In this document: one piece after another, positions 1 through 64,000 of the stretch
Position numbering within the stretch: the stretch's first letter is position 1
How the letters are laid out: each line of letters begins with the position of its first letter
Assembly: GCA_016184365.1 (NCBI GenBank)
Contig: JACPCW010000088.1
Coordinates: 12,068 to 76,067, forward strand
Length of the DNA stretch: 64,000 nt
Origin: Candidatus Rokuibacteriota bacterium
GTDB lineage: Bacteria; Methylomirabilota; Methylomirabilia; Rokubacteriales; CSP1-6
Direction of reading: 5' to 3'
The notes under the pieces: model-generated
Databases searched by the model: none
What the model was told of the DNA's origin: nothing
Seen by the model: the letters and a program-made list of their open reading frames with translations, nothing else
Translations under genes and position numbers: made by a program

Positions 1-1
1 C

Positions 2-469
2 GCGCGGGGCGCGGTCGGCGGCAGCCTCGAGGAGTGCGTCCGGCGGCTCCGCGCCTACAAGCAGGCCGGCGTCGACGTGCTCTACGCGGAGGCGCTCCAG
101 TCGATGGACGAGGTGCGCGCGGTGCGGGCGCAGATCGAGGGCCCGTTCTTCGTGACGACGATGGCCATCCGGCCTCGGCCGACGTTCAAGGATCTGCAGG
201 AGGCCGGCGTGTCCGCGGCGCTGGTCTTCCTCCCGCACGTCGGGCTGACCGCCATGTGGGACATGCTGGAGGAGGTCCGGACGCGCGGGCTCGACGCCTG
301 GAACGAGTACGTGGACCGCACCCAGGACCACCCGCTCGGGAACTTCCGCGTCTTCGACCTCACCGGGTTTCCGACCGTGCGCGAGTGGGAGCAGAAGTAC
401 CTGTCGACGGAGACGCTCGAGAAGTACGAGCGATCGATCGGCGCCTACGAGCCGCGGGCGGGCGCCTGA
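2..469 (+). CDS. isocitrate lyase/PEP mutase (ICL/PEPM) superfamily protein, C-terminal part; 5' end outside window
   Basis: Frame open from the window edge (..LRAYKQAGVDVLYAEAL..). The tail FDLTGFPTVREWEQKYL..YERSIGAYEP is shared with the paralogs at 18637 and 19590 and the remnant at 11915. Confidence 0.8.
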   Translation, partial: ARGAVGGSLEECVRRLRAYKQAGVDVLYAEALQSMDEVRAVRAQIEGPFFVTTMAIRPRPTFKDLQEAGVSAALVFLPHVGLTAMWDMLEEVRTRGLDAWNEYVDRTQDHPLGNFRVFDLTGFPTVREWEQKYLSTETLEKYERSIGAYEPRAGA

Positions 470-496
470 GGCGGGCCCGGGGAGGCGAGGCCGGCC

Positions 497-1795
497 ATGG
501 GGCTCACGATGGCGGAGAAGATCCTGGCGCGCGCCGCCGGGAGGGCTCGTGTCGAGCCGGGGGAGATCGTCACCGTGGAGGTGGGCAAGGCGGTGCTGAT
601 CGACCTGAGCTTCGTGCCGACCTCGTTCCTCCGGTCCGAGATCCTGCGCGTGAAGGATCCGGAGCGCGTCGTGATCGTCTTCGATCACATCGTTCCCGCC
701 CGTGACGTCCAGAGCGCCGAGGCGCTCAAGATCGGGCGGGAGGTCGCCACGCGCCTCGGCATCCGCCGCTTCCACGACGTCGGGCCGGACCAGGGGATCT
801 GTCACCAGATCATCGCCGACTATGGCTACGCGGTTCCCGGAACCGTGCTCGTCTGTCCCGACTCCCACACCTGCAGCGCCGGCGCGTTCAACTGCGCCGC
901 GCGCGGCGTCGGCGGCCCGGAGGCGGTGTACGCCGCGTGCACGGGCCAGACGTGGTTCCGGGTCGCGCCGACGATCAGGTACCTGCTCGAGGGCGCGCCG
1001 CGCTTCGCGGTGAGCGCGAAGGACATCTTCCTCCACATCGCCGGCACGTGGGGTGACCACGTGAACACGAACGTCGAGTTCACCGGCCCGTACGCCGCGG
1101 CAATGACGCTCGACGCGCGGCGGACGCTCACCACGATGTGCGCCGAGATCAGCGCGGAGTTCGCGCTCTTCGAGGCCGACGACAAGACGATCGCGCACGT
1201 CCGCGCCCGCACAAGCGAGGCGTTCGAGCCGGTCGCGCCGGATCCCGACGCGCGGTACGAGGACGTCCGGACGATCGACGTCGGCGCCATCGACCCGATG
1301 GTGGCGCTGCCCGACACCGTCGTCCGCAACACGCGGCCGGTCGCGGAGGTGGGCGACGTCGCGATCCACCAGGCGTTCGTCGGGTCGTGCGCGAACGGCA
1401 CGCTCGACGACCTGGCGATGGCGGCGCGGGTCGTGAAGGGCCGCCGGGTCGCCCCGGGTGTCCGGTTCATCGTCACGCCGGGATCGCAGGCGATCTATCT
1501 CGAGGCGCTCCGGCGCGGTCTCGTGAGGACGCTGACCGAGTCCGGCGCGATCGTCACGTCCTCGACCTGCGGGGCGTGCGCGGGGCTGCATCTCGGAGCG
1601 CTCGCGGCCGGCGAGGTGTGCGTCACCGCGAGCACGAGGAACTTCAAGGGCCGCATGGGGAGCCCGGACGCGAAGGTCTTCATCGCGTCGCCGGCGACCG
1701 TTGCCGCCTCCGCCGTCCGCGGGAGGATCGTCGACCCGCGGGAACTGCTCCGGCGCAAGCGTCCCGCACGCGCCCGGAGCGCGAGCGCCCCATGA
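497..1795 (+). CDS. aconitase-family dehydratase large subunit (LeuC/HacA-like)
   Basis: 432 aa. MAEKILARAAG N-terminus; Fe-S ligand region GSCANG..STCGACAG..STRNFKGRMG. Confidence 0.85.
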   Translation: MGLTMAEKILARAAGRARVEPGEIVTVEVGKAVLIDLSFVPTSFLRSEILRVKDPERVVIVFDHIVPARDVQSAEALKIGREVATRLGIRRFHDVGPDQGICHQIIADYGYAVPGTVLVCPDSHTCSAGAFNCAARGVGGPEAVYAACTGQTWFRVAPTIRYLLEGAPRFAVSAKDIFLHIAGTWGDHVNTNVEFTGPYAAAMTLDARRTLTTMCAEISAEFALFEADDKTIAHVRARTSEAFEPVAPDPDARYEDVRTIDVGAIDPMVALPDTVVRNTRPVAEVGDVAIHQAFVGSCANGTLDDLAMAARVVKGRRVAPGVRFIVTPGSQAIYLEALRRGLVRTLTESGAIVTSSTCGACAGLHLGALAAGEVCVTASTRNFKGRMGSPDAKVFIASPATVAASAVRGRIVDPRELLRRKRPARARSASAP

Positions 1796-2328
1796 TCCAG
1801 GGACGCGTCTGGAAGTTCGGCAGCGACATCAATACGGACCTGATCCTGCCGACGCCGGTGATCTTCAAGCCGCCGGAGGAGCAGCCGCGGTGGGTGTTCT
1901 CCGCCAATCGTCCGGGGTGGGCGCAGGGAGTCCAGCCCGGGGACGTCATCGTGGCCGCGCGCAACTTCGGGACCGGCTCGGGCCGACCCGCCGCGCGAGT
2001 CCTGAAGGACCTCGGGATCGCGTGCGTCGTCGCCGAGTCCATCAACGGGCTGTTCTTCCGCAACTGCGTCAACTACGCGCTTCCGGCGCTCGAGTGCGCC
2101 GGCATCCACGACGCCTTCGACGAGCTGGACGTCGCCGAGATCGATTTCGAGCGCGCCACGGTCCGCAACCGGCGGACCGGACGCGCGCTCGCGGGGCGGC
2201 CGTGGCCGCTCTCGCTGCGCCGGATCCTCGAGGCCGGCGGATTGCTCGCGTTGCTCCGGACGGAGGGCTATCTCGGCCCCGTCGTCGAGAGCGGCACGGT
2301 CGGGACCGCCCCGATGGCTGGTCCCTGA
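1792..2328 (+). CDS. aconitase-family dehydratase small subunit (LeuD/HacB-like)
   Basis: ATGA overlap with the upstream stop. KFGSDINTDLILP and NFGTGSGRP motifs of the swivel domain. Confidence 0.85.
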   Translation: MIQGRVWKFGSDINTDLILPTPVIFKPPEEQPRWVFSANRPGWAQGVQPGDVIVAARNFGTGSGRPAARVLKDLGIACVVAESINGLFFRNCVNYALPALECAGIHDAFDELDVAEIDFERATVRNRRTGRALAGRPWPLSLRRILEAGGLLALLRTEGYLGPVVESGTVGTAPMAGP

Positions 2329-2343
2329 AACGGGAGGCTGCCA

Positions 2344-3984
2344 ATGCGACGCAACATTCTCTGGGGTGCCGGGTTCGTTCTCGTCCTCGCCGTGCTGCTC
2401 GTCGTCCTCCCCGACCTGGCCGAGCGCCGTGGCGCGCCCGGCGCGGCCGTCGCGAGCACCGAGAAGCCGGAGCCGGGTGGCATCCCCCGCGTCGGGAATC
2501 GCCGGGATCCCGACGTGTCGGACCCGATGCAGTGGACCAGCATCACGTACGCCCAGCCGCAGTACAACCTCTACAGCCAGCTCGTCCGGCGCGGGTATCC
2601 CGACGAGACGACGGTGGAGCCGGATCTGGCCGAGCGCTGGGACGTGAGCGCCGATGACCGCGTCTACACCTTCCATCTCCGGAAGAACGCGAAGTGGCAC
2701 GACGGCAAGCCGTTCACGGCGCGGGACGTGGAGTACTGGGTGAACCGCGGCAAGACCCCGCCGGCCGGCGTGCTGAACCTCTTCAGGGCCACCTTCGCCG
2801 AGATCGCGAAGCTCGAGGTCCTCGACGATCGCACCGTCCGCATGACGCTCGTCAAGGGACGTCCCGGGTTCCTGTTCGACCTCGCGACGAACTACAACCG
2901 GATGGCGCATCCGCGCCACCTCTTCGAGGGCAAGGAGCCGCAGCGTCCCGACGCGGTCGGGTACGTGGGCACGGGGCCGTTCAAGTTCAAGCGGTACCGC
3001 CGGGGCAGCCTCTTCGAGATCGAGAAGAACCCGGACTACTTCATGCCGGGCCTGCCGTACCTCGACGGCATCCAGTACTTCATCACGCAGGACGCCGCCA
3101 CGCACTTCGCGCTGTTTCGCACGGGCCGCCTCGACCTGACCGGACGCGCGGCCGGCTGGTACATGACGTCGCCGCAGATCGACATCCTCAAGCGCGAGAT
3201 GGGCGAGCGCGTGCGGTTCGGCTCGTTCTTCAACGTCGCCTGGCACCTCCTGTACAACCCGTCGTTCGCGCCGTTCGCCGACGTGCGCGTGCGGAAGGCC
3301 ATCACGCTCTGGCTGAATCGACAGGAGGCGGTCCGGGCGATCGAGGAGGGACAGGGCGTGCCCGGCGCGTACTTCCCGCCGCGTGCCGCGTATGCGCTGA
3401 TCGACTGGTCGCGCCAGCCCGGCTGGCGCGCGAGCAAGGAGGCGGACCGGGAGGAGGCGAAGCGCCTGCTCGCCGAGGCCGGCTACAAGAACGGCTTCAG
3501 CTTCGTCCTGCTCACGCGAGACCTGTGGGTGCGGCCCGGGGAGTGGGTGCTCGGTGACCTCAAGGGGCTCGGCATCACGGCGACCCTCGACGTGGTGGAC
3601 CAGCCGACGCGGTCGAAGCGCAACGCGGAGGGGCGCTTCCAGGCCGACCTCCTGACCATCCAGGGCATCGCGCTCGAGCAGATGCTCGCGGACTTCCACA
3701 CCTCGAACACGACCGGGATGCTGCCGGCGTGGAAGGGACGCCCGGAAGCGGCGCACGTCGACAAGCTGCTCGACGCGGCGGTGGCGACGGCGGATGCCGC
3801 CGAACGGAAGCGGATGGCTACGGAGCTCGAGCGGTACATCTACATCGACCAGGCCCTCGTCGCGCCGATCGACGTCCCGCGCACCACGCAGGCGTGGCTC
3901 GACACCGTGCACGGCTACCGACAACCGATCGTCGACCAGTCGGTGCACAACGACATGCAGTGGGTATGGCTGAAGCGCCGGTAG
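2344..3984 (+). CDS. ABC transporter substrate-binding protein, family 5 (DppA/OppA-like)
   Basis: 546 aa with an N-terminal hydrophobic signal/anchor. YTFHLRKNAKWHDGKPFTARDV-type family-5 core. Confidence 0.8.
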   Translation: MRRNILWGAGFVLVLAVLLVVLPDLAERRGAPGAAVASTEKPEPGGIPRVGNRRDPDVSDPMQWTSITYAQPQYNLYSQLVRRGYPDETTVEPDLAERWDVSADDRVYTFHLRKNAKWHDGKPFTARDVEYWVNRGKTPPAGVLNLFRATFAEIAKLEVLDDRTVRMTLVKGRPGFLFDLATNYNRMAHPRHLFEGKEPQRPDAVGYVGTGPFKFKRYRRGSLFEIEKNPDYFMPGLPYLDGIQYFITQDAATHFALFRTGRLDLTGRAAGWYMTSPQIDILKREMGERVRFGSFFNVAWHLLYNPSFAPFADVRVRKAITLWLNRQEAVRAIEEGQGVPGAYFPPRAAYALIDWSRQPGWRASKEADREEAKRLLAEAGYKNGFSFVLLTRDLWVRPGEWVLGDLKGLGITATLDVVDQPTRSKRNAEGRFQADLLTIQGIALEQMLADFHTSNTTGMLPAWKGRPEAAHVDKLLDAAVATADAAERKRMATELERYIYIDQALVAPIDVPRTTQAWLDTVHGYRQPIVDQSVHNDMQWVWLKRR

Positions 3985-4019
3985 AGCGGACGGCCCCCTG
4001 ACGGGGGCCAGGGGACGGG

Positions 4020-4985
4020 ATGCGCGTCTACATCGCGAAGCGCGTCCTCCTGTTCGTGCCGACGCTTGCCATCGCGTCGGCGCTGGTCTTCCTGGTGATG
4101 CGCGTCCTGCCGGGCGACGTCGCGCTCGCGATCCTCGTGTCGCGCGAGACGCCGGGCGTGGTCGCGAACGAGGACGACATCACACGACTCCGCGCCCAGC
4201 TCGGTCTGGCGGACCCGCTTCCCGTCCAGTACCTCACCTGGGTGCGGAGCCTCGCGACGGGCAACGCGGGCCTGTCGCTCTACACGCGGCGTCCCGTTGC
4301 CGAGCTCATCGGCGAGCGCCTCCCGGTGACGCTCCACCTCGCGGTCTACACCGTGCTGATCAGCCTCTTCGTCTCGATCCCGCTGGGCGCGCTCGCCGCG
4401 GTGCGGCAGGACCGCTGGCCGGATTACGTGGTGCGCGCGGGCACGATCCTCGGGCTCGCCACGCCGGGATTCTGGATCGGGCTGATCGTGCTGCTCCTGC
4501 TCGTGCTGCTGTTCCGGTGGGTGCCGAGCCCGGTCTACTACCACGTCTGGGAGGACGCGCGCGAGAACGTCTCTCTCCTCGTGTTCCCGGCCGTGATCCT
4601 CGCGTGGCGCTTCAGCTCCTACCAGGCGCGCATGGTCCGCGCCAACCTGCTCGAGGTCCTGCGGCAGGATTACATCCGGACCGCCTACAGCAAGGGGCTG
4701 GCGGAACCCATCGTGGTGCTGCGCCATGCGCTTCGCAACGCGATGCTTCCCGTGCTGACCCTGATCGGCGGCGAGCTCACGGCGCTCATGTCCGGCACCG
4801 TGATCCTCGAGAACGTGTTCAACGTCCCGGGTCTCGGCGACGCGCTCATCAACGCCATGCGCCAGCGCGATTACCCCGTCGTCGAGAACCTGCTGATGTT
4901 CTACATGACCTTCACGCTGACCATCAATCTCGTCATCGACCTGGTGTACGCGGTGATCAATCCGCGCATCCGGTACGCTGAGTAG
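4020..4985 (+). CDS. ABC transporter permease (DppB/OppB-like)
   Basis: 321 aa, multi-TM, with the conserved loop DYIRTAYSKGL. Confidence 0.85.
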   Translation: MRVYIAKRVLLFVPTLAIASALVFLVMRVLPGDVALAILVSRETPGVVANEDDITRLRAQLGLADPLPVQYLTWVRSLATGNAGLSLYTRRPVAELIGERLPVTLHLAVYTVLISLFVSIPLGALAAVRQDRWPDYVVRAGTILGLATPGFWIGLIVLLLLVLLFRWVPSPVYYHVWEDARENVSLLVFPAVILAWRFSSYQARMVRANLLEVLRQDYIRTAYSKGLAEPIVVLRHALRNAMLPVLTLIGGELTALMSGTVILENVFNVPGLGDALINAMRQRDYPVVENLLMFYMTFTLTINLVIDLVYAVINPRIRYAE

Positions 4986-4993
4986 CGCGCGCG

Positions 4994-5992
4994 ATGGGCC
5001 TGCCGCGAAGCGCGACGGAGCGAGCGGAGGTCCGCGCCGGCGCGTCATCGGCGACCATCGCCCCGCCCGCACTGCCGCGGGCCGCCGTCCGCGGCGACGG
5101 GTATCCCGCGGCGCGCGCCGGCGGTGCCCCGATCGCCGCCAGGGCGCGCGGGTGGGCGCGATCCGTGCTGCGTTTCGCGCATCGCAAGCCTCTCGGCGCG
5201 GCGAGCGGCGCGGTGCTCACGCTGTGCGTCCTGGCCGCGCTCCTGGCGCCGGTGGTGAGCCCTCATGACCCCGTCGCCCAGGACGTCCCGAACCAGTTCC
5301 GGTCTCCCGATCGCACGTACTGGATGGGGACCGATCACCTCGGCCGGGACGTCCTGAGCCGCATCATCCACGGTGCTCGTATCTCGCTGTCGGTCGGATT
5401 CCTCGCCGTCGGCGTGGCGGCGCTCATCGGCATCGTGGCCGGTACCAGCTCCGCGTATTTCGGCGGCCTGCTCGACCTCCTGCTCCAGCGCGTCATCGAC
5501 ACGATGATGGGCGTCCCGGCGCTCGTCGTCGCCATGGTCATCATGTTCGTGCTCGGTTCCTCGCTGACCAACGTCGTTCTCGCCATCACGGTCGCGTACA
5601 CGCCGCAGTTCGTGCGCATCGTGCGCTCGGAGGCGCTGGCGGTGAAGGAGACCGATTACGTGGTGGCCGCCGCGGCGTCGGGAGCGAGCTCGGCGCGTGT
5701 GCTCGGGTTCCACATCATTCCGAACACGCTGACCTCCGTCTTCGTCTTCGCCACGGGCGCCCTCGGCGGTGCGATCGTCGCCGAGGCGTCGCTGTCGTTT
5801 CTCGGGCTCGGCATCCCGCCGCCCGCGCCGTCCTGGGGCCAGATGCTGCAGGGCGCGGCCCGGCTGCACATGGAGACGTTCCCGTGGCTGGTCATCTTCC
5901 CGGGCCTGACGATCACGCTCGTCGTGTACGCGTTCAACATGCTGGGGGACGCGCTGCGTGACGTCCTCGACCCTCGCTTGCGCGAGCGATAG
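4994..5992 (+). CDS. ABC transporter permease (DppC/OppC-like); true start probably downstream of 4994
   Basis: GTDHLGRDVLSRIIHGARISL motif and multiple TM segments. The first ~60 aa are Ala/Arg-rich and unlikely to be native. Confidence 0.8.
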   Translation: MGLPRSATERAEVRAGASSATIAPPALPRAAVRGDGYPAARAGGAPIAARARGWARSVLRFAHRKPLGAASGAVLTLCVLAALLAPVVSPHDPVAQDVPNQFRSPDRTYWMGTDHLGRDVLSRIIHGARISLSVGFLAVGVAALIGIVAGTSSAYFGGLLDLLLQRVIDTMMGVPALVVAMVIMFVLGSSLTNVVLAITVAYTPQFVRIVRSEALAVKETDYVVAAAASGASSARVLGFHIIPNTLTSVFVFATGALGGAIVAEASLSFLGLGIPPPAPSWGQMLQGAARLHMETFPWLVIFPGLTITLVVYAFNMLGDALRDVLDPRLRER

Positions 5993-6003
5993 GATTCCAC
6001 CGC

Positions 6004-7362
6004 ATGGGCACCACCGAGATCCTGGCGCGTCACATCGTGGAGACCACCTACGACGCGCTACCGGCCGGGGTGGTGCGCGCCGCGAAGGACGTCATCCTCG
6101 ACGGCGTCGGCGTGATGCTGGCGGGCTCGCAGGAGGAGCCGCCCCGCATCGTCGCCGAGTACGTCCGCGAGATGGGCGGTGCGCCCCGGTGCACCGTGTT
6201 CGGCCACGGCTTCAAGACGTCGCCGCCCATGGCGGCCTTCGTCAACGGCGTCTCCGGCCACGTCCTCGACTTCGAGCCCATGTGGCACCCGGCCACGCAT
6301 GCGACCTCGCCGACGCTGCCTTCGATCCTCGCCCTGGCCGAGACGCGCGACGTCACCGGCCGGGACGCGATCACCGCGCTCGCGGTGGCGTTCGAGGTGC
6401 AGGGCCGCCTCCGGCTCGGAGGCTTCGCGACCGAGGAGATGGCGCGCATCGGCTTCCATCCGCCTGGCACCGTGGGTCCGCTCGGGGCTGCCGCCGCCGG
6501 GGCGGTGCTCCTGGGGCTCGACGTGCAGCAGACGCGCTGGGCCCTCGGTCTCGCGGCCAGCCGGAGCGGCACGCTCGCGGCGAACATCGGCAGCATGACG
6601 AAGTCGTCCCACTGCGGCAACGCCGGGCGCATGGGTCTCGAGGCGGCGCTGCTGGCGGCGAAAGGTTTCACGGCCAGCGAGGACGTCATCGAGGCGCCGG
6701 CCGGGTGGGCGCGGCTCTTCCATCCCGAGGGCTTCGACTTCACCGCCGCCGAGGCGTTCGGCCGCCCCTGGCGCATGGTGGATCCGGGCCTCGCCACCAA
6801 GAAGTACCCGTCGCAGTACGGAACGCACCGCGGCATCGACGCCGCGCTGGAGCTGCGACGGACGCACGGCCTCGATCCCGCCGGGATCGCCGGCGTGCTG
6901 ATCCGCGGACCGGTCATGCCGTACATCGACCGGCCGTTCCCGAGGACCGGCCTCGAGGGCAAGTTCAGCTACCAGTACACCGTCGCCGCGGCGCTGCTGG
7001 ACGGCGGCATCGAGATCGACACCTTCCGCGACGCTCGCCGCTTCGCTCCCGAGATGGAGGCGTTGCTCCGCAAGGTGGAGCTCCGGATGGACCCGGCGAT
7101 CCCCGGCGACCTCGAGAACATGTGGGTCGAGGTGACCGTGCGCACCGCCGCCGGCCGCACGCTGACCGCGCGCTGCGATCGGCCGCGCGGCATCTGGGGC
7201 AACCCGCTCACGCCGGACGAACGCCTCGCGAAGTTCCGTGCCACGGCCGGCGTGCTGCTCGCCGCGCCGCAGGTCGAGCGGGCGCAGGCGCTCATCGAGA
7301 GCCTCGAGACATTGCCCACGCTGCGGGATCTGATCGAAGTGCTGCACGCGAAGGAGGCATGA
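6004..7362 (+). CDS. MmgE/PrpD family protein (2-methylcitrate dehydratase-like)
   Basis: 452 aa. The N-terminal TEILARHIVETTYDALP and overall pattern are typical of the PrpD fold. Confidence 0.8.
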   Translation: MGTTEILARHIVETTYDALPAGVVRAAKDVILDGVGVMLAGSQEEPPRIVAEYVREMGGAPRCTVFGHGFKTSPPMAAFVNGVSGHVLDFEPMWHPATHATSPTLPSILALAETRDVTGRDAITALAVAFEVQGRLRLGGFATEEMARIGFHPPGTVGPLGAAAAGAVLLGLDVQQTRWALGLAASRSGTLAANIGSMTKSSHCGNAGRMGLEAALLAAKGFTASEDVIEAPAGWARLFHPEGFDFTAAEAFGRPWRMVDPGLATKKYPSQYGTHRGIDAALELRRTHGLDPAGIAGVLIRGPVMPYIDRPFPRTGLEGKFSYQYTVAAALLDGGIEIDTFRDARRFAPEMEALLRKVELRMDPAIPGDLENMWVEVTVRTAAGRTLTARCDRPRGIWGNPLTPDERLAKFRATAGVLLAAPQVERAQALIESLETLPTLRDLIEVLHAKEA

Positions 7363-7365
7363 ACC

Positions 7366-8250
7366 GTGAGGACATCGACGAGGCTGCGACAGCTCCTCGA
7401 GCAGGGTCTCGTGTTCGCGCCGGGCGTGTACAACGCGATGTTCGCGAAGCTCGTCGAGCACGTCGGGTTCGACGCGGTGTACGTGACCGGCTTCGGAACC
7501 GCGGCCCGGTACGGCTACGCCGACGTCGGGCTCGTCACGCAGACCGAGATGGTCGACAACCTGCGCTACATCTGCCGGGCCACCGGCCTGCCGGTCATCG
7601 CCGACATGGACACGGGCTACGGCAACGTCATCAACCTGCGCCGCACCGTGCGCGAGTACGAGCGCGCGGGCGTCGCCGGCTTCCACATGGAGGACCAGGT
7701 CTTCCCCAAGAAGTGCGGCTTCATGGAGGGCAAGCAGGTGATCCCGATCGAGGAGGCCGTGCAGAAGGTGCGGGCCGCCCTCGACGCGCGCGCCGACCCC
7801 GACACGGTGATGATCGCGCGCACGGACGCGCTCGCGCCGAACGGCTGGGACGACGCGATCCGGCGAGCCCGCGCCTACCGCGAGGCCGGCGCCGACCTGG
7901 TGTTCATGGATGGCATCCGCACCCGCGACGAGCTCGAGACGTACAGCCGCGAGCTCGCGACGAAGGGCGTGCCGTGTCTCTACAACGGCGTCCTGGTGTC
8001 GGCCGCCGAGGCCCAGGCGCTCGGATTCAAGATCCAGATTCTCGCCGGTGCCGCGCTCGCCGCCGTCTGGGCCAGCGCGAACGCCGCGATGGAGGAGCTC
8101 ATGTCGGCGGGCACCGTCGAGCAGGCGATGGCGCGCTACGGCGTTCCGCCCGAGGGCGAGACGTTGACCGACCTCCTCGGAGTGCCGGAGGTCTACGAGC
8201 TCGAGCGGCGGTACGGTCGCTACGAGACGCCGCCGATCGCGGCGCGGTGA
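7366..8250 (+). CDS. ICL/PEPM superfamily protein (alkylmalate/methylisocitrate lyase-like), KKCGF loop type
   Basis: GTG start. DMDTGYGN, EDQVFPKKCGF and ARTDA motifs; tail LLGVPEVYELERRY. Confidence 0.85.
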   Translation: MRTSTRLRQLLEQGLVFAPGVYNAMFAKLVEHVGFDAVYVTGFGTAARYGYADVGLVTQTEMVDNLRYICRATGLPVIADMDTGYGNVINLRRTVREYERAGVAGFHMEDQVFPKKCGFMEGKQVIPIEEAVQKVRAALDARADPDTVMIARTDALAPNGWDDAIRRARAYREAGADLVFMDGIRTRDELETYSRELATKGVPCLYNGVLVSAAEAQALGFKIQILAGAALAAVWASANAAMEELMSAGTVEQAMARYGVPPEGETLTDLLGVPEVYELERRYGRYETPPIAAR

Positions 8251-8264
8251 AGGGGATTCGTGCG

Positions 8265-9140
8265 ATGAGCAAGGGCAAGCAGCTTCGCGAGGCAATGGCG
8301 AACGGGCTCGTCGTCGCCCCGTTCGTCTACGACGGGTTCACGGCGAAGATCGCCCGGCGCCACGGTGCGAAGGCGATCTACATGAGCGGCTTCGGCACCG
8401 CGGCGCAGCTCGGGATGCCGGACGTCGGCCTGACGAGCTTCGCCGAGATGGTCGACAACCTCCGTTACGTCGCCGGCGCCGTCGACGTCCCCGTGATCGC
8501 GGACGCCGACACGGGGTACGGCAATCCCGTCAACGCGCGGCGCACGGTGCGCGAGTACGAGGAAGCGGGCGCGGCCGCGCTCCACCTGGAAGACCAGGTC
8601 TTTCCCAAGAAGTGCGGCTTCTTCGCCGGCAAGCAGGTCGTGCCGAAGGAGGAGCACGTGTACAAGATCCAGGCGGCGCTGGACGCGCGGCAGGACCCCG
8701 AGTTCGTCATCATCGCGCGCACGGACGCGCTCGCCCCGAACGGGTGGCCCGACGCGATCGATCGCTGCCTCGCCTACCACAAGGCCGGCGCCGATCTCGT
8801 CTTCGTGGACGGCATCCGGACGCTCGAGGATCTCGACATCTACCAGCGAGAGCTGGTCGGCCAGGGAGTTGCGTGCCTGTACAACGGCGGGCTCGAGCCG
8901 ACCGCGCGCGTGGCGGCGCGCGGGTTCCGCGTGATGATCACCGGCAGCGCTCACCGCCTCTCGTACGCGGCGTTCCGCCACGCGCTCCTGGAGATCAAGA
9001 GCACCGGCGGCACCGGCCAGCCCCGCAACGCCGATCAGTTCCGCGCGATCACCGACCTCCTGGGCTTGCCGGAGGTGTACGAGCTCGAGCGTCGTTACGC
9101 GAGCGCGGCCTCGGGACCTGGCCGCTCGGAAGGGAGCTGA
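8265..9140 (+). CDS. ICL/PEPM superfamily protein, KKCGF loop type
   Basis: ATG at 8265 inside a longer spurious ORF. DADTGYGN, EDQVFPKKCGF and ARTDA motifs; tail LLGLPEVYELERRY. Confidence 0.85.
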   Translation: MSKGKQLREAMANGLVVAPFVYDGFTAKIARRHGAKAIYMSGFGTAAQLGMPDVGLTSFAEMVDNLRYVAGAVDVPVIADADTGYGNPVNARRTVREYEEAGAAALHLEDQVFPKKCGFFAGKQVVPKEEHVYKIQAALDARQDPEFVIIARTDALAPNGWPDAIDRCLAYHKAGADLVFVDGIRTLEDLDIYQRELVGQGVACLYNGGLEPTARVAARGFRVMITGSAHRLSYAAFRHALLEIKSTGGTGQPRNADQFRAITDLLGLPEVYELERRYASAASGPGRSEGS

Positions 9141-9144
9141 CGTC

Positions 9145-10392
9145 ATGGGTATGACGATCGCGGAGAAGATCCTCGCGGCCCACGCCGGTGTCAACAGCGC
9201 GAAGCCGGGCCAGTACGTCTGGTGCAAGGTCGACGCGACCGGCGGGCACATGCTCCCCGCCCTCGAGCGCCTCGGAGTGGACCGCGTGTGGGACCCGGAG
9301 AAGGTGTTCGTCGTCGACGATCACCAGGCCCCGCCGCCGACGATCGATGCCGCGAACCACGTCAAGAACGTGCGGCGGCTCGTCAAGAAGTACGGGATCA
9401 AAAACTACTTCGAGTACGGGCGGGGCGGCATCCTTCACCAGGTGTTCGCGGAGCACGGCATGTACGCTCCGGGCGATCTGGTCGCCCAGGGCGACTCGCA
9501 CTCGACGTCGGGAGGCGTCTTCAACGCGTGCGTCACCAACGCCGCGCTGGACGGGGTGCACATCCTCGCCTTCGGCGAGCTGTGGTTCCGCGTCCCCGAG
9601 TCGGTGCGCGTGGTGCTGAACGGCACGCTGCCGGCGTGGTGCGTCGGCAAGGACGTCATCCTGAAACTCGCGAGCGAGCTCGGGACCGACTTCGGTCTGT
9701 ACCGGTCCATCGAGTACGTCGGTCCGGTCGCCTCGCAGATGACGCTCGCCCAGCGATGGACCATCACCAACATGGGCGTCGAGGTCGGGGCGAAGTTCGC
9801 CATCTTCGAGGCGGACGAGAAGACGGACGAGTTCCTCCTCGGGCGGGTGAGTCGGCCGTACACGCGCGTCACCGCGGACAGCGATGCGTCGTACGCGGCG
9901 GAGTACGAGTTCGATCTGAGCGACCTCGTCCCGATGGTGGCCCGGCCCGGCGACCCCGGCAACGGGGTGCCCGCGGAGGCGGTCGCCCGCGAGCACGTCA
10001 AGATCGACCAGGCGTTCCTCGGCTCCTGCACCAATGCGCGGCTGGAGGACCTGGAAGTCGCGGCGCGGATCCTGAAGGGAAAGCAGATCCACCCGGACGT
10101 TCGCATGCTGGTGAGCCCGTCCTCGCAGGAGGTCTTCGGGCACGCCTTGAAGGCGGGCTATCTCGGGATCCTCGCGGAGGCTGGCGCGCTCGTGGAGCAC
10201 TCGACGTGCGGCCCTTGCTACGGCGGCCACCTGGGCGTGCTCGGCGACGGCGAGGTCTGCATCTCGACGAGCAACCGCAACTTCCAGGGGCGCATGGGCA
10301 GCCCGCTCGCCAGCGTGTACCTCTCGAGTCCGGCGACCGTCGCGGCGTCGGCGCTCGCGGGCGAGATCGTCGACCCGCGCGCGTACCTGTAG
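9145..10392 (+). CDS. aconitase-family dehydratase large subunit (second LeuC/HacA-like copy)
   Basis: 415 aa. MTIAEKILAAHAG; GSCTNARLEDL; STCGPCYGGHLG; SNRNFQGRMGS. Confidence 0.85.
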   Translation: MGMTIAEKILAAHAGVNSAKPGQYVWCKVDATGGHMLPALERLGVDRVWDPEKVFVVDDHQAPPPTIDAANHVKNVRRLVKKYGIKNYFEYGRGGILHQVFAEHGMYAPGDLVAQGDSHSTSGGVFNACVTNAALDGVHILAFGELWFRVPESVRVVLNGTLPAWCVGKDVILKLASELGTDFGLYRSIEYVGPVASQMTLAQRWTITNMGVEVGAKFAIFEADEKTDEFLLGRVSRPYTRVTADSDASYAAEYEFDLSDLVPMVARPGDPGNGVPAEAVAREHVKIDQAFLGSCTNARLEDLEVAARILKGKQIHPDVRMLVSPSSQEVFGHALKAGYLGILAEAGALVEHSTCGPCYGGHLGVLGDGEVCISTSNRNFQGRMGSPLASVYLSSPATVAASALAGEIVDPRAYL

Positions 10393-10422
10393 AGGCGTTT
10401 TCGAAAACCGAGGAGTGACGCC

Positions 10423-10953
10423 GTGAAAACCGTCTACACCGGCAAGGTCTGGAAGTTCGGCGACAAGATCAGCACGGACCTCATGGTCCCCGGAGCCAAG
10501 GTCCTCGCGCATCCCAACATGAGCCCGCAGGAGGCGGCGCGGTTCTGCATGAGCGCCAACCGCCCGGACTGGGCCGGGACGGTGCAGCCCGGCGACCTCC
10601 TGGTCGGCGGCGTGAACTTCGGTTGCGGTTCCAGCCGCAACGGCTCCGGGCCGCTGAAGGCGCTCGGCATCGCCTGCGTCCTCGCGGAGTCGATCTCGCG
10701 GATCCATCTTCGTAACGCCGTGAACACGGGCCTGCCCACGCTGGTGGCGCCGGGCATCACGAGCTTCGTGGAGGAGGGCCAGCGACTCCGGGTCGACATC
10801 GCCAGCGGCGAGGTGGAGAACCTCGACACCGGCAAGACGATGCGCGTCCAGGGCTGGCCGGCGGACTCGCCGCCCTTCCAGATCCTGATGGCAGGCGGGC
10901 TGGACGAGTTCATGCGGCGCAAGGTTCGCGAGGCCGGCCTGGTCGGGCGGTAG
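10423..10953 (+). CDS. aconitase-family dehydratase small subunit (second LeuD/HacB-like copy)
   Basis: GTG start; KFGDKISTDLMVP and NFGCGSSRNGS motifs. Confidence 0.85.
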   Translation: MKTVYTGKVWKFGDKISTDLMVPGAKVLAHPNMSPQEAARFCMSANRPDWAGTVQPGDLLVGGVNFGCGSSRNGSGPLKALGIACVLAESISRIHLRNAVNTGLPTLVAPGITSFVEEGQRLRVDIASGEVENLDTGKTMRVQGWPADSPPFQILMAGGLDEFMRRKVREAGLVGR

Positions 10954-11062
10954 ACCAGCCGAATCCCTGCCCGAGCCTGCGGCGGCCGACCAAGGAGATG
11001 TTGCAGAGCGCCTCGCGCCCCGCCGCCAGGCCGTGCTCGACGAACCAGCCACATCTAGGGGG

Positions 11063-11097
11063 TTGACCGTAAATGGTCTTATGGATATAACCATAAG
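11063..11097 (+). promoter_or_regulatory. sigma-70-like promoter TTGACC-N17-TATAAC overlapped by inverted repeat CTTATGG-N6-CCATAAG
   Basis: This is the only strongly AT-rich patch in the region. The -10 ends 11 nt before the gntR-family ATG, giving a very short leader or none. The palindrome at 11078-11097 is a candidate autoregulatory operator. Confidence 0.5.
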
Positions 11098-11102
11098 CCG
11101 TC

Positions 11103-11855
11103 ATGGCCGCCAGCGACGTCCGGTTCGACGACGCGACGCCCCTGCACCTGCAGCTCCGGAATCTCGTGCGCTCATCGATCGAGGCCATCGAGCACTCGCC
11201 GGGAAGCCGGCTACCGCCGGAGCGCACGCTCGCCGAGATGTACGGCGTCAGCCGTATCACGGTGCGCCAGGCGCTCGACGCACTCGCGCGCGAAGGGCTC
11301 GTGCGCCGGGGACGCGGACGGGGCGGCGGCACGTTCGTGCAGGACCACGACGGCACGGCGGGCCGGCCGAAGGTGGCGGGTTCGTTCGGCGCGTTGTATT
11401 CCTCGCGGCAGATCGAGCGTGTCGACATTCTCACATTCGCGCGGCGGGCATCGAGCGGTGAGGTGAGCACCGCGCTGGGTCTCGCGCCGGGAAGCGAGGT
11501 CCGGTACATCGAGCGCCTGTTCATCGCGCCGCGAGGCCCGTTGGCCCACGTCCGCAGCTTCCTGCCGCCGCCGATCGGCGACCGCCTCCGGCGTTCCGAG
11601 CTGCGGACGATGATGCTCCACGAGGCGCTCGTCCGGCGTCATCGCGTCAAGATCAGCGAGGCGCGCGACGAGATCGAGGCCGCCCTGGCCGACAGCGTCG
11701 CGGCGCGGCTGCTCGACGTGGAGCTCGGGCGCGCGCTCGTCCGCGTGCGCCGTGTCCTGGTGGGGCGGGGCGACAAGCCGATTGCCCTCTCGCTCATGGT
11801 GATCGCCACGCATCGGTATCAGCTCGTCATCCGCCATCCCGCGTCGCGCGAATAG
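11103..11855 (+). CDS. GntR family transcriptional regulator (HutC-like, UTRA effector domain)
   Basis: HTH ERTLAEMYGVSRITVRQALDALAREGLVRRGRGRGGGTFV followed by a ~150-aa effector domain. Confidence 0.85.
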   Translation: MAASDVRFDDATPLHLQLRNLVRSSIEAIEHSPGSRLPPERTLAEMYGVSRITVRQALDALAREGLVRRGRGRGGGTFVQDHDGTAGRPKVAGSFGALYSSRQIERVDILTFARRASSGEVSTALGLAPGSEVRYIERLFIAPRGPLAHVRSFLPPPIGDRLRRSELRTMMLHEALVRRHRVKISEARDEIEAALADSVAARLLDVELGRALVRVRRVLVGRGDKPIALSLMVIATHRYQLVIRHPASRE

Positions 11856-11914
11856 AACTCACACGGAAAGCCAGGCCCCATGAAGAAATCGACCGTGCCG
11901 CGCGCGCTGTTCCA

Positions 11915-12080
11915 GGGGAACGAACGAGTTACGTCGACCGCACCCGCGACCACCCGCTCGGCAGCTTCCGGGTCTTCGATCTGACGGGATTTGCGAAGGT
12001 GCGCGAATGGCAGCAACGGTATCTGTCTCCTGAGAAGGCTGGCGAAGTACGACCAGTCGATCGGCGCCTACGAACCCTGA
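11915..12080 (+). pseudogene. frameshifted C-terminal remnant of an ICL/PEPM paralog
   Basis: Translates to GERTSYVDRTRDHPLGSFRVFDLTGFAKVREWQQRYLSPEK. After a +1 shift it continues LAKYDQSIGAYEP-stop. This matches the tail of the CDS at 2-469 nearly residue for residue. Confidence 0.75.
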
Positions 12081-12095
12081 GAGGGGAGCGACAAC

Positions 12096-12974
12096 ATGAC
12101 GAACGGTCCTCGTGCGCTCCGCACCCTGCTGGCCGGCCCCGACGTCGTCGTGGCCCCCGGCTGCTACGACGCGTTTTCCGCGGTCGTGGCGCGAGAAGCG
12201 GGCTTCAACGCCGTCTACATGTCGGGCGGGCTGTCGGCCACGTCACTGTGCGGGATGGGTGACATCGGCATCCGCACGCTGTCCGAGCTCGTGCTGCAGG
12301 CGCGCCACATCTGCAACGTCGTCGACGTGCCGGTGATCGCCGACGGCGACGCCGGCTACGGTGGCCCGGTGAACACGTTCCGCCTGATCCGCGACCTCGA
12401 GGACGCGGGCGTCGCCGGCCTGCACCTCGAGGACCAAGACCTGCCCCGCCGCTGCGGCCATCTCTCGGGCAAGCGCCTGGTGTCCGCGGACGAGCACGTG
12501 CTGCGGATCCGCGCCGCCGTCGACGCGCGACGCAACCCCGACTTCGTGATCATCGCGCGGACCGATGCCGTCGCGGTGACGGGGCTGGACGACGCGATCG
12601 CGCGTGCCCAGCGGTACGTGGAAGCGGGCGCCGACGTGGCGTTCATCGAGGCGCTCGAGACGCGCGAGCAGATGACGCGGGCGATCCGCGACGTCAAGGC
12701 GCCGCACCTCGCGAACATGGTCGAGGGCGGCAAGACGCCGAACCTGCCCATCCGCGAGCTCGCCGACATCGGCTTCAAGCTCGTGATCTACCCGTGGTCG
12801 GGATTCGGCGCGGCCTTCAAGGCGATGCGCGCCGTGTGGGCCGAGCTCCGGCGCACCGGCACCACTACGGGGTTCGCCGACCGCATGGAGCCGCTGACGG
12901 AATGGTCGGGCCTGCTCCAGACGGACCGGCTGCTGCGCGACTACGAGCGCTACGTCCTGCCGGACGCGCGCTGA
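12096..12974 (+). CDS. ICL/PEPM superfamily lyase with canonical RRCGH catalytic loop (methylisocitrate/dimethylmalate lyase-like)
   Basis: DGDAGYGG, EDQDLPRRCGH and ARTDA motifs. Confidence 0.85.
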   Translation: MTNGPRALRTLLAGPDVVVAPGCYDAFSAVVAREAGFNAVYMSGGLSATSLCGMGDIGIRTLSELVLQARHICNVVDVPVIADGDAGYGGPVNTFRLIRDLEDAGVAGLHLEDQDLPRRCGHLSGKRLVSADEHVLRIRAAVDARRNPDFVIIARTDAVAVTGLDDAIARAQRYVEAGADVAFIEALETREQMTRAIRDVKAPHLANMVEGGKTPNLPIRELADIGFKLVIYPWSGFGAAFKAMRAVWAELRRTGTTTGFADRMEPLTEWSGLLQTDRLLRDYERYVLPDAR

Positions 12975-12978
12975 TCCC

Positions 12979-14757
12979 ATGATTCCAAACCAGGAGAAGT
13001 CGATGGATTCGCATTGCCTGAGCCGCCGCTCGTTCCTCGGACTGGCCCCGTCGATCCTCGGCGCCGCCGCCGTGCCGACCGCGTTCTTCGAGTCCGTCGC
13101 GTCCGCGGCCGTCGCCGGACGCCCAGTGCCGGAGCTGGTGCTGTCGCACCAGACGACGGGCGGCGAGCCCGAGATGGCGCGGAAGCTGTCCGAGGACCTC
13201 GAGAAGCTGGGACTGCGCATGAAGCTGCGCCCGCTGTCGCTGCAGGCCTGGCTCGACGCGATGACCCAGCGCACCTACGGCGACATGACGAACCGCGTGA
13301 AGACGCCGCTCCCGCAGCGCATCGCGGACCCGGAGTCGTTGCTCTTCGAGACGTATCACTCGAGCCAGGCGCAGTCACCGCGGTACAACTTCGGCAACTA
13401 CAAGCAGCCGGAGTTCGACAAGTGGTACGAGCTCCAGGCGCGGGAGTTCGATCCCAAGAAGCGACTCGAGTACATCGGCCGAGCGGCGAACGTCATCGGC
13501 GCCGACTACTTCGACTGCTTCCGCGGCAACGGCCCCAGCGTGCTCCACGTCTACAACAAGGACTGGACGGGCGGGATCGGCACCGCCGGCTACGGGCTCG
13601 CCGGAACGGCCTTCAACTGGACGTGGCCGCTCATCCGCTCGGCATCGGGCAAGCGCCGCGTGGTGGTGGGACAGCCGAGCATGCGCGCGCACACCAACCC
13701 GTTCGCACCGGACGGATGGTCGTACGAAGGGCAGTACGTCTTCGACCGGCTCGCCACCCTCGACGAGAACCTCAAGATCATCCCGTGGGCGCTCGAGTCG
13801 TTCGGCTCGAAGGACGCCGTCACGTGGGACGTCGTGCTGCGGCGCGGCATGAAGTGGCACGACGGGCGGCCGGTGACGGTGGACGATCTCAAGTGGACGT
13901 TCGACTTCATCCTGGCGCACAAGCCGTCGTTCTTCTCGCCGGTGTGGGACAACGTCGCATCCGTGACGGTCACCGATCCGGCCAGGCAGGCCGTGCGCAT
14001 CGTGTGCAAGCAGCCGTACGCGTCGTTCCCCGCCGCGGTGCTCGTCTTCACGTCGCTCTATCCCCGCCACGTCATCGAGCCGATGATGCGCGAGCAGGGC
14101 GTGAGCAAGCCGCACGAGCTGCGCTTCGAGTCGCGGCACGTCGTCGGCAGCGGGTTTTTCAAGCTCAAGCGGTACACGCGCGACGTCGAGATGGTCTACG
14201 AGGCGAACAAGGACCACTGGTTTGCGCCGAAGGGCGTCGACGAGTTGGTGTGGAAGGTCGTCCGCACCGTCGACGCGATGATGGGCCAGCTCCAGAACCG
14301 CGAGATCGACTTCGCGTACATGAGCTTCACGCCGAGCCAGGTCAAGGAGCTGCTCAAGAGCCCGTACCTGGCCGTCAAGGAGCATCCGACGACGGCGGCG
14401 CCGTACTACACGTTCCGGATCGACCAGCTCCCGTGGCGCGACATCGAGTTCCGGAAGGCCTTCCACTGGTCCGTCGACCGCAACTACCAGGTGCAGGTGA
14501 TGTGGGAAGGCGCCGGGCGCGTGGTCACGGAGGATTCGGTGTTCGTCCCGAGCCATCCCTTCTACACGCCCGTCGAGACCAAGCACGGCTACGACCTCCA
14601 GCGCGCCCGGCAGATCCTGAAGGACGCCGGCTACACGTGGGACGGGAGCGGCCGACTGGTTCTTCCGGTGGACGGCGATCCGAACTTCCGCAAGCGGGTG
14701 AACGACGTGGTGATTCAGTACCCGGGACAGAAGAACCTCTACGCGCCGGTGCTGTAG
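12979..14757 (+). CDS. ABC transporter substrate-binding protein, family 5, with Tat-type signal
   Basis: SRRSFLGLAP twin-arginine motif and VVLRRGMKWHDGRPVTVDDL family-5 core. Alternative start at 13003. Confidence 0.8.
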   Translation: MIPNQEKSMDSHCLSRRSFLGLAPSILGAAAVPTAFFESVASAAVAGRPVPELVLSHQTTGGEPEMARKLSEDLEKLGLRMKLRPLSLQAWLDAMTQRTYGDMTNRVKTPLPQRIADPESLLFETYHSSQAQSPRYNFGNYKQPEFDKWYELQAREFDPKKRLEYIGRAANVIGADYFDCFRGNGPSVLHVYNKDWTGGIGTAGYGLAGTAFNWTWPLIRSASGKRRVVVGQPSMRAHTNPFAPDGWSYEGQYVFDRLATLDENLKIIPWALESFGSKDAVTWDVVLRRGMKWHDGRPVTVDDLKWTFDFILAHKPSFFSPVWDNVASVTVTDPARQAVRIVCKQPYASFPAAVLVFTSLYPRHVIEPMMREQGVSKPHELRFESRHVVGSGFFKLKRYTRDVEMVYEANKDHWFAPKGVDELVWKVVRTVDAMMGQLQNREIDFAYMSFTPSQVKELLKSPYLAVKEHPTTAAPYYTFRIDQLPWRDIEFRKAFHWSVDRNYQVQVMWEGAGRVVTEDSVFVPSHPFYTPVETKHGYDLQRARQILKDAGYTWDGSGRLVLPVDGDPNFRKRVNDVVIQYPGQKNLYAPVL

Positions 14758-14769
14758 GACGCGCCCGCG

Positions 14770-15753
14770 GTGAGACGGTTCCTTGCCGCGCGGATCCTTC
14801 TCATGGGGTTCGTGCTGTTCATGATCGCCACGCTCATGTTCGGGATGTTCGTGCTGCTGCCCGGCGATCCGGCGGCGAGCTTCGTCGAGGAGGGGCTGTC
14901 GCGGAAGGCCCTCGAGCGCCAGCGGGAGCTGTGGGGCCTCGACGCGCCGCTCCACGTCCAGTACCTGCGCTATCTCGGCAACGTGGCGACGCTGGAGTTC
15001 GGCGTCTCGTTCCGCGCGCAGGTGCCGGTGCGCGAGGTGCTGGTCGAGAAGTTCCTGAACTCGATCGCGATGATGCTGCCGGCGCTGATCCTCATCATGG
15101 TGGGCGGCACGGTGATCGGCGCGTACCTCGGCTGGCGGCGCGGCACGGCCGTCGAGAAGACGGCCGTGCTCGCCGGTCTCGCCGTGGAGTCCATGCCGTC
15201 GTTCTTCGCCGGCATCGTGATGCTGATGCTGTTCTCGTATGGCCTCGGATGGCTGCCGTCGTCGGGGATGGGGCCGTCGGGCTCCGGCGGCTCGTTCGTG
15301 GCGACGGTCTTTTCGAGCGACTTCCCGCGTTACGCCGCGCTGCCCGTCCTCACGCTCGCCGTCCGCGGCGTGAACGGCCCGATGCTGCTGATGCGGACGA
15401 GCATGATCGAGATCCGCGGCTCGGACTTCCTCATGCTGCTGGAGGCGAAAGGCGTGTCCGAGCTGCGGATCGTCCGGCACGCGGTGCGGAACGCGATCCT
15501 GCCGATGATCACGTACTTCGGCGTGCTGATCGGGACGCTCTTCCAGGGCCAGGTGCTGCTCGAGACGGTGTTCGGGTGGCCGGGCATCGGGCGCGCGGTC
15601 GTAGATGCGCTCGCCGCGCGCGACTTCCCCGTCCTCCAGGGCGCGTTCTTCTTCACCGCTATCGTCGTCGTCGGCATGAACCTGGTGGTCGACGTCCTCT
15701 ACGGCTACCTCGATCCGCGCGTCCGGGTGACCGGGGACGAGGTCCGCGCGTGA
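14770..15753 (+). CDS. ABC transporter permease (DppB-like)
   Basis: GTG start, 327 aa, multi-TM. Confidence 0.85.
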   Translation: MRRFLAARILLMGFVLFMIATLMFGMFVLLPGDPAASFVEEGLSRKALERQRELWGLDAPLHVQYLRYLGNVATLEFGVSFRAQVPVREVLVEKFLNSIAMMLPALILIMVGGTVIGAYLGWRRGTAVEKTAVLAGLAVESMPSFFAGIVMLMLFSYGLGWLPSSGMGPSGSGGSFVATVFSSDFPRYAALPVLTLAVRGVNGPMLLMRTSMIEIRGSDFLMLLEAKGVSELRIVRHAVRNAILPMITYFGVLIGTLFQGQVLLETVFGWPGIGRAVVDALAARDFPVLQGAFFFTAIVVVGMNLVVDVLYGYLDPRVRVTGDEVRA

Positions 15754-16613
15754 CCCGTCGCGTGCTCGCCGGCAGCCGCGCGCTCGTCGGTGACCCGCTG
15801 ACGGCCGTCGCGTCGGTGGGGCTCGCCGTCTTCGTGCTCCTCGCCGTTTTCGGCCCCTCGCTCGCGCCGCACAAGCCGTTCGAGACGCTGTCGGACGCCG
15901 GCGGACTCCCGCTTCGTCTGAAGGCGCCCGGACCCGGGCACTGGCTCGGCACGACGACGCGCGGGCACGACGTGCTCTCGCAGATGATGCATGGCGCCCG
16001 CATCGCGTTCATCGTGGGCGTGATGTCGGCCGTGGTCGCGGGCCTGATCGGCGCCGCGATCGGGCTGCTGTCCGGCTACTACGGGCGCACCGTGGACCAG
16101 GTGCTCATGCGGCTGACCGATGTCGCGTTCGGGATTCCGACGCTTCCGTTCGCCCTCATCGTCGTCGGCATCCTCGGGCCCGGCGTGCTCAACACCATCG
16201 CCGTCATCGCCGCCATCCTCTGGCGCACGCAGGCGCGCGTGATCCGCTCTCAGGTGCTGACCATCAAGGAGCGGGCGTACATCCGCGCCGCGCGGATCGC
16301 CGGCGCCGGACACGGACGCATCATGCTGCTCCACATCGGGCCGAACATCCTGCCGTTCCTGCTGCTCTACCTGGCGCTCTCCGTCGCGCAGAGCGTGCTG
16401 CTCGAGGCCGGGCTGAGCTTCCTCGGCTTCAGCGACCCGCGCGTCATCACGTGGGGCGGGATGCTGAACGCCGCGTTCGAGGCCGGCGCGGTCCGGACGG
16501 CGTGGTGGTGGGTGCTGCCGCCGGGCCTCGCGCTGTCCGTTGTCGTCGTGTCCTCGTTCGTCGTCGTCCGGCAGTTCGAGGAAGCCGTCAACCCCCGGCT
16601 GCGGACGGTCTGA
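15750..16613 (+). CDS. ABC transporter permease (DppC-like)
   Basis: GTGA overlap with the upstream stop. GTTTRGHDVLSQMMHGARIAF motif. Embedded in a long spurious ORF. Confidence 0.85.
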   Translation: MTRRVLAGSRALVGDPLTAVASVGLAVFVLLAVFGPSLAPHKPFETLSDAGGLPLRLKAPGPGHWLGTTTRGHDVLSQMMHGARIAFIVGVMSAVVAGLIGAAIGLLSGYYGRTVDQVLMRLTDVAFGIPTLPFALIVVGILGPGVLNTIAVIAAILWRTQARVIRSQVLTIKERAYIRAARIAGAGHGRIMLLHIGPNILPFLLLYLALSVAQSVLLEAGLSFLGFSDPRVITWGGMLNAAFEAGAVRTAWWWVLPPGLALSVVVVSSFVVVRQFEEAVNPRLRTV

Positions 16614-16614
16614 G

Positions 16615-17622
16615 ATGCCGCTCCTCGCGATCGAGCGCCTGCGCGTCGAGTACCAGACGCGCGCCGGGGTCGCCCGCGCCCTCGACGACGTGTCGCTGAC
16701 GCTCGGCGACAACGAGTGCCTCGGGCTCGTCGGTGAATCCGGATGCGGCAAGAGCACGCTGGCGCTCGCCGTGCTGCGGGTCCTGCCGCCGAACGGACGG
16801 ATCGCGTCGGGTCGCATCGTGCTCGATGGAACGGACGTCACCGTGCTGTCGCCGCGTGAGCTGCGCCGGCTCCGGTGGGAGCGGATGGCGCTCGTGCCTC
16901 AGAGCTCGATGAACGCGCTCGATCCCGTGTACCGGATCGGCGGCCAGATCGCGGAAGCGATCCGCGCCCATCGCTCGACCCCGGCGGTCGAGGCACGCCG
17001 AGCCGCGGGTGACCTGCTCGCGCTCACCGAGGTGCATCGCGAGCGGATCGACCACTACCCGCACGAGCTGAGCGGCGGCACCCGGCAGCGCGTCGCCATC
17101 GCGATGGCGCTGGCGCTTGGCCCCGCGCTGCTCGTCGCCGACGAGCCGACGACCGGCCTCGACGTGATCGTGCAGGACCAGATCCTGCGACGCCTGCGCG
17201 AGCTGCGGCGCGACCGCGGGATGGCGGTGCTGCTCATCACGCACGACATGGGCGTCGTCGCCGAGAACTGCGACCGGGTCGCGGTGATGTACTCCGGCCG
17301 CGTGGTGGAGCAGGGCGCCGTGGGGCCCGTGTTCGCGGAACCTCTCCACCCGTACACGATGGGCCTGCGCAACGCGTTCCCGAACCTCCTCGCCGACGCG
17401 GCGGAGCTGATCTCCATTCCGGGCAGCCCGCCGAACCTCGTCGAGCCGCCCGCCGGCTGCCGCTTCGCGGACCGATGCCCGTTCGTGCTGGAGCGCTGCC
17501 GGACGACCGACCCTCCGCTCGTGGAAGGCGCGCCCGGTCACTGGACGGCCTGCCTGCGATGGCGCGAAGCAGACGAGCTCCGCGGGAGGGCTCGATCCGG
17601 AGCGACATGGCAGACCGCGTGA
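16615..17622 (+). CDS. ABC transporter ATP-binding protein (DppD/OppD-like)
   Basis: Walker A GESGCGKST, signature LSGGTRQR, and a C-terminal oligopeptide-type extension with CRFADRCP. Confidence 0.9.
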   Translation: MPLLAIERLRVEYQTRAGVARALDDVSLTLGDNECLGLVGESGCGKSTLALAVLRVLPPNGRIASGRIVLDGTDVTVLSPRELRRLRWERMALVPQSSMNALDPVYRIGGQIAEAIRAHRSTPAVEARRAAGDLLALTEVHRERIDHYPHELSGGTRQRVAIAMALALGPALLVADEPTTGLDVIVQDQILRRLRELRRDRGMAVLLITHDMGVVAENCDRVAVMYSGRVVEQGAVGPVFAEPLHPYTMGLRNAFPNLLADAAELISIPGSPPNLVEPPAGCRFADRCPFVLERCRTTDPPLVEGAPGHWTACLRWREADELRGRARSGATWQTA

Positions 17623-18659
17623 TCATCAGCGTGCGCGACCTGCGCGTCTGGTTCCCCGTGCGCCGCACGTTCGTCGACGCCGTTCTGCGGGGCGGGTCCG
17701 GCCGGTTCCTGCGCGCCGTCGACGGCGTGAGCTTCGACCTCCGTCCCGGCGAGATCCTCGGGCTCGCCGGCGAGAGCGGCTGCGGCAAGAGCACGCTCGC
17801 GATGACGCTGCTCGGCCTGAACCGCCCGACGGCGGGTCGCGTCGAGTTTCTTGGCGAGGACCTCACGACATGGATCGCGACGAAACCCGACACGTTTCGT
17901 CGCTCGGCGCAGCTCGTCTTCCAGGATCCGTACGAGTCGCTCAACCCGCGATTCACGGTGGGCCAGACCGTGGAGGAGCCGCTGGTCATCCACGGGCTCG
18001 ATGACGCGACGGGGCGCCGCCGCTGCGCTGCGGAAACGCTCGAGCTCGCCGGGCTGACGCCCGCGCGGCAGTTCCTGCCGCTCTACCCGCATCAGCTGAG
18101 CGGCGGCCAGCGGCAGCGCATCGCGCTCGCCCGCGCCGTGGTGCTGCGGCCGCGGTTCCTCGTCACCGACGAGCCAGTCTCGATGCTGGACGTGTCGGTG
18201 CGCGCGGGAATCCTGCGACTGCTGAAGTCGTTCGCGCGCGATCTGGGCGTGGCGATCCTCTACATCAGCCACGATCTGTCGACGATGAGGCACATCTCCG
18301 ACCGGATCGCCGTGATGTACCTCGGCCGGATCGTGGAGCTCGCCGCGGCCGATGCGATCGTGAGCCGGCCCCGGCATCCCTATACGCAGGCGCTCATGGC
18401 GTCCGTGCCGATCCCGGATCCGGCGCGCCGTCGCGTGCCGCCGCGGATCGATGGGAGCATCCCGAGTCCGATCGGCGAGTTCGCGGGCTGTGCGTTCGCC
18501 AGCCGCTGCCCGCACGTGATGGACGTCTGCCGGCACACCGTGCCGGCGTTGCGCCCGGTCGGGGCTGGTCATGCCGCCGCGTGTCATCTGCACGACGTCA
18601 CTCCCGCCGAGGCGGGAATCTCGAAAGGAGAAACGAATGACCCTGTTGTCCAGAGGTGA
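17607..18659 (+). CDS. ABC transporter ATP-binding protein (DppF/OppF-like)
   Basis: Walker A GESGCGKST, signature LSGGQRQR, C-terminal CAFASRCP. Confidence 0.9.
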   Translation: MADRVIISVRDLRVWFPVRRTFVDAVLRGGSGRFLRAVDGVSFDLRPGEILGLAGESGCGKSTLAMTLLGLNRPTAGRVEFLGEDLTTWIATKPDTFRRSAQLVFQDPYESLNPRFTVGQTVEEPLVIHGLDDATGRRRCAAETLELAGLTPARQFLPLYPHQLSGGQRQRIALARAVVLRPRFLVTDEPVSMLDVSVRAGILRLLKSFARDLGVAILYISHDLSTMRHISDRIAVMYLGRIVELAAADAIVSRPRHPYTQALMASVPIPDPARRRVPPRIDGSIPSPIGEFAGCAFASRCPHVMDVCRHTVPALRPVGAGHAAACHLHDVTPAEAGISKGETNDPVVQR

Positions 18660-19593
18660 ACAGCTGCGCGCATTGATCGAACGCCCGGAGATCCTGGTGA
18701 TGCCCGGCTGCGCCAACGCGCTGCAAGCCGTGATGATCGAGAAGGCCGGGTTCGAGGCGGCCTACATGTCCGGCGCCGCCACGGCGGCGAATCTCATCGG
18801 CATGCCGGACGCCGGCTTCACGAGCCTGACCGAAGTGGTCATGAATGCGCGGTACATCGCGGGCGCCATCAACCTCCCGCTGCTGGCCGACTCGGACACC
18901 GGGTACGGCAACGCCGTCAACGTGCGCCGTACCGTCCACGAGTTCATCAGGGCCGGCGTGGGTGGTATCCACATCGAGGACCAGGTGTTCCCGAAGCGCT
19001 GCGGGTTTGTCTCGGGGAAGGAGGTCGTCCCGATCGGGGAGGCGGTGGGCAAGTATCGCGCCGCCGTCGCCGCGCGCGACGAGCTCGATCCCGGGTTCGT
19101 GATCATCGCGCGCACCGATGCCCGCACCGCGGTGGGCGGCGGGCTCGAGGAAGCGATCACGCGGGCCAAGGCGTACCGGGCGGCCGGGGCCGACGTGGCC
19201 TATTTCGAGGCGCCGCAGTCCGTCGACGAGATCAAGGCGTTCGTGGCCGAGGTCAAGGGCCCGGTCATGGCCACGCTGGTCGCGCTCGACCCGGCACCGA
19301 CGTGGGAGGAGCTCGAGTCCCTCGGCGTCAGCGTCGCGTTCTATCCCGCCCACGGCATGATGGCCGGCAACGTCGCCAACTGGGACTTCCTGCAGGACTT
19401 CAGGAAGCGCGGCCCGCAGGCGGAAGCGGAGCTGAAGGCGCGGACGAAGGGGCATCCGGTCGCCGGGTTCGCGCTCTTCGACCTCGTCGGGTTCCCGAAA
19501 GTGCGCGAGATGGAGGAGCGCTACCTGCCGGTCGAGCACCGGGAGAAGTACGAGCGGTCGACCGGAATGTACACGCCAGGGAGGACGTCGTGA
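18637..19593 (+). CDS. ICL/PEPM superfamily protein, KRCGF loop type
   Basis: AAAGGAG Shine-Dalgarno before ATG 18637. DSDTGYGN, EDQVFPKRCGF and ARTDA motifs; tail FDLVGFPKVREMEERYLP. Confidence 0.85.
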   Translation: MTLLSRGEQLRALIERPEILVMPGCANALQAVMIEKAGFEAAYMSGAATAANLIGMPDAGFTSLTEVVMNARYIAGAINLPLLADSDTGYGNAVNVRRTVHEFIRAGVGGIHIEDQVFPKRCGFVSGKEVVPIGEAVGKYRAAVAARDELDPGFVIIARTDARTAVGGGLEEAITRAKAYRAAGADVAYFEAPQSVDEIKAFVAEVKGPVMATLVALDPAPTWEELESLGVSVAFYPAHGMMAGNVANWDFLQDFRKRGPQAEAELKARTKGHPVAGFALFDLVGFPKVREMEERYLPVEHREKYERSTGMYTPGRTS

Positions 19594-20552
19594 GACGGAC
19601 AACACAGCTCAGACGGCTGCTCGATCGCGGCGAGCTCATGGTCGCTCCGCTCGCCGATTGTGCGTACACCGCGAAGATCATCGAGGCGGCCGGCTTCCCG
19701 GCGGTGTACCTCTCGGGCGGCGGCACGGCGGGCACACTCTTCGGGGTGCCCGACGCGGGACTCGTCACCTCGAGCGAGACGATGATGGCCGCGCGCCTCA
19801 TGGTCAACGCGGTCAACGTCCCGGTGATCGTCGACGCCGACACGGCGTACGGCAACGCGGTCATCGCCACGCGGACGGCGCGCGATCTCATCCAGGCGGG
19901 CGCCGCCGCGATGCAGATCGAAGACCAAGTGACGCCGAAACGGTGCGGCTGGGTGGCGGGCAAGGAACTCGTTCCGCTCGACGAAGCGGTCGGCAAGCTG
20001 CGCGCTGCCGCCGACGTCCGGAAGGCGCTCGATCCGGACTTCGTCATCGTCGCACGCACCGACGCCCGCGGCGCCGTTGGTGGTGGTCTGGACGAGGCGC
20101 TTCGCCGTGGCCAAGCGTACGTCCAGGCCGGCGCCGACCTGGTGTTCGTCGAAGGCCTGCGGTCCGCGGCCGAACTCGACGCCGTGATCCAGGGCATTCC
20201 GGGTGCGCATCTGAACTGGTCATACGATCTCGACGTCGACGAGGTTCAGCGGCGCGGGCTGAAGGTGTTGCTGTTCAGCGGCGCGGCCGCTGCCGGGCGC
20301 CGAGCGATCTGGGATTTCGTCCACGATCTGCGCCAGCGAGGGACCCAGGCACATCGCGCGCTTCGGGACGTGCAGCGCGGCCATCCGCTCGGGTCGCTCG
20401 AGGCGAACTTCGCGTTCCTCGGGTTCGGCGCGATCCGCGAGTGGGAGGAGCGCTATCTCCCCAAAGAAGCGAACGGCAGCAAATACGAGGAGTCGCTCGG
20501 GTGGCGGCCAACCCGCTTCGGCGCCGCAGGCGGTGCCTCGACGACGCCTTGA
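19590..20552 (+). CDS. ICL/PEPM superfamily protein, KRCGW loop type
   Basis: GTGA overlap with the upstream stop. DADTAYGN, EDQVTPKRCGW and ARTDA motifs; tail FLGFGAIREWEERYLP. Confidence 0.85.
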   Translation: MRRTTQLRRLLDRGELMVAPLADCAYTAKIIEAAGFPAVYLSGGGTAGTLFGVPDAGLVTSSETMMAARLMVNAVNVPVIVDADTAYGNAVIATRTARDLIQAGAAAMQIEDQVTPKRCGWVAGKELVPLDEAVGKLRAAADVRKALDPDFVIVARTDARGAVGGGLDEALRRGQAYVQAGADLVFVEGLRSAAELDAVIQGIPGAHLNWSYDLDVDEVQRRGLKVLLFSGAAAAGRRAIWDFVHDLRQRGTQAHRALRDVQRGHPLGSLEANFAFLGFGAIREWEERYLPKEANGSKYEESLGWRPTRFGAAGGASTTP

Positions 20553-20755
20553 CTCGGCGACCGAAAATGGAGGGTTTCGCGCAGAGTGCCCGGTCTCGAG
20601 TTGCGAAAGGGCACTCCGTCAGGGGCACCGCATCGTCTCGCCTCGGCAACGGCGTGAGGTCCTGCGGGTCGTGTGGTTCCCGGATAGGTCTCACCCAATA
20701 GGTCGTGGGCACCGTGTAGCACTGTGCAAAACTGGCCCCCGCAACCAACAAAAAC

Positions 20756-20788
20756 AAAGGGTTAGCCGTAAGCCCCGGCTAACCCTTT
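20756..20788. terminator. 13-bp perfect hairpin, bidirectional intrinsic terminator candidate
   Basis: AAAGGGTTAGCCG-taagccc-CGGCTAACCCTTT. On the minus strand it is followed by TTTGTTTTTGTTGG, on the plus strand by TTTCGTCGTTCTGTT. Confidence 0.6.
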
Positions 20789-21255
20789 CGTCGTTCTGTT
20801 CGAGTTCTTAGCTCGAGTGGCGCGAGCCAATGCCGCCCCGTTCGGGCGCTCCACAGGTATATGGATGCCTGGCGCGGCGTCGGCGGCGTCGTGGATGCGG
20901 TGCGCGTGGAGGGGTTTCGACTCGTTCACCTCTCAGCCGGCATCCCATGTTCGCGTCGGATGGTTTGGGACGGGCAGGACGCCGTGGGTGGCGTTGAAGG
21001 ATCCGAGGACGGCGGAGACCGGGAGGCCGTAGGAAGCGCCCACCATCTGGACCCGATACTTGCGGTGGCGATATGGTCCATCTGTGTGTGCTCCCGGGTG
21101 GACGCCGTAGCGGACCGTCGCGCTCGTGGGGACGGGTGCGCTTTTAGCGTGACGCGCACAAGATACGAGGGGCTCTGACTTGCGAAAGGAGGAGGAGGTG
21201 GTGAGAAGTCGGCGGGTGCTGCCGTCTCTTTGTCCCCAGCGTCGAACGCGATGGG

Positions 21256-21690
21256 GTGACGCCCATCGATCAGGCACATTGGGTCGACGACGACGCCTTG
21301 GAGATGTTCGGGCGCGTCTTCGGCGGTGCAACGGCTTACCCGAAGGCGCAGGGCATCTGGCGCGACGATGAACGAGGTGGTGCACTCGTGAAGGACGAGC
21401 CTGTTGTCGTGCACTGCTACACGACGCCCGCCGCCATCGAGGACTCCAGGAACCTCGCCAAGCTCGGAGACTTCTGCAGGAGGATGGGCCGCGACGGTCG
21501 CCAAGGAGAGGTCGGCCTGGTGGTCGGCGACGAGTACTTCGCGATCCGCGACTTACCGAGACCTCCTGCGGCGGCGCATCGCTGCGCTCGGCGACGATCG
21601 CTCGCTTCATCTCGAGTCCTCCCGCGAAACCTTGGCCGCCGGGGCAGTTATTCCCACCTCCTGCCGGCGCGCCTCGGTGCTTACCGGTGA
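21256..21690 (+). CDS. hypothetical small protein; C-terminal ~45 aa doubtful
   Basis: The first ~95 aa look like a real fold (FGGAT..GIWRDD..EPVVVHCY..LGDFCRRMGRDGRQGEVGLVVGDEYFAI). The rest is Arg/Pro-rich. The ORF competes with antisense ORFs and has no clear RBS. Confidence 0.35.
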   Translation: MTPIDQAHWVDDDALEMFGRVFGGATAYPKAQGIWRDDERGGALVKDEPVVVHCYTTPAAIEDSRNLAKLGDFCRRMGRDGRQGEVGLVVGDEYFAIRDLPRPPAAAHRCARRRSLASSRVLPRNLGRRGSYSHLLPARLGAYR

Positions 21691-21899
21691 ACCGCGGGCT
21701 GCGTCGTACAGACCCATCGGCTGTTGCCTCGATCGGTTCAGACTCAGCGGCAACGGGGGAGGATTCACCGAACCCAGCTGCTGGAGAAGCTCCGGGAATA
21801 ACAGGCCGAGCCGTACAGGATGGCCGGGCGGCAGACGCTGCGTAGGCCGTACTCACCTCGACCCTCGCGGTCGTCAGCGTCGTCTCAGGTCTCATCTCG

Positions 21900-22499
21900 C
21901 TACGTTCCGCGTTCCTTCTCGCCGTACGCGAATGCCTCGACGAGGACAGGATCCCGCTTCAGGCGCTCGTCCACTTCGACACCGAGCCCGTTGGCCATGC
22001 GACAACGCAGTGCGTAGTAGGCGGTGACCATCACGATCTCGAAGATCTGCTCGTCGGAGAACCCCGCTTGACGGAGCGTTTCGACATCGTCCTTGGTCGC
22101 CCGGTTCGGGTTCAGCGCAAGGAGCTCGACGTGGGCCAGCATGGCCCGCTCCGCGGGTGCGAGAGGTAGGTCTCGCCAGTTCTGGGCCAGGGTGAGCACC
22201 TGTTCCGTGTCGCCTCCGATGACCTGACGGAGAGCCTCTCCGTGAGCGGTCGTTCAGTAGGCGCAGCGGTGCAGCGCCGAGGTCAGGACGGCGATCATCT
22301 CCTGACGGCGCTTACCCAGGGCACAATGCGGGCCGCGGAGCGCCTGGAGAAGCTCGGCCAGCGCGACCATCACGCGCGGGTTGATGCTCGCGGCCGCAGC
22401 GATGTTCGACACGGAGCCATTCAGTTTCCTGATGGTCGTGTACGCTTCTGCCGCGTCGTCCGTAGCCTCCGCTTCTGGAACGGTCTTGATCCAGGTCAT
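21900..22499 (-). CDS. AhpD-like/carboxymuconolactone decarboxylase family protein with in-frame UGA (candidate selenocysteine, CxxU)
   Basis: Two same-frame ORFs (22254-22505 and 21900-22199) are joined by one TGA at 22254-22256. The read-through gives LHRCAY-U-TTAHGE, matching the family signature CxYCxxxH. GAGGAG Shine-Dalgarno 7 nt before ATG 22499. Confidence 0.7.
22227..22243 (-). promoter_or_regulatory. candidate bacterial SECIS hairpin (17 nt)
   Basis: ACGGAGA-GGC-TCTCCGT begins 10 nt after the UGA. A flanking GACC/GGTC pair could extend the stem. Confidence 0.55.
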
Positions 22500-22551
22500 C
22501 GCCACTCTCCTCGAAATGGGTTCTGGACCGACAATTGGTCGGGACGACCGC

Positions 22552-23238
22552 TCACGTCTTCAGCGCGAGGAGGCCCTCCACGACTTCCGTGAGCGTACGA
22601 CCCCGCACCGTCGGCTCGCCCATCGCCGGCTGGAACGCTGACTCCTCCCGCGAGACCCAGCCGGTGGTGAGGCCGGCGCGACCCGCACCCAGAACGTCCC
22701 AGGCGTGCGCCGCGACGAGCGCCAGCGCGGTCGGCGTGACGTCGAGGACGCGCGCCGCATGGAGGTACACCTCGCGGTGTGGCTTCCAGCGCCTCACCTC
22801 GTCGATCGAGATGATCCGCTCGACGAGGGTGGCCAACTCGGCCCGCTCGAGGAGTCGCCGAGTCGTTTCGGCCGCACCGTTGCTCAGCGCAGCCACGCGT
22901 ATCCCGGCGCCGCGGAGTTGCTCGAAGGCGGGGCGGACATCGGAGTGTGGGGGTAACTCGGAGAATCCCTGGAGGACGGTCGCCGCGCTCGACGCCGGCA
23001 GACCGTGCTCGGCCAGCATCACTTCCAGCGCGCCGCCAGCCACCTGGCGGAACGGCACGTAGCCGCCGGCGGCGTCGAGGGCGAAGGCATCGCGCAGGAA
23101 ACGCGCGAACCACTCGGTCAGCCGGCCGTCCGGCAATCCGGCCTCTCGCATCCTGGCCGCGATCGGATCGAGCGAGAACAGCGTGCCGACGACGTCGAAG
23201 GCGACGACCGCCGGGCGGGTCCGCGGCGCGTGAGCCAT
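22552..23238 (-). CDS. haloacid dehalogenase type II (HAD superfamily)
   Basis: Nucleophile motif AFDVVGTLF (DxxGT type), SNG and WD motifs; 228 aa. Confidence 0.75.
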   Translation of the reverse strand: MAHAPRTRPAVVAFDVVGTLFSLDPIAARMREAGLPDGRLTEWFARFLRDAFALDAAGGYVPFRQVAGGALEVMLAEHGLPASSAATVLQGFSELPPHSDVRPAFEQLRGAGIRVAALSNGAAETTRRLLERAELATLVERIISIDEVRRWKPHREVYLHAARVLDVTPTALALVAAHAWDVLGAGRAGLTTGWVSREESAFQPAMGEPTVRGRTLTEVVEGLLALKT

Positions 23239-23266
23239 CCTTCCTCCGTGACGTCAAGGGGCAAGG

Positions 23267-23620
23267 CTATGCCGGCGACGCGAGCCCGGCGAGCCACGTC
23301 GTCAGCCAGTACAGCGCGGCGTACACGATAACCATCGTGCCGGCGACGAGGCCGATCAATCGCCACTGCTGGCGCGCCCCACGGAGCGAGCACGACTTCC
23401 TCGCCCTGAGGATCACGATGACGCCCGCAACGGCGACCGCCAGTCCGGCAAGCCGAAAGTACCAGCCGTACTCGTAGTAGAGCGTATTGCCCAGACCGAT
23501 CGCGAAACTCACGGTGCCCAGTCCGAGTAGCACGAGGGCGGCAGGGGTGACACAGCAGGCGATGCCGACGAGGCCCGCGATCGCACCGAGGAGAAAGCCG
23601 CCACCCTCCGCGATCCTCAT
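23267..23620 (-). CDS. small CC-motif membrane protein, MerT/MerF-like
   Basis: ATGA overlap with the upstream gene. The first TM carries GIACCVTPAALVLLGLG, comparable to the MerT ACCLGPLVLIALG. There are 3-4 TM segments. Confidence 0.55.
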   Translation of the reverse strand: MRIAEGGGFLLGAIAGLVGIACCVTPAALVLLGLGTVSFAIGLGNTLYYEYGWYFRLAGLAVAVAGVIVILRARKSCSLRGARQQWRLIGLVAGTMVIVYAALYWLTTWLAGLASPA

Positions 23621-24249
23621 GCGCGGAGATCGATCGCCGTGCGGCTCAGGGTCTCCAGCGAGCGATCTTCGAAAGGATCGGCGCCGCCATGGCTTCGACG
23701 ATACTCCTCGATCGTTCGCGCCTTCTCTTCCTGCAGCGTTTCGATCTCGGGACGAAAGGCCTCGAAGGCGAGGTTCACGAAGCGGATGAGCGGCGCGATC
23801 AGCGGCCGCGATCCACCACCCCCGGCCCTCGACATGTCTGCCTCGGCGCGTTGGTCCTCGATCCGGAAGCGTCGCACGTAATTCTTGAGGTTCGGGAGGC
23901 TCTCCTCGGCGTCGCCCACCGCCCACAGGTTCACGGTGAACAGCGCCGTGGGCCAGCCGTCCGGCGCCATCGATATCGCGACCAGGTGGGCCACGCGATC
24001 GGGGAACAGCCGGACGGTGTGGAAATGCCCTGCCTCGTGGTCGGCATTCTCATGGCGATGGTAGTAGAACTGCGAACGCGTGCTCCGGTCGAAGACGCCG
24101 TACTCGCCCGGATAGATCACCCACGGCTCGGGAACCTCGTGGCCGCACAGGCGCTCGACGACGCTGGTGCCTTCCTGCTCGAAGGTCTCGAGCAGTTGCC
24201 GGAGCTCGATAGCAGCCTGCGCAGGAGAGCGTGTCGCCCTGTCGGTCAT
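23617..24249 (-). CDS. hypothetical protein with His-rich YYHRHENADHEAGHFH motif
   Basis: Coherent ~210-aa sequence from MTDRATRS. The start is uncertain because the ORF stays open up to 24462. Confidence 0.6.
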   Translation of the reverse strand: MTDRATRSPAQAAIELRQLLETFEQEGTSVVERLCGHEVPEPWVIYPGEYGVFDRSTRSQFYYHRHENADHEAGHFHTVRLFPDRVAHLVAISMAPDGWPTALFTVNLWAVGDAEESLPNLKNYVRRFRIEDQRAEADMSRAGGGGSRPLIAPLIRFVNLAFEAFRPEIETLQEEKARTIEEYRRSHGGADPFEDRSLETLSRTAIDLRA

Positions 24250-24549
24250 CGCCGGAGGCGCCGAGGGCCAGACCGCTCGGTCACTGGCCGGTCTTGCAGG
24301 CGAGGAGAGCGTCGACGAGAGCCCGGCCGTCGCGCTGGGTCCACGAGCGCGGCCCGATCGCTCCTCTTCAGCGCATCGCCGAGCGACGTCTTCTTTCGCG
24401 AGGTACCGCTCACGCATCGTGCGCGCGCGCGGTGGGGGAAACGGCGGCGTCGAAACCGACATGCCGCCAGCGCTCGGCGTGGCGGCGCGCGGTGAGGGCG
24501 AGAGGTCTGCGCCTCGCCGGTGCCACCACAGGCTCGCCGGCCGAAGTCA

Positions 24550-25260
24550 CTACTTCTTCTTCGGCCCGGCGGCGCACGGGTTCTTCGCCGCGCACGGATT
24601 CTTGGCCGCGCAGGGGTTCTTGGCGGCGCACGGGTTGACGGGCGCCGCGCCCATCGCCACCGGCTTGACCTTCATCGTGGTGCCGGTGCCGAAGACGTAG
24701 TCGTTGGCCTTGGCCTGCTGATGGCAGGCGGCGCAGAAGTTCGTTGCCTGTCCTGCCTTGCCGCTGCCACTCATCTGGACCGCGCCCTCGGGATCGACGA
24801 TCGCGTAGTGCCAGTCACCGTTGGCGCCGTCGTAGCCCTTCCTGCGCTTCTCCATCACGAAGACGTTGCCCTTCGCCCCCGGCTTGCCGCCCTGCCCCTC
24901 GAAGGACTCCTTGACCAGGACGGCACCGGCCGGGAACGGGAACTTGCCCTGCGTACCTGCGGGCTCGGCTGTCTTGTTCAGGTAGGTGAACACATAGGTG
25001 TTGCCGTGGGTCGCGCTGAGCACCGGCTCGCTGTTGACCTTCTTCCAGTTCTTGTACTGCTTGGCCGCCGCCTGCGCGGCGGGATCCTTCGCGGCAGCGC
25101 TGCCCTTTGCCGCGCACGGGTTCTTCGCAGCACACGGGTTCGCCGCACAGGGGTTCTTGGCGGCGCAGGGGTTGGCCTTGGCCTGAGCGAGCACGTCGGT
25201 CGCGCCACCGGCGACGAGTACGCCAACCACGGCCAGGGCGGTGAACGTCTGTCGGATCAT
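24550..25260 (-). CDS. secreted cytochrome P460-like haem protein flanked by NPCAAK Cys repeats
   Basis: AGGAGGAG Shine-Dalgarno and a signal peptide ending DVLAQA. The central domain contains GDWHY and the haem motif CAACH. It has 4 N-terminal and 4 C-terminal NPCAA(K) units. Confidence 0.8.
   Translation of the reverse strand: MIRQTFTALAVVGVLVAGGATDVLAQAKANPCAAKNPCAANPCAAKNPCAAKGSAAAKDPAAQAAAKQYKNWKKVNSEPVLSATHGNTYVFTYLNKTAEPAGTQGKFPFPAGAVLVKESFEGQGGKPGAKGNVFVMEKRRKGYDGANGDWHYAIVDPEGAVQMSGSGKAGQATNFCAACHQQAKANDYVFGTGTTMKVKPVAMGAAPVNPCAAKNPCAAKNPCAAKNPCAAGPKKK
24568..24636 (-). repeat. coding tandem repeat, about 18-nt unit (NPCAAK x4, C-terminal)
   Basis: GCGCACGGGTTCTTCGCC-like units are visible on the plus strand. 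Confidence 0.9.
25105..25173 (-). repeat. coding tandem repeat (NPCAAK x4, N-terminal of mature protein)
   Basis: Same unit as 24568-24636 and 62988-63146. Confidence 0.9.
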
Positions 25261-25319
25261 GGAACACTCCTCCTGGGAGGGATCAGCTCTCGAAGCATGG
25301 GCTCCCCCTTCGCGCCCCG

Positions 25320-25348
25320 TAAGACGGGGCGAACCTGCCACGAGGTTC
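25320..25348 (-). promoter_or_regulatory. ECF-type promoter candidate GAACC-N17-CGTCTTA
   Basis: Read on the minus strand; the -10 ends about 60 nt upstream of ATG 25260. Confidence 0.65.
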
Positions 25349-25548
25349 ACGGGACCCACACCTTTCCGCGTCACCGATGAATCGAATCTGCAGGGCCCCC
25401 GATTCGCTCCTACGGACATGAGCTGGCTGGCGTGGCTTCCTGGTGCAGGGGCGCTGATCGCCCTGTTCGTTGTGTGGGACCTGATCTCCTGCGGCGGGAG
25501 ACGAGGCAGGGAGTCCTTCTTCGACCGACCAGACCGGGACGCGCCGTG

Positions 25549-26892
25549 ATGGCGGAGCCGACACGCGTCGTGATCCTGGGCGGCGGATTCGGGGGCACTG
25601 CCGTGGCCCGCCGGCTCGAGCGGCTCGTTGGCCGAGACGCGTCGGTCGAGATCACGCTGGTCGATCGCGAGAACTTCGCCCTCTTCACCCCGCTGCTGCC
25701 CGAGGTCCCGTCCGGGGCGGTCGAGCCCAAGCACGTGGTGTCACCGCTCCGGGCGCTGCTGCGGCGCACGATCGTGCGTCACGCCGAGGTCCGCAGCATC
25801 GACTTCGCGAAGCGGACGGTGCTGGTGTCCCACTGCCCGAGATGTCGCATTGCCGTGCTGCCCTGGGATCACCTCGTCCTGGCTCTCGGGTCGGTCCCGA
25901 ACTTCTTCGGGCTGCCGAATGTCGCCGCTCACGCGCTCACGATGAAGAACCTGGCCGACGCCTCGGCGCTCCATGCCCACGTCGTCGACAAGTTCGAGCA
26001 CGCCGACATGGAGGAGGACCCCGCGGTCCGGCGCGAGCTCCTGACCTTCATCGTGGTCGGCGGCGGCTTCGCGGGCGTGGAGACGGCCGGGGAGCTGAAC
26101 GACTTCGTCCGGGGGGCGGGACCCTTCTATCCCCGCCTGGGCCGCGACGATGTCCGCGTCGTCCTCGTGCACCTGGGCTCGCGCATCCTGCCCGAGGTCA
26201 GCGAGCCACTCTCGGCGTACGCGTTGACGAAGCTCCGCAGCCGTGGCGTCGACGTCCGGCTGGCAACGCGGATCGACGAGTACACCGGAACACTTGCGCG
26301 CCTGTCGTCCGGCGACGAGATCCCGAGCCGGACGCTCGTGTGGACGGCCGGGATCGTGGCGAATCCGGTGCTCGGCGCGCTCGGCGTGCCGACCACGTCG
26401 GCGGGAAAGGTGGAGGTGACGGACACCCTCGAGGTGAAGGGCTGCCGGGGAGTGTGGGCGCTCGGCGACTGCGCGGTGGTTGTCGATCGGGCTACGGGCC
26501 GGCCATACCCGCCGACGGCCCAGCACGCGGTCCGGCAGGGGCGGCGCGTGGCCGACAACATCGTGGCGACGATCCGAGGACGGGCCTCGACGCCGTTCGC
26601 GCACAGGCCCCTGGGCATCCTCGCCGGGCTTGGTCGCCACTCCGCGGTGGCGGAGATCCTCGGCTTCCGGTTCTCGGGGTTCTTCGCCTGGTGGCTCTGG
26701 CGAACCGTCTATCTCCTCAAGCTCCCGGGCCTCGAGCGGAAGGTGCGGGTCGCGCTGGACTGGACGCTCGATCTGTTCTTCCCGCGCGACATCGTCTACC
26801 TCCGCCCGCTGCACCTGTCGCAGGGGTCCGGACCGGTCGGGGGAGAGGTACCTGCGCACGAGCCGGACCCTCGAGGCTCCGGCCCGCGCTGA
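25549..26892 (+). CDS. ndh: type II NADH dehydrogenase (NDH-2)-like FAD oxidoreductase
   Basis: RVVILGGGFGGTAVARRL and FIVVGGGFAGVETAGEL dinucleotide folds, plus a C-terminal membrane-associating helix region. Confidence 0.8.
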   Translation: MAEPTRVVILGGGFGGTAVARRLERLVGRDASVEITLVDRENFALFTPLLPEVPSGAVEPKHVVSPLRALLRRTIVRHAEVRSIDFAKRTVLVSHCPRCRIAVLPWDHLVLALGSVPNFFGLPNVAAHALTMKNLADASALHAHVVDKFEHADMEEDPAVRRELLTFIVVGGGFAGVETAGELNDFVRGAGPFYPRLGRDDVRVVLVHLGSRILPEVSEPLSAYALTKLRSRGVDVRLATRIDEYTGTLARLSSGDEIPSRTLVWTAGIVANPVLGALGVPTTSAGKVEVTDTLEVKGCRGVWALGDCAVVVDRATGRPYPPTAQHAVRQGRRVADNIVATIRGRASTPFAHRPLGILAGLGRHSAVAEILGFRFSGFFAWWLWRTVYLLKLPGLERKVRVALDWTLDLFFPRDIVYLRPLHLSQGSGPVGGEVPAHEPDPRGSGPR

Positions 26893-26900
26893 GGGCGTGC

Positions 26901-27101
26901 ATGAGCCTCTGCGCATCGTGCGGGGCCCAGCTCTCGGGTGACTCGAGCCTGTGTTCACATCATCTCCTTACGCACGGAGACGACTGGGCGGTCGCGAACC
27001 GCATCATGTGCGACCTCCTCCACCGGAAACAGGCACCGCCCGATGTTCCTTCGAACGAGCCGAGCGACCCCAGCCGCGCGTCCGTGGCCGAGGCCGCGTA
27101 A
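26901..27101 (+). CDS. small hypothetical protein with CxxC..CxHH motif
   Basis: 66 aa starting MSLCASCGAQLSGDSSLCSHH. The stop abuts the next ATG (TAAATG). Confidence 0.4.
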   Translation: MSLCASCGAQLSGDSSLCSHHLLTHGDDWAVANRIMCDLLHRKQAPPDVPSNEPSDPSRASVAEAA

Positions 27102-28013
27102 ATGTCCGCCGTCCAGATGGCGCGCTGGTCCCGGCGAACGACAGTCGACCTCCCGGCAGCGCTACACCGGTCCTTCGGCGCGCTGGACCACCGGTTGAGA
27201 CAGGCGGTCGCGCGCTTCCTCAACCGCCGCGTCACCACGGACGAGCTCAAGGTCCCGAACGACATGACGCAGCTCTACCGGCGCATCCGTAGAGGGGATG
27301 TCGTGCTGGTGGAGGGGGAGCTTCGCGTCAGCCAGCTCGTCAAGTACGTCACGCAGAGCCAGTGGAGCCACAGTGCCCTCTATGTCGGCGACGAGCTCCT
27401 TCGCCGCGGGGGGCCGTTGCGCGAGCAGGCCCTGGCCAATTTCGGCGAGCGGGCTGATCGGCTCCTCGTCGAGGCGCTGACCGACGAGGGCGTGATCGCC
27501 GCCCCTCTCGCGAAGTACCGCGCACACAACCTCCGCCTCTGCCGACCCTCGGGCCTCCATCCGGCCGATCTCGAGCGGGTCATCGACTCCGTCGTGGTGG
27601 ATCTCGGCAAGCAGTACGACGCCCGGAACTTTTTCGAGCTGGCCCTGCTGCTGCTGGCGCCGGCGCGGCTCGGCCCGCTGAAACGATGGACGGCGCGGAC
27701 ATGCCTTGGCAATTGCACCGAGCTTCAGGTGATCTGCTCCGGCATGATTGCCAAGGCCTTCCAGCGGGTGGGCTATCCCATCCTGCCTGAGCGCCGACAC
27801 TACTCGCAGATCCTGCCGCGCGACTTCGACTTGAGCCCGAACTTCCAGGTCATCAAGGCCAGCGCCATCGACGACGGCGGAGTCGATGCCCTCGACGCCC
27901 AACTCGAAGGACAGATGGAGACCGTCGCACAGCGACAGGAGGAGCGAGGGGAGCGCCGAACAGCATGCTGGCCCTTCTCGTGTGGAAGGGGGATGCGTGC
28001 GGCCGGGTGCTGA
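27102..28013 (+). CDS. hypothetical protein, possibly permuted papain-like (YiiX/NlpC-P60-type) hydrolase
   Basis: 303 aa; GDVVLVEG..WSHSALYVG..CSGMIAKAF pattern. The functional call is weak. Confidence 0.5.
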   Translation: MSAVQMARWSRRTTVDLPAALHRSFGALDHRLRQAVARFLNRRVTTDELKVPNDMTQLYRRIRRGDVVLVEGELRVSQLVKYVTQSQWSHSALYVGDELLRRGGPLREQALANFGERADRLLVEALTDEGVIAAPLAKYRAHNLRLCRPSGLHPADLERVIDSVVVDLGKQYDARNFFELALLLLAPARLGPLKRWTARTCLGNCTELQVICSGMIAKAFQRVGYPILPERRHYSQILPRDFDLSPNFQVIKASAIDDGGVDALDAQLEGQMETVAQRQEERGERRTACWPFSCGRGMRAAGC

Positions 28014-28081
28014 TGGGGCGTGGCGTGATGCGTGTGTCGGGAGAGGGCGTCGCGCCATGAACCTGCCAGAGGCGAGGTCCT

Positions 28082-29110
28082 TCACCAACACCCGTCCAGG
28101 ACACCCGAGGGCGGCACCTCGCGATCGGCGTCCCGCGAACTGACTTCGCCGCATTCCACCACGCGGGGAACGGCGCGCGCCTCCAGTCGAATGCGATCGA
28201 GAGTGCGAGGTGCGAACTCGCGCAGCGACTCGCCGAAGGCGCGCTGGAAGTGTCCGAACCGGTCATCCGAGCCGTCGAACGCACGGAAGTACGTGATCAG
28301 GCCGGCGAGCCCGTGTCGCCGCACCAGCTCGTCGGTGAGGAGGAATGCGAGGCCGTAGGTCGCTGCGGTTCCGACTTCGGAGAGGCGCGCTCTCCATCCG
28401 CGCGGGTGACCCAGGACGACGAGGTCGAGGGGTTCGTGGCCGTCGGTATCCACCGCCGCCACCGCGCGGAGCGCGCGGCCTCGCCGCTCGTCCACGTCGG
28501 CCTCGCCCAGCCGGTCGAGGATCCGCGCCGAGACCCAGTCCGCCATCCCCTCGCGCAGCCACTGCTCGGAACGCCCACGCCGCCCGCCGGCGAGCTCGTA
28601 CTGGGCCACGTGCGTCAGCTCGTGCGCGACCAGGCCGAGCCAGGCGCGTCGCGGGGCCCCCCGCAGTGCCTCATCGTTCACGAACAGCCGGCGCTGCTGG
28701 GCGAGACCGAGCGAAGCGATGGTGATCCGCGCGGCGCCCGTCGGCGAGAGGCCTCCCTGGCGGACGAGGCCCTCTTCGTATTCCGCGCGAGTCGGATAGA
28801 CGAAGACCACGAGGCGCCCGGGCAACGGTAGCCGCAGCTCCGCGACCATGAGGCGCGCGATGGCTCGGATCGCCGACTCGTAGCCGCGCACGGCACGCGG
28901 AGCACGTGCCGTCGCCGCGTCGGGGCCGATCTGAACCGGGAGGATCTGCGTGGCGCGGGCACATCCCGCGAAGGCCAATGCGAGCGCGGCCGCGGCGACG
29001 AGACCGGGACGATGACGTCGTCTTCGCCCGGTCACCGCGTCGCCGATTCGGGGCCCGCGACCGAGCGGCGGCGGAGCGGGACCGTCGATGCCGCTCCGCC
29101 GCGCCCCCAT
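28082..29110 (-). CDS. lipoprotein-like zinc metallopeptidase (HExxH, peptidase MA-like)
   Basis: LAFAGC lipobox-like signal, HELTH plus a downstream EGMADW. TGATG 1-nt overlap with the porin stop. Confidence 0.65.
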   Translation of the reverse strand: MGARRSGIDGPAPPPLGRGPRIGDAVTGRRRRHRPGLVAAAALALAFAGCARATQILPVQIGPDAATARAPRAVRGYESAIRAIARLMVAELRLPLPGRLVVFVYPTRAEYEEGLVRQGGLSPTGAARITIASLGLAQQRRLFVNDEALRGAPRRAWLGLVAHELTHVAQYELAGGRRGRSEQWLREGMADWVSARILDRLGEADVDERRGRALRAVAAVDTDGHEPLDLVVLGHPRGWRARLSEVGTAATYGLAFLLTDELVRRHGLAGLITYFRAFDGSDDRFGHFQRAFGESLREFAPRTLDRIRLEARAVPRVVECGEVSSRDADREVPPSGVLDGCW

Positions 29111-30771
29111 CAGAAGCTGAACCAGGCGATCGCCTCGATCTTGTTGTTCTCGTTCTCCCGGCTCCTGGAGCCGCCGGCCGGGAACACCTGGCGGAAGTCC
29201 GTCTTGGTGTGGTTGTAGGCCACGCCGAACGTGAATGGCCCCGGGGTCCACCAGAGGCTCACTTCCGACTGCCGGTTGTTCACCCGGAAGAAGGTGTCGG
29301 CGGCAGGGCCACCGTCGGTGATCAGGCTCCCGAAGACGACTGGACGGTCGTTGTCGAGTGCGTGCTGGGCACCGCCGGCCCACCGGATGCTGACGGTGTC
29401 CGTGATCCAGAAGATCGGGTTGATGAATGCCCCGACGCTCTCCGCCTCGGTCAGCGACCCGTCGCTGTCCCGGATGATCTGCCGGTCGAACTCGGCGTTG
29501 AGGTGGCGCGCCTCGCCGCGGGTCCAGAGGCCGCCGCCCCTGAGCTGAAGCGTCATGGCGCGTCCGGTCTGATTGAAGCCGATCCGGTCCAGCGTGAACG
29601 TGCCCCATGCTGTCTGATTCGTGAAGTGCCGCTCCGAGAAGTTCGTCTCCGCGGCGTTGCTGACGGTGCCGGCCGCGGTGAATCGCTCCTCGAACTCGCC
29701 CCACGTGGTTCGGAGGTAGACCTTGACGCTGCCGATCGGGCCGATGCGGCCGGTCTCGAGACCGATGCCGCCGCTCACCGCGGGAAAGCCGCTGAGGTCA
29801 CCGCCGCCGAGGTCCCCACCGATCGCCGTGTTGTCGAAGAACGGACGCTCGAAACCGAGCGAGCTGACGAGCTTGACGCCGGGCCCGACGGGGTACTTGT
29901 GGACGATCTCGGAGCGTGGATTCCGGCGGAGCGCGGCACCGAGGCCGCCCAGCATGGTGTTGAAATCGATCGTGTCAGGGCTGTTGTCGGCGAAGCTGGT
30001 CGTCTGCCCGAGGGTGAGGATCAGCTCGTCGCCTTTCGTCATCAGATCGTCGAAGCTCCAGCGGCCGAAGCCGTGGCGCAGTCGCGGGTTGTTGTTGACG
30101 GCGCCGCCCTCGCCGGCGGTGAATTGCCGGTTGAAGTCCATCTCGAAGAAGCCCTGCGTCTTGCCGCCGAGGGTCGGCGGTCCCTGGATGGCGAGATTGA
30201 GGCGCGTGCGCCCGGCGAAGGCGCGGAAGCTCTCACGGTCGGCGTTGTTGCCGCCGCCCGGCGTTGCGGCGGGCAGCAGGGCGCGCGTCACGGATTCTCC
30301 GACCGGCGTGTCATTCGCCTGCACGTGCAGTCGGAGCGAGCCACCCAGCCGGACCTTGAACTTGTCGCTGGCGAAGACGTTGCCCGGGATGTCCTTCCCG
30401 AGCGGGCTCCGCTCGCTCTCGGCGCCCTGCTTGCGCCCGCCCTGGAGGTCGAAGAAGTTCTCCCACCCGTCGAGGAACGAGGCGACCCGCTCTTCCTGCT
30501 TCTGAAGAGAGAGCTGCTGGCTCTCGACCTGCTTCTTGATGCTCTCCAGCGTGCGCTGCTGTTCTTCCTGGCTGCGCTGCTGCTGGGTACGCTCGGCTTC
30601 GCGCTGCTCGAGCGTTCGCTTGAGCGAGTCGATCTGCTCGCGCGTCGATCGCTCCAGCTCCTGGATTCGCTGCTTCAGCTCCTCGGCGCTCTGTGCTCGC
30701 GCCGCCGGCGCGTCGAGCATGAAGACGAATGTGCCTGCCACAACGAGGACCAGCCACCGCTTGAGCCGCAT
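29110..30771 (-). CDS. outer-membrane beta-barrel porin with N-terminal coiled coil (DcaP-like architecture)
   Basis: Signal peptide ..DAPAARAQS, a ~90-aa heptad-rich Q/E/R segment, then alternating beta-strand pattern ending in the terminal AWFSF. Confidence 0.75.
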   Translation of the reverse strand: MRLKRWLVLVVAGTFVFMLDAPAARAQSAEELKQRIQELERSTREQIDSLKRTLEQREAERTQQQRSQEEQQRTLESIKKQVESQQLSLQKQEERVASFLDGWENFFDLQGGRKQGAESERSPLGKDIPGNVFASDKFKVRLGGSLRLHVQANDTPVGESVTRALLPAATPGGGNNADRESFRAFAGRTRLNLAIQGPPTLGGKTQGFFEMDFNRQFTAGEGGAVNNNPRLRHGFGRWSFDDLMTKGDELILTLGQTTSFADNSPDTIDFNTMLGGLGAALRRNPRSEIVHKYPVGPGVKLVSSLGFERPFFDNTAIGGDLGGGDLSGFPAVSGGIGLETGRIGPIGSVKVYLRTTWGEFEERFTAAGTVSNAAETNFSERHFTNQTAWGTFTLDRIGFNQTGRAMTLQLRGGGLWTRGEARHLNAEFDRQIIRDSDGSLTEAESVGAFINPIFWITDTVSIRWAGGAQHALDNDRPVVFGSLITDGGPAADTFFRVNNRQSEVSLWWTPGPFTFGVAYNHTKTDFRQVFPAGGSRSRENENNKIEAIAWFSF

Positions 30772-30836
30772 GTTGTCTCCCCCCTCGGTCGGTGTGTGCT
30801 TCATCTGCGCGGGCTCCGGCGCGCGGCCACGATCGA

Positions 30837-30879
30837 CAAACAAAAAACCCGCCCGGAGCGCGAACGCTCTCGTGGCGGC
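30837..30879 (-). terminator. rho-independent terminator
   Basis: On the minus strand there is a GC-rich stem with a UUCG tetraloop (..GAGCG-UUCG-CGCUC..) followed by GGGUUUUUUGUUUG. It lies just after the DUF2292-like gene. Confidence 0.8.
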
Positions 30880-30927
30880 CTCCTGTCCGTCAGGTCGGCC
30901 CGGGCCGGGAACGGCCGGCGCCTTCCG

Positions 30928-31131
30928 CTACATCGCGAGCCTCCTCAGCACGTCGCGGTCGATCTTCTCGATCAGCTCGACGTTGACCATCCGCCCCTCG
31001 CTGATCGTCACCGCCAGGCGGCCGAATCTGCGTCGTTTCACCCGGGCGAGCCCGTCGAGCAGGAGCATCGCCTCCCGCTCGGTGACGCCATCGGGCAGAT
31101 TCAGGCCCACGCTCATTCGATCGACGGCCAC
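30928..31131 (-). CDS. small YezD/DUF2292-like protein
   Basis: 67 aa; GRLAVTISEGRMVNVELIEKID pattern. Confidence 0.5.
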   Translation of the reverse strand: MAVDRMSVGLNLPDGVTEREAMLLLDGLARVKRRRFGRLAVTISEGRMVNVELIEKIDRDVLRRLAM

Positions 31132-31295
31132 GCTCGCGTCCTCCCGCCGATCCGGTCAACCGCCGTCGGCTGCGAGATATTCCTGCTCGGCGCGTCGATA
31201 TCCGGCGCATTCGATCCAGGTCGACGGTCGTCGCGACCGCGCCTGCCGCCATCGTGACTCGAAGAGGGCCGATGCTCGTCTTCATGAGGTCATGC

Positions 31296-31919
31296 TCATC
31301 GGGCTGGCGGAAGGAGTGGGGCCAGCTCCTTGCGGACGAACAATCGCGCCCGGTGGAGGCGCGACTTCACGGCCGGCACGCTGAGCCCGAGCGCCCTCGC
31401 GACCTCCTCGTTCGGCAGCCCCTCCACATCTCGCAGCACCAGCACGGCGCGGTACTCGTCGGGGAGGGCCGCGATCGCGCGTTCGAGCCCTGCCCGCATC
31501 TCCGCCGCGACGGCTGGATTTTCCAGATCGCGCGACCAGTCGACGACCGGTCCGATGTGGCGCCCCTCGGCGTCGAAGGCCGGCAGGACCGCGTCGAGCG
31601 CGATCTCCTGCCTGGCGCTGCGCCGGGCGCGCACGCGCTCGTACGCGGCGTTCGCGGCGATGCGGTAGAGCCAGCTCGAGAAGGCGGCCTCGCCCTTGAA
31701 GGTGCCGATCTTGCGGGCCACCGTCAGGAGGACGTCCTGCGCGATCTCCTCGGCATCTCGCGGGTCACCGACGACCCGGACTGCGACGCGGTAGATCCAC
31801 CCGCCGTAGCGATCGACGAGCTCCTCGACGGCCTTCGCCTCGCCGCGGCGCAGACTCTCGACGAGTCCACGGTCCTCGCTCCGGATGGCCGCACGCCGTC
31901 GCTCCGCCGACTCATCCAT
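31296..31919 (-). CDS. RNA polymerase ECF sigma-70 family factor
   Basis: Region 2 DAEEIAQDVLLTVARKIGTF..FSSWLYRIAANAAYE; region 4 LPDEYRAVLVLRDVEGLPNEEVARALGLSVPAVKSRLHRAR. Confidence 0.9.
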   Translation of the reverse strand: MDESAERRRAAIRSEDRGLVESLRRGEAKAVEELVDRYGGWIYRVAVRVVGDPRDAEEIAQDVLLTVARKIGTFKGEAAFSSWLYRIAANAAYERVRARRSARQEIALDAVLPAFDAEGRHIGPVVDWSRDLENPAVAAEMRAGLERAIAALPDEYRAVLVLRDVEGLPNEEVARALGLSVPAVKSRLHRARLFVRKELAPLLPPAR

Positions 31920-32021
31920 CGTCGCGGCTCTCCTCGGCCCACACCTCGGATACCCCTGAATTCCGCGCGCCGCCGGGAAGTCCATTCGTCCGCCTCATTT
32001 CCGTGGACTCGCATTCCTGGG

Positions 32022-32348
32022 TCATGGCTCGTACCCACCCCGCAGCAGGTCCTGGAGGAACGCCGAGCAGTTGACGACGATCAGGCGCGGCGTCCCAACC
32101 CGCCGGAACAGGGCGACGCCGCGGCCGTCGATGAACGTCACGCCCCCGAGGTCGAGGCGGATGGTCCGTGCTTCCTGGAGAGCCTTGCAGCACTCGCGCT
32201 CCAGCACGTCGACCCACTCGGAGACGACGCGGCCCTCCACCTGCAGCGTGACGGCGTCCGCTCCCGGTTCCGTCGTCTTCGTGATCCGCAGCACAGCGTC
32301 CCTCTCTCGTCTGGAATGTCGCGTGATCGCGCATGGGGATGACGGCAT
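32022..32348 (-). CDS. STAS domain protein (anti-sigma-factor antagonist-like)
   Basis: TLQVEGRVVSEWVDVLE...IRLDLGGVTFIDGRGVALF pattern. Start uncertain (32348 or 32390). Confidence 0.65.
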   Translation of the reverse strand: MPSSPCAITRHSRRERDAVLRITKTTEPGADAVTLQVEGRVVSEWVDVLERECCKALQEARTIRLDLGGVTFIDGRGVALFRRVGTPRLIVVNCSAFLQDLLRGGYEP

Positions 32349-32545
32349 GCGCTGTGCCAGACCCGGGCAATACGGTGCGGTGCCCTGCATGTGCGCGCGG
32401 TGGCTAGCAGTTCCTACGAGTCGAGGCAGGGAAGGCGAGCGCAGGGCCGCACAGGGCGTCCCGATATCTTGGGAGCTTCACGACATGTTGGGACGGCGCC
32501 GTGAGGAGGACCTGGGGCCCGAGGCCGGCACCGGCTCCCAGCTAG

Positions 32546-32574
32546 GAATCCTCCGCACGAGCCGTTCCGTCGTA
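32546..32574 (+). promoter_or_regulatory. ECF-type promoter candidate GAATC-N17-CGTCGTA
   Basis: About 70 nt upstream of mini-ORF ATG 32648. Confidence 0.55.
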
Positions 32575-32647
32575 CGAGTGACTCGTCAAGAGAAGCTGGC
32601 CGAATCTGGCCGAGACAGCCGACGAGGCTGCGAAAGGGGGACCCGGA

Positions 32648-32743
32648 ATGATGACCGGTTCCGCTCTGCGGTGTCCGGTGTGTGGATGCGACCGGCGAAT
32701 CCTCTGTTCGCGTTGCCGGGAGCAGCGCTGCGCGAGACGGTGA
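32648..32743 (+). CDS. 31-aa Cys-rich (zinc-ribbon-like) peptide
   Basis: MMTGSALRCPVCGCDRRILCSRCREQRCARR contains 7 Cys. AGGGGGA Shine-Dalgarno. The stop overlaps the next ATG (TGATG). Confidence 0.4.
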   Translation: MMTGSALRCPVCGCDRRILCSRCREQRCARR

Positions 32744-32970
32744 TGGTCGGCCGCGGTCAGAGCCCTGCGGGCCTCAACGTGACTCCGGTTCCGCGCCGGG
32801 TCGCTCTCGGGAGCGCCAGAGGCACGATGTTCGGTTCCGCGGTCGATGCGCGGGAGGTGACGCAGCGGCACCGGCGATCCGAAGCTGACAAGCCGCGCTC
32901 AGCAGCCGATCTCACGACGATTCTGATCGTCGCCGGAGCGATGGCGTTGCTGTGGCGGTGCCTCGTCTGA
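32743..32970 (+). CDS. 75-aa tail-anchored hypothetical protein
   Basis: Coupled to the mini-ORF. C-terminal TM LTTILIVAGAMALLW. Followed by a strong hairpin. Confidence 0.4.
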   Translation: MVGRGQSPAGLNVTPVPRRVALGSARGTMFGSAVDAREVTQRHRRSEADKPRSAADLTTILIVAGAMALLWRCLV

Positions 32971-32974
32971 GAAC

Positions 32975-33001
32975 TTGGGGGGCCTCGAAAGGGCCCCCCA
33001 A
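32975..33001 (+). terminator. 10-bp GC hairpin (terminator-like, no U tract)
   Basis: TTGGGGGGCC-tcgaaag-GGCCCCCCAA, 5 nt after the stop at 32970. Confidence 0.45.
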
Positions 33002-33198
33002 ACCCCCCAGCGCTCGGACGCGCCCCGGCACAGCCGTGGCGCGCCTCGACCGCGGGATTCGTTCACGGGCACTGAGCCGCGGCGACGCGCGCGAATCGAA
33101 GCAGAACGAGGGTGCTGGACGAAGAGACCGTTGCGCCGACTCCCGGGGTGAGACGCCGGGAGGCACGACCGCAGGGATCGAGATCAGGAGGCGCGTCG

Positions 33199-33855
33199 AT
33201 GAAGGTTACGCTCCAAGCTCGTGTCGGGCTCGCTGTCGCTCTCGTGCTCGTCGCGTTCGCCAGCCGGGACGCCGCCGCCGGCGCGCCCACCGAACAGTTT
33301 CGCCACTACGCCGACCGGGCCCTCGAGGTCCTGGGCGCTGCCGATCTCCAGAAGGCGAGCGCCACCGAGGAGCGCCGGGCCGAGCTCCGCAGGACCGCCA
33401 GCGACGCCTTCGACTTCGGGGAGATGACGAAGCGCACGCTCGCCCGGCACTGGCAGGTGCGCACGCCGGCCGAACGCGAGGAGTTCATCGCGCTCTTCGT
33501 CTCCCTCCTCGAGCACGCCTACCTCGGCAAGATCGAGCTGTACCGCGGCGAGAAGGTGAGCTATGTCGGCGAGTCGATCGACGGCGACCAGGCGACCGTG
33601 CGCACCAGGATCGTGACCAAGCAGGGCGCGGAGGTCCCGGTCGACTATCGGATGCACCGCCGGGGCGACCGCTGGCTCGTCTACGACGTCGCCGTCGAGG
33701 GGATCAGCCTCGTCGGGAACTATCGCACGCAGTTCGACCGGATCATCCGGCGGTCGTCGTACACGGAGCTGGTCGCGAAGCTGAGGTCGAAGGAGTTCCC
33801 GGTCCCCGAGGCCGCGAGCGCGAAAGGGCCCTCGCGCGACGGCCAGGCGCGATGA
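33199..33855 (+). CDS. MlaC/Ttg2D-like periplasmic lipid-binding protein
   Basis: AGGAG Shine-Dalgarno and a signal peptide. FDFGEMTKRTLARHW..REEFIALFVSLLEHAYLGKI..WLVYDVAVEGISLVGNYRTQF. Confidence 0.8.
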   Translation: MKVTLQARVGLAVALVLVAFASRDAAAGAPTEQFRHYADRALEVLGAADLQKASATEERRAELRRTASDAFDFGEMTKRTLARHWQVRTPAEREEFIALFVSLLEHAYLGKIELYRGEKVSYVGESIDGDQATVRTRIVTKQGAEVPVDYRMHRRGDRWLVYDVAVEGISLVGNYRTQFDRIIRRSSYTELVAKLRSKEFPVPEAASAKGPSRDGQAR

Positions 33856-33890
33856 ACGAGAGCGCGACCCGGCGCCGAGCCCGTCGGGCC

Positions 33891-35090
33891 TTACCTGCGG
33901 GCTGCCGACGAGGCGAGCTCCGGCTCGACGATCGCGGAGATCACGTGCACCGCCGCCGTGATGCCCGCCCACACGACCGCCGCGGCGAAGGAGAAGGCCG
34001 GCGTCCCGAGGAGGAAGCCGGGGAGGAAGATCCAGGCGTAGATGTTGCGGCGGCCGCTGATCCTTCGAAAGCGGCGGAGAAACGAGCTGACCTCGGCCAG
34101 GTTCCGGCCGCGAAAGCGCGAGACCCAGATGTTCGCCAGGTTGTCGGTCACGTCGAACGCCACCATCGCCAGCGCAGCGCCCCAGGCCCACGGATGCCCG
34201 TGCGTCGACAGGCGGAACCCGAGAGCGACGTACCACGAGTTCTCGTAGAAGAAATCGAGCACGTGCTCGAGCTCACCGGGCTTCGAGGTCATGCGCTTGA
34301 TCCGGGCGAGCTTGCCATCGACGCCGTCCAGCACCTCGACGACGATCGCGAGCAGGACGCCAACCCGCAGCCACCCCGTCGCGAACAGGCCCGCCACCCC
34401 GAAGCCGAGGAGGCCGGTGGCCGCGGTCACCTGGTTGGGCGTGATCCGCGTGCGGCAGAGCAGCCGTACCAGGACATTCTCGAACGTGGGGTCGAAGTAT
34501 CGAGCCGGCAGGTCCAGCGTGCGCTTCTGTACGTGATCGAGAAGGACCCTCCAGCCTTCCTCGGCATCCCGGTCCGAGGTCACGCGAAGGAGGTGCACCG
34601 GGACGTCTCCGCGCTGCTCCTTCCAGTACGCCGGAAAGTCGGTGATCGCGACCACGGCGGCGGAGGCGAGGGAACGGGGCGGCTCGAGCAGGATCGTTCG
34701 CCCGACCGTTCCCAGGAGCTCGGGCTCCCTGGCGTTCGCCGTGACGAGCGTGTCGGCCGTTCGGGCGGCGAGCCAGGAGAGGATTCGCGGATCGACGAGA
34801 AGATCGGCGCCGATCACGAGGAAGCGCTCGCGCAGGAAGCCGCTCGCCGCCCGCAGCATCGTCCACGGGTCTCCCGGAGCGACACGCACGACGCGGACCG
34901 GCGTGGCGACGCGGCAAGAGGGCTCGGCGGGCCCAGCGCGAGGACCGCGGACGATCAGGATCTCCTGCAGGCTTCCGAGCTCGGAGAGCTGTCGCAGCAG
35001 CCGCTCGATCAGCGAGAGGCCCCCGACCTCGCGTGACGGGTCTCCCCCATCCGGGACGCAGACGATCACCGCCTGGGTCACGGGGGTCAT
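33891..35090 (-). CDS. nucleotidyltransferase-like domain fused to CDP-alcohol phosphatidyltransferase-like membrane domain (degenerate motif)
   Basis: ATGA overlap with the radical SAM stop. The motif reads DGVDGKLAR-x8-G, but the two downstream Asp of the consensus are not in register (GELEHVLD). Confidence 0.7.
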   Translation of the reverse strand: MTPVTQAVIVCVPDGGDPSREVGGLSLIERLLRQLSELGSLQEILIVRGPRAGPAEPSCRVATPVRVVRVAPGDPWTMLRAASGFLRERFLVIGADLLVDPRILSWLAARTADTLVTANAREPELLGTVGRTILLEPPRSLASAAVVAITDFPAYWKEQRGDVPVHLLRVTSDRDAEEGWRVLLDHVQKRTLDLPARYFDPTFENVLVRLLCRTRITPNQVTAATGLLGFGVAGLFATGWLRVGVLLAIVVEVLDGVDGKLARIKRMTSKPGELEHVLDFFYENSWYVALGFRLSTHGHPWAWGAALAMVAFDVTDNLANIWVSRFRGRNLAEVSSFLRRFRRISGRRNIYAWIFLPGFLLGTPAFSFAAAVVWAGITAAVHVISAIVEPELASSAARR

Positions 35091-36007
35091 CGGCGGCCCT
35101 CGATCCCCTGCCGGCGCCATTCGTCATAGGCGGACGCGGTTCGCGCGCAGCCGATGCTGCACATCTCGCGGCATGGCTTCACCGCGTGGAACTGTCGCTT
35201 CAGGTCGTCGAGCGAATAGTCCATCAGGTCCTTCGAGAAGAGTTCCCGGCTCTGGCTGCACCAGTGGACCTGGCCGAACTCGTCGACGTAGAGGTACCGG
35301 GCTCCCGCCCGGCAACGGAACGGAGCCGTCCCCGCCTGGATCAAGCGCTCCCGATAGTCGCCTGCCTCCCGGCCCGCCCGTCCGAGGATCCGCTTCACCT
35401 CGTGGTACGCCGCCAGCTCCTCCGGAGACAGCTTCACGCGGCCGAGCTCGTCGTGGATGAGTAAGACTCTCGGCACGAACCCGTGGCTCCGCGCGAAGCG
35501 CACGACCTCGATGGCCTCCTCCGGCGGCGCGCTGCCGATGACCGCGCTGAGGACGACCCGGAAGCGCGCCGACCGCGCGAGCATCTCGAGGCGACCGCGC
35601 AACGAGTGGAGCACCTTCAGGGTCGTCCCGTTGCGGCGGACGCCGTCGAGGCTCAGTTGGAGATCGGTCAGTCCGGCCGCGTTCAAGCCTTCGATCGTCT
35701 CATTCGTCAGGCGGTACCCGTTGGTGATCATCTGGCGGCGGCGGAAGCCGAGCTCGCGCATCCGGCGAACGAGCTTCAAGAGGTCCGGATGGAGCGTCGG
35801 CTCCCCACCGGTCAGACACACGACCCAGGCGCGCAGATCGCGGAGCTTTCCGAGACGCTGATCGAGCGTGACGAACGGGACGGGGTCGGAGACCGTGTCG
35901 TACTCGAAGCAGTACCCGCAGGAGAGGTTGCAGCGGCGGGTGACGACGAGCTGGGCGAGGAACGGGCCGTATCCCAGCCACTGCGCCCAGGAGAGTGGAA
36001 CGGCCAT
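35087..36007 (-). CDS. radical SAM protein (small, ~306 aa)
   Basis: CNLSCGYC (Cx3Cx2C), GGEPTLH, and C-terminal extra Cys (CRAGARY..HWCSQ..CREMCSIGC). Confidence 0.85.
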   Translation of the reverse strand: MAVPLSWAQWLGYGPFLAQLVVTRRCNLSCGYCFEYDTVSDPVPFVTLDQRLGKLRDLRAWVVCLTGGEPTLHPDLLKLVRRMRELGFRRRQMITNGYRLTNETIEGLNAAGLTDLQLSLDGVRRNGTTLKVLHSLRGRLEMLARSARFRVVLSAVIGSAPPEEAIEVVRFARSHGFVPRVLLIHDELGRVKLSPEELAAYHEVKRILGRAGREAGDYRERLIQAGTAPFRCRAGARYLYVDEFGQVHWCSQSRELFSKDLMDYSLDDLKRQFHAVKPCREMCSIGCARTASAYDEWRRQGIEGRR

Positions 36008-36031
36008 GGCGTCCGATCTTCCGGCGGAGCC

Positions 36032-37039
36032 CTAGATGCCCGACCCGGCGACGACGTCACGACGGTGTTGGCGCTGTCGCCAGTGGAGGGCGCTGAACGC
36101 CCCCAGGCCAAGGGCGATCTCGGCGATCTGGGTCAGGCGGAACGCGAGACCGACGGCCAGGCCGGCGGCGGCCGGCAGGCCAAGCGCTGTGAAGATCAGC
36201 ACCTTGCCGCCCTCCTGGACTCCGATCGAAGCCGGGACGAGAAACAGCGCGAGCTGGACCAGGAGCGAGAACGTCTCGATGGCGACGCAGGTGAGGAGAT
36301 CCGCGGGGAGCCCGAGCCAGCGAAGCAACAGGAACACCTGCAGCACGCCGATCGCGAAGGCCGAGAGATGCCAGGCGACGGAGCGGAGAAAATCGCCGCG
36401 CCGCAGCACGAGGACGTCGCGAATCTGGTCGTCCAGGGAGCCGGTGGCGCGCCGCAGCCAGTCGGTCCAGTACTCCGGAAGGCCGAGCCTTCCGGCCGCG
36501 GCCCCGGTCGCCGCGAAGAGCCCCCGGCGCTGCAGCCCAAAGAAGGCCGCCAGGCCGGCGAGCGTCAAGCCGAGCGCTCCGAAGAGTGCGCGAGAGATCG
36601 ACGTCGGCACGTCGAGGCCCCGAAAGGCGACCAGGAGGCCGCACAGGACGAAGACCGACTGCGCCACGCCGTAGGAGAGCTTGGCGGTGATGACGCTGGC
36701 CCAGGCGTTCGCCGCGGCCACGTACGGGCGCAAGAGCATCACCTTCACCGGCTCGCCGCCCACCGTTGCGGCCGGGACGGCCTGGTTGACGGCGGTCCCG
36801 GCCAGGCGCACCAGGAACAGCACGGGAAAGCTCACCGTGCGGTCGCTCGGCGCGAAGGTGAGTCGCCAGCCCATCGTATTCACCGCGTCGACCGCGAGCT
36901 CCAGGCCGACGATCACGGCGATCCCCCAGCCGATCTGGCCGAGATCGGCGACGATCGTCCAGGGGCCGATGCCGTAGATCAGGGAGGCGAACAGGCCGAG
37001 GCCGAGAACGAGAGCGGCGAGCTGCAGGCGCTGACTCAC
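36032..37039 (-). CDS. LPG-synthase-TM/UPF0104 family flippase-like membrane protein
   Basis: GTGA overlap with the upstream stop. About 8 TM segments; N-terminal pattern LGLGLFASLIYGIGPWTIVADLGQIGW. Confidence 0.7.
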   Translation of the reverse strand: MSQRLQLAALVLGLGLFASLIYGIGPWTIVADLGQIGWGIAVIVGLELAVDAVNTMGWRLTFAPSDRTVSFPVLFLVRLAGTAVNQAVPAATVGGEPVKVMLLRPYVAAANAWASVITAKLSYGVAQSVFVLCGLLVAFRGLDVPTSISRALFGALGLTLAGLAAFFGLQRRGLFAATGAAAGRLGLPEYWTDWLRRATGSLDDQIRDVLVLRRGDFLRSVAWHLSAFAIGVLQVFLLLRWLGLPADLLTCVAIETFSLLVQLALFLVPASIGVQEGGKVLIFTALGLPAAAGLAVGLAFRLTQIAEIALGLGAFSALHWRQRQHRRDVVAGSGI

Positions 37040-38184
37040 GACGTCCCGCGCCTCCGACCCACCCACGCGAGCAGGAGCAGGAAGGTCGGCGCGCCGACCG
37101 CGGTCAGGAACAGGAACCATCGCGCCTTCCCGAACGCCGCCAGGAGGACGATCAGGTAGATGAAGTCCCGGTGAGCGAGTGCGTCGGCCAGGCGCGACGC
37201 CGGGGAGTGCGCGTTCTCCTCGGTCGAGGCCCGCATGCCCCGCCCGTAGACGACAGCCGCCGCCGCCGCCGTGCTCACGACCGTCACGGCGCCCAGGAGC
37301 AGAGGCCACACCGCGCGGGCATCGAGACTCCAGCCAACGGCCATGGCGCTGAAGACCGCGACGTGCACCAGGTTGTCGCCGCCCGTGTCGAGCATCGCGC
37401 CCGTTCGCGACTCCAGGAACTTCAACCGGGCCAGCTCGCCGTCACAGCCGTCGAGGATCGAGTGGGTGAGAAAGAGGAGCGCCCCCGCGAGTTGCCAGGC
37501 CGGGGCGGAGGACAGGAAGAACGGCGCAGCCAGCAGCCCGACGGCGACGCTGACGAGGGTCATCACGTTCGGAGTGAGGCGGGTGGCGCAAAACCGTCGC
37601 GTCAGTGCCAGCGACAGGTGCCGCTCGAAGTGTCGGGACATGAAACCTTCGCTCGGCTTGACGAGGCCGCGCAACAACCAGGCCTCCGCCGCCGGCACAT
37701 CGCGGAGCGCGCCGAGCACGGACCTCCCGTTTCCGTCCGGGGCGAGATCGACGGTCCCCGACATCGGGCCCAGCGCTGCCACGAGCTCGGCCATGCTGCG
37801 GCTCCTCGCGGCCGCGGCAACGATGCGTTCGGGGTCCTTCGTCTCGACGACGGCGACCGATGTGCCGTCCACGTAGAGGCGCTCGGGTTGGGCGGGAAAC
37901 TCGCACAGCGATCGCAGCCATCGAGGGTGCGGCACCACGTTCATCGCGATCACCACGAGGCGGCGAAGCGGGGGCAACGGGTGCGACCCATTCGGGATCA
38001 GCGGGAGCGCGGCCGTACCCGCCAGCAGGCGTGTGTCATCCGACCGAGAGAGGCTCACCAGGACACACCGGAAACCCGCCCGGCCCGCCGCGAGCACAGT
38101 GCGGCGCACGAGGGGAACGCCGGCGAGCTTCGTTCCCGGCGGGACCCGTTCGCCGTGGCCCGGCGTGGACGGCAGGACGATCAA
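37036..38184 (-). CDS. nucleotidyltransferase-like domain fused to CDP-alcohol phosphatidyltransferase (canonical motif)
   Basis: DGCDGELAR-LKFLESRT-G-AML-D-TGG-D fits DGx2ARx8Gx3Dx3D exactly. The TTG start at 38184 is tentative. Confidence 0.75.
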   Translation of the reverse strand: MIVLPSTPGHGERVPPGTKLAGVPLVRRTVLAAGRAGFRCVLVSLSRSDDTRLLAGTAALPLIPNGSHPLPPLRRLVVIAMNVVPHPRWLRSLCEFPAQPERLYVDGTSVAVVETKDPERIVAAAARSRSMAELVAALGPMSGTVDLAPDGNGRSVLGALRDVPAAEAWLLRGLVKPSEGFMSRHFERHLSLALTRRFCATRLTPNVMTLVSVAVGLLAAPFFLSSAPAWQLAGALLFLTHSILDGCDGELARLKFLESRTGAMLDTGGDNLVHVAVFSAMAVGWSLDARAVWPLLLGAVTVVSTAAAAAVVYGRGMRASTEENAHSPASRLADALAHRDFIYLIVLLAAFGKARWFLFLTAVGAPTFLLLLAWVGRRRGTS

Positions 38185-38225
38185 CGCCGCTTCCCCGAGC
38201 GAGTCCGGTCGCGCCGCGTCCTGTT

Positions 38226-39284
38226 TCAGGTCGACGATCCCGCAGCCGGAACCGGGAGCAGGAGCGGCGCCGACGCCAGCGGAAGCGCGCGCCCCCCTCG
38301 TCGGCTCGATTCCCGGGCCAGCGCTTCGAGCGCGACGCAGAGCGACGCCTCCGCCAGATTCGCCGCCCGTCGCCTCGAGCCATTCATTGCCGCGATGAAG
38401 GAGTCCGCCACCCGGTCGAACCACTCGGGATCATAGGATCCATCGGACAGTGCCGGCGGACACGGCCATCGCTGCTCGCAGCCGCGCCGGCTCAGCACGA
38501 GCGTACCGTCCTCCAGCCGGATGCTGCCGTCGGTGCCCGTGAGCTCGGCCCAGGTGCGTCTCGCGTCGGAGGCCCACGTCAGCAGGACGTCCGCCGTTGC
38601 GCCCGGGAAGGTCAATCGGAGCGTCGCGGTGTCCTCGACGGCCAGCTCCGTGAATCGCCGCCGCTCGAGCGTCGCGCTGATCGAGGTCGGGCTCCCTCCC
38701 ATCCAGCGCCGGAGCAGGTAGAAGACATGCCAGCCGTGATCGCTGAGGACTCCGCCGCCGGCCACGATGGGATCGACGCGCCAGTTCTTGCTGTCGGCCT
38801 CGGCGATCGCCGCCGGCTTCGTCCTGAGTGTTTGCCAGACCACACGCCGCAACCGGCCGATCGCCCCGTCTCGGACGAGGTCCCAGGTGCGCCGGATGAT
38901 CGGCGCGTGGTGCCAATTGTGGACCGTCTGGAGAACGCGGTCGCTCGCGGCCGCGCGACGAGCCACCGCGGCGAGGTCGGCGACGGAGCAGACGAGCGGC
39001 TTTTCGCAGAGCACGTGCAGGCCCCGATCGAGGGCCGCGCGGATCAACCCGGCATGGCTCGACGGCGGGGTGCAGATATCGATGAAGTCGAGGTCCTCGC
39101 GCGCCATCAGCTCGGCCGTCGAGTCGTGCCACCGGGCGCGCGGCAAGCGCGCCTCGATCTCGGCCCGGCGTGCTGCGCGCGCGTCGGTGGCCGCGACGAT
39201 CTCGACCGCGTCGTGGGCCAGCCAGCCCGGCAGATGCGCGCGGACGGCAATGTTGCCGAGACCGATGATCGCCCCGCGCAGCAT
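38226..39284 (-). CDS. Gfo/Idh/MocA family NAD(P)-dependent oxidoreductase
   Basis: GAIIGLGNIAVRAHLP Rossmann start and the LCEKPL motif. Confidence 0.85.
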   Translation of the reverse strand: MLRGAIIGLGNIAVRAHLPGWLAHDAVEIVAATDARAARRAEIEARLPRARWHDSTAELMAREDLDFIDICTPPSSHAGLIRAALDRGLHVLCEKPLVCSVADLAAVARRAAASDRVLQTVHNWHHAPIIRRTWDLVRDGAIGRLRRVVWQTLRTKPAAIAEADSKNWRVDPIVAGGGVLSDHGWHVFYLLRRWMGGSPTSISATLERRRFTELAVEDTATLRLTFPGATADVLLTWASDARRTWAELTGTDGSIRLEDGTLVLSRRGCEQRWPCPPALSDGSYDPEWFDRVADSFIAAMNGSRRRAANLAEASLCVALEALARESSRRGGRALPLASAPLLLPVPAAGSST

Positions 39285-39285
39285 C

Positions 39286-40614
39286 CTACTCGAGCCCGTG
39301 CTGGCGAAGGACCACGCCGAGGGCTTCGTCGAATCGGTCGAGGCCGTCCAGCGCGGTCGCTTCGCTGATGATCAGCGGCGGATTGAGCCGGATCGTGGGC
39401 GAGTAGCACATCGCGACCAGGCCGCGCCTCAGGCATTCTCGATAGAGTGCCTGTGTGACTTCTCGGGCGACAGGCGCCTTCGTCGCGCGGTCCCTCACGA
39501 GCTCGATCCCCAGCATCAGGCCCTTCCCCCGCACGTCGCCGACCGAGCGGTATTTCTCCCCGAGCGCGGCGACGCGCTCGAGCATGACCGTGCCCACGCG
39601 CTCCGCGTTCTTGACCAGGTTCTCCCTGAGGATGATCTCGAGCGACGCGAGCCCGGCCGCCGCGGCCAGCGGGTTCCCCCCGTAGCTCGAGGAGCTGGCG
39701 CTCGGATTCGACCACGGCGTGCGACTGGTGAGATCGGCGGTGGAGATGACGCCGCTCAGCGGGAACCCACCGCCCATGCCCTTGCCAACGGTCATGACGT
39801 CCGGGATCACGCCATCGTGATCCGATCCCCACATGGCGCCGGTCCGGCCGAAGCCGGTCAACATCTCATCCGCGATCAGCAGGGCGCCGTGCTCCCGGGC
39901 GATCGTCTCGATGGCGCGGAGGAATCCCTCGGGCGGGACGACGTTCCCGGCTGTCCCCTGGATGGGCTCGACGATGATGGCGGCGATCTCGCCGCTCGTC
40001 TGGTAACGAATCACGTCTCGGAGATACTCGGCGCACGCCATCCCGCACGCCGGATAGCGAAGCCTCAGCGGACAGCGGTAGCAGTTGGCGTACGGCGAGA
40101 GGTACTGGCCCGGCAGGAACGGCCCGAGGTGGTGCTTGAAGTCGCTGCCGAGGAGACCCAGGACGCCACCGGTCTTGCCGTGAAAGGCGCCCCAGAAGCC
40201 CACGACCTCGTGCTTTCCCGTCGCCGCCTTCGCCAGCCGCAGGGCCGCCTCCACGGCTTCCGCGCCGCCGGAGAAGAGCTGGATGCGCGTGAGCCCGGGC
40301 GGAGTGACGGTCGCGAGCAGCTCGAGGAGACGGGCACGAGTTTCGGTGGTGAAGCTGCCAAACGTCAGCTGCTCGACCTGCCGTTTCAGCGCCTCCACGT
40401 AATCCGGGTGGCAGTGCCCCACGCTGCCGACGCCGATGCCCGCGATGAAGTCGATGTACTCGCGGCCGTCCTCGTCGACCAGCGTGCACCCGCTGCCCCG
40501 GGCCATCGCCAACCCGGCGTAGAGGGCGTAGGACTGGACGCCCGGCGCGACGTGGCGCTGTTCACGGGCCACGATGGCGCGCGACCTGGGGCCCGGAGCG
40601 CTTCCCGTCGTCAT
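39286..40614 (-). CDS. class III (PLP) aminotransferase
   Basis: IADEMLTGFGRTGAMWG and TVGKGMGGGFP motifs. ATGA overlap with the upstream stop. Confidence 0.85.
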   Translation of the reverse strand: MTTGSAPGPRSRAIVAREQRHVAPGVQSYALYAGLAMARGSGCTLVDEDGREYIDFIAGIGVGSVGHCHPDYVEALKRQVEQLTFGSFTTETRARLLELLATVTPPGLTRIQLFSGGAEAVEAALRLAKAATGKHEVVGFWGAFHGKTGGVLGLLGSDFKHHLGPFLPGQYLSPYANCYRCPLRLRYPACGMACAEYLRDVIRYQTSGEIAAIIVEPIQGTAGNVVPPEGFLRAIETIAREHGALLIADEMLTGFGRTGAMWGSDHDGVIPDVMTVGKGMGGGFPLSGVISTADLTSRTPWSNPSASSSSYGGNPLAAAAGLASLEIILRENLVKNAERVGTVMLERVAALGEKYRSVGDVRGKGLMLGIELVRDRATKAPVAREVTQALYRECLRRGLVAMCYSPTIRLNPPLIISEATALDGLDRFDEALGVVLRQHGLE

Positions 40615-41438
40615 CGGCGCCCACCACTGAAGCGGAGCGCCAGGTAGGAGGCGATACGCTCGGCCGCCTCGTCCCGGTACAGCGCGAAGCTGGGCCAGGC
40701 ATTGAGGTCGAGCAACACGATGTGCCCCGTCGGCGTCACGATCACATCTCCTCCGTAGACTTCGAGGCCAAGGGCCGCCGCCGCCCTCTGCACGAGCCGG
40801 GGGAGCGTCCGCGGATCGAACGGATGGCCCGCGACGTTCTGCCCCGCGTGATAGAACCACCGGAACCACGGCGGGCCGCCGTCGCTGCCGATCCCGTAGA
40901 ACTTGATCAGGTCTCCATCGAGGTGCTCCTGAATCACCGCCCGGGGGATGCGGCGTTCGGCGAGCCCCCGCAGCGCCGCCTCGACGGCCGTCCTGGTCGG
41001 CGCGAGAGAGACGTCACCCGCCTGGGTGTTGTGGACGTCGGCTCGCTTCACCCAGACCGGGAGCGGCGTCTCGACGCAGGGCTCGGCGGTCGAGACGATG
41101 CGGCTCTCGATGAACGGCACGTCGGCTTCCTGGAGCTGCGCGATCATCCGCTCACGATAGGTGTTCAGCACGGCCGCGGGGCTGTTCACCTGGAGCACGC
41201 CGCCGGCCTCCCAGCCACGGAGCCGCTCCAGAGCTCCGACGCTCTCGCACATCAGGAAGACCGCGCGCGGGGCGACATCCACTGGCTCCTCGAGCTCCTC
41301 CGGGTCCTTGAGAACGACCTCGAGCCCTTTCGCCTCCAGCCGTTTCGCCGTGAGCCGGAGGATCTCGGTGTCGTCCGTCTCCCGTCCCGGCGAATGCGCA
41401 CGTTCCCGGGAAATTCCCCAGCAGGATCCTCGGCTCAC
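40611..41438 (-). CDS. ATP-grasp domain ligase
   Basis: GTGA overlap with the upstream stop. PVWVKRADVH..IQEHLDGDLIKFYGI..LEVYGGDVIVTPTGHIVLLDLNAWPSF pattern. Confidence 0.7.
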   Translation of the reverse strand: MSRGSCWGISRERAHSPGRETDDTEILRLTAKRLEAKGLEVVLKDPEELEEPVDVAPRAVFLMCESVGALERLRGWEAGGVLQVNSPAAVLNTYRERMIAQLQEADVPFIESRIVSTAEPCVETPLPVWVKRADVHNTQAGDVSLAPTRTAVEAALRGLAERRIPRAVIQEHLDGDLIKFYGIGSDGGPPWFRWFYHAGQNVAGHPFDPRTLPRLVQRAAAALGLEVYGGDVIVTPTGHIVLLDLNAWPSFALYRDEAAERIASYLALRFSGGRR

Positions 41439-42169
41439 TCGTCGGCTCCTCCCTGTGAACGTCGCGACACTCGCGCGGTGCTGGCCAGGGCTTCGGCCAG
41501 CGCCACGTCCTCGGCCCGGTCCACATCCACCACGCGCTCGATGACCTCGCCGTACAGCGGCTCTCCGCGATCGACGAGCCACGCGAGAAACTCCCGGAGC
41601 CGGCCCAGCCCGGGCGGAGGGACGGTCGTTCGGACCCGCTCCGACACGAGATAGATCCCCGCCGTCACCATGTCGCCCGACGTCCCGCCCAGACGCGTGA
41701 CACGGCCGCGCGCGTCGAGCCCGACCCACAACGGGTGTTCATCGGCGACGAACGGGGTCACGGCGAGCACCGTCGCGGCGGGCGGCCGCCGCCGGGCGGC
41801 CTCCACGAAGCGCACGAAGTCGTCGGAACGACACCAGGCGTCCACGGTGGAGATCAGCGCCCGGCCGCGCCCGAGGCCGGTGGCCACTTCGACGAAGCTC
41901 TCGAGGGACGAGCGCGTGGTCTTCACGATGAAGCGCACGCCGAGGTGCGGGAAGCGCGCCGTGACCCACTCGACGCAGTCCGCCGCACGCTCGTTGACGA
42001 TGGTGACCGGCGCGATGATGCCCGCGGCGACGAAGTTCCGAATGACCCAGCCGATCAGCGGCAGACCGGCGATCGGGACCAGCGGCTTGGGCATCGGGAA
42101 CCCGGCCTGGCGCAGGCGAGAGCCTTCGCCCGCCGCGATGATGCCGCCGCGCAGCCTCTGCGCCCTCAC
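41435..42169 (-). CDS. nucleotidyltransferase (sugar/polyol-phosphate NTP-transferase family)
   Basis: GIIAAGEGSRLRQAGFPMPKPLVPIAGLPLI signature. GTGA overlap with the upstream stop. Confidence 0.8.
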   Translation of the reverse strand: MRAQRLRGGIIAAGEGSRLRQAGFPMPKPLVPIAGLPLIGWVIRNFVAAGIIAPVTIVNERAADCVEWVTARFPHLGVRFIVKTTRSSLESFVEVATGLGRGRALISTVDAWCRSDDFVRFVEAARRRPPAATVLAVTPFVADEHPLWVGLDARGRVTRLGGTSGDMVTAGIYLVSERVRTTVPPPGLGRLREFLAWLVDRGEPLYGEVIERVVDVDRAEDVALAEALASTARVSRRSQGGADE

Positions 42170-42849
42170 GCCAGGAGCTTCCCGAGGTCCGCGAGCGCCT
42201 GGATCACCGGGTCACCCGGGCAGCAGGGCTGGGCCCGGGGCACTCCCGGGCCGGCGACCCATACGTGGCGCATCCCGGCGGCCCGCGCGCCGGCCATGTC
42301 GCGCGGCAGGGAGTCGCCGACCATCACGGTCTCCGCGGGTTCCACGCCGAGCGCCGCCGCCGCGACATGGAAGATCCGAGGATCCGGCTTCCGGCAGCCG
42401 ATGTCCTCCGAATCGATGAGCACATCGACGAACTCGCTGACTTCGCACTCCGCGCACACGGTGGCGAGGTTGCCGTAGAAGTTCGAGACGATCGCCAGGC
42501 GATAGCGGCGCCGGAGGGCGGCGAGGAGCGAGGCGTTGCGACGGAGCGTTCTCGAGGCTCGCTCGAGAAACCGCGTCGCGATGCGACCGACCAGGGCGTC
42601 GTCGCGGATGTCCAGGCCGCGGTTGATCCCCGCCAGGAGGCGGAACACGGTTTCCTGGAACGACAGCGTGGAGGGCACCGCGCCGACGAGCGCGTCGTCG
42701 GCGGCGTAGAAGAGGGCGTCGAAGCGCTGGGGTGGGATGACCAGCCCTTCTTCGCGGTACAGCCGGCTCACGCGCTCCTTCCACGGCAGGCCGTCGGCGT
42801 CCAGCGTTCCGCCGAAATCGAACAGCACCGCGCGGTAGCCAGTGAGCAC
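42166..42849 (-). CDS. HAD superfamily hydrolase (motif I DFGGT)
   Basis: AVLFDFGGTLD, IVSNF, KPDPRIF and MVGDSLPRD motifs. Start tentative (GTG 42849; the ORF stays open up to 42939). Confidence 0.75.
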   Translation of the reverse strand: MLTGYRAVLFDFGGTLDADGLPWKERVSRLYREEGLVIPPQRFDALFYAADDALVGAVPSTLSFQETVFRLLAGINRGLDIRDDALVGRIATRFLERASRTLRRNASLLAALRRRYRLAIVSNFYGNLATVCAECEVSEFVDVLIDSEDIGCRKPDPRIFHVAAAALGVEPAETVMVGDSLPRDMAGARAAGMRHVWVAGPGVPRAQPCCPGDPVIQALADLGKLLA

Positions 42850-43008
42850 AGGCGGTTCGGGGCAGGTGAGCCCGGGTGGCCGCGAGGAGTCGCAGCTCTT
42901 CAAGGTGCGACTGAACTCTCCGTCCGCACCATGGCGCATTCAATGCAGAGGAGCACCCATCCTCCTAGAGCGTTTGACTCGTCCCGGGACGTTCGACCTG
43001 TCCCTCTC

Positions 43009-43037
43009 TGAGACGGAGTCTCGCTCCCGTAAGATTC
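43009..43037 (-). promoter_or_regulatory. ECF-type promoter candidate GAATC-N17-CGTCTCA (faces the lipid operon)
   Basis: The plus strand reads TGAGACG-N17-GATTC. Confidence 0.6.
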
Positions 43038-43050
43038 GCGGGCGCCCAGC

Positions 43051-43079
43051 GAATCCGACTCACGGCGCCTTCCGTCTCA
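43051..43079 (+). promoter_or_regulatory. ECF-type promoter candidate GAATC-N17-CGTCTCA (faces the RND exporter)
   Basis: Back-to-back with 43009-43037. The -10 ends 5 nt before GTG 43085. Confidence 0.6.
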
Positions 43080-43084
43080 GGAAC

Positions 43085-45922
43085 GTGACGGGGGACGCCG
43101 CTGCGCACAGTCGCCGTGCCGTGCCACGAGTTCTCTCGGCGCTGGCCCTGCGGCATCCGCTCGGTCTCGCCGTCGCGGCCGCCCTGCTGGCGGTCCTCGG
43201 ATTCGGCCTCGCGGCCACCCGGCTCGAGTTCCACACCAGCCGTGGGGCGCTGATCGCGGACGGAGACCGCTCCCGACAGCTCAACGCGCGCTACGAGCAG
43301 GAGTTCGAAGAGTTGCCGGAGCGGGTCGTGGTGGCGATCGCGAGCGACGATCCGGAGTCCGCCAAAGGGTTCGCGACCGCGTTGGGACAGCGATGGCAGC
43401 GAGATCCGGACATCGAACAGGTCCTCGCTCGCATCGAACCCGGCGCCCTGAAACGGAAGGGACTCTACTACCTGTCTCCTGACGAGCTGGTCGCGCTGAG
43501 AGGGCGGCTCGAAACCCACCGCGACCTCCTCCGCGACCTCGTCGCCTCGCCTACGCTGGCGAATCTGCTGGCGCTGATCAACCGCGACGTCACCGCGGGG
43601 CTCGTGGCCCGCGCGTTCGCGATCGGGGGCGACGAGACCGCCGACGATGCCGTCGACCTCGCCCCGCTTCTCGCGATCCTTCGGCAGATGAACGAGTCGT
43701 TGGCCGACACTCGGCCGTTCCAGTCTCCCTGGCCGGCATTGCTCGGAACGGGACCGAGAGCCGCCTCCGAGGACGGGTTCCTCCGGTCGGACGACAAGCG
43801 CCTCCTGTTCGTCCTCGCGAATCCGAAGGCGAGCGCCGGGGACTTCAACCGGTTCGGACGGGCGGTGACGAAGATCCGGGCCGACGCGCAGGACTTGCGA
43901 CGGGCCTATCCGAACGTCGAGGTCGGGATCACGGGGCGGGCGGTGCTCGAATCCGACGAGATGGCGGCGGCGAAGCGAGACATGACCCTCGCCTCCCTGA
44001 TCTCGCTTGCCGGCATCACGCTCCTGTTCGTCGTCTTCTTCAAAGGAATCGTGAGACCGGCCATCGCCGCCGTCACGCTCGTGATCGGCGTGGGCTGGTC
44101 GCTCGGCTTCGCCACCCTGACCGTCGGGCACCTGAACATCCTCTCCATCGCCTTCCTGCCGATGCTCGTCGGGCTCGGCATCGACTACGGGATCCACTTC
44201 GTTGCGCGCTACGAGGAGGAGCGATCCGGGGCCCGTCAGGTCGGCGCCGCGCTGGCCCGGACGGTCAGCGGCGCGGGCCGGGGCATCGCGACCGCCGCCC
44301 TCACGACCGCACTCGGGTTCTTCGCGCTGCTGCTCACCGACTTCAAGGGGCTCGCGGAGCTCGGACTGATCAGCGGGAGCAGCGTGCTCCTGACCGCGCT
44401 GGCCACCTTCGTCGTGATGCCGGCGCTGCTCGTCCTCTCCGAGGCCGGCCCCCTGGGCCGCATGGTGCCCGCGCGCGCCGGCCAGGCGCGCGCGGACGGC
44501 GGCTATCTCGCGACGGTGGTCCGCTATCCCCGGCTCACGCTCACGCTCAGCGCGTTGCTGATCGGCGTGAGCGTGCTGGCGCTCGGGAGCGTCCGCTCCG
44601 ACTTCAATCTCCTCCACCTGCAGGCCGAGGGCACCGAGGCCGCACGGTGGGCGCAGAGGATCTTCGAGAGCGCCTCGCGTTCCGTCCTCTTCGAGGAAGT
44701 CGCCGCCGGGTCTCTGGCGGAGGTCCGGCGGAAAGTCGTGGCGCTCGAGGTCCTCCCCTCGGTCGCCGACGTCGAGAGCATCGCCTCGGTGCTCCCCGAG
44801 GATCAGGAGGCGAAGCGCCCGCTCGTCGAGGCCATCAAGCCGCTCGTGGCCGATCTCTCGTTCGGCAGGGTCGTGGCCACGTCCGTCGACGTGGGCGCCG
44901 TCCGGAGCACGCTCGGCCGGATCACGTTCAAGCTCGGCGGCGACGGCGCCGCGGACCCTGACCCGGGAGACCCTTCACTCGACCGCGACCGCCACGAGGC
45001 CCGGGGCCTGATCGAAGCGTTTCTCGCCACGGCCGCGCGAAGGGACAAGGCGGACGTCGATCGCGCCCTCGTCGCCTTCCAGGAGCGGCTGTTCGGGGAC
45101 CTGCGGGAGAAGCTCGGCCTGCTCACGGCGAGCGCGAGCGCGTCGCCCGTGACGGTCGACGACCTGCCGCCCGAGCTTCGCGCGCGCTATGTCGGCAGGA
45201 CGGGCCAGTATCGTCTCTTCGTCTTCCCCTCCGCCGACGTCTGGGAGTTTGCGCCGCTGGCCCGGTTCGTCGAGGACGTGCGGTCGGTGGATCCTGACGC
45301 GCACGGCACGCCGGGCCGAACGTTCGAGTATCTCCGCACGATGAGAGAAGGATACGAGCGCGCCGCGCTCTATGCGTCCGTGGCCGTCGCGCTCGTGGCG
45401 TTCCTCACGTTCCGCGCCCTCCAGCCCGCCCTGCTCGCGCTCGTGCCCCTGATCGTCGGAGGCCTCTGGACCTTGGGGCTCATGGGACTCGTCGGCGTGG
45501 CGTTCAACCCGGCGAACCTCCTGCTCCTGCCGTTGATCGTGGGCATCGGCATCGACAGCGGCATCTATGTCGTCCAGCGCGTTCGCGAGAGCGGCGGCGC
45601 CGGCGCCCCGCTTCCGCGCAGCACCGGCCGGGCGATCACGCTCTCGGCCCTGACGACGATGGTTGGATTCGGCAGCCTGATGATCTCCGGCCATCGCGGG
45701 ATCTCGAGCCTCGGGCTCGTCGTCGTCCTGGGCGTCGGGAGCGTCCTGGTCGCGTCGCTGACGACGCTGCCGAGCCTCGTTGCGCTCCTGGCCCGTCGGC
45801 GGGCCGCAGTATCCGGCGGCGATCGAGCAGCGGCGGTGGACACCGGGCGTGTCCGGCTCCACACTCCAGCCGGGCTCGAGGCGGCGCCGGCTGAACACCG
45901 CGAGCGGGTGGTCTCGTCGTGA
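43085..45922 (+). CDS. RND-superfamily MMPL-type exporter (HpnN-like)
   Basis: Two 6-TM bundles, each preceded by a large soluble domain. SLISLAGITLLFVVFF..FLPMLVGLGIDYGIHF is repeated as ..LLLLPLIVGIGIDSGIYV. The start may be GTG 43121. Confidence 0.8.
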   Translation: MTGDAAAHSRRAVPRVLSALALRHPLGLAVAAALLAVLGFGLAATRLEFHTSRGALIADGDRSRQLNARYEQEFEELPERVVVAIASDDPESAKGFATALGQRWQRDPDIEQVLARIEPGALKRKGLYYLSPDELVALRGRLETHRDLLRDLVASPTLANLLALINRDVTAGLVARAFAIGGDETADDAVDLAPLLAILRQMNESLADTRPFQSPWPALLGTGPRAASEDGFLRSDDKRLLFVLANPKASAGDFNRFGRAVTKIRADAQDLRRAYPNVEVGITGRAVLESDEMAAAKRDMTLASLISLAGITLLFVVFFKGIVRPAIAAVTLVIGVGWSLGFATLTVGHLNILSIAFLPMLVGLGIDYGIHFVARYEEERSGARQVGAALARTVSGAGRGIATAALTTALGFFALLLTDFKGLAELGLISGSSVLLTALATFVVMPALLVLSEAGPLGRMVPARAGQARADGGYLATVVRYPRLTLTLSALLIGVSVLALGSVRSDFNLLHLQAEGTEAARWAQRIFESASRSVLFEEVAAGSLAEVRRKVVALEVLPSVADVESIASVLPEDQEAKRPLVEAIKPLVADLSFGRVVATSVDVGAVRSTLGRITFKLGGDGAADPDPGDPSLDRDRHEARGLIEAFLATAARRDKADVDRALVAFQERLFGDLREKLGLLTASASASPVTVDDLPPELRARYVGRTGQYRLFVFPSADVWEFAPLARFVEDVRSVDPDAHGTPGRTFEYLRTMREGYERAALYASVAVALVAFLTFRALQPALLALVPLIVGGLWTLGLMGLVGVAFNPANLLLLPLIVGIGIDSGIYVVQRVRESGGAGAPLPRSTGRAITLSALTTMVGFGSLMISGHRGISSLGLVVVLGVGSVLVASLTTLPSLVALLARRRAAVSGGDRAAAVDTGRVRLHTPAGLEAAPAEHRERVVSS

Positions 45923-46362
45923 GCGGCTCGGTCACGAGGACGACGGCACACGCGACACGCGGCTCCCTCGGCGCCGGTTTCGCGGATCTGCGCGGCGCCC
46001 GCGTGCTGCTTCTCGCTCTCGGTCTCACACTCGTCGCCGGCCTGACGTGGCAGGTCGGCCCGAAGAACGTCCTCGACCATTTCCAGTCGTTGGGCTGGCC
46101 GCTCGTCTTCGCCGTGCTCCCCTACATCCTCGTCGTGATCCTCGACGCCGTCGCCTGGCGTGACACGTTCGACCACGCCGTGCTCACTCTGCCCGCGGCG
46201 ATCGCGTTCACGCTCCTGCGGCGGCTGAGATAGCTCGTGTGGGCGGTGATCGGCTTCTTCCTGCTGAGTTCGTGGGAGACCCCCGCCACCGCCCACCACA
46301 CCACCCAACGCTCGGCGGGCGCCGGGAACCCGGCGCCCGCGTCGAGCACCACGAGCTCCTGA
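45919..46362 (+). pseudogene. internally deleted UPF0104/LPG-synthase-TM paralog
   Basis: GTGA-coupled to the RND stop. About 95 aa of N-terminus are homologous to the CDS at 36032-37039. A TAG at 46231 follows, and the same frame then continues with a C-terminal-like helix LVWAVIGFFLLSSW. Confidence 0.55.
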
Positions 46363-46379
46363 CGGAGGCCGCCGTGAGG

Positions 46380-47267
46380 ATGGTTCAGCTCATCGTCAAC
46401 CCGATCGCCGGCAGGGGCCATGGCGCTGGCGTGGTTCCCGCCATCGAGGCACGGCTTCGGCGCCTCGGCTGTGAGGTCGCAACGTTTGTCACGCGACGAC
46501 GGGGCGACGCGCGCGAGTTCGCGGCGTCACTCGAGCGGACGACCTCACTCCTCCTGGTCGTCGGCGGCGACGGCACGCTGAACGAGGTCGTCAACGGGCA
46601 GGTCGAGATTCCGCTGGCACTCTTCCCCGTCGGCACCGGCAATGCCTTCGCCGCCGATCAAGGAATCGGCGGCACGCTCGACGCTCTCGAAGCCCTGGTC
46701 CGGGACGGCGTGCCCCGGTGGTTCGATCTGGGCGCCGCCGGCGGCCGGAAGTTCATCAACATGGCGTCGTGCGGGATTCTCGGGCAGATCCACCGCGCGT
46801 TCTGGGTCGGCCGCCGGGGACCGGACAGCTTCGTCCGATGCCTCCTGACGGCCTTCGGGATCCTCCGGCGAGGGCTGTTCCGTCCGGTCACGATCCGGTG
46901 CGACGGCCGGATGGTGGATCGTGTGGCCCACATCGTCGTCGTCGGGAACACCCGCACCTACTCTCCGGGCGTGAGCTTCACCCCGGAGGCCTCGCCCTTC
47001 GACGGCGCGCTCGACGTCTGCACGCTGCCGGCCCCCCGAGCCGTCGACCTGGTGCGATGGCTGGTGGGCGTCCTGCGCCAACAGCGCCTCGAGGACCCGA
47101 GGATCGGCTACCTGCGTGCCCGGACCGTCCACATGGGCGGCACGGGGATCGAGTGCCACGTCGATGGCGAGTACGTCGGCCCGGGCCCCCTGTCGGTCTC
47201 CGTGCTCCATCGCCACGTGCAGATCCTCGTCCCTCCCGCGACCGTGGCGAGGGTCGCGATCGCATGA
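46380..47267 (+). CDS. diacylglycerol kinase catalytic domain family lipid kinase (YegS/BmrU-like)
   Basis: LIVNPIAGRG and VVGGDGTLNEVVNG motifs. Confidence 0.8.
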   Translation: MVQLIVNPIAGRGHGAGVVPAIEARLRRLGCEVATFVTRRRGDAREFAASLERTTSLLLVVGGDGTLNEVVNGQVEIPLALFPVGTGNAFAADQGIGGTLDALEALVRDGVPRWFDLGAAGGRKFINMASCGILGQIHRAFWVGRRGPDSFVRCLLTAFGILRRGLFRPVTIRCDGRMVDRVAHIVVVGNTRTYSPGVSFTPEASPFDGALDVCTLPAPRAVDLVRWLVGVLRQQRLEDPRIGYLRARTVHMGGTGIECHVDGEYVGPGPLSVSVLHRHVQILVPPATVARVAIA

Positions 47268-47302
47268 GTGACAGCATGACTTCTTCTCGTGAAAGGAAGG
47301 CG

Positions 47303-47896
47303 ATGGCGATGAAGAGCGGCGCATTCGTCGGTCTGGTGATGCTGGGCCTCCTGAGCGATCTCTGGCTGGCCATGCCCGCCGACGCCGGACCGCGGGAGCG
47401 CGTCGGCGAGCTCGTGGGTGGTGTTGCGGCGGTGGTCCGTGATCCGGCGCTTCAGAACACCGAACGTCAGGCCCGGGTGCGAGCGATCATCGATGGGACG
47501 TTCGACTTCGAGGCGATGGGCCAGCAGGCGCTCGGAACTCGCTGGCAGGCCCTGACACCCGCGCAGCGAGACGAGTTCGTCGGCCTCTTCGCGGAGCTCT
47601 TCAAGCGCTCCTACACCCGCCTGGTGCTCCGGTTCCTCGGCGACCGCAGGACGACATACGTGACGGAGTCGACCACCGGGAACCGCGCGGCGGTCGAGAC
47701 CATGCTCGCGGGCGGCAAGGAGGAGCGGCTGCCGGTGGGTTACCGGCTCGCACGCAAGCACGAGCAATGGCAGGTAGTCGACGTCGTGATCGATGGCGTG
47801 AGTCTGGCGGAGGGCTACCGCGCGCAGTTCGAACGGATCGCCCGCAACTCCTCGTACGAGACGCTGCTTCGACGCATGCGCGGCAAGGCGCAATAG
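47303..47896 (+). CDS. MlaC/Ttg2D-like periplasmic lipid-binding protein (second copy)
   Basis: Signal peptide; FDFEAMGQQALGTRW..RDEFVGLFAELFKRSY..WQVVDVVIDGVSLAEGYRAQF. Alternative ATGA-coupled start at 47264. Confidence 0.8.
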   Translation: MAMKSGAFVGLVMLGLLSDLWLAMPADAGPRERVGELVGGVAAVVRDPALQNTERQARVRAIIDGTFDFEAMGQQALGTRWQALTPAQRDEFVGLFAELFKRSYTRLVLRFLGDRRTTYVTESTTGNRAAVETMLAGGKEERLPVGYRLARKHEQWQVVDVVIDGVSLAEGYRAQFERIARNSSYETLLRRMRGKAQ

Positions 47897-47905
47897 GAGG
47901 GCTGC

Positions 47906-48826
47906 ATGGTCAGGGGACGGAAGGATATGTGGTTACGGGAATGGCTGGTGGCGGTCGCCGTCGCAGCCGTCATCGCAGTCGGCGCCGCGCCCGCCGCGAG
48001 TGGCGCGCCAGGCCTCGAGCCACCGCCGGGGAGCGATTCGCAGCTCGAAGCGAGCGGGGCCGACGGTTCCGAGGTCGCCACGACGGCCGCGCCAGCCGGT
48101 CCGAGCGGTGAGAGTCAGACGGAGACGCGCGCGGCCGCGGAAGACGGAGCGCTGGAGGAACACGATCCCTGGGAGCGGTTCAACGAGCGCATGTTCGAGT
48201 TCAACCGCCGGGTCGACCGGTACGTCCTGAAACCTGTGGCGAAAGGCTGGGACAAGGTTGTCCCCGACGAAGTACAGCGAAGCCTCAAGAACGTGCTCAA
48301 GAACGCGGCGATGCCCAAGCGTCTCGTGAACAATCTCCTCCAGGGGAAGTTCGAGGGTGCGGTCCGGGAACTCAGCCGCTTCATGCTCAACACCACGGTC
48401 GGCGTGGGCGGTCTGTTCGACATCGCGACGCACGAGGGCATTCCTGAAAGCGCTACGGACACCGGGCAGACCCTGGGCGTCTGGGGGGCGGGCCCGGGGC
48501 CCTACCTGGTCTTGCCGTTCCTGCCTCCGCTGACGGTCCGTGACGGCATCGGATTCGCCATCGACTCGCTGCTGGATCCGATCAGCTACGTCGCCCCGTT
48601 CGCGGCGAACGTCGGGACCTCGGTAGGGGAACGCGTGAACGAGCGCTCGGTCAACCTCGAAACCTTCGACGACTTCGAGGCGGGCACCCTCGACCTCTAC
48701 AGCGCTGTCCGGAACGCGTACCTGCAACGGCGGCAGAAGGCGATCCAGGAGGACGCCGGGAGCCGCCGGGAGGGATGGCCTCAGCCGTGGCCCGAGGATT
48801 CGGCGGCAACCTCGGAGGCGCCCTAG
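47906..48826 (+). CDS. mlaA: MlaA/VacJ family outer-membrane lipoprotein
   Basis: AGGAGG Shine-Dalgarno. DPWERFNERMFEFNRRVDRYVLKPVAKGW..NTTVGVGGLFD. Confidence 0.85.
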   Translation: MVRGRKDMWLREWLVAVAVAAVIAVGAAPAASGAPGLEPPPGSDSQLEASGADGSEVATTAAPAGPSGESQTETRAAAEDGALEEHDPWERFNERMFEFNRRVDRYVLKPVAKGWDKVVPDEVQRSLKNVLKNAAMPKRLVNNLLQGKFEGAVRELSRFMLNTTVGVGGLFDIATHEGIPESATDTGQTLGVWGAGPGPYLVLPFLPPLTVRDGIGFAIDSLLDPISYVAPFAANVGTSVGERVNERSVNLETFDDFEAGTLDLYSAVRNAYLQRRQKAIQEDAGSRREGWPQPWPEDSAATSEAP

Positions 48827-48880
48827 CCCGGACTACCGAACGCGCATCGGCACCGCACGCCGGGGACACGACCACGAGCG

Positions 48881-49011
48881 GTGGGCCGGGGGTTTGCTCC
48901 GGAATTCCGCGAGCCGTCGCCCGCTCGGCGAGACGCACGGAACGAATCACGATGGCTGGCGCCCATCCAACCATCGAAGCCAACGGAATTCCGGAGCAAC
49001 CCCCGGCCCAC
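48881..49011. repeat. MITE-like palindromic element, copy 1 (131 nt)
   Basis: Terminal inverted repeats GTGGGCCGGGGGTTTGCTCCGGAATTCCG / CGGAATTCCGGAGCAACCCCCGGCCCAC, matching 28/29 with one indel. Confidence 0.7.
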
Positions 49012-49110
49012 CGCTCGCGGTCTCCCGCGGCGCCTGCCGTCGTCCTGGAGCGTCAACCCGCGCTCCCGCCGGCTCGGGGGGCAGCACCCCGGCCGTCGCT
49101 GAGGCCGAGT

Positions 49111-49245
49111 GTCGGGCTGGGGATCGCTCCGGAATTCCGTTGGCTTCGATCGTCGCCTGGGCGCTGCGCATCGTGTGGGTTTCCCCCAGCGTCTCGCCGA
49201 AGCGGGTGACGGCTCGCGGAATTCCGGAGCGATCCCCAGCCCGAC
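49111..49245. repeat. MITE-like palindromic element, copy 2 (135 nt, inverted relative to copy 1)
   Basis: Perfect 29-nt terminal inverted repeats GTCGGGCTGGGGATCGCTCCGGAATTCCG. The core aligns with the reverse complement of the copy 1 core. Confidence 0.7.
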
Positions 49246-49385
49246 GCTCGGCTTCAGCGGCTCGCGCGGCGCTGGTTCGTGAATAGTGCGCGCTAGCGCT
49301 CGCAGCGAGGTCGAGGTGGTCTGCGACCCGCGGCCGCGGTACGGCCAGGTTGTCCACGACTGAGGGGTCGCGGGCGGGTCGACGG

Positions 49386-49745
49386 CTATGGAGCTTCGCG
49401 TGAGATCTTGTCGTAGGACGTTACGCTGAGACGATACGCGCCCTCAGTCGTCGGGGGCACCGAGACCAGGAAAAAGCCCGCCGCCCCCGCCGCGATGTCT
49501 CCCAGCGCCCAGCCGGATGTTTCGTCGATGACTCGGCCGCCGCTGTCGAGCACCTCGACACGCAGTCGGACTGCCGCGACCCGGTAGACCGAGCGGTTGT
49601 GGACGTATCCCGTGACCACCGGCCCCCGACGTGACTCCGCTTCGTAGCGCCACTCGACCTGGAAGGGCAGCTCCTGCGTGGCGCCCGTCGGCGGTCCAGC
49701 GGTCAGGCTGAACACGATCACGGCGCATATGACGGCGGCACACAC
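49386..49745 (-). CDS. exported beta-sandwich-like hypothetical protein (paralog of 63529-63828)
   Basis: GYVHNRS..VRLRVEVLDSGGRV..GFFLVSVP pattern. The probable native start is ATGATG at 49776, in another frame across a GTGTGTG tract. Confidence 0.6.
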   Translation of the reverse strand: MCAAVICAVIVFSLTAGPPTGATQELPFQVEWRYEAESRRGPVVTGYVHNRSVYRVAAVRLRVEVLDSGGRVIDETSGWALGDIAAGAAGFFLVSVPPTTEGAYRLSVTSYDKISREAP

Positions 49746-49772
49746 GTCGGTGCGTCACGATCAGCGTTTTCA

Positions 49773-50048
49773 TCATCTCGTCCTCGTTGGTGCGATGCCG
49801 GACACCTCGAGTGACGTTCGGAATGCCTCGATGTCGCGGCCCATCCGGCCGAGATCGCGCTGCACCTTGTCGAGTCCGGTTTCCAACGTCGCGAGGGACG
49901 TGAAGACCTGCCGCCATCTCGCCTCGTCCGCAAGCGGCTCGCCGCCGGGAGGGGTTTCCGCATCGTGCTCGGCCGCCGCCGGGACCTGGACCATCGCCTG
50001 ACCTCCTGAATTCCGGGCCGTCTCCCGTACGACGGAGCGGACATTCAT
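49773..50048 (-). CDS. hypothetical small protein
   Basis: The stop overlaps the ATGATG of the downstream gene. Helical segment LATLETGLDKVQRDLGRMGRDIEAF. Otherwise weak. Confidence 0.35.
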   Translation of the reverse strand: MNVRSVVRETARNSGGQAMVQVPAAAEHDAETPPGGEPLADEARWRQVFTSLATLETGLDKVQRDLGRMGRDIEAFRTSLEVSGIAPTRTR

Positions 50049-50122
50049 GAGGGTTCCGCGAAGGGCAGCCGCAGTTACGCGGCCTGGTCGAGGTTCGGGC
50101 GTCATGCCCGAACGGGTCTCAC

Positions 50123-50152
50123 GAATCCTTCTCGCCCCATCCCTCCGTCATA
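50123..50152 (+). promoter_or_regulatory. ECF-type promoter candidate GAATC-N18-CGTCATA
   Basis: The -10 ends 40 nt upstream of ATG 50193. The spacer is one nt longer than at the other sites. Confidence 0.45.
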
Positions 50153-50192
50153 CCGGCGAGGCCACGTGAGCGTTCTCGACGAGGAGCCGACC

Positions 50193-50564
50193 ATGAAGAC
50201 GATCATCGCGCTGGCACTGTTCGGGCTCGTGCTCGCAGGAACGGCGGCCGCCGACCCGGCGCCGGCGCCTCCGTGGGCCACGCTGGCGGACCTGGAGCAG
50301 AGCGTGACGCAAGTGTTCGAGGTCTCCGGCTGCGCGGACACCCGGCCGATCGCGCTGCTGGTGGTCGCGGACGGAGCCGACACGTACTTCCTGATCGTCA
50401 ACACCGACGCCCGGTGGGCGATCATGGGACCGGCCGACACGGGCGAAGAGCCCCGGATCTGGTACGGGACCGTGCTCGACGAGGGTCGCCTCCTGGTCGA
50501 GCGAGTGTTGGTCGGGACGCTCGCAACAGACGTCTGCCCGTTCCTGACGAGGTCAGGCGCGTGA
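50193..50564 (+). CDS. secreted hypothetical protein
   Basis: Signal peptide MKTIIALALFGLVLAGTAAA and a ~100-aa mature domain with two Cys. Confidence 0.6.
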   Translation: MKTIIALALFGLVLAGTAAADPAPAPPWATLADLEQSVTQVFEVSGCADTRPIALLVVADGADTYFLIVNTDARWAIMGPADTGEEPRIWYGTVLDEGRLLVERVLVGTLATDVCPFLTRSGA

Positions 50565-50654
50565 CGGGGGCGAAGGACAGGCGCTCCGCACGGTCGCCCA
50601 GGCTGGCCGCAGGCTGAGACGTGAAGGAGACCATCGTGCGGCAGAGGAGCGGTC

Positions 50655-50948
50655 ATGGCATCGAACCGAGGTGAGCGACGCACCGAGCGCCTGCGGTGCG
50701 ACCACTGCAAAAAACCGATCCTGGCGCCCGCGAACGTCATCGCCGCGTCCGATGGGCTGCTCTTCGACTCGATGCGTTGCAAGCAGCGCTACCTCCGTCT
50801 TGCCTCACTGAAAGCGCTGTCGAACGTCGTGCGCGTCGCCCGCTCGCGGCTCAAGGCGCGCGCGATCGCGAAGGCCGAGGTCGCCTACCGGAGGCTCGGA
50901 GGGCGAGATTGGCCGATGGTGAAGATGCTGCTCGGCGCCGTCCTGTAA
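50655..50948 (+). CDS. hypothetical protein with CxxC...C motif
   Basis: 97 aa; CDHCKKPI..FDSMRCKQRY, possibly a zinc-binding module. Weak. Confidence 0.3.
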   Translation: MASNRGERRTERLRCDHCKKPILAPANVIAASDGLLFDSMRCKQRYLRLASLKALSNVVRVARSRLKARAIAKAEVAYRRLGGRDWPMVKMLLGAVL

Positions 50949-51056
50949 TCTGGCTCGTCCCGCAAGGGCGTGAAATGCCCTGGTTTTGGCCGGACGCGTA
51001 ACATTGCCCTTCGCCGCCCGAATTCTCTATTGTCCTGCTCGCACGGACGTGCCCCG

Positions 51057-52799
51057 ATGCGCCTGAGCGATGACTTCCACAAGCTCCTGGACGCTGCGCC
51101 CGACGCCATGGTGCTGGTCGACGGCACCGGGCGCGTCGTCCTCGTCAACGCCCAGACCGAGCGGCTCTTCGGCTACACGCGAGACGAGCTGCTTGGCCAG
51201 CCCGTCGAGATGCTAGTGCCTGAGCGCTTGCGCGAGGTCCATCTCGCCCATCGCGCGGCGTACTTCACCCATCCGGGCGTCCGGCCGATGGGGGCGGGGC
51301 TCGAGCTCTACGGCCAGCGGAAGGACCGGCGCGAGTTCCCCGTGGAGATCAGCCTGAGCTCGCTCGATCTCGGCGGCGCCACCGTCGCGGTCGCCGCCAT
51401 CCGCGATGTCACCGAGCGGAAGAAGGCCGACGCGAAGTTTCGCGGGCTGCTCGAGGCGGCGCCCGACGCGATGGTGGTCGTCGACCGAGAAGGCCGGATC
51501 GTCCTCGTCAACGCCCAGACCGAGCGCATGTTCGGCTACGAACGGCACCAGTTGCTCGGACAGGGGATCGAGGTCCTCGTGCCGGAGCGCTTCCGCACGG
51601 CGCACGTCGGTCATCGGGGCGGCTTTTTCACCGCGCCCAGCGTCCGGCCGATGGGGGTGGGGCTCGAGCTCCATGGTCGGCGGCAGGACGGCAGCGAGTT
51701 CCCCGTGGAGATCAGTCTCAGCCTGCTCGAGACGGAGGAGGATCTCCTGGTCATCAGCGCCGTCCGCGACATCACCGAGCGGAAGAAGGCGGAGGAGCTC
51801 GAGCGCGTCAAGGCCCGGCTGGAGGAGGAGAACACCTACCTCCAGGAGGAGATCAAGACCCAGCACAACTTCGAGGAGATCGTCGGGCAGAGCTCGGCGG
51901 TTCGACGGGCACTGAGGGCCCTCGAGACGGTCGCACCCACGGACGCCTGCGTCCTGGTCCTCGGCGAGACCGGCACGGGCAAGGAGCTGGTGGCGCGCGC
52001 GCTCCACGATCTGAGCGCGCGGCGGCGCACGCCGCTCGTCAAGGTGAACTGCGCCGCCATCCCTGCCGGACTCATCGAGAGCGAGCTGTTCGGCCACGAG
52101 CGGGGAGCGTTCACCGGCGCCATCTCCCGCGCGATCGGGCGGTTCGAGCTGGCCGACGGCGGGACGATTCTCCTGGACGAGATCGGGGAGCTGCCCCTGG
52201 ACTTGCAAGCGAAGCTGCTCCGGGTCCTCCAGGACGGGGAGTTCGAGCGAGTGGGAAGTGCCAGGACGAACAAGGTCGACGTGAGAGTCGTCGCGGCCAC
52301 GAACCGGGACCTCGAGGCCGCCGTGCGGGAAGGGCGATTCCGCCAGGATCTCTATTACCGCCTGAACGTCTTCCCGATCCGGGTCCCTCCACTTCGCGAG
52401 CGGAAAGAGGACGTGTCGCTCCTCGCCAAGTATTTCGTCGCGCGGTACGCGGCGAAGTTCGGGAAGAGGATCGACGCGATCCCGCGAACGGCGATGGACG
52501 CGCTGCGCGCCTATCCCTGGCCCGGCAACGTGCGAGAGCTCGAGAACGTGATCGAGCGCGCGGTGATCCTGAGCCAGGGGCCCGAGCTCAAGCTCGGCGA
52601 GTGGCCACCCCGCGGAGTCGTCCCCCGCGAGGCGCGACTCCTGACGCTCGACGAGGTGGAACGGGACCACATCACGGCCGTGCTGGACCTCACGGGGTGG
52701 CGCGTGAGCGGGGCGCAAGGGGCGGCGACGCTCCTCGGACTCAAGCCGACGACCCTGGAGGCGAGGATGAAGAAGCTCGGGATCCAGCGCAAGCCGTGA
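51057..52799 (+). CDS. sigma-54-dependent transcriptional activator with two PAS domains
   Basis: Two near-identical PAS repeats (APDAMVxVD..[15 protein letters not shown]). AAA+ domain with [14 protein letters not shown] and ESELFGHE. C-terminal Fis-type HTH. Confidence 0.9.
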
Positions 52800-52849
52800 C
52801 CTCGCCGGCGCGCGGGGTCGCGCATCCGGTCGAGGGGCCTCGCGCCAGT

Positions 52850-52878
52850 GAATCGCTCCGGCCTTTCACCCCGTCTTA
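52850..52878 (+). promoter_or_regulatory. ECF-type promoter candidate GAATC-N17-CGTCTTA
   Basis: The -10 ends 13 nt before ATG 52892, and no Shine-Dalgarno lies between them. Confidence 0.6.
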
Positions 52879-52891
52879 CGGGCGACGCCAC

Positions 52892-53554
52892 ATGAAGGTT
52901 GTGCCGATCCTCATCGCCGGTCTCCTCGCGCTCGCCCTCGCCGGCGGGGCCGTGTTCGCCCTCTCCGGTGGCGTGCCGGTTCCCGCGCCGCAGGGCGCGC
53001 TTGCGTCGGAGAGCAAAGGTGGGCCGGCGGGCTCGATGGCCGCGCCAACGGCGTCCCCGCCGCGCGCGGCGCGCACGGGCCCCGTGCTCAGGCTCGACGA
53101 TGCCATTCGAGAGCTCGACCTCATCCGGCCGTCGCGCGAGAAGTTCGCCGACGACTTCACGCTCGCGCTCGCCGACGGCACGCGCTTCCGGCTGAGTGAG
53201 CATCGCGGCAAGGCCGTCCTCGTGAACTTCTGGGCGACGTGGTGTCCGCCGTGCCGCGAGGAGATGCCGGCGATGGAGCGGCTGTATCGCCAGCACAAGG
53301 ACCGCGGCCTCGTCCTCGTGGCGGTGTCCGTGGACGCCGATCCGGCCGTGGTGACGCCGTACCTGCGCGAGAACAAGCTGAGCTTCCCCGTGGCCCTCGA
53401 CCCGAAGATGGACGTGGCCGACACGTACGGGGTGCGCGCGCTGCCCTCGAGCTTCGTCGTGGACCGCGAGGGACGGGTGACCGTCCTCGCCCTCGGCCCG
53501 CGCCGCTGGGACAACGACGCGGCGCACTCGCTCGTGGAAGCGCTCACGCACTGA
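52892..53554 (+). CDS. TlpA/ResA-like membrane-anchored thiol:disulfide oxidoreductase
   Basis: N-terminal anchor, then VLVNFWATWCPPCREEMP and GVRALPSSFVVD motifs. Confidence 0.85.
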   Translation: MKVVPILIAGLLALALAGGAVFALSGGVPVPAPQGALASESKGGPAGSMAAPTASPPRAARTGPVLRLDDAIRELDLIRPSREKFADDFTLALADGTRFRLSEHRGKAVLVNFWATWCPPCREEMPAMERLYRQHKDRGLVLVAVSVDADPAVVTPYLRENKLSFPVALDPKMDVADTYGVRALPSSFVVDREGRVTVLALGPRRWDNDAAHSLVEALTH

Positions 53555-53565
53555 CGTGGTTGTTC

Positions 53566-53673
53566 CGTGTCGCTGATCACGCCGAGGCTCATCGGGGCAA
53601 CGACGGTGGCCAGGATCGCGATGATCGCCAGGACCACGAGGATCTCCATCAGCGTGAAGCCCGGCTGCCCCAC
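53566..53673 (-). pseudogene. orphan prepilin-type N-terminal methylation/cleavage segment
   Basis: GQPGFTLMEILVVLAIIAILATVVAP. Beyond ~36 codons the frame only continues as antisense of the TlpA-like gene. Confidence 0.35.
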
Positions 53674-53702
53674 CCTTTTTCATCGCGAACCTAAGACGCC
53701 AT

Positions 53703-54344
53703 TCACAGTAGCTCCACCGGATCGCCGACGGCCACCCGCCCGCCCCGAACAACATACGTGTCGAGGGCCAGCCGGCCGCCCATCTCCTGGACGATCCGCC
53801 GTAGGACGGTCGGATCCTGCTCGAGCGTGTCCGGATCATAGGTCGTCATGACACATCGGCCGCGGAGCTTTTTGAAGCTGATGATCGCTTCGCCGACCCG
53901 GGCTTGACGCCCGGGCCACTCGCGCTCCGCGAGCCCGTTCACGCCGGCGATGAGGATGTTCGGACGGAAGCGGCGTCGATCGAACCCCAGGGCCTCAACG
54001 GCCCCGTCGGTCGCCACGAGCAGGGGAAGCACATCGAAGCGGTCCGGCCCGTCATGGCGGACCAGCCGGGCTCCGGGACCGGCGGCCGCCTCGATCGCCG
54101 CTCCCACCTCGGGCGCTGTCCACGGGCGTCCGTTCACGAGCGTTTCGCCCATCAGGCTCAGCGTGCCCTTCAAACCGAGCAGCCGTGGGGTGGTCCGCGA
54201 GGTCACGATCCGGCCCTCGGCGTCGTACACTTGAATGACGCGGTCCCCCGGAATGCCGTCGGCCGAGATCTCCGCCGCGTCCAGCGGCTCACCCGCCAGC
54301 GACTTCACCGGGTAGCGCCACAACTCAGCGACATGCATCTTCAT
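53703..54344 (-). CDS. MOSC domain protein
   Basis: GGAGGA Shine-Dalgarno. VAELWRYPVKSLAGE N-terminal barrel, and a C-terminal Cys in KKLRGRCVMT. Confidence 0.75.
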   Translation of the reverse strand: MKMHVAELWRYPVKSLAGEPLDAAEISADGIPGDRVIQVYDAEGRIVTSRTTPRLLGLKGTLSLMGETLVNGRPWTAPEVGAAIEAAAGPGARLVRHDGPDRFDVLPLLVATDGAVEALGFDRRRFRPNILIAGVNGLAEREWPGRQARVGEAIISFKKLRGRCVMTTYDPDTLEQDPTVLRRIVQEMGGRLALDTYVVRGGRVAVGDPVELL

Positions 54345-54441
54345 GATCATCCTCCGTCGGTGCACTACTCGCTCGTGGGGCGCACGTGCCTGATCAGGAA
54401 GCGACGCAGGAGCGCGGCCACGAAGGCGATCAGCGTGCGCT

Positions 54442-57400
54442 TCATTCGGGCGTCGACGCGATCTTCGCGTGAAGGCGCGTCGGCTCCTTGGCATCGATCA
54501 GCGGCGAGAGCGCCGGCATCAGGATCCCCAGTAACCGCACAGGGAGGGCACTGGTGAACTCGTACTTCGCGGCGTTCGGGCCGGGAACATACGCGGTCAC
54601 GGTGCCGAAGAAGCGATCGTCGATGAGGAACGCGAAGGTCGCCACCCGGTTCACCACGCGGGACTCGATCAGTCCGCCCTGCGCTCCGTACGTGTTGTAG
54701 CGGTGGTCCCCCGTGCCGGTCTTGCCGCCCACGACGTGCGTGACGCCCGCGTCGCGCCGGAGGGCCTGGTTCAGGCTCCGCGCGGTGCCCTGTTGCACCA
54801 CGCCGACCAGAGCGCGGAGGACCACCGCCGCGATCTCCGGGCTCATGACCTGTCGCCCCGCCGGCGCCGAGGAGCTGAGCCGCGTCTCGTACGGGGTGTC
54901 CGCGGCGAAGTGGAGCTGCTCCACGAGCACCGTGGGAGAGCGCACGCCATCATTGAGGACGATGCCCATGAGCTCGGCCAGGGCAGCGGGCCGGTCGCCG
55001 GAGCTCCCAATCGCGGTGGCCAGGGAAGGGGTCAGGGACGCGAACGGATAGCCCAGACGCTGCCAGCCGCGATGGATCTCCAGGAAAGCCTCGAGCTCCA
55101 GCAGGGTGGCGATGCGAGTGTCTTGAGCGTTGCGGCGCCGGCTCGTGAACAGCCAGCGATACACCTCCTGGCGCTCTACGGCACTGGCGCCGAGGACCTG
55201 CGAGAGGTCGGCGCGCGGGTGGCGACGCAGATAGGCCACCAGCCACAGCTCGAGGGGATGGACCCGCGCGATATGGCCTCTGTCCATGAGGGAGAAGCGG
55301 GCGGCCGCGTACTTCTCGAACAGCCCCGCGATCGCGCGGTCCGAGAGGGTGGTCCCCGGCAGACGCTGCACCAGGAAGGCCTCGAGGGCCTCGACACCGG
55401 CATCCGGGTTCACGGAACGAAAGACGGTCGCCAACCCGGCGGGTGTGGGATGGAGCCCGCTCAGCAGGAGGCCCAGGGCTTGTTCGGGAGTCTTGCCCTG
55501 GTATTTCCGATAGAACCGCCGGAGGAACTCGCTGCCCTCACGTTCGGCGAAGCGCGTGAGGTAGGCGTGCCGGCGAGGGTCGGCCGGGTCTTCCAGCACC
55601 CGCGCGAGGGAACCCGGTGCTTCGAAGAGGGCGTGATCGACGATGTCCCGCATCAACCGAATGAACACGAGGTTCACGGAATCGCGAAAGCCCTCGCGGA
55701 CCGACGGCACGCGGGCGTTGTCGTCCGGGTTGAAGTTGTGGAAGGTGTGGAGCCCGCCTCCGGTGAAGAAGGCCTGGTCGGGGCTCGCCGAATAGCGGCG
55801 ATCCATCGCCGCCTCCAGCATCGCGGTGAGGCCCGCGCCAGGGGCCTGGGCGAGATACTCGACGGCCCAGGCGGTGAGGCGGTCGCGGGGAGGGATCTTC
55901 ATCGCGCGCAGCTGCTTCGCAGTCAGGTCGGCATAGCGGTGGTGCAGGGTGGCGATGACTTCCAGGTAGGTGATGAGCGTGCGCAGCTTGGCCGTGGAGC
56001 CGAGGTCGAGCTTCGCTCCCGCGTTGATGTCCAGGGGCTGGTCGAAGTTGTCCGTCTGCACCCGGAGCCAGTTGACGCCGGGACCCCGTTCGTAAAGCGT
56101 GACGCTGTAGATCATCCGGGCCGGGTCGCCCCGCTCCAGCAGGTGGAATCCCTTCAGCCCCAGAGCCTCTACAGTGGTGGGATTCCGCAGGGACCGTAGC
56201 ATTCGTGTCACGGCCTCCTGCGAGGGCCCGTCGAGCGTGCTCCGCACGGTGAGATCGAGGCGGTCCAGATCGTACAGGGCGGGCACACCGAGCATCGTGC
56301 TGAGCCTGGCGCGAACGAGATTCGCTCCCTTGCGCTCGCTGAAGTCGGCCGCCACGAGCTGGCGTCCCATCTGGAAATCAAGTCCCCGCCCCAGGGCAGC
56401 GTCCCGCAAGCTGCCGTCGATGATCCCCGCCTCGGCCGCGATCCGCAGATAACTGTCGCTCAGCGCATCGAGCGCCTGGCGATTTTGGACGAGATAGTAC
56501 GAGGGGCGACGTGCGGCCAAGATCAAGCTGAGCACCTGTTTGTACGCTCGCGCGCGGGTCTCGGCGGAGGCCGAGGAATCCGTCAATAGACGGTTGGCTT
56601 CGACGACGTCGACTCCATACCAGGTCCACAAGCCGTCGCCGAGGCCTTGGACCTCGCCGAACCCGGGGGCGGCGGCCAGCGGCACCGAGTTGAGATAGTC
56701 CACCACGATTTGGCGTCGGGCGGGCAGGGTGTCCGCTCCGCCCTGGTAGGCGCGCAGGCTGGCGGACAGCATCTGCCGCAGCTTCTCCCTGGCCGAGTGG
56801 GTGCGGCCGTCAGGGGAGTGGCGGAACTTTTCGAGCTGAGTCGCCAGCGTGCTGCCTCCGATCACCCGGCGCTGATCGCCCACGAGAGTCAGCGCGTTGA
56901 TTCCCACGGCTTTGCCCAAGCGCTCCCATTCGACGGCCGGATTACGGCGTGGGTGGCGGGTGTCCAGCAGTTGCCGGTCCTCGACGAAGAGGAGCGTCAT
57001 CACCACCAGCGGCGGGATCGTCTCGAAGCGTTCATAAATTCGTGCTGGGACGCGGACCCTGTAGAGGAGCCTCTGGTCGCGATCCGCCACGTGCAAACCA
57101 GCCTGGGTCTTCTCGCGATAGATGGGAAACAGCCCCGACCCCGCCGCGTGTTGCAATCCGGCGGACAGCCGCGCCTGGCTGTCGATGCGGTAGCCGGAGG
57201 CTCGCAACCGCTTCAGAAAGTTCGGCAAGCGCGCGTAGCCGAGCCGGACATCGTACGGACCGTTGTCGGGAAAGTGCGGACTCGGGTTGGGACCGGACTC
57301 CAGGTGGAAGCGCAGTCCGCGAGCCAGCCAGGAAAACGTGTGGGCTTCGAGGTTGGCGGTCCGCACCTCCCAGAAGATGGCGAGGAGCACCAAGACGCTG

Positions 57401-57528
57401 ATGACCGACCACCGGAGGATCCGCGTCCGGAGGCCCGCCGTCCGTGGTGTCGTGGAAACGACATCGGCGTCGACGCCTCTGGCGGGAATGGACCGTCCCA
57501 GGACTGAATCCATGGCAGTCGTCTTCAC
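54442..57528 (-). CDS. large membrane-anchored glycosyltransferase-51 (transglycosylase) protein with PBP-like C-terminal domain
   Basis: LLFVEDRQLLDTRH and GGSTLATQLEK GT51 motifs, a long insert, and C-terminal GGKTGTG (KTG). Confidence 0.7.
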   Translation of the reverse strand: MKTTAMDSVLGRSIPARGVDADVVSTTPRTAGLRTRILRWSVISVLVLLAIFWEVRTANLEAHTFSWLARGLRFHLESGPNPSPHFPDNGPYDVRLGYARLPNFLKRLRASGYRIDSQARLSAGLQHAAGSGLFPIYREKTQAGLHVADRDQRLLYRVRVPARIYERFETIPPLVVMTLLFVEDRQLLDTRHPRRNPAVEWERLGKAVGINALTLVGDQRRVIGGSTLATQLEKFRHSPDGRTHSAREKLRQMLSASLRAYQGGADTLPARRQIVVDYLNSVPLAAAPGFGEVQGLGDGLWTWYGVDVVEANRLLTDSSASAETRARAYKQVLSLILAARRPSYYLVQNRQALDALSDSYLRIAAEAGIIDGSLRDAALGRGLDFQMGRQLVAADFSERKGANLVRARLSTMLGVPALYDLDRLDLTVRSTLDGPSQEAVTRMLRSLRNPTTVEALGLKGFHLLERGDPARMIYSVTLYERGPGVNWLRVQTDNFDQPLDINAGAKLDLGSTAKLRTLITYLEVIATLHHRYADLTAKQLRAMKIPPRDRLTAWAVEYLAQAPGAGLTAMLEAAMDRRYSASPDQAFFTGGGLHTFHNFNPDDNARVPSVREGFRDSVNLVFIRLMRDIVDHALFEAPGSLARVLEDPADPRRHAYLTRFAEREGSEFLRRFYRKYQGKTPEQALGLLLSGLHPTPAGLATVFRSVNPDAGVEALEAFLVQRLPGTTLSDRAIAGLFEKYAAARFSLMDRGHIARVHPLELWLVAYLRRHPRADLSQVLGASAVERQEVYRWLFTSRRRNAQDTRIATLLELEAFLEIHRGWQRLGYPFASLTPSLATAIGSSGDRPAALAELMGIVLNDGVRSPTVLVEQLHFAADTPYETRLSSSAPAGRQVMSPEIAAVVLRALVGVVQQGTARSLNQALRRDAGVTHVVGGKTGTGDHRYNTYGAQGGLIESRVVNRVATFAFLIDDRFFGTVTAYVPGPNAAKYEFTSALPVRLLGILMPALSPLIDAKEPTRLHAKIASTPE

Positions 57529-57574
57529 GCCATGACGCTGAGTGAGGGGAGGTCACGGCGGTGCTTCACTGCCG

Positions 57575-57603
57575 TATGACGGAAGCAGCTATGCCCCGGA
57601 TTC
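57575..57603 (-). promoter_or_regulatory. ECF-type promoter candidate GAATC-N17-CGTCATA
   Basis: The plus strand reads TATGACG-N17-GATTC. The -10 ends about 47 nt upstream of ATG 57528. Confidence 0.6.
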
Positions 57604-57718
57604 TCGAATGCCCGTTCCTGACACGACGGAAAGCCTGACGGGACGCTGACGAGGCCGCCGCGGACCGAGAGCGTCGCGAGTCCCTCGGTCCGCCGGCCCC
57701 TCGGTGAAGGGAGGACCT

Positions 57719-57886
57719 TTAGCCGCCGTCGCCCTGATTGCCCTGGCTGCAGTACTCCTGGAACGCAAAGACGTCGAGCATGTTGTCGCCGCTTCCCACC
57801 ATGGCCAACCCACCGCGTCCCACCGCGGCCGTTCCGCAGCCGGCCAGGAGGAGCGCTCCGACGAGGAGCAACATCGTCGTGTTCAC
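57719..57886 (-). CDS. small lipoprotein
   Basis: GGGAGGTG Shine-Dalgarno and GTG start. Lipobox LLLAGC; 55 aa. Confidence 0.5.
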
Positions 57887-58050
57887 TTCGTCACCTCCCT
57901 TCGTCGATGCACGTGATCGGCGCCGACCGGGAATGGAGACGTCACGGCGCGCCGGCGCGCCATACTTCAAACCGCCGGGCGCCCCGCGTCAAGGGCAACT
58001 GCTCTTTCGGCGAATCCTCGGAGGCGCGGTCTCCGTCTCATCCGCGGGTT

Positions 58051-58155
58051 GAACACGCCCTCGAGCTGTTCGCGTCCATCTACGGCGCCGAGGCGGGCAA
58101 CGTCGCGCTCAAGGCGCTCGCCGTGGGCGGCGTCTTCGTCGATGGCGGAATCGCA
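58051..58155 (+). pseudogene. glucokinase (Glk) internal fragment
   Basis: [35 protein letters not shown] matches the conserved Glk C-terminal region. There is no N-terminal part and the sequence diverges after GGIA. Confidence 0.6.
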
Positions 58156-58203
58156 CTGAAAAAATCCGCGATGAGCTGTGAACGTCGACGACGGAGGTAG
58201 GGC

Positions 58204-59574
58204 ATGGATCGCTACGATTTGCTCGTGATCGGCGGCGGCGCCGCCGGGATCAATGCACTCAAGCAGGGCTTGAAGCTGGGCGCGCGCGTGGCGCTGATCG
58301 ATTCGGGGCCGCTCGGGGGCGCCTGCATCAACCGCGGGTGAATCCCGAAAAAGACCTTGGTAAGGTCTGCGCGAGTTCATCAGCTGGTACGACACGCGGC
58401 CAACTTCGGCACGAAGACCGGCGCGGTGACGCTCGACTGGGACGCGGTCGTTCGTCGCCAGCGCGAGATCGTTCGCGAGCTCCAGCCGCCCCCCGCCGCG
58501 TTCGAGCGCTCGGGCGCCAGGGTCTACCTCGCCGACGCGCGCTTCGTGGACGCCCATACCGTCCGGGCGAACGGCGCGAGCGTCCAGGGCGACAAGATCG
58601 TCATCGCCGCCGGCTCCGAGCCCGTGGTGCCGGCGGTGGCCGGGCGCGACCTTGCGATCACCTCCGACGAGATCCTCTTCCTGCCGACGTTCCCCGAGAG
58701 CCTGGTGCTGGTGGGCGCCGGCGTCATCGGGCTGGAGATGGCGGGCGCCTTCGCCGACCTCGGCTCGCGCGTGACCGTGATCGGCCGCGACCCTGAAATC
58801 CTACCGGCGTTCGACCGCGATGTCGCCGCCTACATCCGGACGATCCTCGAGGGCCGGGGCGTGACCTTCTACCTCGGCGCGTCGCTCGAGCGGCTCTCGG
58901 GCACGACCGGCGCAGTGACGGCCCACGTCAAGCGGGACGGTCGCGAGCTCGTGGTCACCGCGGCGCAGGTCTGTCTCGCGGTCGGCCGGCGCTACAACCC
59001 GAAGCGCCTGGGGACCGACGCGCTCGGCCTGGTGATGGGGCGGCTCGGCCTCCGCGTGAGCGAGCACCTCAGGACGTCGCTCCCCCACATCTACGCGGCG
59101 GGCGACGCGGCCGGCAACCAGCAACTCACGCCGACCGCGGCGTACGAGGGGAAGCTCGCCGCGCTGAACGCGCTCAAGGGTGACGTCGCCCGTCCCGACT
59201 ACAGCGTCGTGCCGCAGACGATCTTCACCACGCCCGAGATCGGCGGGGTCGGTCTCACCCACGCCGAGGCGCTCGCCCGCGGGGTGAAGTGCCACGTCGC
59301 CACGCACGACATGCGTGGCGCCTCCAACGGGAGGGCCACCGGGGAAGACGCGGGCTATCTCAAGCTCGTGTTCGACGGGGCGACGGAGAAGGTCCTCGGC
59401 GTCCAGATGGTTTCCTACGCCGCCGCCGAACTGATCCAGCTCGCCGCCCTCGCCATCAGGACCGGCGCCGATGCGCACCTCTTGTCGAGCCAGCTCTCGA
59501 TCCACCCGAGCCACGGCGAGCGGTTGATCAAGGTCTTCGGCCACGAGCACCACGAGGTCTGCGAGCCCGAATAG
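58204..59574 (+). CDS. class I pyridine nucleotide-disulfide oxidoreductase (dihydrolipoamide dehydrogenase/mercuric reductase-like) with in-frame UGA at the second active-site Cys (candidate CxxxxU selenoprotein)
   Basis: GGAGGT Shine-Dalgarno. MDRYDLLVIGGGAAG..LGGACINRG-TGA-IPKKTL aligns with the family signature GGxCxNxGCxPxK. The TGA at 58339-58341 is in frame with the 405-aa ORF 58357-59574. Confidence 0.7.
58352..58368 (+). promoter_or_regulatory. candidate bacterial SECIS hairpin (17 nt)
   Basis: AGACCTT-GGT-AAGGTCT begins 10 nt after the UGA. Confidence 0.55.
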
Positions 59575-59601
59575 GCCGAAGGCTGCTTCGAGGGGTATCG
59601 A

Positions 59602-62256
<2,655 letters not shown>

Positions 62257-62308
62257 GGGCCGCCACGGAGCGGGCCGGCGGCCGATCCGCCGCGCGCGTG
62301 CCGGACGT

Positions 62309-62665
62309 CTACCGAGCCGTCCAGCGCACCGTCTTCTCGTCGGACGTGAGGACGACTTCGGGCTCTCCGTCGAGGACGCCGATCATCACTCGCGTGGTGC
62401 CGTTCTTGTCGTTGAGTTCCATCATGGGCCGCCCATCACCGGCGAGGCCGAATGACGCGTAAGGCGTCCCGTGCCCATCGACCACGACGAATCGCTGCGC
62501 CGCGACGACGGGAGGACCCGATGGCCCGAGCCCCATGAACAGCAGCAGAGCGGCAACCAGGACAGACAGCGTTCCGAACGCCCTCCACAAGCGTATCTGC
62601 CGCTCGAGTCGGTCGAGGCGTTCCATCACGGCATCGGTGATCGGCGCTCGCATGATGTTCTCCAT
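62309..62665 (-). CDS. membrane-anchored hypothetical protein
   Basis: 118 aa: a short helix LDRLERQIRLW, one TM, then a beta-rich domain. Confidence 0.55.
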   Translation of the reverse strand: MENIMRAPITDAVMERLDRLERQIRLWRAFGTLSVLVAALLLFMGLGPSGPPVVAAQRFVVVDGHGTPYASFGLAGDGRPMMELNDKNGTTRVMIGVLDGEPEVVLTSDEKTVRWTAR

Positions 62666-62708
62666 CGCCCTGGATCGGCCTGCGTTCCTTCCTTTGCGTG
62701 CGCTTCCG

Positions 62709-62737
62709 TAAGACGGGTGGGACTGCGAGCAGGATTC
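62709..62737 (-). promoter_or_regulatory. ECF-type promoter candidate GAATC-N17-CGTCTTA
   Basis: The plus strand reads TAAGACG-N17-GATTC. About 44 nt upstream of ATG 62665. Confidence 0.6.
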
Positions 62738-62755
62738 GGTAAGGGACGATCTCGC

Positions 62756-62784
62756 GAATCGTTCCTGCCACCGCGTCCGTCCTA
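62756..62784 (+). promoter_or_regulatory. ECF-type promoter candidate GAATC-N17-CGTCCTA
   Basis: Back-to-back with 62709-62737. About 120 nt upstream of ATG 62904. Confidence 0.55.
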
Positions 62785-62903
62785 TAGCCGACCCATGGCT
62801 CCACCCGCCTTGCCCTCGAGCAACGTGTGGCACATCGTGCCCCGGCCCGGCGGGACTGGACCGATTCGCCTCCGAGACGGAGGACGGAAAGGAGGTGAAC
62901 CGA

Positions 62904-63170
62904 ATGATCCCCAAGCTCGTCACGGCGGCATCGGTTGCTGCTCTGCTGACGCTGGCCGCGGGCACGGACGCGATGGCGCAGAAAGCCAACCCGTGTGCCG
63001 CGAAGAACCCGTGTGCAGCCAATCCTTGCGCGGCGAAGAACCCGTGTGCGGCCAAGAACCCGTGCGCGGCGAAGAACCCGTGCGCGGCGAAGAACCCGTG
63101 CGCGGCCAAGAACCCGTGTGCGGCGAAGAACCCGTGCGCGGCGAAGAACCCGGCCAAGAAGAAGTGGTAG
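62904..63170 (+). CDS. secreted NPCAAK-repeat protein (9 Cys units)
   Basis: GGAGGTG Shine-Dalgarno 6 nt before the ATG and a signal peptide ending TDAMAQ. The mature part is almost entirely (NPCAAK)n, ending NPAKKKW. Confidence 0.75.
   Translation: MIPKLVTAASVAALLTLAAGTDAMAQKANPCAAKNPCAANPCAAKNPCAAKNPCAAKNPCAAKNPCAAKNPCAAKNPCAAKNPAKKKW
62988..63146 (+). repeat. coding tandem repeat, 18-nt unit AACCCGTGYGCGGCSAAG x9
   Basis: Directly visible in the sequence. One unit lacks a codon (NPCAA). Confidence 0.95.
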
Positions 63171-63449
63171 CGCGCTGTTGATGCGCTCTGATGGGGCCGT
63201 CCGCTCGAGGGCGGCCCCGCCCCTCCGACGTCGACGGCGGGGTTTGCGCTCGCGCGGACAGGGCCACCGTCGGGCAGATCCACGACGCGGCTGATCCCGC
63301 ATCCGAGCACGCGTCTGAGGGACGGTAAGTCGCGACGCGCGTGCGCGCCCGCTGTAGTCAGCGCATACCAAGCGGACCTCGTCATCGACGCCACCGACGT
63401 CCGGTCGCGGCGTGACGAGGTTCCGCGAAGACTCCAACGAGAGGGAACG

Positions 63450-63557
63450 ATGCGACGCGAGACGGTCTTGCTGCTGCAGGGCGGCGGTGCGCTGGGGGCC
63501 TACGAGTGTGGCGTTTACAAAGCCGCACTCAAGGTGACTGGACTGGCGCGAACGTGA
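63450..63557 (+). pseudogene. patatin-like phospholipase N-terminal fragment (35 aa)
   Basis: MRRETVLLLQGGGALGAYECGVYKAAL carries the GGGxxG oxyanion motif. It stops after 35 codons and overlaps the convergent gene. Confidence 0.5.
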
Positions 63558-63828
63558 ACGAGTGCACGGTCACTCCGAACGCCGCGCCTCCCGCGGGCAC
63601 CGAGACCACGAAGTAGCCACGGCCGCCGGGCGGAACCTCACCAGCGACCGTGGCGTGCGTGTCACCCATCGGCTCGCCGGACGCGTCGAAGATCTCCACG
63701 CGGACATGAACGTCCGTGATCGGATGGCGGTAGTGGTTATGGATGTAGCCAGCGATGACGTGCCTCTGCCCCTCCACCCGGGGCTGCCACTCCATCCGGA
63801 AGAAGTGCTCTCGAGGAACGGAAATCAA
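63529..63828 (-). CDS. exported beta-sandwich-like hypothetical protein (paralog of 49386-49745)
   Basis: GYIHNHY..VHVRVEIFDASGEP..GYFVVSVP. The in-frame upstream extension encodes a signal peptide (RRTRPLVAALLALILFGASETHG) but has no ATG/GTG/TTG start. A CTG lies at 63930. Confidence 0.6.
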   Translation of the reverse strand: MISVPREHFFRMEWQPRVEGQRHVIAGYIHNHYRHPITDVHVRVEIFDASGEPMGDTHATVAGEVPPGGRGYFVVSVPAGGAAFGVTVHSFTFAPVQSP

Positions 63829-64000
63829 CTCGCCATGCGTCTCGCTCGCGCCGAAGAGGATCAGCGCCAGAAGCGCCGCGACGAGCGGCCGGGTGCGCCG
63901 TTCGTGCCGCTCCTCCTCCCGATTCGACAGTTCGAGATCGCTAGGGATGGCGGCACCCGGTCATGAACGGGCACACCGGCGGCTTTTCCGGGCCGGCGAA

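Follow-up and report, generated by a model that had tools for sequence, protein, structure and literature searches.

The window analyzed here, a 64-kb stretch of Rokubacteria DNA, carries on its forward strand a 456-codon reading frame whose sole interruption is a TGA at 58339-58341. As the first-pass annotation had proposed, the frame opens at ATG 58204 behind a GGAGGT Shine-Dalgarno sequence, its translation reads MDRYDLLVIGGGAAG...GPLGGACINRG up to the TGA and IPKKTLVRS after it, and 410 more sense codons follow uninterrupted up to the TAG at 59572-59574. The 17-nt hairpin described there was also found in place, with its arms AGACCTT (58352-58358) and AAGGTCT (58362-58368) enclosing GGT (58359-58361), and begins 10 nt past the TGA. 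The extent of the coding sequence is supported by its translation, by a Pfam match that runs across the TGA and by tblastn matches to residues 1-456 in more than 100 loci. The features of the locus are as follows.

58189 to 58194, forward strand: Shine-Dalgarno sequence GGAGGT, 9 nt 5' of ATG 58204, read off the sequence
58204 to 59574, forward strand: entire reductase coding sequence (456 codons, UGA-46 counted), stop codon TAG at 59572-59574
58204 to 58338, forward strand: N-terminal 45 codons 5' of the UGA, with the FAD-binding GxGxxG fold and the first redox Cys
58324 to 58326, forward strand: Cys41 codon TGC, first residue of the C-x4-U pair by alignment to solved reductases
58339 to 58341, forward strand: in-frame UGA, codon 46, proposed selenocysteine (Sec), at the second Cys position of CxxxxC
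58352 to 58368, forward strand: bacterial SECIS-like hairpin AGACCUU-GGU-AAGGUCU, 7-bp stem, GGU loop 17 nt past the UGA
58375 to 58379, forward strand: possible 3' arm of a lower helix, GUUCA, pairing with UGAAU at 58339-58343; weakly supported
59503 to 59520, forward strand: acid-base His-Glu motif H434-P-S-H-G-E439, aligning to HPxxxE of solved reductases
59542 to 59562, forward strand: clade-specific C-terminal tail H447-E-H-H-E-V-C453, from the conservation list

Gene callers report the N-terminal 45 codons as a separate 45-aa ORF or omit them; in the orthologous Rokubacteria contig L001, this piece is called as a 45-aa Pyr_redox_2 fragment. Neighboring genes in the window are a glucokinase remnant just upstream, a penicillin-binding protein and a GH63-like hydrolase. 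Among related loci, a glucokinase lies 5' of the gene in 24 of 70 and a GH63-like hydrolase 3' of it in 11 of 53.

On the basis of its domains, fold and active-site mapping, the encoded protein is classified as a class I flavoprotein disulfide reductase. Residues 4-441 match Pyr_redox_2 (E 4.7e-58), Pyr_redox (9.6e-23) and Pyr_redox_dim (1.9e-26), and the N-terminal GxGxxG motif is seen as VIGGGAAG in the translation. In the redox Cys-x4-Cys motif, C41 is present and the UGA occupies the second position, so that a complete motif requires the UGA to be decoded as Sec or Cys. Following textbook assignments, we take Cys41, which is invariant among the relatives (TGC in 79, TGT in 9), to be the interchange thiol, and the second Cys position, where codon 46 falls, to be the flavin-proximal one. 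Alignment to solved structures of MerA and glutathione amide reductase confirmed the earlier placement of the stop on the second redox Cys of G-G-x-C-x-N-x-G-C-x-P-x-K. A Cys is aligned to the UGA in the solved reductases and in the relatives L031 (56% identity) and L037-L043. Cys is likewise the residue at this position in more remote relatives and in every other flavoprotein disulfide reductase. Toward the C-terminus, H434, P435 and S436 of the His-Glu motif are invariant and E439 is at least 90% conserved. The tail that follows (GHEHHEVCEPE), in which H450 and C453 are invariant, lines up with the GH.E.CCG tails of sister clades; the Cys-type relative L031 lacks this tail. An AlphaFold2 model built from a shallow alignment of close relatives had a pLDDT of 54 and was unusable.

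Known members of the class were considered as identities for the protein and rejected. The score for MerA was 332.3 bits against a cut-off of 454.45 (TIGR02053); in addition, the tail contains one Cys, the invariant Cys453, and no vicinal Cys-Cys pair, the NmerA domain is missing, and neither adjoining mer genes nor a mer operon was found in the gene neighborhood. For dihydrolipoyl dehydrogenase (E3), the score was 334.4 bits against 408.8 (TIGR01350), and no E1 or E2 genes were found among the Pfam-annotated ORFs of the window. Glutathione reductase was rejected at 327 bits against 480 (NF004776) and 314 against 606 (TIGR01424), and mycothione reductase and RclA also scored under their curated cut-offs. 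High-Mr thioredoxin reductase/TGR was rejected at 202 bits against 475.85 (TIGR01438) and by its tail, since no GCUG, GCCG or SCCS is present and the single tail Cys is accompanied by no Sec.

Comparison with related loci showed that the gene is real and under selection and that the UGA and the hairpin are conserved. Codon 46 is TGA, not TGY, in 109 of 112 related loci of 62-93% identity. These loci represent 28 or more species-level Rokubacteria/Methylomirabilota genomes, plus 80 metagenome contigs from soil or groundwater. For 78 distinct genes, dN/dS is 0.18 in the 45 codons 5' of the TGA and 0.27-0.39 3' of it. Nearly all of the best 120 database homologues (64-94% identity) are annotated as proteins of ~405 aa that begin just past the TGA.

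The hairpin has a predicted energy of -7.7 kcal/mol and agrees on all four counts with the published consensus model of bSECIS elements (small apical loop, G followed by G or U, loop spacing of 16-37 nt). In this single sequence, it is only modestly beyond chance: a perfect hairpin with 7 or more base pairs in SECIS geometry follows ~1.9% of the TGA triplets in the window, only 3 of the 1359 triplets precede a hairpin with a GGU(N) loop and 6 or more base pairs, and the 60-nt region folds no more stably than its shuffled versions (z = -0.47). The Rfam scan of the window gave no match, and Rfam has no useful bacterial SECIS model. We consider the comparative data decisive, as the TGA and hairpin are kept in more than 100 independent loci. 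The hairpin codons ACC, TTG, GTA and AGG hardly vary and are rare choices (joint probability 2.9e-7), with TTG making up 4.3% of Leu codons, GTA 1.0% of Val, AGG 5.4% of Arg and TCT 3.4% of Ser; dS is 0.15 in the hairpin vs. 0.57-0.83 elsewhere, an approximately five-fold lower rate of synonymous change. The Cys-type relatives L031 and L043 have no hairpin and use preferred codons there. All of the feasible checks proposed in the first-pass annotation, among them that for covariation of the hairpin, favored its reading. Six loci (L022, L023, L026, L027, L111 and L123) carry a compensated GGUC-loop hairpin instead, either GGCCUU-GGUC-AAGGCC or (G)GCCCU-GGUC-AGGGC(C), in which both arms and the amino acids are changed; these variants are one base out of register and were folded one by one and aligned by eye. 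On the ungapped alignment, RNAalifold detected no compensatory pairs, and the pair-count test gave ~90% pairing, which reflects conservation, not covariation. The possible lower helix is present in the minimum-free-energy fold, and 92% of its cells pair across 43 sequences, with hardly any covariation.

Neither ARAGORN nor tblastn with E. coli SelA, SelB and SelD turned up selA, selB, selD or tRNA-Sec in the window (64 kb) or in related loci totaling ~0.9 Mb. Because these loci are small neighborhoods of the same gene, this absence says little either way. A motif-based scan brought up a second conserved TGA-at-Cys gene in contig L001, which encodes MsrQ fused to a thioredoxin-like domain. Its TGA lies at the first Cys of the thioredoxin-fold CxxC (UxxC; FWTYG-U-INC) and is accompanied by a SECIS-like hairpin, and more than 40 database clusters end at the same residue. 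No other convincing gene with an in-frame TGA and a GGU hairpin was found in the window and related loci. The literature on the phylum includes reports of [NiFeSe] hydrogenases and of 63 predicted selenoprotein genes in one Methylomirabilota MAG (Deng et al., 2026, as cited in a 2026 review). Together with the second TGA-at-Cys gene, these reports indirectly favor a putative Sec machinery in the source genome.

A stop at the codon of a catalytic Cys, combined with a conserved RNA hairpin, points most likely to a selenium-containing enzyme family. The gene very probably encodes a full-length, dimeric-type NAD(P)H/FAD-dependent class I disulfide reductase in which UGA-46 is read as Sec. Once a ribosome arrives at the UGA, the hairpin that follows 10 nt later, with its GGU loop at 17 nt, would work as a bacterial SECIS element and bring in SelB with Sec-tRNA(Sec), so that Sec would be inserted without termination. 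In the product, a Cys41-Sec46 selenenylsulfide would replace the usual redox disulfide and place selenium at the flavin-adjacent position of the redox pair. In glutathione reductase, lipoamide dehydrogenase and MerA, the Cys at this position adjoins the flavin, with which it makes a C4a adduct and a charge-transfer complex. Electrons would pass from NAD(P)H via FAD to the Se-S bond, yielding a flavin-adjacent selenolate and the Cys41 thiol, the latter of which would attack the substrate. The insertion of Sec, and not Cys, at the UGA, its consequences for catalysis and the substrate are inferred.

Insertion of Cys through SelB and the hairpin, by a tRNA-ReC-type SelC* or a Cys-charged tRNA(Sec), would yield an ordinary CxxxxC reductase. 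The data presented here are compatible with SelB-dependent insertion of Sec or of Cys, and tRNAs decoding SECIS-dependent UGA as Cys have been discussed for other Sec-using phyla (PMC13582414). The same source does not, however, report tRNA-ReC for Methylomirabilota, and a one-base change to TGC or TGT would suffice for a Cys product without costly recoding. TGY was found at codon 46 in none of ~110 clade members, although synonymous sites elsewhere are near saturation (dS ~0.8). We consider insertion of Cys improbable.

It is highly improbable that translation ends at the UGA and gives a 45-aa peptide plus a separate 405-aa protein from TTG 58357, or only a truncated protein. Automatic annotation calls just these two ORFs, but such a division would cut the FAD-binding Rossmann fold and cost the protein one redox Cys. 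TTG 58357 has no Shine-Dalgarno sequence and is itself part of the conserved hairpin, and the two pieces are always in the same frame, separated by the TGA and four codons. The Pfam match runs across the TGA, and the interrupting stop is never TAA or TAG anywhere in the clade. Although UGA reassignments occur in some bacteria, it is scarcely credible that this lineage reads UGA as Trp or Gly, or that a near-cognate tRNA reads through it. TGA is the usual stop codon in the source genome, ending 23 of the 32 well-supported ordinary ORFs in the window, and the scan for in-frame TGA in the window and related loci was convincing only for the reductase and the MsrQ-thioredoxin fusion; the codon is aligned to a catalytic Cys, and an enzyme with Trp or Gly in its place would be inactive. 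Finally, the comparative data effectively refute both a pseudogene and a misread or misassembled TGC/TGT codon. A few copies do look damaged (TTA in L004, a deletion right after the TGA in L029 and a premature stop in L030), and the gene in the window adjoins the glucokinase remnant. However, the same TGA recurs in 109 loci that many independent projects sequenced with a range of technologies, some of them on Mb-scale long-read contigs, and each of the 78 distinct full-length genes has a single in-frame stop and is otherwise intact, with purifying selection on both flanks (dN/dS 0.18-0.39). The possibility of a sequencing error, raised in the first-pass annotation, is ruled out by the occurrence of this TGA in both long-read and short-read assemblies of many studies.

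The reading of UGA-46 as Sec can be compared with several known systems. Animal thioredoxin reductase (TXNRD) has the same fold (202 bits against the NCBIfam TGR model; E of ~1e-47 to 1e-50 for the rat, human and mouse TrxR structures) and the same electron flow from NADPH via FAD to an N-terminal CVNVGC-type center. It also uses a selenenylsulfide as a redox pair, in likeness to the proposed Cys41-Sec46. In TXNRD, however, the Sec is located in a flexible C-terminal tail (Gly-Cys-Sec-Gly) distant from the flavin, next to which both residues of the redox pair are Cys. In the reductase of the window, by contrast, the proposed Sec belongs to the flavin-adjacent pair itself, and the tail bears a single Cys together with several His. 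The SECIS element of TXNRD is eukaryotic and in the 3'-UTR; that of the window reductase would be a bacterial in-frame hairpin. Like the bSECIS elements of E. coli fdhF and fdnG, the hairpin lies inside the ORF just after the UGA and has a small loop with G followed by G/U; in contrast to them, its stem is short (5-7 bp) and has no obvious bulged U, and binding of SelB is putative. The loop of the variant hairpins, GGUC, is the same tetranucleotide as the fdhF loop. Among solved structures, the best match is to MerA (5x1y, E 1.2e-68), which shares a Cys-bearing C-terminal tail that is functional in MerA.

The first-pass annotation knew of no characterized enzyme with Sec at the flavin-interacting position, and the literature surveyed agrees: among the 119 prokaryotic selenoprotein families of the 2026 catalogue, none is a class I disulfide reductase whose CxxxxC center contains Sec. 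Precedent for flavin-adjacent Sec is not wholly absent, as it has been predicted, though not characterized, in CoA-disulfide reductase/NADH oxidase-type flavoproteins and in type III sulfide:quinone reductase. The former are bacterial members of the same pyridine nucleotide-disulfide oxidoreductase superfamily with a predicted flavin-side Sec and in-frame bSECIS, for which reviews report no biochemical characterization. They differ, however, in subfamily and motif, being of the group with a single redox Cys that lacks a CxxxxC partner, and no model of this type was among the top NCBIfam hits of the window protein. The latter, a recently predicted Sec-containing NAD(P)/FAD-dependent oxidoreductase, differs in family (COG1252/Ndh-like), motif and its quinone-linked activity.

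Prediction of the substrate from an operon was dropped because the gene neighborhood varies. The sister clades with TGA at the other Cys, which end in CCG, are found in mer, ars and heavy-metal ATPase neighborhoods. From the likeness of the His/Cys tail to the Cys-Cys tails of these MerA-like clades, we would guess, with low confidence, that the enzyme acts on a soft metal(loid), on a chalcogen species or on a small disulfide/persulfide, which the tail may help to handle. More speculatively, and in our estimate rather unlikely, the FAD-adjacent Cys41-Sec46 pair would be more than a disulfide with a higher rate: this pair, the clade-specific residues C363, H364 and H368, and the H447/H450/C453 tail could form a new active site for an activity new to the class, directed at a metal(loid), Se/Te species or a Rokubacteria-specific low-molecular-weight (per)sulfide, with the same SECIS hairpin serving Sec at either motif Cys in different clades. 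The hairpin is spaced 17 nt past the UGA in the C-x4-U clade vs. 32 nt in the U-x4-C relatives. If true, one recoding signal would let selenium "move" within the active site during evolution.

In the homologue search used here alone, more than 100 protein clusters (at 90% identity) from a phylum widespread in soil and groundwater are at present annotated in N-terminally truncated form, as "dihydrolipoyl dehydrogenase family" or "NAD(P)/FAD-dependent oxidoreductase," and almost certainly represent full-length selenoenzymes. They would add a family to the list of prokaryotic selenoproteins within one of the most thoroughly studied classes, that of glutathione reductase, lipoamide dehydrogenase, MerA and TrxR, no natural member of which is listed in the selenoprotein literature surveyed as having Sec in the redox pair beside the flavin. 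With a selenolate at the charge-transfer position, the flavin-adduct and charge-transfer chemistry should be altered, and the enzyme would be a natural counterpart to decades of work on Cys mutants. Given that the sister clades are predicted to have Sec (TGA) at the other position of the pair, nature may offer both variants for comparison. The proposed selenoenzyme would also fit the emerging picture of Methylomirabilota/Rokubacteria as heavy selenium users.

The first-pass annotation had proposed a flavoprotein disulfide reductase gene interrupted by an in-frame TGA, and the sequence and translation of the window bear this layout out:

58189-58194, + strand: Shine-Dalgarno sequence GGAGGT, upstream of ATG 58204
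58204 (ATG) to 59572-59574 (TAG), + strand: reductase ORF, 45 sense codons, TGA and 410 sense codons
58339-58341, + strand: in-frame TGA, after 45 sense codons
58352-58368, + strand: inverted repeat AGACCTT/AAGGTCT with loop GGT, starting 10 nt past the TGA

Domain searches were conducted with the 456-residue product in which Cys was substituted for the stop. The Pfam Pyr_redox_2 match (residues 4-316; 4.7e-58) spans the TGA without a break, and Pyr_redox (9.6e-23) and Pyr_redox_dim (1.9e-26) are also matched. The scores against the NCBI models for lipoamide dehydrogenase, MerA and glutathione reductase are nearly equal (334, 332 and 327 bits, respectively), and, as all are below the NCBI curated cut-offs, none of these identities was assigned. 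In class I disulfide reductases, the first Cys of the redox motif is the interchange thiol and the second is the flavin-proximal, charge-transfer residue. The top relatives of solved structure are MerA (5x1y; 1.2e-68) and glutathione amide reductase (2r9z; 1.5e-67), and in both alignments the TGA occupies the position of the second Cys of GG(T/A)C(V/I)NxGC(V/I)PxK. The His-Glu acid-base motif is found at H434 and E439. The end of the NAD(P)H-site strand (VTVIGR) appears closer to the Arg-bearing NADPH type than to the Glu-bearing NADH type.

Of the 120 best database homologues (64-94% identity), almost every one has been annotated as a protein of ~405 aa that starts with 'M/LVRS' just past the TGA, and those with a named source organism are from Candidatus Rokubacteria. 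The loci fetched for comparison comprised 32 from Rokubacteria/Methylomirabilota species-representative genomes (among 39 genome loci) and 80 from soil, rhizosphere and groundwater metagenomes. When the orthologs were aligned, as the first-pass annotation had suggested, TGA was found at the corresponding codon of 109 of the 112 loci. TGC was found only in L031, a Methylomirabilota relative that is 56% identical, and L043, a distant Bifidobacterium homologue; the third exception, L004, is a single 2-kb contig with TTA (Leu; 366-368) and an intact hairpin. Where the frame is interrupted, the codon is TGA in every case, and neither TAA nor TAG occurs there. The closest matches to the window, whose G+C is 69%, are groundwater Rokubacteria MAGs (93% identity), which places it in a groundwater Rokubacteria lineage.

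The consensus model of the bacterial selenocysteine (Sec) insertion hairpin (bSECIS) has a stem of 4-16 bp, an apical loop of 3-9 nt with G in position 1 or 2 that is usually followed by G or U, a UGA-to-loop distance of 16-37 nt and a free energy of <= -7.5 kcal/mol. With its 7-bp stem, GGU loop, spacing of 17 nt and -7.7 kcal/mol, the window hairpin agrees with the model on all four counts. Taken alone, this fit of a single sequence is weak evidence. Comparable hairpins follow ~1.9% of the TGA triplets in the window by chance, a GGU(N) loop on a stem of >= 6 bp follows only 3 of 1359, and the fold energy of the 60 nt around the hairpin (-14.1 kcal/mol) reflects no extra stability relative to shuffled sequence (z = -0.47).

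The comparative signal for the hairpin is strong. Its codons, AAG-ACC-TTG-GTA-AGG-TCT (peptide KTLVRS), include TTG, GTA, AGG and TCT, which account for 4.3% of Leu, 1.0% of Val, 5.4% of Arg and 3.4% of Ser codons, respectively, in the source genome, and the joint probability of these codon choices given KTLVRS is ~3e-7. Among 88 distinct sequences, the codons are nearly fixed (ACC 78/78, TTG 84/88, GTA 82/88 and AGG 86/86), while the flanking codons show free synonymous variation. The dS, calculated on the codon alignment by the Nei-Gojobori method, as was dN/dS, is 0.15 over the six hairpin codons vs. 0.57-0.83 for the majority of the remaining segments. In L031 and L043, the relatives of the Cys type, the hairpin is missing and the codons are the preferred ones.

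At six loci (L022, L023, L026, L027, L111 and L123), the same site carries an alternative hairpin (i.e., GGCCUU-GGUC-AAGGCC, GCCCU-GGUC-AGGGC or GGCCCU-GGUC-AGGGCC), in which A-U is replaced by G-C and U-A by C-G on both arms, the register is off by one base and the peptide is KALVKA or KALVRA. Thus, the structure and the loop-initial GGU are preserved despite the altered protein sequence. The first-pass annotation had raised the question of covariation: these variants are compensated, but on the ungapped alignment RNAalifold found zero compensatory pairs, and a pair-count test gave 90% pairing vs. 25-47% in slid controls with covariation not in excess, so that the compensatory argument depends on the six variant sequences. 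A candidate lower helix (UGAAUCC/GGAUUCA), in which 92% of cells pair with hardly any covariation, is possible but unproven. GC3 is ~0.75 over the 40 codons past the UGA, compared to ~0.9 for the whole gene, and rare codons also occur outside the hairpin at 58342-58400 (CGA, GTT, CAT, GTA and CGA); this local drop may reflect an extra RNA-level constraint, possibly the lower helix.

SelB with a tRNA-ReC-type tRNA can decode UGA as Cys (PMC13582414), and such decoding could also apply to the reductase. If its product contained Cys, however, TGY, which is one substitution away, would be selectively neutral and could be expected in many members. TGY is absent in ~110 clade members despite near-saturated synonymous sites, which argues that the residue at the UGA differs from Cys. 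A pseudogene or a split gene would also account for the stop. Exactly one in-frame stop is present in each of the 78 distinct full-length genes, which lack the further disabling mutations that the first-pass annotation had associated with a pseudogene. The dN/dS is 0.18 for the 45 codons 5' of the TGA and 0.27-0.39 for the main downstream blocks (from codon 16 after the UGA); the former value indicates that the upstream piece is translated in the reductase frame and is under purifying selection. The separate start chosen by gene callers, a TTG after the TGA, has no Shine-Dalgarno sequence and is itself part of the hairpin. The reductase is neither a pseudogene nor a split gene. Reading of UGA as an ordinary sense codon is rejected, since TGA terminates 23 of the 32 well-supported window ORFs, as in the standard genetic code.

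Two copies look damaged: L029 (~6136-6200) has a deletion directly after the TGA, and L030, from a long-read MAG, has a premature stop ~314 codons past it. These and L004 may be assembly errors or decaying alleles.

No tRNA gene was found in the 64-kb window, tblastn with E. coli SelA, SelB and SelD gave no match in the window or related loci, and no Sec-related gene was found among the remaining Pfam-annotated ORFs; the ~0.9 Mb of related loci without Sec machinery are all flanks of the same gene. Indirect support for such machinery comes from Methylomirabilota, in which Sec-type Group 4 [NiFeSe] hydrogenases have been reported and for which a MAG with 63 predicted selenoprotein genes is cited by a 2026 review.

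A second, probably recoded gene, which also supports Sec machinery indirectly, lies on L001, a contig (446 kb) from Rokubacteria MAG GCA_040961615.1 on which the orthologous reductase is also encoded:

L001 4474-5604, TGA at 5275-5277: MsrQ-thioredoxin-like fusion, 4.7 kb upstream of the reductase

The MsrQ part, a ferric-reductase-like membrane domain, continues past the TGA into a ResA/TlpA-like thioredoxin-fold domain, and the AhpC-TSA match crosses the TGA, which takes the place of the first Cys in the active-site motif (FWTYG-U-INC). A hairpin (CCCGC-AGUU-GCGGG) has its loop 25 nt past the TGA, an MsrP-like (Oxidored_molyb) gene adjoins the fusion, and >40 database clusters (66-100% identity), one named Rokubacteria, end exactly at '...FWTYG'. 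Among predicted selenoproteins, UxxC proteins of the thioredoxin fold form an established class. The fusion is probably a further unannotated selenoprotein, consisting of MsrQ and a Sec-thioredoxin-like domain.

Besides C41 and U46, the residues that are invariant or nearly so in the Rokubacteria clade are C257, C363, H364, H368 and D369 of the interface domain (C363 to D369), and the C-terminal tail G-H447-(D/E)-H-H450-E-(V/I)-C453-E. Segment 363-369 presumably aligns to the partner-subunit stretch of glutathione reductase that lines the substrate pocket. The closest Cys-type relative, L031 (2-1290), has none of these clade-specific features, including the C363/H364 pair and the His/Cys tail, nor does it have the catalytic His (VYPSRGD vs. 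IHPSHGE). Thus, the clade-specific features travel with Sec, and L031 may be a functionally diverged paralogue.

The gene context is variable. A glucokinase gene is directly upstream of the reductase at 24 of 70 informative loci; it is intact in L001, while the window retains a remnant (57949-58170) of only the C-terminal ~70 residues, diverging at its end. A divergent penicillin-binding protein gene (54442-57528, - strand) fills the remaining upstream space. A GH63-like hydrolase is downstream at 11 of 53 loci, including the window, and no metal-resistance or 2-oxoacid dehydrogenase genes were found near the reductase. Elsewhere in the window, a repeated metabolic cassette (2-19593) contains four PEP-mutase/isocitrate-lyase-family genes (2-469, partial; 7363-8250; 12081-12974; 18520-19593), two aconitase-family genes, a small aconitase-C subunit, a PrpD/MmgE gene, a GntR regulator and two sets of peptide-type ABC transporter genes.

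In an exhaustive profile-free search, identity fell from >= 53% within the Rokubacteria clade to <= 37% beyond it, where several of the next relatives are likewise annotated as N-terminally truncated. These sister clades (~33-37% identical), whose MAGs are labelled Blastocatellia, 'Actinobacteria' and others, have TGA at the first motif Cys (GGT-U-L-[NW]-R-G-C-IPKK):

L126 5968-5970: U-x4-C TGA
L130 4686-4688: U-x4-C TGA
L131 5336-5338: U-x4-C TGA
L136 6245-6247: U-x4-C TGA
L137 6271-6273: U-x4-C TGA

The hairpin is on the same codons (AAG[U/G]CCUU-GGU-AAGGUCU or GGCUCU-GGUC-AGGGCC), with its loop 32 nt past the UGA and within the 16-37 nt range. Most of the sister-clade proteins examined end with a ...GH.E.CCG tail. 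The neighbours include arsD, a HesB-like gene and arsA in L126, merT-HMA, merC and CopZ in L131 (a Blastocatellia MAG) and a heavy-metal P-type ATPase in L136. The L126 HesB-like (Fe-S_biosyn) gene (3104-3400; 98 aa) is flanked by arsD and arsA and lies upstream of the reductase; selenoproteins are known from the HesB-like family. The ~16 database clusters of the U-x4-C type are all annotated as truncated and none as a selenoprotein, and the NCBI models would label them lipoamide dehydrogenase.

The prokaryotic selenoprotein reviews of 2022 and 2026 contain three related entries: a FAD enzyme of the CoA-disulfide reductase/NADH oxidase type (UGxP), a subtype of type III sulfide:quinone reductase (HxxU) and a 'putative mercuric reductase', in fact a UxxU metal-binding domain. 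They list no enzyme of the glutathione reductase, lipoamide dehydrogenase or MerA type whose redox pair contains Sec. The papers on deep-Sep and BSepDB are silent on a class I reductase of this kind, NCBIfam has no model for it among the matches, and a full-text search for MerA or dihydrolipoyl dehydrogenase with selenocysteine found no such enzyme, although an earlier mention elsewhere is possible. The reductase is a novel variation within a very well known enzyme class and not a new kind of system.

We propose that SelB with Sec-tRNA(Sec) would bind the hairpin through its GGU-loop element when the ribosome arrives at UGA-46, leading to insertion of Sec. This recoding step rests on comparative evidence; the following chemistry and role of the tail are more conjectural. 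The reductase would cycle between a Cys41-Sec46 selenenylsulfide and a selenolate plus thiol, with the selenium attacked by reduced FAD. Selenium is a better electrophile and a better leaving group. The selenolate would make a charge-transfer complex with the flavin, Cys41 would react with the substrate, and the His/Cys tail contributed by the partner subunit may serve in substrate delivery or binding, as in MerA and TrxR.

The reductase gene is real, conserved and mis-annotated, and it very probably encodes a selenoprotein. Beyond the gene noticed by the first-pass annotation, class I reductases with Sec in their CxxxxC centre are probably a wider, unannotated phenomenon, in which the Rokubacteria clade is the form that carries selenium at the flavin-side position.

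Follow-up and report, generated by a model that had tools for sequence, protein, structure and literature searches.

Two genes with an in-frame UGA and a downstream hairpin

We analyzed a 64-kb stretch of DNA (the window) in which two unrelated genes, here called A and B, each contain an in-frame TGA codon inside an otherwise open frame. On the plus strand, the TGA of gene B at 58339-58341 is followed by the 10-nt spacer ATCCCGAAAA and then by AGACCTT GGT AAGGTCT at 58352-58368. On the minus strand, the TGA of gene A at 22256-22254 is followed by the 10-nt spacer ACGACCGCTC and then by ACGGAGA GGC TCTCCGT at 22243-22227. The 17-mer upper hairpins of the two genes are AGACCUUGGUAAGGUCU and ACGGAGAGGCUCUCCGU. 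An earlier sequence-only reading had described an identical geometry downstream of both UGAs (10 nt, a 7-bp stem, and a GGN loop), and the coordinates and sequences agree with it exactly; its placement of the sites in unrelated genes, 36 kb apart and on opposite strands, is borne out by the reading frames and the domain content. The features of the two loci are as follows.

58204 to 59574, plus strand: gene B, 456-codon class-I pyridine nucleotide-disulfide oxidoreductase, with the UGA at codon 46 read through, motif GGACINRG-U-IPKK, stop TAG
58339 to 58341, plus strand: candidate Sec46 UGA, in frame, at the alignment position of the second Cys in the CxxxxC redox center
58342 to 58351, plus strand: 10-nt spacer of gene B (11 nt when counted to the conserved 6-bp core)
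58352 to 58368, plus strand: candidate upper SECIS hairpin of gene B, AGACCUU-GGU-AAGGUCU, conserved core 58353-58367
58337 to 58381, plus strand: whole predicted SECIS of gene B, with lower helix, internal loop, and upper hairpin (centroid structure)
21900 to 22505, minus strand: gene A, 201-codon AhpD-like "peroxidase-related enzyme" (CMD family), with the UGA at codon 84 read through, motif HRCAY-U-TTAH, stop TAG
22254 to 22256, minus strand: candidate Sec84 UGA, in frame, at the alignment position of the second Cys in the AhpD CxxC and kept in 9 distinct homologs
22244 to 22253, minus strand: 10-nt spacer of gene A, constant in length and variable in sequence among homologs (nucleotide diversity, 0.258)
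22227 to 22243, minus strand: candidate upper SECIS hairpin of gene A, ACGGAGA-GGC-UCUCCGU, identical in 8 of 9 distinct homologs
22216 to 22257, minus strand: predicted extended SECIS of gene A, with lower helices CUGA/UCGG and GACC/GGUC flanking the upper hairpin

The UGA codons occupy redox-active cysteine positions

The protein encoded by gene B has Pyr_redox_2 and Pyr_redox_dim domains and an N-terminal GGxCxxxGC redox center, in which GGACINRG-U aligns to GGTCVNIGC of MerA (5x1y) and the U stands opposite the second Cys of CxxxxC in PDB relatives. In glutathione reductase and lipoamide dehydrogenase, this second Cys is the flavin-proximal position. A protein initiated downstream of the TGA would lack the FAD-binding GGGxxG motif as well as the first redox Cys, both of which are encoded upstream of that codon. 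About 120 database homologs of gene B are nevertheless annotated as 405-aa fragments that begin just past the TGA. No functional equivalog could be assigned to gene B, as every NCBIfam equivalog score (LipDH, MerA, GR, mycothione reductase, and others) was under its cutoff (for example, 334 versus 408.8, 332 versus 454, and 327 versus 480), and no selenoprotein-specific NCBIfam model matched it.

Gene A scores 114.9 bits against TIGR01926 (cutoff, 81.8), and its HRCAYU motif aligns to NRCVYC of 6k40, 2oyo, and 3c1l, which places the U at the second Cys of CxxC. Its homologs are 60 to 78% identical to the query in amino acids, and all of those in the database are fragments split at the TGA. Each of the two proteins needs sequence from both sides of its TGA.

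Conservation of the gene B hairpin

Using a search pattern that left the hairpin out, we recovered the TGA of gene B in 85 unique homologous contexts, 75 of which are of the same reductase type. The TGA pattern occurs on at least 120 soil or groundwater contigs, and for both genes, the relatives with TGA and hairpin belong mostly to Candidatus Rokubacteria/Methylomirabilota. A second reductase subfamily, "GUIPTK," also has the TGA. When a hairpin was defined as a stem of at least 5 bp with a G in the first two loop positions, located 9 to 13 nt downstream, it was present in 77 of the 85 TGA-type contexts versus none of 45 Cys-type homologs. These controls were the loci with a recognizable CxxxxC among 77 distant Cys-type reductases, which made up most of 80 loci retrieved with generic peptide patterns. 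The position of the UGA is held by Cys in homologs, including the PDB relatives and a Methylomirabilota protein 56% identical to gene B (L003) that has Cys at the Sec46 position and no hairpin, and the hairpin is limited to the UGA forms.

Covariation was assessed by direct pair counting, which is more informative here than a covariance model, given the coding constraint and the shift in register from triloops to tetraloops. Among the 75 unique reductase sequences, pair 16-28 is A-U in 55, G-C in 16, and G-U in 4, and pair 19-25 is U-A in 69 and C-G in 6, so that both pairs show double changes of the compensatory type. The loops of the same sequences are GGU (59), GGUC (15), and CGUG (1); the register-shifted GGUC tetraloop variant needs three coordinated amino acid changes. 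Stems in the reductase relatives range from 5 to 7 bp, with loops of 3 to 4 nt. As the outermost A-U pair is found in only 40% of the unique sequences, the conserved core comprises 6 bp and begins 11 nt past the UGA. The shared geometry proposed earlier therefore stands as an exact match within the window, but the exact combination of 10 nt and 7 bp does not stand as a conserved unit.

Synonymous variation is strongly suppressed in the hairpin, with a third-codon-position entropy of 0 to 0.18 at stem sites versus about 0.9 to 1.7 at most flanking sites. The codons TTG, GTA, AGG, and TCT, which the stem imposes, are rare in this genome (P = 3 × 10−7 for the codon string). The lower helix of the predicted SECIS pairs the UGA itself (58337-58345 with 58373-58381); across the family, this helix (UGAAUCC/GGAUUCA) is 69 to 100% paired, and since its positions are mostly invariant or changed on one side, its support is weaker than that of the upper hairpin.

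Conservation of the gene A hairpin

Among the 9 distinct homologs of gene A, nucleotide diversity is 0.013 in the hairpin versus 0.26 to 0.29 in the flanks; for third positions, the corresponding values are 0 and 0.32 to 0.47. The GGC loop is present in all nine, and the rare codons GGA, GCT, and CGT are kept. One homolog with an additional in-frame stop also has a broken stem. The hairpin is otherwise invariant, i.e., it shows constraint without covariation. A 76-nt segment of gene A folds at −33.5 kcal/mol (z = −2.6). The lower part of the element varies among homologs, and the lower helix GACC/GGUC becomes GACG/CGUC in one of them (L208); that the predicted lower helices around the hairpin form part of the SECIS is weakly supported.

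Taken over both genes, the TGA and hairpin kept across homologs, the compensatory changes, and the suppressed synonymous variation support the earlier proposal that the hairpins are SECIS elements marking Sec codons at redox Cys positions.

Chance expectation and scans of the window

The window contains 18 perfect palindromes with a 7-bp stem and a 3-nt loop (36 counting both strands), and the loop is GGN in 7 of these. Two sites fit the strict pattern TGA-N10-7bp-GGN, versus a mean of 0.01 in 300 Markov simulations, none of which produced two or more. Under a relaxed model (spacer of 9 to 13, stem of at least 6 bp, and loop starting G[G/U]), a hairpin follows 11 of 1,360 TGA triplets versus 8.3 ± 2.9 in simulations. 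As this is no enrichment, the hairpin alone is not diagnostic, and hairpin-only scanning as a selenoprotein predictor was dropped. The sequence-only reading had named a geometry common at random in-frame positions as grounds for its own refutation; the strict pattern proved rare, but the relaxed one occurs at chance level.

When the hairpin was combined with long open frames on both sides, these two sites were the only ones in the window. Two further TGA-N10-palindromes, at 18517 (plus strand) and 18094 (minus strand), each with a TGA 13 nt upstream, were attributed to chance: their loops are not GGN, and they lie out of frame or antisense within an ABC ATPase gene. GC3 and open-frame scans found no further selenoprotein genes in the window, their candidates being gene boundaries (467 and 7360) or antisense frames (44977 and 20222). 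The PrdB-like and extra CMD genes of related contigs have no homolog in the window by tblastn.

Fit to bacterial SECIS models and comparison with fdhF

The bacterial SECIS (bSECIS) model specifies a loop of 3 to 9 nt on a stem of 4 to 16 bp, a G in the first two loop positions (usually G[G/U]), 16 to 37 nt from the UGA to the apical loop, and a minimum free energy of −7.5 kcal/mol or lower (PMC13188914). Both elements are within these limits, with 3-nt loops (GGU and GGC), 7-bp stems, and a UGA-to-loop distance of 17 nt, made up of the 10-nt spacer and the 7-nt arm. Folding energies are −11.8 and −16.9 kcal/mol for the 52-nt elements, which pass the energy limit, and −6.6 and −8.4 for the 17-mers alone. 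Within the range of the bSECISearch consensus model, both elements are at the compact end: no shorter loop is allowed, and the spacing is close to the minimum. No Rfam model fits, and neither hairpin had a match at gathering or permissive thresholds.

In Escherichia coli fdhF, the minimal SECIS consists of a 17-nt upper stem-loop 11 nt away from the UGA, with G23 and U24 in the loop (PMC8659212, PMC11431864), as the sequence-only reading had described it. The fdhF sequence, confirmed in 5,413 E. coli genomes, agrees: the UGA is followed by 11 nt and a 17-nt stem-loop with a GGUC loop. As in fdhF, the elements described here lie within the coding region directly after the UGA, and their predicted lower helix takes in the UGA. 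The upper helix of fdhF starts 11 nt past the UGA, as does the conserved reductase core; the reductase loops mostly read GGU or GGUC, the GGUC tetraloop of the relatives being the fdhF loop itself. Unlike in E. coli, the bulged U17 is absent, and no homolog of either gene has a bulge, so the loop G-G-U of gene B falls at positions 21 to 23 rather than 22 to 24. Further differences are the triloop in most sequences instead of a tetraloop, the GGC loop of gene A, which lacks the U important in E. coli, and the perfect Watson-Crick stems of 6 to 7 bp. Judged by sequence, the conserved 6-bp core is essentially the fdhF minimal SECIS minus the bulged U.

Other selenoprotein genes and Sec machinery

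The same kind of element occurs in other selenoprotein genes of related contigs (PrdB-like, CMD/YciW-like, and deiodinase-like), with spacers of 10 to 12 nt, stems of 7 to 9 bp, and loops of 3 to 6 nt. Because the geometry varies among these genes, the exact match of 10 nt and 7 bp between genes A and B is partly coincidental. One deiodinase-like gene (L210) has TAA at the corresponding position. UAA-Sec recoding was rejected as an explanation, as a close homolog (L213) has TGA with the same hairpin, and the TAA is probably a point mutation or an error.

ARAGORN found no tRNASec in the 64-kb window or in any of about 210 fetched loci, and selA, selB, and selD were likewise not found in the window (Pfam annotation of 20 genes) or in the fetched loci. 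Support for the machinery therefore comes from the literature and applies to the phylum: Methylomirabilota are reportedly rich in selenoproteins, with 63 predicted selenoprotein genes in one metagenome-assembled genome (MAG) (PMC13188914), and Sec-type hydrogenases occur in the phylum (PMC13582414).

Proposed reading and its alternatives

We propose, with a probability of about 0.88, that both hairpins are bSECIS elements lying within the coding sequences of two selenoprotein genes from a bacterium of the Candidatus Rokubacteria/Methylomirabilota type. The mechanism is a known one, ordinary bacterial Sec decoding, and the genes are new, misannotated members. Following the E. coli paradigm, any lower helix holding the UGA would already be melted when the UGA reaches the A site, and the compact upper hairpin, 10 to 11 nt downstream, would be positioned at the mRNA entrance. 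The G-G/U apical loop would then be bound by the C-terminal winged-helix domain of SelB, which would compete with release factor 2 for the UGA by bringing Sec-tRNASec to it. Sec would take the place of the second redox Cys, giving CxxxxU in the disulfide reductase and CxxU in the AhpD-like protein.

The same SECIS-type hairpins might instead recode UGA as Cys, via a Cys-charged tRNASec-like tRNA (SelC*/tRNA-ReC) and a SelB-like factor. Passages of PMC13582414, citing Vargas-Rodriguez et al. 2018, describe such a system, also with downstream SECIS elements, and tRNA-ReC-like genes in several soil and groundwater phyla; the content of the window itself does not separate Sec from Cys delivery. 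We nonetheless consider Cys delivery unlikely, given that no tRNA-ReC was found here, that the literature portrays Methylomirabilota as Sec users whose predicted selenoproteomes are large (PMC13188914), that AhpD-like CxxU, PrdB UxxC, and deiodinase-like proteins are established Sec families (PMC1088965), and that only about 2% of non-UxxU Sec-type genomes are reported to have tRNA-ReC (PMC13582414). It is less likely still that the hairpins drive SelB-independent read-through or pausing (with near-cognate Trp, Cys, or Arg) or are mRNA stability elements unrelated to Sec. Structures downstream of a stop can stimulate read-through in other systems, but Trp or Arg at the redox-active Cys position would inactivate both enzymes, and a G-G/U loop at a fixed distance from the UGA is a signature of SelB recognition rather than a generic stability feature (PMC13188914, PMC8659212). 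The recurrence of the same design in known Sec families of related contigs also speaks against it.

That the TGAs are nonsense mutations (pseudogenes) or sequencing errors, with hairpins that are coincidental palindromes, would agree with the public annotation of both genes as truncated fragments and with the single contigs that carry TTA or TAA at Sec positions, which show that point changes or errors occur. This explanation is effectively refuted by conservation: 85 independent contexts for gene B and 9 for gene A have the TGA at the same codon, purifying selection acts on either side of it, and the homologous contigs are not one clonal sequence (identities of 60 to 94%). Together with the tie between hairpin and TGA (0/45 Cys forms) and the 0.01 strict patterns expected per window, this upholds the earlier argument that two such occurrences speak against random nonsense mutations. 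An alternative genetic code, with TGA as a sense codon throughout the genome, has the two in-frame TGAs in its favor and nothing beyond. It is refuted by stop usage: TGA is the main stop codon in the window, ending 26 of 41 ORFs with high GC3, and is thus not reassigned genome-wide. When further in-frame TGAs flanked on either side by coding signal were sought, only gene boundaries turned up.

Relation to known selenoproteins and significance

Bacterial Sec decoding, our preferred reading, would place gene A in the AhpD-like selenoprotein family (TIGR01926/COG2128, CxxU), which was originally reported from the Sargasso Sea metagenome (PMC1088965). Gene A shares the CxxU and a score above the TIGR01926 cutoff but comes from a terrestrial/groundwater Rokubacteria-type lineage, and its public homologs exist only as split fragments. 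For gene B, mammalian thioredoxin reductase (TrxR), which is among its PDB relatives, offers a comparison, with the same fold and an N-terminal CxxxxC center beside the FAD. Mammalian TrxR has Cys in the N-terminal center and carries its Sec in a C-terminal GCUG extension, decoded via a eukaryotic SECIS in the 3′ untranslated region. Gene B, in contrast, puts the candidate Sec in the N-terminal center, at the second, flavin-proximal position, with an in-frame bacterial SECIS. By keyword, a CxxxxU class-I disulfide reductase had no entry in the reviews of 2022 and 2026 (the latter's Table 1 being covered in part), in BSepDB, in the GOS, Sargasso Sea, and Olavius papers, or in deep-Sep. It is tempting, although we hold it to be somewhat doubtful, to see in gene B an uncatalogued, widespread family of Sec reductases and, jointly, a Rokubacteria-type SelB that reads unusually compact, bulge-free SECIS elements. 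In that case, a G-G/U-N tri- or tetraloop on 6 to 8 bp, located 10 to 12 nt from the UGA, may be the SECIS common to unrelated genes.

With the mechanism being textbook bacterial Sec decoding, the value of these observations lies in annotation and enzymology. Gene A, gene B, and more than 100 homologs stand in databases as truncated fragments without FAD-binding or redox motifs; once the SECIS is recognized, they become full-length redox enzymes of a soil and groundwater phylum that is abundant, uncultured, and reported to have a record-size selenoproteome. The compact, bulge-free hairpins, with their covariation and the register-shifted GGUC variant, provide a clean natural data set on the requirements of SelB. 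If the proposed reading is true, a disulfide reductase with selenium next to the flavin would offer a rare natural experiment on flavin-selenolate chemistry. A compact SECIS design, if indeed common to unrelated genes, would make it simple to predict, across whole genomes, the large selenoproteomes that this phylum is reported to have.

Two UGA codons followed by hairpins

A disulfide reductase gene (gene B) and an AhpD-like gene (gene A) each carry an in-frame UGA followed by a short hairpin, and these are our two candidate selenocysteine (Sec) codons:

TGA 58339-58341, ATCCCGAAAA, AGACCTT-GGT-AAGGTCT 58352-58368, + strand: UGA (codon 46) and hairpin of gene B, from the sequence
TGA 22256-22254, ACGACCGCTC, ACGGAGA-GGC-TCTCCGT 22243-22227, - strand: UGA (codon 84) and hairpin of gene A, from the sequence

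The sequence-only reading had described both elements in this form, and its description matches the window exactly. At a G+C content of 69%, the window holds just 18 perfect palindromes with a 7-bp stem and a 3-nt loop (36 counting both strands), and 7 of the 36 strand-oriented ones have a GGN loop. The strict pattern TGA-N10-7bp-GGN occurs twice, against a mean of 0.01 in 300 first-order Markov simulations, none of which contained two. After arbitrary TGA triplets, a relaxed hairpin model showed no enrichment in the window (11 observed versus 8.3 +/- 2.9). A hairpin is therefore informative only in combination with reading-frame context. A TGA lies 13 nt upstream of 4 of the 36 oriented palindromes (∼0.3 expected), the two non-Sec cases being unexplained coincidences. 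These two, at 18517-18546 (+) and 18094-18065 (-), follow their TGAs by 10 nt inside an ABC ATPase gene (17475-18659) and have the loops ACC and GAA; we rejected them as chance occurrences, each TGA being out of frame or antisense there.

Gene B (58204-59574, +), read through TGA 58339, encodes 456 residues and belongs to the class-I pyridine nucleotide-disulfide oxidoreductases, having both a Pyr_redox_2 and a Pyr_redox_dim domain. Its similarity to lipoamide dehydrogenase, to mercuric reductase and to glutathione reductase is about the same. It falls under every equivalog cutoff of the NCBIfam models, and is matched by none of the selenoprotein-specific NCBIfam models. In glutathione reductase (Cys58/Cys63) and lipoamide dehydrogenase, the second redox Cys is the flavin-proximal, charge-transfer Cys, and by analogy we take the candidate Sec position of gene B to be equivalent to it. 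On alignment, the gene B TGA takes the place of the second redox-center Cys in GGxCxxxGC (GGACINRG-U-IPKK versus GGTCVNIGCVPSK of MerA 5x1y). Gene A (22505-21900, -), read through TGA 22256, encodes a 201-residue AhpD-like "peroxidase-related enzyme" (114.9 bits on TIGR01926; cutoff, 81.8) with U at the second Cys of CxxC (HRCAY-U versus NRCVYC of 6k40 and 2oyo), so that in both genes the UGA does fall at a redox Cys, namely, the second, as had been proposed. CxxU proteins of the AhpD type are an established selenoprotein family, known from the Sargasso Sea analysis onward (PMC1088965; Table 1 of PMC13188914).

TGA is the stop in 26 of the 41 high-GC3 open reading frames of the window, and the codon is therefore not reassigned. 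Both candidate genes end in TAG (59572-59574 in gene B and 21900-21902 in gene A), which may reflect chance, with two genes only, or avoidance of a second UGA in Sec genes. Directly upstream of gene B, 58070-58200 (+) encodes ∼40 residues like a glucokinase C terminus with no intact N-terminal part, probably a gene remnant.

Conservation of the hairpins

Nearly all of the best 120 gene B homologues are ∼405-residue fragments that begin directly past the TGA position, and the annotated ones among them are named Candidatus Rokubacteria. TGA is present at the candidate Sec codon in a Rokuibacteriota MAG (L001; 93% identity) and in a second locus (L002). A Methylomirabilota homologue with 56% identity (L003) has Cys there and no hairpin at the equivalent position. 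Scanning metagenome contigs with a pattern of the upstream motif, the TGA and the four next codons, the hairpin being left out, yielded at least 120 contigs with at least 85 unique contexts. Among the matches listed, we counted stem pairs in 75 unique Rokubacteria-type ("U-IPKK") sequences. Pairs 17-27, 18-26 and 20-24 were invariant, pair 15-29 was G-C in 72/75, pair 16-28 was A-U in 55, G-C in 16 and G-U in 4, and pair 19-25 was U-A in 69 and C-G in 6; the outermost pair, 14-30, formed in just 40%. The apical loop was GGU in 59, GGUC in 15 and CGUG in 1. In the GGUC forms (GGCCUU-GGUC-AAGGCC and GGCCCU-GGUC-AGGGCC), the stem is re-formed one register over, a shift that needs coordinated Thr-to-Ala, Arg-to-Lys and Ser-to-Ala replacements plus one synonymous change.

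Third-codon-position entropy was 0 to 0.18 at stem sites versus ∼0.9 to 1.7 at most flanking sites. The stem codons of gene B are rare in the genome (TTG, 4%; GTA, 1.3%; AGG, 5.7%; TCT, 2.8%), and for this peptide such a codon string has a probability of 3e-7. A hairpin of this kind was found at the equivalent position in 0/45 Cys-type homologues versus 77/85 TGA-type contexts among the matches listed; this pattern, with UGA and hairpin kept together in relatives, supports the proposal that the UGAs are Sec codons. A predicted lower helix, UGAAUCC/GGAUUCA, which pairs the UGA itself, is mostly maintained among the relatives, with weaker support because it varies little. In one 80% identical reductase homologue (L212, ENA ERZ27286489 k141_6349957, 366-368; protein P0002), TGA is replaced by the Leu codon TTA, which is very rare here, ahead of an intact hairpin; this is probably either a sequencing error or a null allele.

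The database homologues of gene A are all fragments split at the TGA. Of nine distinct homologues with DNA (60 to 78% amino acid identity to the query), eight carry an identical 17-nt hairpin. Nucleotide diversity was 0.013 in the hairpin, compared with 0.26 for the spacer and 0.29 for the downstream sequence; at third positions it was 0 in the hairpin versus 0.32 to 0.47 in the flanks, and the rare codons GGA, GCT and CGT are retained within the hairpin. The sole variant, in L206/L207, is a G-to-A change breaking the 3' arm; as these copies are also interrupted upstream by a further in-frame stop (GKRR*EM), they are probably decaying copies or pseudogenes losing the element. The diversity figures show strong RNA-level constraint on the gene A hairpin, not covariation.

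Proposed selenocysteine decoding and its rival

[quoted passage not shown] Both window elements lie within all of these limits, at the compact end, with a 3-nt loop and 17 nt between UGA and loop; the predicted energies of the 52-nt elements are -11.8 and -16.9 kcal/mol. The dimensions that the sequence-only reading gave for the Escherichia coli fdhF element (∼17 nt, ∼11 nt from the UGA) agree with the literature, which describes a minimal element of 17 nt located 11 nt from the UGA and having U17, G23 and U24 (PMC8659212, PMC11431864), and with the sequence itself: UGA, 11 nt and GGUUGCAGGUCUGCACC are 100% identical in 5413 genomes. The conserved reductase core follows the fdhF layout without the bulged U: its 6-bp stem begins 11 nt past the UGA and is capped by a GGU(C) loop.

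Together with the conservation of UGA and hairpin, these comparisons support the interpretation of both hairpins as bacterial SECIS elements marking Sec codons. The sole serious rival, unlikely but compatible with the sequence taken by itself, is SECIS-dependent recoding of UGA to Cys by tRNA-ReC, a process that exists (PMC13582414). Neither tRNASec nor sel genes were found in the window or the retrieved loci. Literature backing for Sec decoding is at the level of the phylum: 63 selenoproteins are predicted in a Methylomirabilota MAG (PMC13188914, citing Deng et al.), and Sec-type group 4 hydrogenases are present in Methylomirabilota (PMC13582414). "GroundWater" selenoprotein models are also already present in NCBIfam, and a neighboring CMD gene is matched by one of them.

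Candidate selenoprotein genes on related contigs

Elements of further selenoprotein candidates from related high-GC contigs

PrdB-like (L129, L205): spacer 10 nt; stem 8 bp, compensatory between both loci; loop GUC
CMD/YciW-like (L201): spacer 12 nt; stem 9 bp; loop GGUCA
CMD (L210): spacer 12 nt; stem 8 bp; loop CGUGGC
Deiodinase-like (L213): spacer 12 nt; stem 7 bp; loop GGCC

These elements are of the same kind as those in the window, not identical to them. The identical geometry stressed by the sequence-only reading (10-nt spacer, 7-bp stem, 3-nt loop) is real for the two window elements and does not extend to these other genes; the exact match is thus partly coincidental within a narrow lineage range. 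The PrdB-like candidates (D-proline/glycine reductase B family; L129, -, TGA 2216; L205, -, TGA 728) have a UxxC motif and no homologue within the window. L129 is a reductase locus; in L205, and probably in L203 too, the PrdB-like gene adjoins an AhpD-like gene.

In L210 (982-1983; JGI Ga0494960_00038415), one continuous frame runs through a thioredoxin-fold domain of deiodinase-like type (LIEFGSIT*PMT) and an AhpD-like domain (HRCAY*TT), which would be a candidate double-Sec fusion. Its first stop (1168-1170), which occupies the canonical Sec position of deiodinases, reads TAA, not TGA, and is followed by 12 nt and the intact hairpin GGGGCCC-GGCC-GGGCCUC. Recoding of UAA as Sec is disfavored: the close homologue L213 has TGA and the same hairpin, which makes a point mutation or an error in sequencing the most likely origin of the TAA.

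Elsewhere in the window, several gene types recur within 77-19600 (+), as assigned by eye from N-terminal sequences only, which suggests putative paralogous catabolic cassettes:

497-1795, 9145-10392, +: aconitase/isopropylmalate-dehydratase-like large subunits
7366-8250, 12096-12974, 18571-19593, +: PEP-mutase/isocitrate-lyase-family genes
Within 77-19600, +: recurring peptide-type ABC transporter genes

Candidate Sec in disulfide reductases

The Sec-decoding mechanism and the AhpD-like family were already known; the two elements are new, unannotated members. In keyword searches of the accessible text and tables of the 2022 and 2026 reviews, BSepDB, deep-Sep and the papers on GOS, the Sargasso Sea and Olavius, a class-I disulfide reductase carrying Sec in its CxxxxC center did not turn up. 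The gene B-type reductase may be an uncatalogued selenoprotein family; a groundwater MAG survey may already list it.

Two low-GC metagenome contigs (L087 and L127) encode glutathione-reductase-like proteins (KLGGTCVNVG*VPKK) with TGA at the same Cys position and no hairpin downstream of it; these may come from a eukaryote whose SECIS lies in the 3'-UTR, or from a lineage with another genetic code. TGA at the second redox Cys is also seen in a further subfamily of disulfide reductases, FGGTCVN[AT]G-U-IPTK (L097, L122, L137, L143, L146, L182 and L195). Its hairpins are different, such as CCCUGGUG-GCUAG-CGCCAGGG (13 nt downstream) and GGCGCU-GGUCGCG-AGCGCC (11 nt downstream), which suggests that more than one lineage of reductases gained Sec at this Cys, by independent origin or by spread.

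Follow-up and report, generated by a model that had tools for sequence, protein, structure and literature searches.

A cysteine repeat found near haem proteins and copper chelators points to a possible undescribed thiol system in the bacterial envelope

The question raised by this locus is what a bacterium might do with an exported peptide that consists almost entirely of one cysteine-bearing hexapeptide. The stand-alone NPCAAK repeat gene lies in a window of 64,000 nucleotides (the whole stretch of DNA that was analysed), at positions 62904..63170 of the + strand; it starts with an ATG at 62904 and codes for 88 amino acids plus a stop, with the layout MIPKLVTAASVAALLTLAAGTDAMAQ-KA-(NPCAAK)(NPCAA)(NPCAAK)x7-NPAKKKW. 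A preliminary description had reported a near-perfect 18-nt tandem repeat with nine cysteines and a strong Shine-Dalgarno sequence, which were borne out, and a secreted product, which is probable. The Shine-Dalgarno AGGAGG (62890..62895, + strand) was read directly, 8 nt 5' of the ATG. The first codons (62904..62978, + strand) specify what reads by eye as a Sec-type signal peptide, MIPKLVTAASVAALLTLAAGTDAMA, with K4, a hydrophobic core and A-M-A preceding Q26, before which cleavage is predicted, so the product is probably exported by Sec and periplasmic. An array of 18-nt units (62988..63146, + strand) encodes the nine N-P-C units, eight NPCAAK and one NPCAA, followed by a degenerate final unit and basic tail, NPAKKKW (63147..63167, + strand). 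Tandem Repeats Finder gave a period of 18 nt, 9.3 copies and a score of 232 (62988-63152), the units differing at synonymous third positions only. The cysteines, residues 31, 37, 42, 48, 54, 60, 66, 72 and 78, are nine in number as described and spaced by 6, save for one gap of 5. The mature peptide of about 63 residues would hold nine Cys (about 15%), 12 Lys and no acidic residue and would thus be strongly cationic. Two GC-rich hairpins 3' of the stop (63193..63243, + strand; -46.7 kcal/mol, z = -3.15) are a likely terminator, although a consensus terminator scan gave no match; from the gene to the end of the window there are another 830 nt.

An orthologue in an independent assembly (locus L004) differs from the window gene by 16 synonymous and three non-synonymous codons and a 4-codon indel. 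Because these changes are mostly synonymous, the gene is real and its coding frame is under purifying selection. This orthologue and the wide distribution described below make it very improbable that the repeat was an artefact confined to one assembly. The exact sequence of the window protein, whichever start codon was taken, matched no database record.

The protein had been described as belonging to no recognised family, and indeed it matched no Pfam or NCBIfam family, and a full-text literature search with repeat fragments retrieved nothing relevant. How common it is had been missed: the database search showed the N-P-C repeat to be no one-off but a widespread module of an unnamed family, for which species-representative genomes contain at least 524 loci. 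Members were defined by at least four N-P-C units at a spacing of 6, 5 or 3, and the window protein has nine; as partners, an NPC-P460-NPC haem protein and a DUF6969 protein are encoded in the same genome. In a consensus from 202 proteins the N-P-C core is conserved (N 93%, P 98%), while the spacing between cysteines is 6, 5 or 3 and their number goes from 4 to 15, odd or even. Since N-P-C is kept while spacing, number and parity vary, the cysteines look like independent thiol sites and not like a disulfide scaffold; the functional unit is one N-P-C cysteine, accompanied in most units by one adjacent Lys. One and the same peptide is written in different codons across genomes of 36-70% GC. Stand-alone homologues end alike (KK, KKKW, KKY or KKM), and homologues in general have equivalent N-termini, some with lipoboxes. 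AlphaFold2, run on the window protein with 47 sequences, gave a pLDDT of 49 and no secondary structure, and the protein is accordingly predicted to be intrinsically disordered.

Apart from standing alone, the repeat forms tails on SoxA-like cytochrome c, cytochrome P460, YHS (seleno)proteins and the BufA1 bufferin, the last in locus L093. Fusions are most often to a haem domain of SoxA/TsdA type: the SoxA-like cytochrome c comprises 835 clusters, and among its 119 top members 117 have NPC tails. It matches PF21342 (SoxA-TsdA_cyt-c) and, weakly, TIGR04484 (SoxA), and its domain profile aligns over the full length with the N-terminal haem domain of Rhodovulum SoxA (1h31_A, E 1.4e-4), an invariant Cys 38-41 residues past CxxCH falling on SoxA Cys114; the SoxA haem so aligned is the non-catalytic one. 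The domain also matches the CCP/MauG peroxidase family, and these proteins are currently auto-named 'cytochrome c peroxidase'. In Rokubacteria relatives an NPC-SoxA-like gene directly follows the stand-alone gene. A search of a plasmid collection with the NPC-cytochrome protein found one partial match, unannotated.

The window holds a second copy of the repeat, which the preliminary description overlooked together with the two genes that follow it. This gene (24550..25260, - strand) encodes a signal peptide, four NPC units, a cytochrome P460 domain (PF16694, E 2.4e-18), four further NPC units and GPKKK, and it has an AGGAGG identical to that of the NPCAAK gene at the identical 8-nt spacing. 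The stand-alone protein is the free-standing form of the NPC repeat module. Next comes a gene for a 210-residue DUF6969 protein without signal peptide (23617..24249, - strand), whose stop is overlapped by 4 nt by the start of a gene for a protein with three TM segments and a CC motif in the first, TM1 (23267..23620, - strand). Matches of the latter to MerT were weak and below curated cut-offs, so the protein is called no more than MerT-like. DUF6969 has the invariant residues H64, H66, E72, H77 and H88 and no conserved Cys. Its model is confident (pLDDT 84.7), but Foldseek retrieved nothing significant from the solved structures of the PDB (best E 0.025, TM below 0.2), so its assignment as a cupin or to any enzyme class is unsupported. 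A full-text literature search for DUF6969/PF22308 returned nothing relevant.

Neighbourhoods were then compared across related loci, the counts being raw frequencies. DUF6969 is the most frequent identified neighbour, within 10 kb of the repeat in 45 of 84 loci, and it accompanies the repeat on SoxA-like cytochrome c, on P460, on BufA1 or on no domain. Sampling seeded with DUF6969 gave the reciprocal result: NPC genes flanked it on either side, and a CopA-type P1B ATPase, MerR, YtkA and the MerT-like protein occurred there as well. In 15/84 loci the repeat has a class I pyridine-nucleotide disulfide reductase (MerA/Lpd-like) no more than 10 kb away, and the window has one at 58204-59574, 3.3 kb upstream of the NPCAAK gene. 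A link with bufferins was seen in three of 88 related loci (L093, L039 and L057), each with its own BufA1: in L039 a separate NPC gene and DUF6969 stand directly upstream of BufA1-MNIO-DUF2063-DoxX, and in L057 the NPC gene, DUF6969 and the genes of such a cluster are close together. BLAST with seeds for all four bufferin-cluster genes found no BufA1, MNIO, DUF2063 or DoxX among the window ORFs, and the genes beside the NPCAAK gene are unrelated to them; MNIO, DUF2063 and DoxX do not occur in the other 85 of the 88 loci either. No cop, cus or mer genes lie immediately around the stand-alone gene, and no soxYZB genes were seen. FGE-sulfatase neighbours were considered as Cys-modifying partners and dropped, at least one of them being EgtB beside EgtD (ergothioneine synthesis).

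Upstream of the NPCAAK gene is an ECF-like motif, GAATCG-N16-CGTCCTA (62756..62784, + strand), kept in the L004 orthologue. A second copy with one mismatch (62709..62737, - strand) faces a divergent gene for a membrane-anchored 118-residue protein (62309..62665, - strand), which is probably co-regulated and whose sole homologue found, in L004, shares 88% identity. The third copy (52850..52878, + strand) stands 13 nt 5' of the ATG of a gene for a membrane-anchored TlpA/ResA-like thiol-disulfide oxidoreductase with the active site WCPPC (52892..53554, + strand). The three sites for GAATCG-N16-CGTCYTA in the window compare with 0.14 expected, and none of 100 shuffles reached three; the motif may thus act as an ECF-type promoter. 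The claim that the gene has its own ECF-type promoter, shared with a co-regulated TlpA-like reductase, therefore keeps its support at the level of the motif. The two genes are 9 kb apart, with the common motif as the one basis for suggesting co-regulation, and as a general feature of NPC genes across lineages the motif was rejected (3/76 upstream regions against a 1.6% background).

Taken together, the occurrence of the repeat near haem proteins and copper chelators points to an envelope thiol system not described before, which may handle copper-like metals or sulfur. The reading that we favour, at a probability of roughly 40%, is that the repeat forms a poly-thiolate periplasmic arm that catches thiophilic species, with a Cu(I)-like metal as first candidate and sulfane sulfur as second. 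The N-P-C cysteines would form a row of reactive periplasmic thiolates, whose likeliest ligand would be Cu(I) or a similar soft metal ion; Hg(II) and Ag(I) are further candidates. About one Lys per Cys would balance the thiolate charge, as in metallothioneins. The arm might buffer its ligand or pass it to partners that bear the same arms, in this genome the NPC-P460-NPC haem protein; it might go on from there to the MerT-like protein in the membrane and to the His-rich DUF6969 in the cytoplasm. The TlpA-like reductase may keep the thiols reduced, which would suit the TlpA-like, thioredoxin and CcdA genes near other NPC genes. Gene and protein anatomy, purifying selection, wide distribution, fusions and neighbourhoods are shown by the data, whereas we infer export, disorder, the chemistry of the thiolates, the nature of their ligand, the MerT-like/DUF6969 relay and the role of the TlpA-like protein. 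The fusion to and clustering with BufA1, the CopA and MerR neighbours and the MerA/Lpd-like reductase link the repeat to metals, and bufferins chelate periplasmic copper (PMC12452194). Against a metal ligand speak the SoxA/TsdA-type fusion and the YeeE and DUF302 genes, which are as frequent as metal genes and point to sulfur. Periplasmic copper proteins, moreover, usually use Met and His, and free periplasmic thiols are prone to oxidation by DsbA. The absence of cop, cus and mer genes right beside the stand-alone gene, the Cys density and regular spacing that differ from metallothioneins, the sub-threshold MerT matches and a bufferin link in three of 88 loci also count against it. Among the three roles offered in the preliminary description, a periplasmic thiol/metal buffer is now the best supported. 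The disulfide-crosslinked envelope polymer has gained no ground: the repeat tails soluble haem proteins, and its cysteines are constrained neither in number nor in parity.

An arm that carries sulfur instead of metal is unlikely, in our judgement. The N-P-C cysteine would hold sulfane sulfur or thiosulfate (Cys-S-S(n), Cys-S-SO3-), which the His/Cys haem of the SoxA-like partner would load oxidatively, as SoxAX loads the SoxY arm, and which an importer of the YeeE/SoxT type would afterwards take over; in this scheme the stand-alone protein would be a multi-site analogue of SoxY. The resemblance of the NPC cytochrome to SoxA, down to Cys114, agrees with this, as do YeeE/SoxT-like transporters in 17/84 and DUF302 in 18/84 NPC loci. 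DUF302 is found in sox clusters (PMC5037610), and a YeeE-like SoxT is reported to import sulfur (PMC11582611). In Motiliproteus a cysteine-desulfurase-like gene follows YeeE, the family is seen in tubeworm symbionts, Sedimenticolaceae and Gallionella, and the gene order in Rokubacteria relatives also fits. However, the window contains neither YeeE, nor DUF302, nor a SoxA-like gene, the partner there being P460; DUF6969 offers no conserved Cys for a sulfur relay, the aligned SoxA haem is the non-catalytic one, many carriers are not known as sulfur oxidisers, and the BufA1 and YHS fusions and the CopA and MerR neighbours suit metals better.

We consider it improbable that the protein is a periplasmic thiol redox buffer or sacrificial antioxidant and the substrate of a co-regulated reductase. 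Oxidants (H2O2, HOCl, NO-derived species) or the haem domains joined to the arm would turn its thiols into disulfides, and a TlpA-like/CcdA pathway would reduce these again, so that the arm would serve the periplasm as a protein-bound stand-in for glutathione. The ECF-like motif common to the TlpA-like gene, the unconstrained Cys parity and the match of the NPC cytochrome domain to the CCP/MauG peroxidases are in line with it. So are neighbouring genes for TlpA-like, thioredoxin and CcdA proteins, AhpD/CMD in 10 loci, DUF3179 (a family listed in the literature as selenoprotein) in 18, and ECF sigma factors with zf-HC2 anti-sigma factors close by in 14-25 loci. A plain thiol sink, though, needs no strict N-P-C context, the promoter motif is not general among NPC genes, and the linkage to DUF6969, the MerT-like protein, bufferin clusters and CopA is left unexplained.

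It is similarly improbable, to our mind, that N-P-C serves as a recognition motif for DUF6969, a putative cytoplasmic His/Glu metalloprotein, and that the latter alters the Cys (or Asn) ahead of Sec export, in the way MNIO enzymes treat bufferins. This proposal is compatible with a metal ligand, and what the mature protein does would hinge on the altered residue. DUF6969 goes with the repeat whatever the carrier domain, also when the sampling starts from DUF6969; it combines invariant His and Glu residues with the lack of a signal peptide and with a confident model that resembles nothing in the PDB significantly, and enzymes typically recognise their sites by a strict motif whose spacing is free. 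Sec-exported Cys peptides that are modified in the cytoplasm provide a precedent (PMC12452194). Yet catalysis by DUF6969 is conjectural, a sensor, chaperone or metal acceptor being equally possible; the gene is near the repeat in 45/84 loci only, and L039 and L093 already have a bona fide MNIO. The preliminary description had noted that no RiPP maturase is adjacent, which holds for the NPCAAK gene in the window; this alone does not speak against RiPP-like processing, as DUF6969 and, in three related loci, a full bufferin/MNIO cluster do accompany the repeat. A broader proposal, which we rate as unlikely though worth stating, is that N-P-C and DUF6969 constitute a new, widespread envelope system, in which DUF6969 would recognise N-P-C and modify or load it before export, giving a new kind of modified poly-Cys arm. 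Such arms, free-standing or on His/Cys haem, P460, YHS or bufferin domains, might couple haem redox to the capture of thiophilic ligands, for example in a haem-dependent, oxygen-independent handling of Cu(I) or sulfane for low-oxygen habitats.

That the repeat is a neutral low-complexity linker, an assembly artefact, a disulfide envelope polymer or a multi-core RiPP or antimicrobial precursor is very improbable: the sequence is cationic and of low complexity, short-read contigs end at the repeat and a protease could free hexapeptides at the Lys that closes each unit, but the same gene occurs in independent assemblies with mostly synonymous changes, the Cys is kept across phyla and codon usages, folded haem domains bear the repeat at either end, as would not be expected of a RiPP core or an antimicrobial peptide, and the recurrent neighbour families of 84-88 loci include no conserved protease, maturase, radical-SAM partner, sortase-like or envelope-anchoring genes.

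If the poly-thiolate reading is true, a Cys-based periplasmic module has gone unrecognised in hundreds of bacterial species, among them nitrifiers, denitrifiers, iron and sulfur oxidisers, animal symbionts, cyanobacteria and Rokubacteria. It would add a thiolate layer to the handling of metals and sulfur in the envelope, which is usually framed in terms of Met/His for copper and SoxYZ for sulfur. It would also provide a first clue to what DUF6969, the NPC-flanked SoxA-like cytochrome and the tailed P460 paralogues do, and tie all three to the recently described copper-chelating bufferins. The family is easily testable in cultivated carriers such as Stutzerimonas stutzeri, Aromatoleum tolulyticum, Acaryochloris marina and Terasakiella; Azoarcus is a further tractable carrier.

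Several known systems resemble the NPCAAK protein in part. Two were rejected outright: a left-handed beta-helix of hexapeptide repeats ([LIV]-G-x4), as there was no Hexapep match and AlphaFold2 predicted no strands, and a SCIFF/ranthipeptide or other radical-SAM Cys-rich RiPP, no radical-SAM/SPASM maturase being adjacent in the window or among the conserved neighbour clusters of 80-88 loci, in agreement with the preliminary description. The bufferins/oxazolins (Buf1/DUF2282, Buf2, Buf_EGKCG) are Sec-exported, MNIO-modified Cys peptides that chelate periplasmic copper (PMC12452194, PMC11252979). With these the NPCAAK protein has in common a predicted Sec signal peptide, a short, probably periplasmic product whose function would lie in Cys, a short Cys motif in variable copy number (EGKCG in oxazolins) and frequent ECF sigma factor neighbours, besides the NPC genes beside or fused to BufA1 clusters in three loci. 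It differs in its motif, NPCAAK instead of EGKCG, in matching no NCBIfam or Pfam profile, DUF2282 and Buf2 included, in having DUF6969 as characteristic partner where the window and 85/88 loci are devoid of MNIO, DUF2063 and DoxX, and in the repeat being mostly attached to haem proteins; its predicted disorder (AlphaFold) contrasts with the beta-helix reported for oxazolins. The 'CxxxxC' family of MNIO precursors from the literature could not be identified with the NPC repeat, and the accessible part of the supplements to the MNIO landscape paper contains neither NPC strings nor DUF6969.

As in MerP-MerT-MerA, there is a proposed periplasmic Cys binder, a three-TM protein with CC in TM1 and a cytoplasmic class I disulfide reductase. 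Unlike MerP, however, the NPCAAK protein has no HMA fold (no PF00403 match) and no MxCxxC and is predicted disordered; the MerT matches are below cut-offs, MerR is absent from the window, and mer operons contain nothing that corresponds to DUF6969 or the haem partners. The pairing of a flexible reactive-Cys peptide with a His/Cys-ligated SoxA-type haem, and with YeeE/SoxT and DUF302 as neighbours, recalls SoxY/SoxAX. SoxY, though, has one Cys, in a C-terminal GGCGG, and is a folded Ig-like protein bound to SoxZ, whereas the NPC repeats hold 4-20 Cys in N-P-C units on a chain predicted to be disordered, and the NPCAAK protein ends in NPAKKKW, matches neither the SoxY nor the SoxZ family and has no predicted folded domain.

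Metallothioneins and Csp proteins are Cys- and Lys-rich, like the NPCAAK protein; metallothioneins are disordered without metal, and Csp1 is an exported Cys-based Cu(I) store. Metallothioneins are cytoplasmic and reach about 30% Cys in CxC, CxxC and CC clusters, whereas the nine Cys found here stand at a spacing of 6 behind a predicted signal peptide, a spacing that had rightly been called unlike that of metallothioneins. Csp proteins are four-helix bundles, and the NPCAAK protein is predicted unfolded. The Met-rich Cu(I) segments of CueO, PcoE and CopA-type multicopper oxidases are likewise flexible, low-complexity and ligand-rich and belong to periplasmic redox enzymes, for which they would supply or buffer a soft metal, but these offer Met and His on multicopper oxidases, whereas the NPC tails offer Cys on c-type haem domains.

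The stand-alone NPCAAK gene (62904-63170, +) codes for an 88-aa product, read from the sequence as MIPKLVTAASVAALLTLAAGTDAMAQ-KA-(NPCAAK)(NPCAA)(NPCAAK)x7-NPAKKKW and containing nine cysteines; product and 18-nt array both agreed with the preliminary description. Tandem Repeats Finder placed the array at 62988-63152 (18-nt period, 9.3 copies, score 232), and its units vary at synonymous third positions only. An AGGAGG lies 8 nt 5' of the ATG, and the stop codon is followed by two GC-rich hairpins (-46.7 kcal/mol, z = -3.15). By eye, the N-terminus is a putative Sec signal peptide, with A-M-A preceding Q26. The mature protein contains 12 Lys and 9 Cys, lacks acidic residues and, since Lys and Cys occur at about one per one, would be near neutral in charge if every Cys were a thiolate. 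Directly 3' of the gene lies a patatin-like ORF truncated to 35 aa (MRRETVLLLQGGGALGAYECGVYK..., 63451-63558, +); full-length patatin-like genes were found near NPC genes in six other loci.

An orthologue is present in a groundwater MAG contig (L004), within a syntenic 1.1-kb block of about 85% DNA identity; mean column identity was 91% over a 600-nt alignment centred on the NPCAAK gene. Comparison of both ORFs gave 65 identical codons, 16 synonymous and 3 non-synonymous differences, including one Cys to Tyr, and a 4-codon indel at the array end. Across genomes of 36-70% GC the same peptide is written with quite different codons, which ruled out an assembly artefact and shows selection acting on the peptide and not on the DNA repeat. 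Confinement of the repeat to its own assembly, raised earlier as one possible case against the gene, did not apply, given the L004 orthologue and relatives in many genomes.

The NPC repeat is unnamed yet widespread. Searches of Pfam and NCBIfam with the NPCAAK protein returned no family, in line with the earlier failure to recognise a named one, and full-text literature searches with repeat fragments found no mention of it. A word-indexed search of 5.8 billion proteins gave 374 relatives; among 1.84 billion cluster representatives, searched exhaustively with HMMER, 350 matched at E <= 1e-3; and in GTDB, sampled at one genome per species, at least 524 loci were confirmed. The repeat is found in, among others, Rokubacteria/Methylomirabilota, Nitrospinota, Nitrosomonas, Binatia, Tectimicrobiota, many Beta- and Gammaproteobacteria (Stutzerimonas stutzeri, Azoarcus, Aromatoleum, Comamonadaceae, Gallionella, Motiliproteus, Psychromonas and tubeworm endosymbionts), Terasakiella and the cyanobacterium Acaryochloris marina. 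Since the nearest relatives, signal peptide included, are from Rokubacteria MAGs (70-79% identity), the window (69% GC) probably belongs to that lineage. Among 202 proteins the consensus unit was C-A-A-K-N-P (N 93%, P 98%, K 83%), and successive Cys were spaced by 6 residues in 1208 cases, 5 in 248 (CAANP) and 3 in 187 (CNP). Stand-alone proteins contain 4-15 Cys, odd counts being as frequent as even ones. Because spacing, Cys number and parity all vary, N-P-C is the invariant element and each unit seems to be a site of its own, which argues against a fixed disulfide ladder or fixed-geometry cluster. An AlphaFold2 model of the repeat protein (47-sequence alignment) predicted no structure (pLDDT 49).

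Translated repeat-containing ORFs and later look-ups revealed several architectures: (a) stand-alone, with signal peptide, repeat and basic tail; (b) a monohaem cytochrome c of roughly 110 aa between two repeats, the commonest; (c) cytochrome P460 between two repeats; (d) repeat plus a YHS (seleno)protein domain (NF041384, E 7e-46), the two lying on separate adjacent genes in Acaryochloris; (e) a small beta domain between two repeats; (f) a repeat tail on another cytochrome c; and (g) a repeat tail on a BufA1/DUF2282 bufferin precursor. The NPC repeat is a module borne by periplasmic redox and metal proteins. The type (b) cytochrome gave 835 protein clusters at E <= 1e-10, and NPC units were present in 117 of the best 119 of these; source names were only "cytochrome c" or "cytochrome c peroxidase". 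Its domain matches PF21342 (SoxA-TsdA_cyt-c), and its profile aligns full-length to the N-terminal haem domain of Rhodovulum SoxA (1h31_A, E 1.4e-4). An invariant Cys, 38-41 residues after CxxCH, aligns with SoxA Cys114, the axial ligand of that haem, so the type (b) haem is likely His/Cys-ligated. Two further carriers are small periplasmic domains without a Pfam family: a 100-aa Cys-containing domain with an NPC tail (VCWLTMGLKGEGHRECAIGCDK..., L095 5896-6369) and a 70-aa beta domain with repeats on both flanks (L019/L030/P0361).

When related loci were compared with the window by BLAST, a second NPC gene (24550-25260, -) emerged, coding for a putative signal peptide, four NPC units, cytochrome P460 (PF16694, E 2.4e-18), four more units and GPKKK. 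Three genes follow downstream in the same orientation: one for DUF6969 (23617-24249), one for a three-TM protein of 117 aa that contains a GIACC motif (23267-23620), with a 4-nt overlap between its start and the DUF6969 stop, and one for a HAD hydrolase (22552-23238). The three-TM protein and two homologues match MerT weakly but full-length, all below curated cut-offs (Pfam E 0.003-0.2, NCBIfam E 2e-4 to 0.3). In Rokubacteria relatives, the stand-alone gene adjoins the P460 fusion close to DUF6969 and DUF3179 (L005), or is directly followed by an NPC-SoxA-like cytochrome (L008, L010, L011, L025). DUF6969 has invariant H64, H66, E72, H77 and H88, no signal peptide and no conserved Cys, and is therefore probably a cytoplasmic metalloprotein. 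Its AlphaFold2 model was confident (pLDDT 84.7, pTM 0.86), and none of the solved structures matched it significantly (best E 0.025, TM below 0.2). Four independent short-read assemblies (L089-L092) carry a DUF6969 gene identical to that of the window, and all these contigs stop some 340-350 bp upstream of that gene, near the point at which the P460 fusion's repeat starts. Since the NPC repeat probably breaks such assemblies, metagenome counts of the family are likely too low.

ORFs around 80 loci were clustered, followed by seed-sequence searches of 84-88 loci; neighbours within 10 kb are given as raw locus counts with no measured genomic background beside them: DUF6969 (45/84), NPC-flanked SoxA-like cytochrome (44), ECF sigma factor (25), DUF3179, a selenoprotein family according to the literature (18), DUF302 (18), YeeE/SoxT-like transporter (17), class I pyridine-nucleotide disulfide reductase (15), c554-like multihaem cytochrome (15), zf-HC2 anti-sigma factor (14), a periplasmic protein of about 155 aa without Pfam or NCBIfam family (13), AhpD/CMD (10), MerR-family regulator (9/88), TlpA-like redoxin (8), DUF547 (7/88), patatin (6), CopA-type ATPase (4/88, plus a cut copy at the L097 end by Pfam) and a complete bufferin-1 cluster (3/88). 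Both DUF6969 and bufferin clusters being rare by our estimate, their presence beside NPC genes cannot be due to chance. DUF6969 accompanies the repeat regardless of the domain carrying it, and reciprocal sampling from DUF6969 also recovered NPC genes. The gene order is DJ-1, DUF6969, BufA1 with NPC tail, MNIO, DUF2063, DoxX in Methylohalobius (L093), and NPC lipoprotein, DUF6969, BufA1, MNIO, DUF2063, DoxX in L039. At L095, NPC genes flank DUF6969 on both sides, together with a MerT-like protein, DUF3179, thioredoxin, YtkA and a CopA-type ATPase; L097 contains ECF/zf-HC2, DUF3179, DUF6969, a MerT-like protein, DUF547, MerR with the CopA-type ATPase, and DUF302 with a multihaem cytochrome. The about-155-aa protein (...GEYIFRVSNRNVSYPLGFWLRG...YSCPLNPTPDY...; L001 7229-7687, L088 7326-7793, L040 1876-2337 and others, 13-15 loci in all) often adjoins NPC genes, multihaem cytochrome and YeeE, and by eye looks cupredoxin-like. 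An FGE-sulfatase gene near an NPC gene in Tectimicrobiota (L086 8610-10497) was rejected as a Cys-modifying partner: its pairing with Methyltransf_33 (EgtD-like) suggests EgtB and EgtD of ergothioneine synthesis.

Three copies of the motif GAATCG-N16-CGTCYTA are present in the window against 0.14 expected, a number reached in 0/100 shuffles. One site, conserved in L004, lies upstream of the NPCAAK gene; another, on the opposite strand, precedes a divergent gene (62309-62665, -) for a 118-aa protein with an N-terminal membrane anchor, which belongs to no family and whose only homologue found is in L004; the third lies 13 nt upstream of the gene for a membrane-anchored TlpA-like protein with a WCPPC active site (52892-53554). 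The previously proposed ECF-type regulon thus gained support at the motif level; the motif is not common to other lineages. A class I pyridine-nucleotide disulfide oxidoreductase gene (58204-59574, +) contains an in-frame TGA (58339-58341; GGACINRG-TGA-IPKK) replacing the second Cys of the CxxxxC redox motif, followed after 13 nt by a 7-bp hairpin; this UGA likely encodes selenocysteine. An AhpD/carboxymuconolactone-decarboxylase-like gene (21900-22505, -), with an in-frame TGA (22254-22256; ...HRCAY-TGA-TTAHGE, CxxU) and a hairpin also 13 nt past it, is a likely second selenoprotein gene. Given these two candidates, the organism probably decodes Sec.

We propose that the repeat may form a poly-thiolate arm cooperating with periplasmic haem or Cys/Sec redox proteins, its thiols being held reduced by a TlpA/CcdA-type pathway. 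The top-ranked reading, to which we give a probability of about 0.4, is that the arm binds a soft metal, Cu(I) first. It draws on the roughly one-to-one Lys:Cys ratio, fusion to YHS domains, CopA and MerR among the neighbours, and fusion or adjacency to the clusters of bufferins, chelators of copper in the periplasm (PMC12452194). It also draws on the arrangement of MerT-like protein, DUF6969 and MerA-like reductase, which resembles the MerP-MerT-MerA relay. The main rival, an unlikely one, is a carrier of sulfane sulfur or thiosulfate in the manner of SoxY, for which the SoxA-type His/Cys haem of the partner, YeeE/SoxT and cysteine-desulfurase neighbours, and DUF302, which occurs in sox clusters (PMC5037610), would speak. 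Ranked below it are a redox buffer and, equally improbable, modification of N-P-C by DUF6969, which would be compatible with metal binding. An artefact, neutral linker, envelope polymer or multi-core RiPP is, even jointly, very improbable.

The NPC repeat, the fusions that join it to haem domains and its partnership with DUF6969 were absent from the searched family libraries and literature; that a categorically new modification or relay system lies behind the repeat seems doubtful. Secreted Cys-based periplasmic binders are known as a general kind, among them bufferins, oxazolins, MerP and Csp1.
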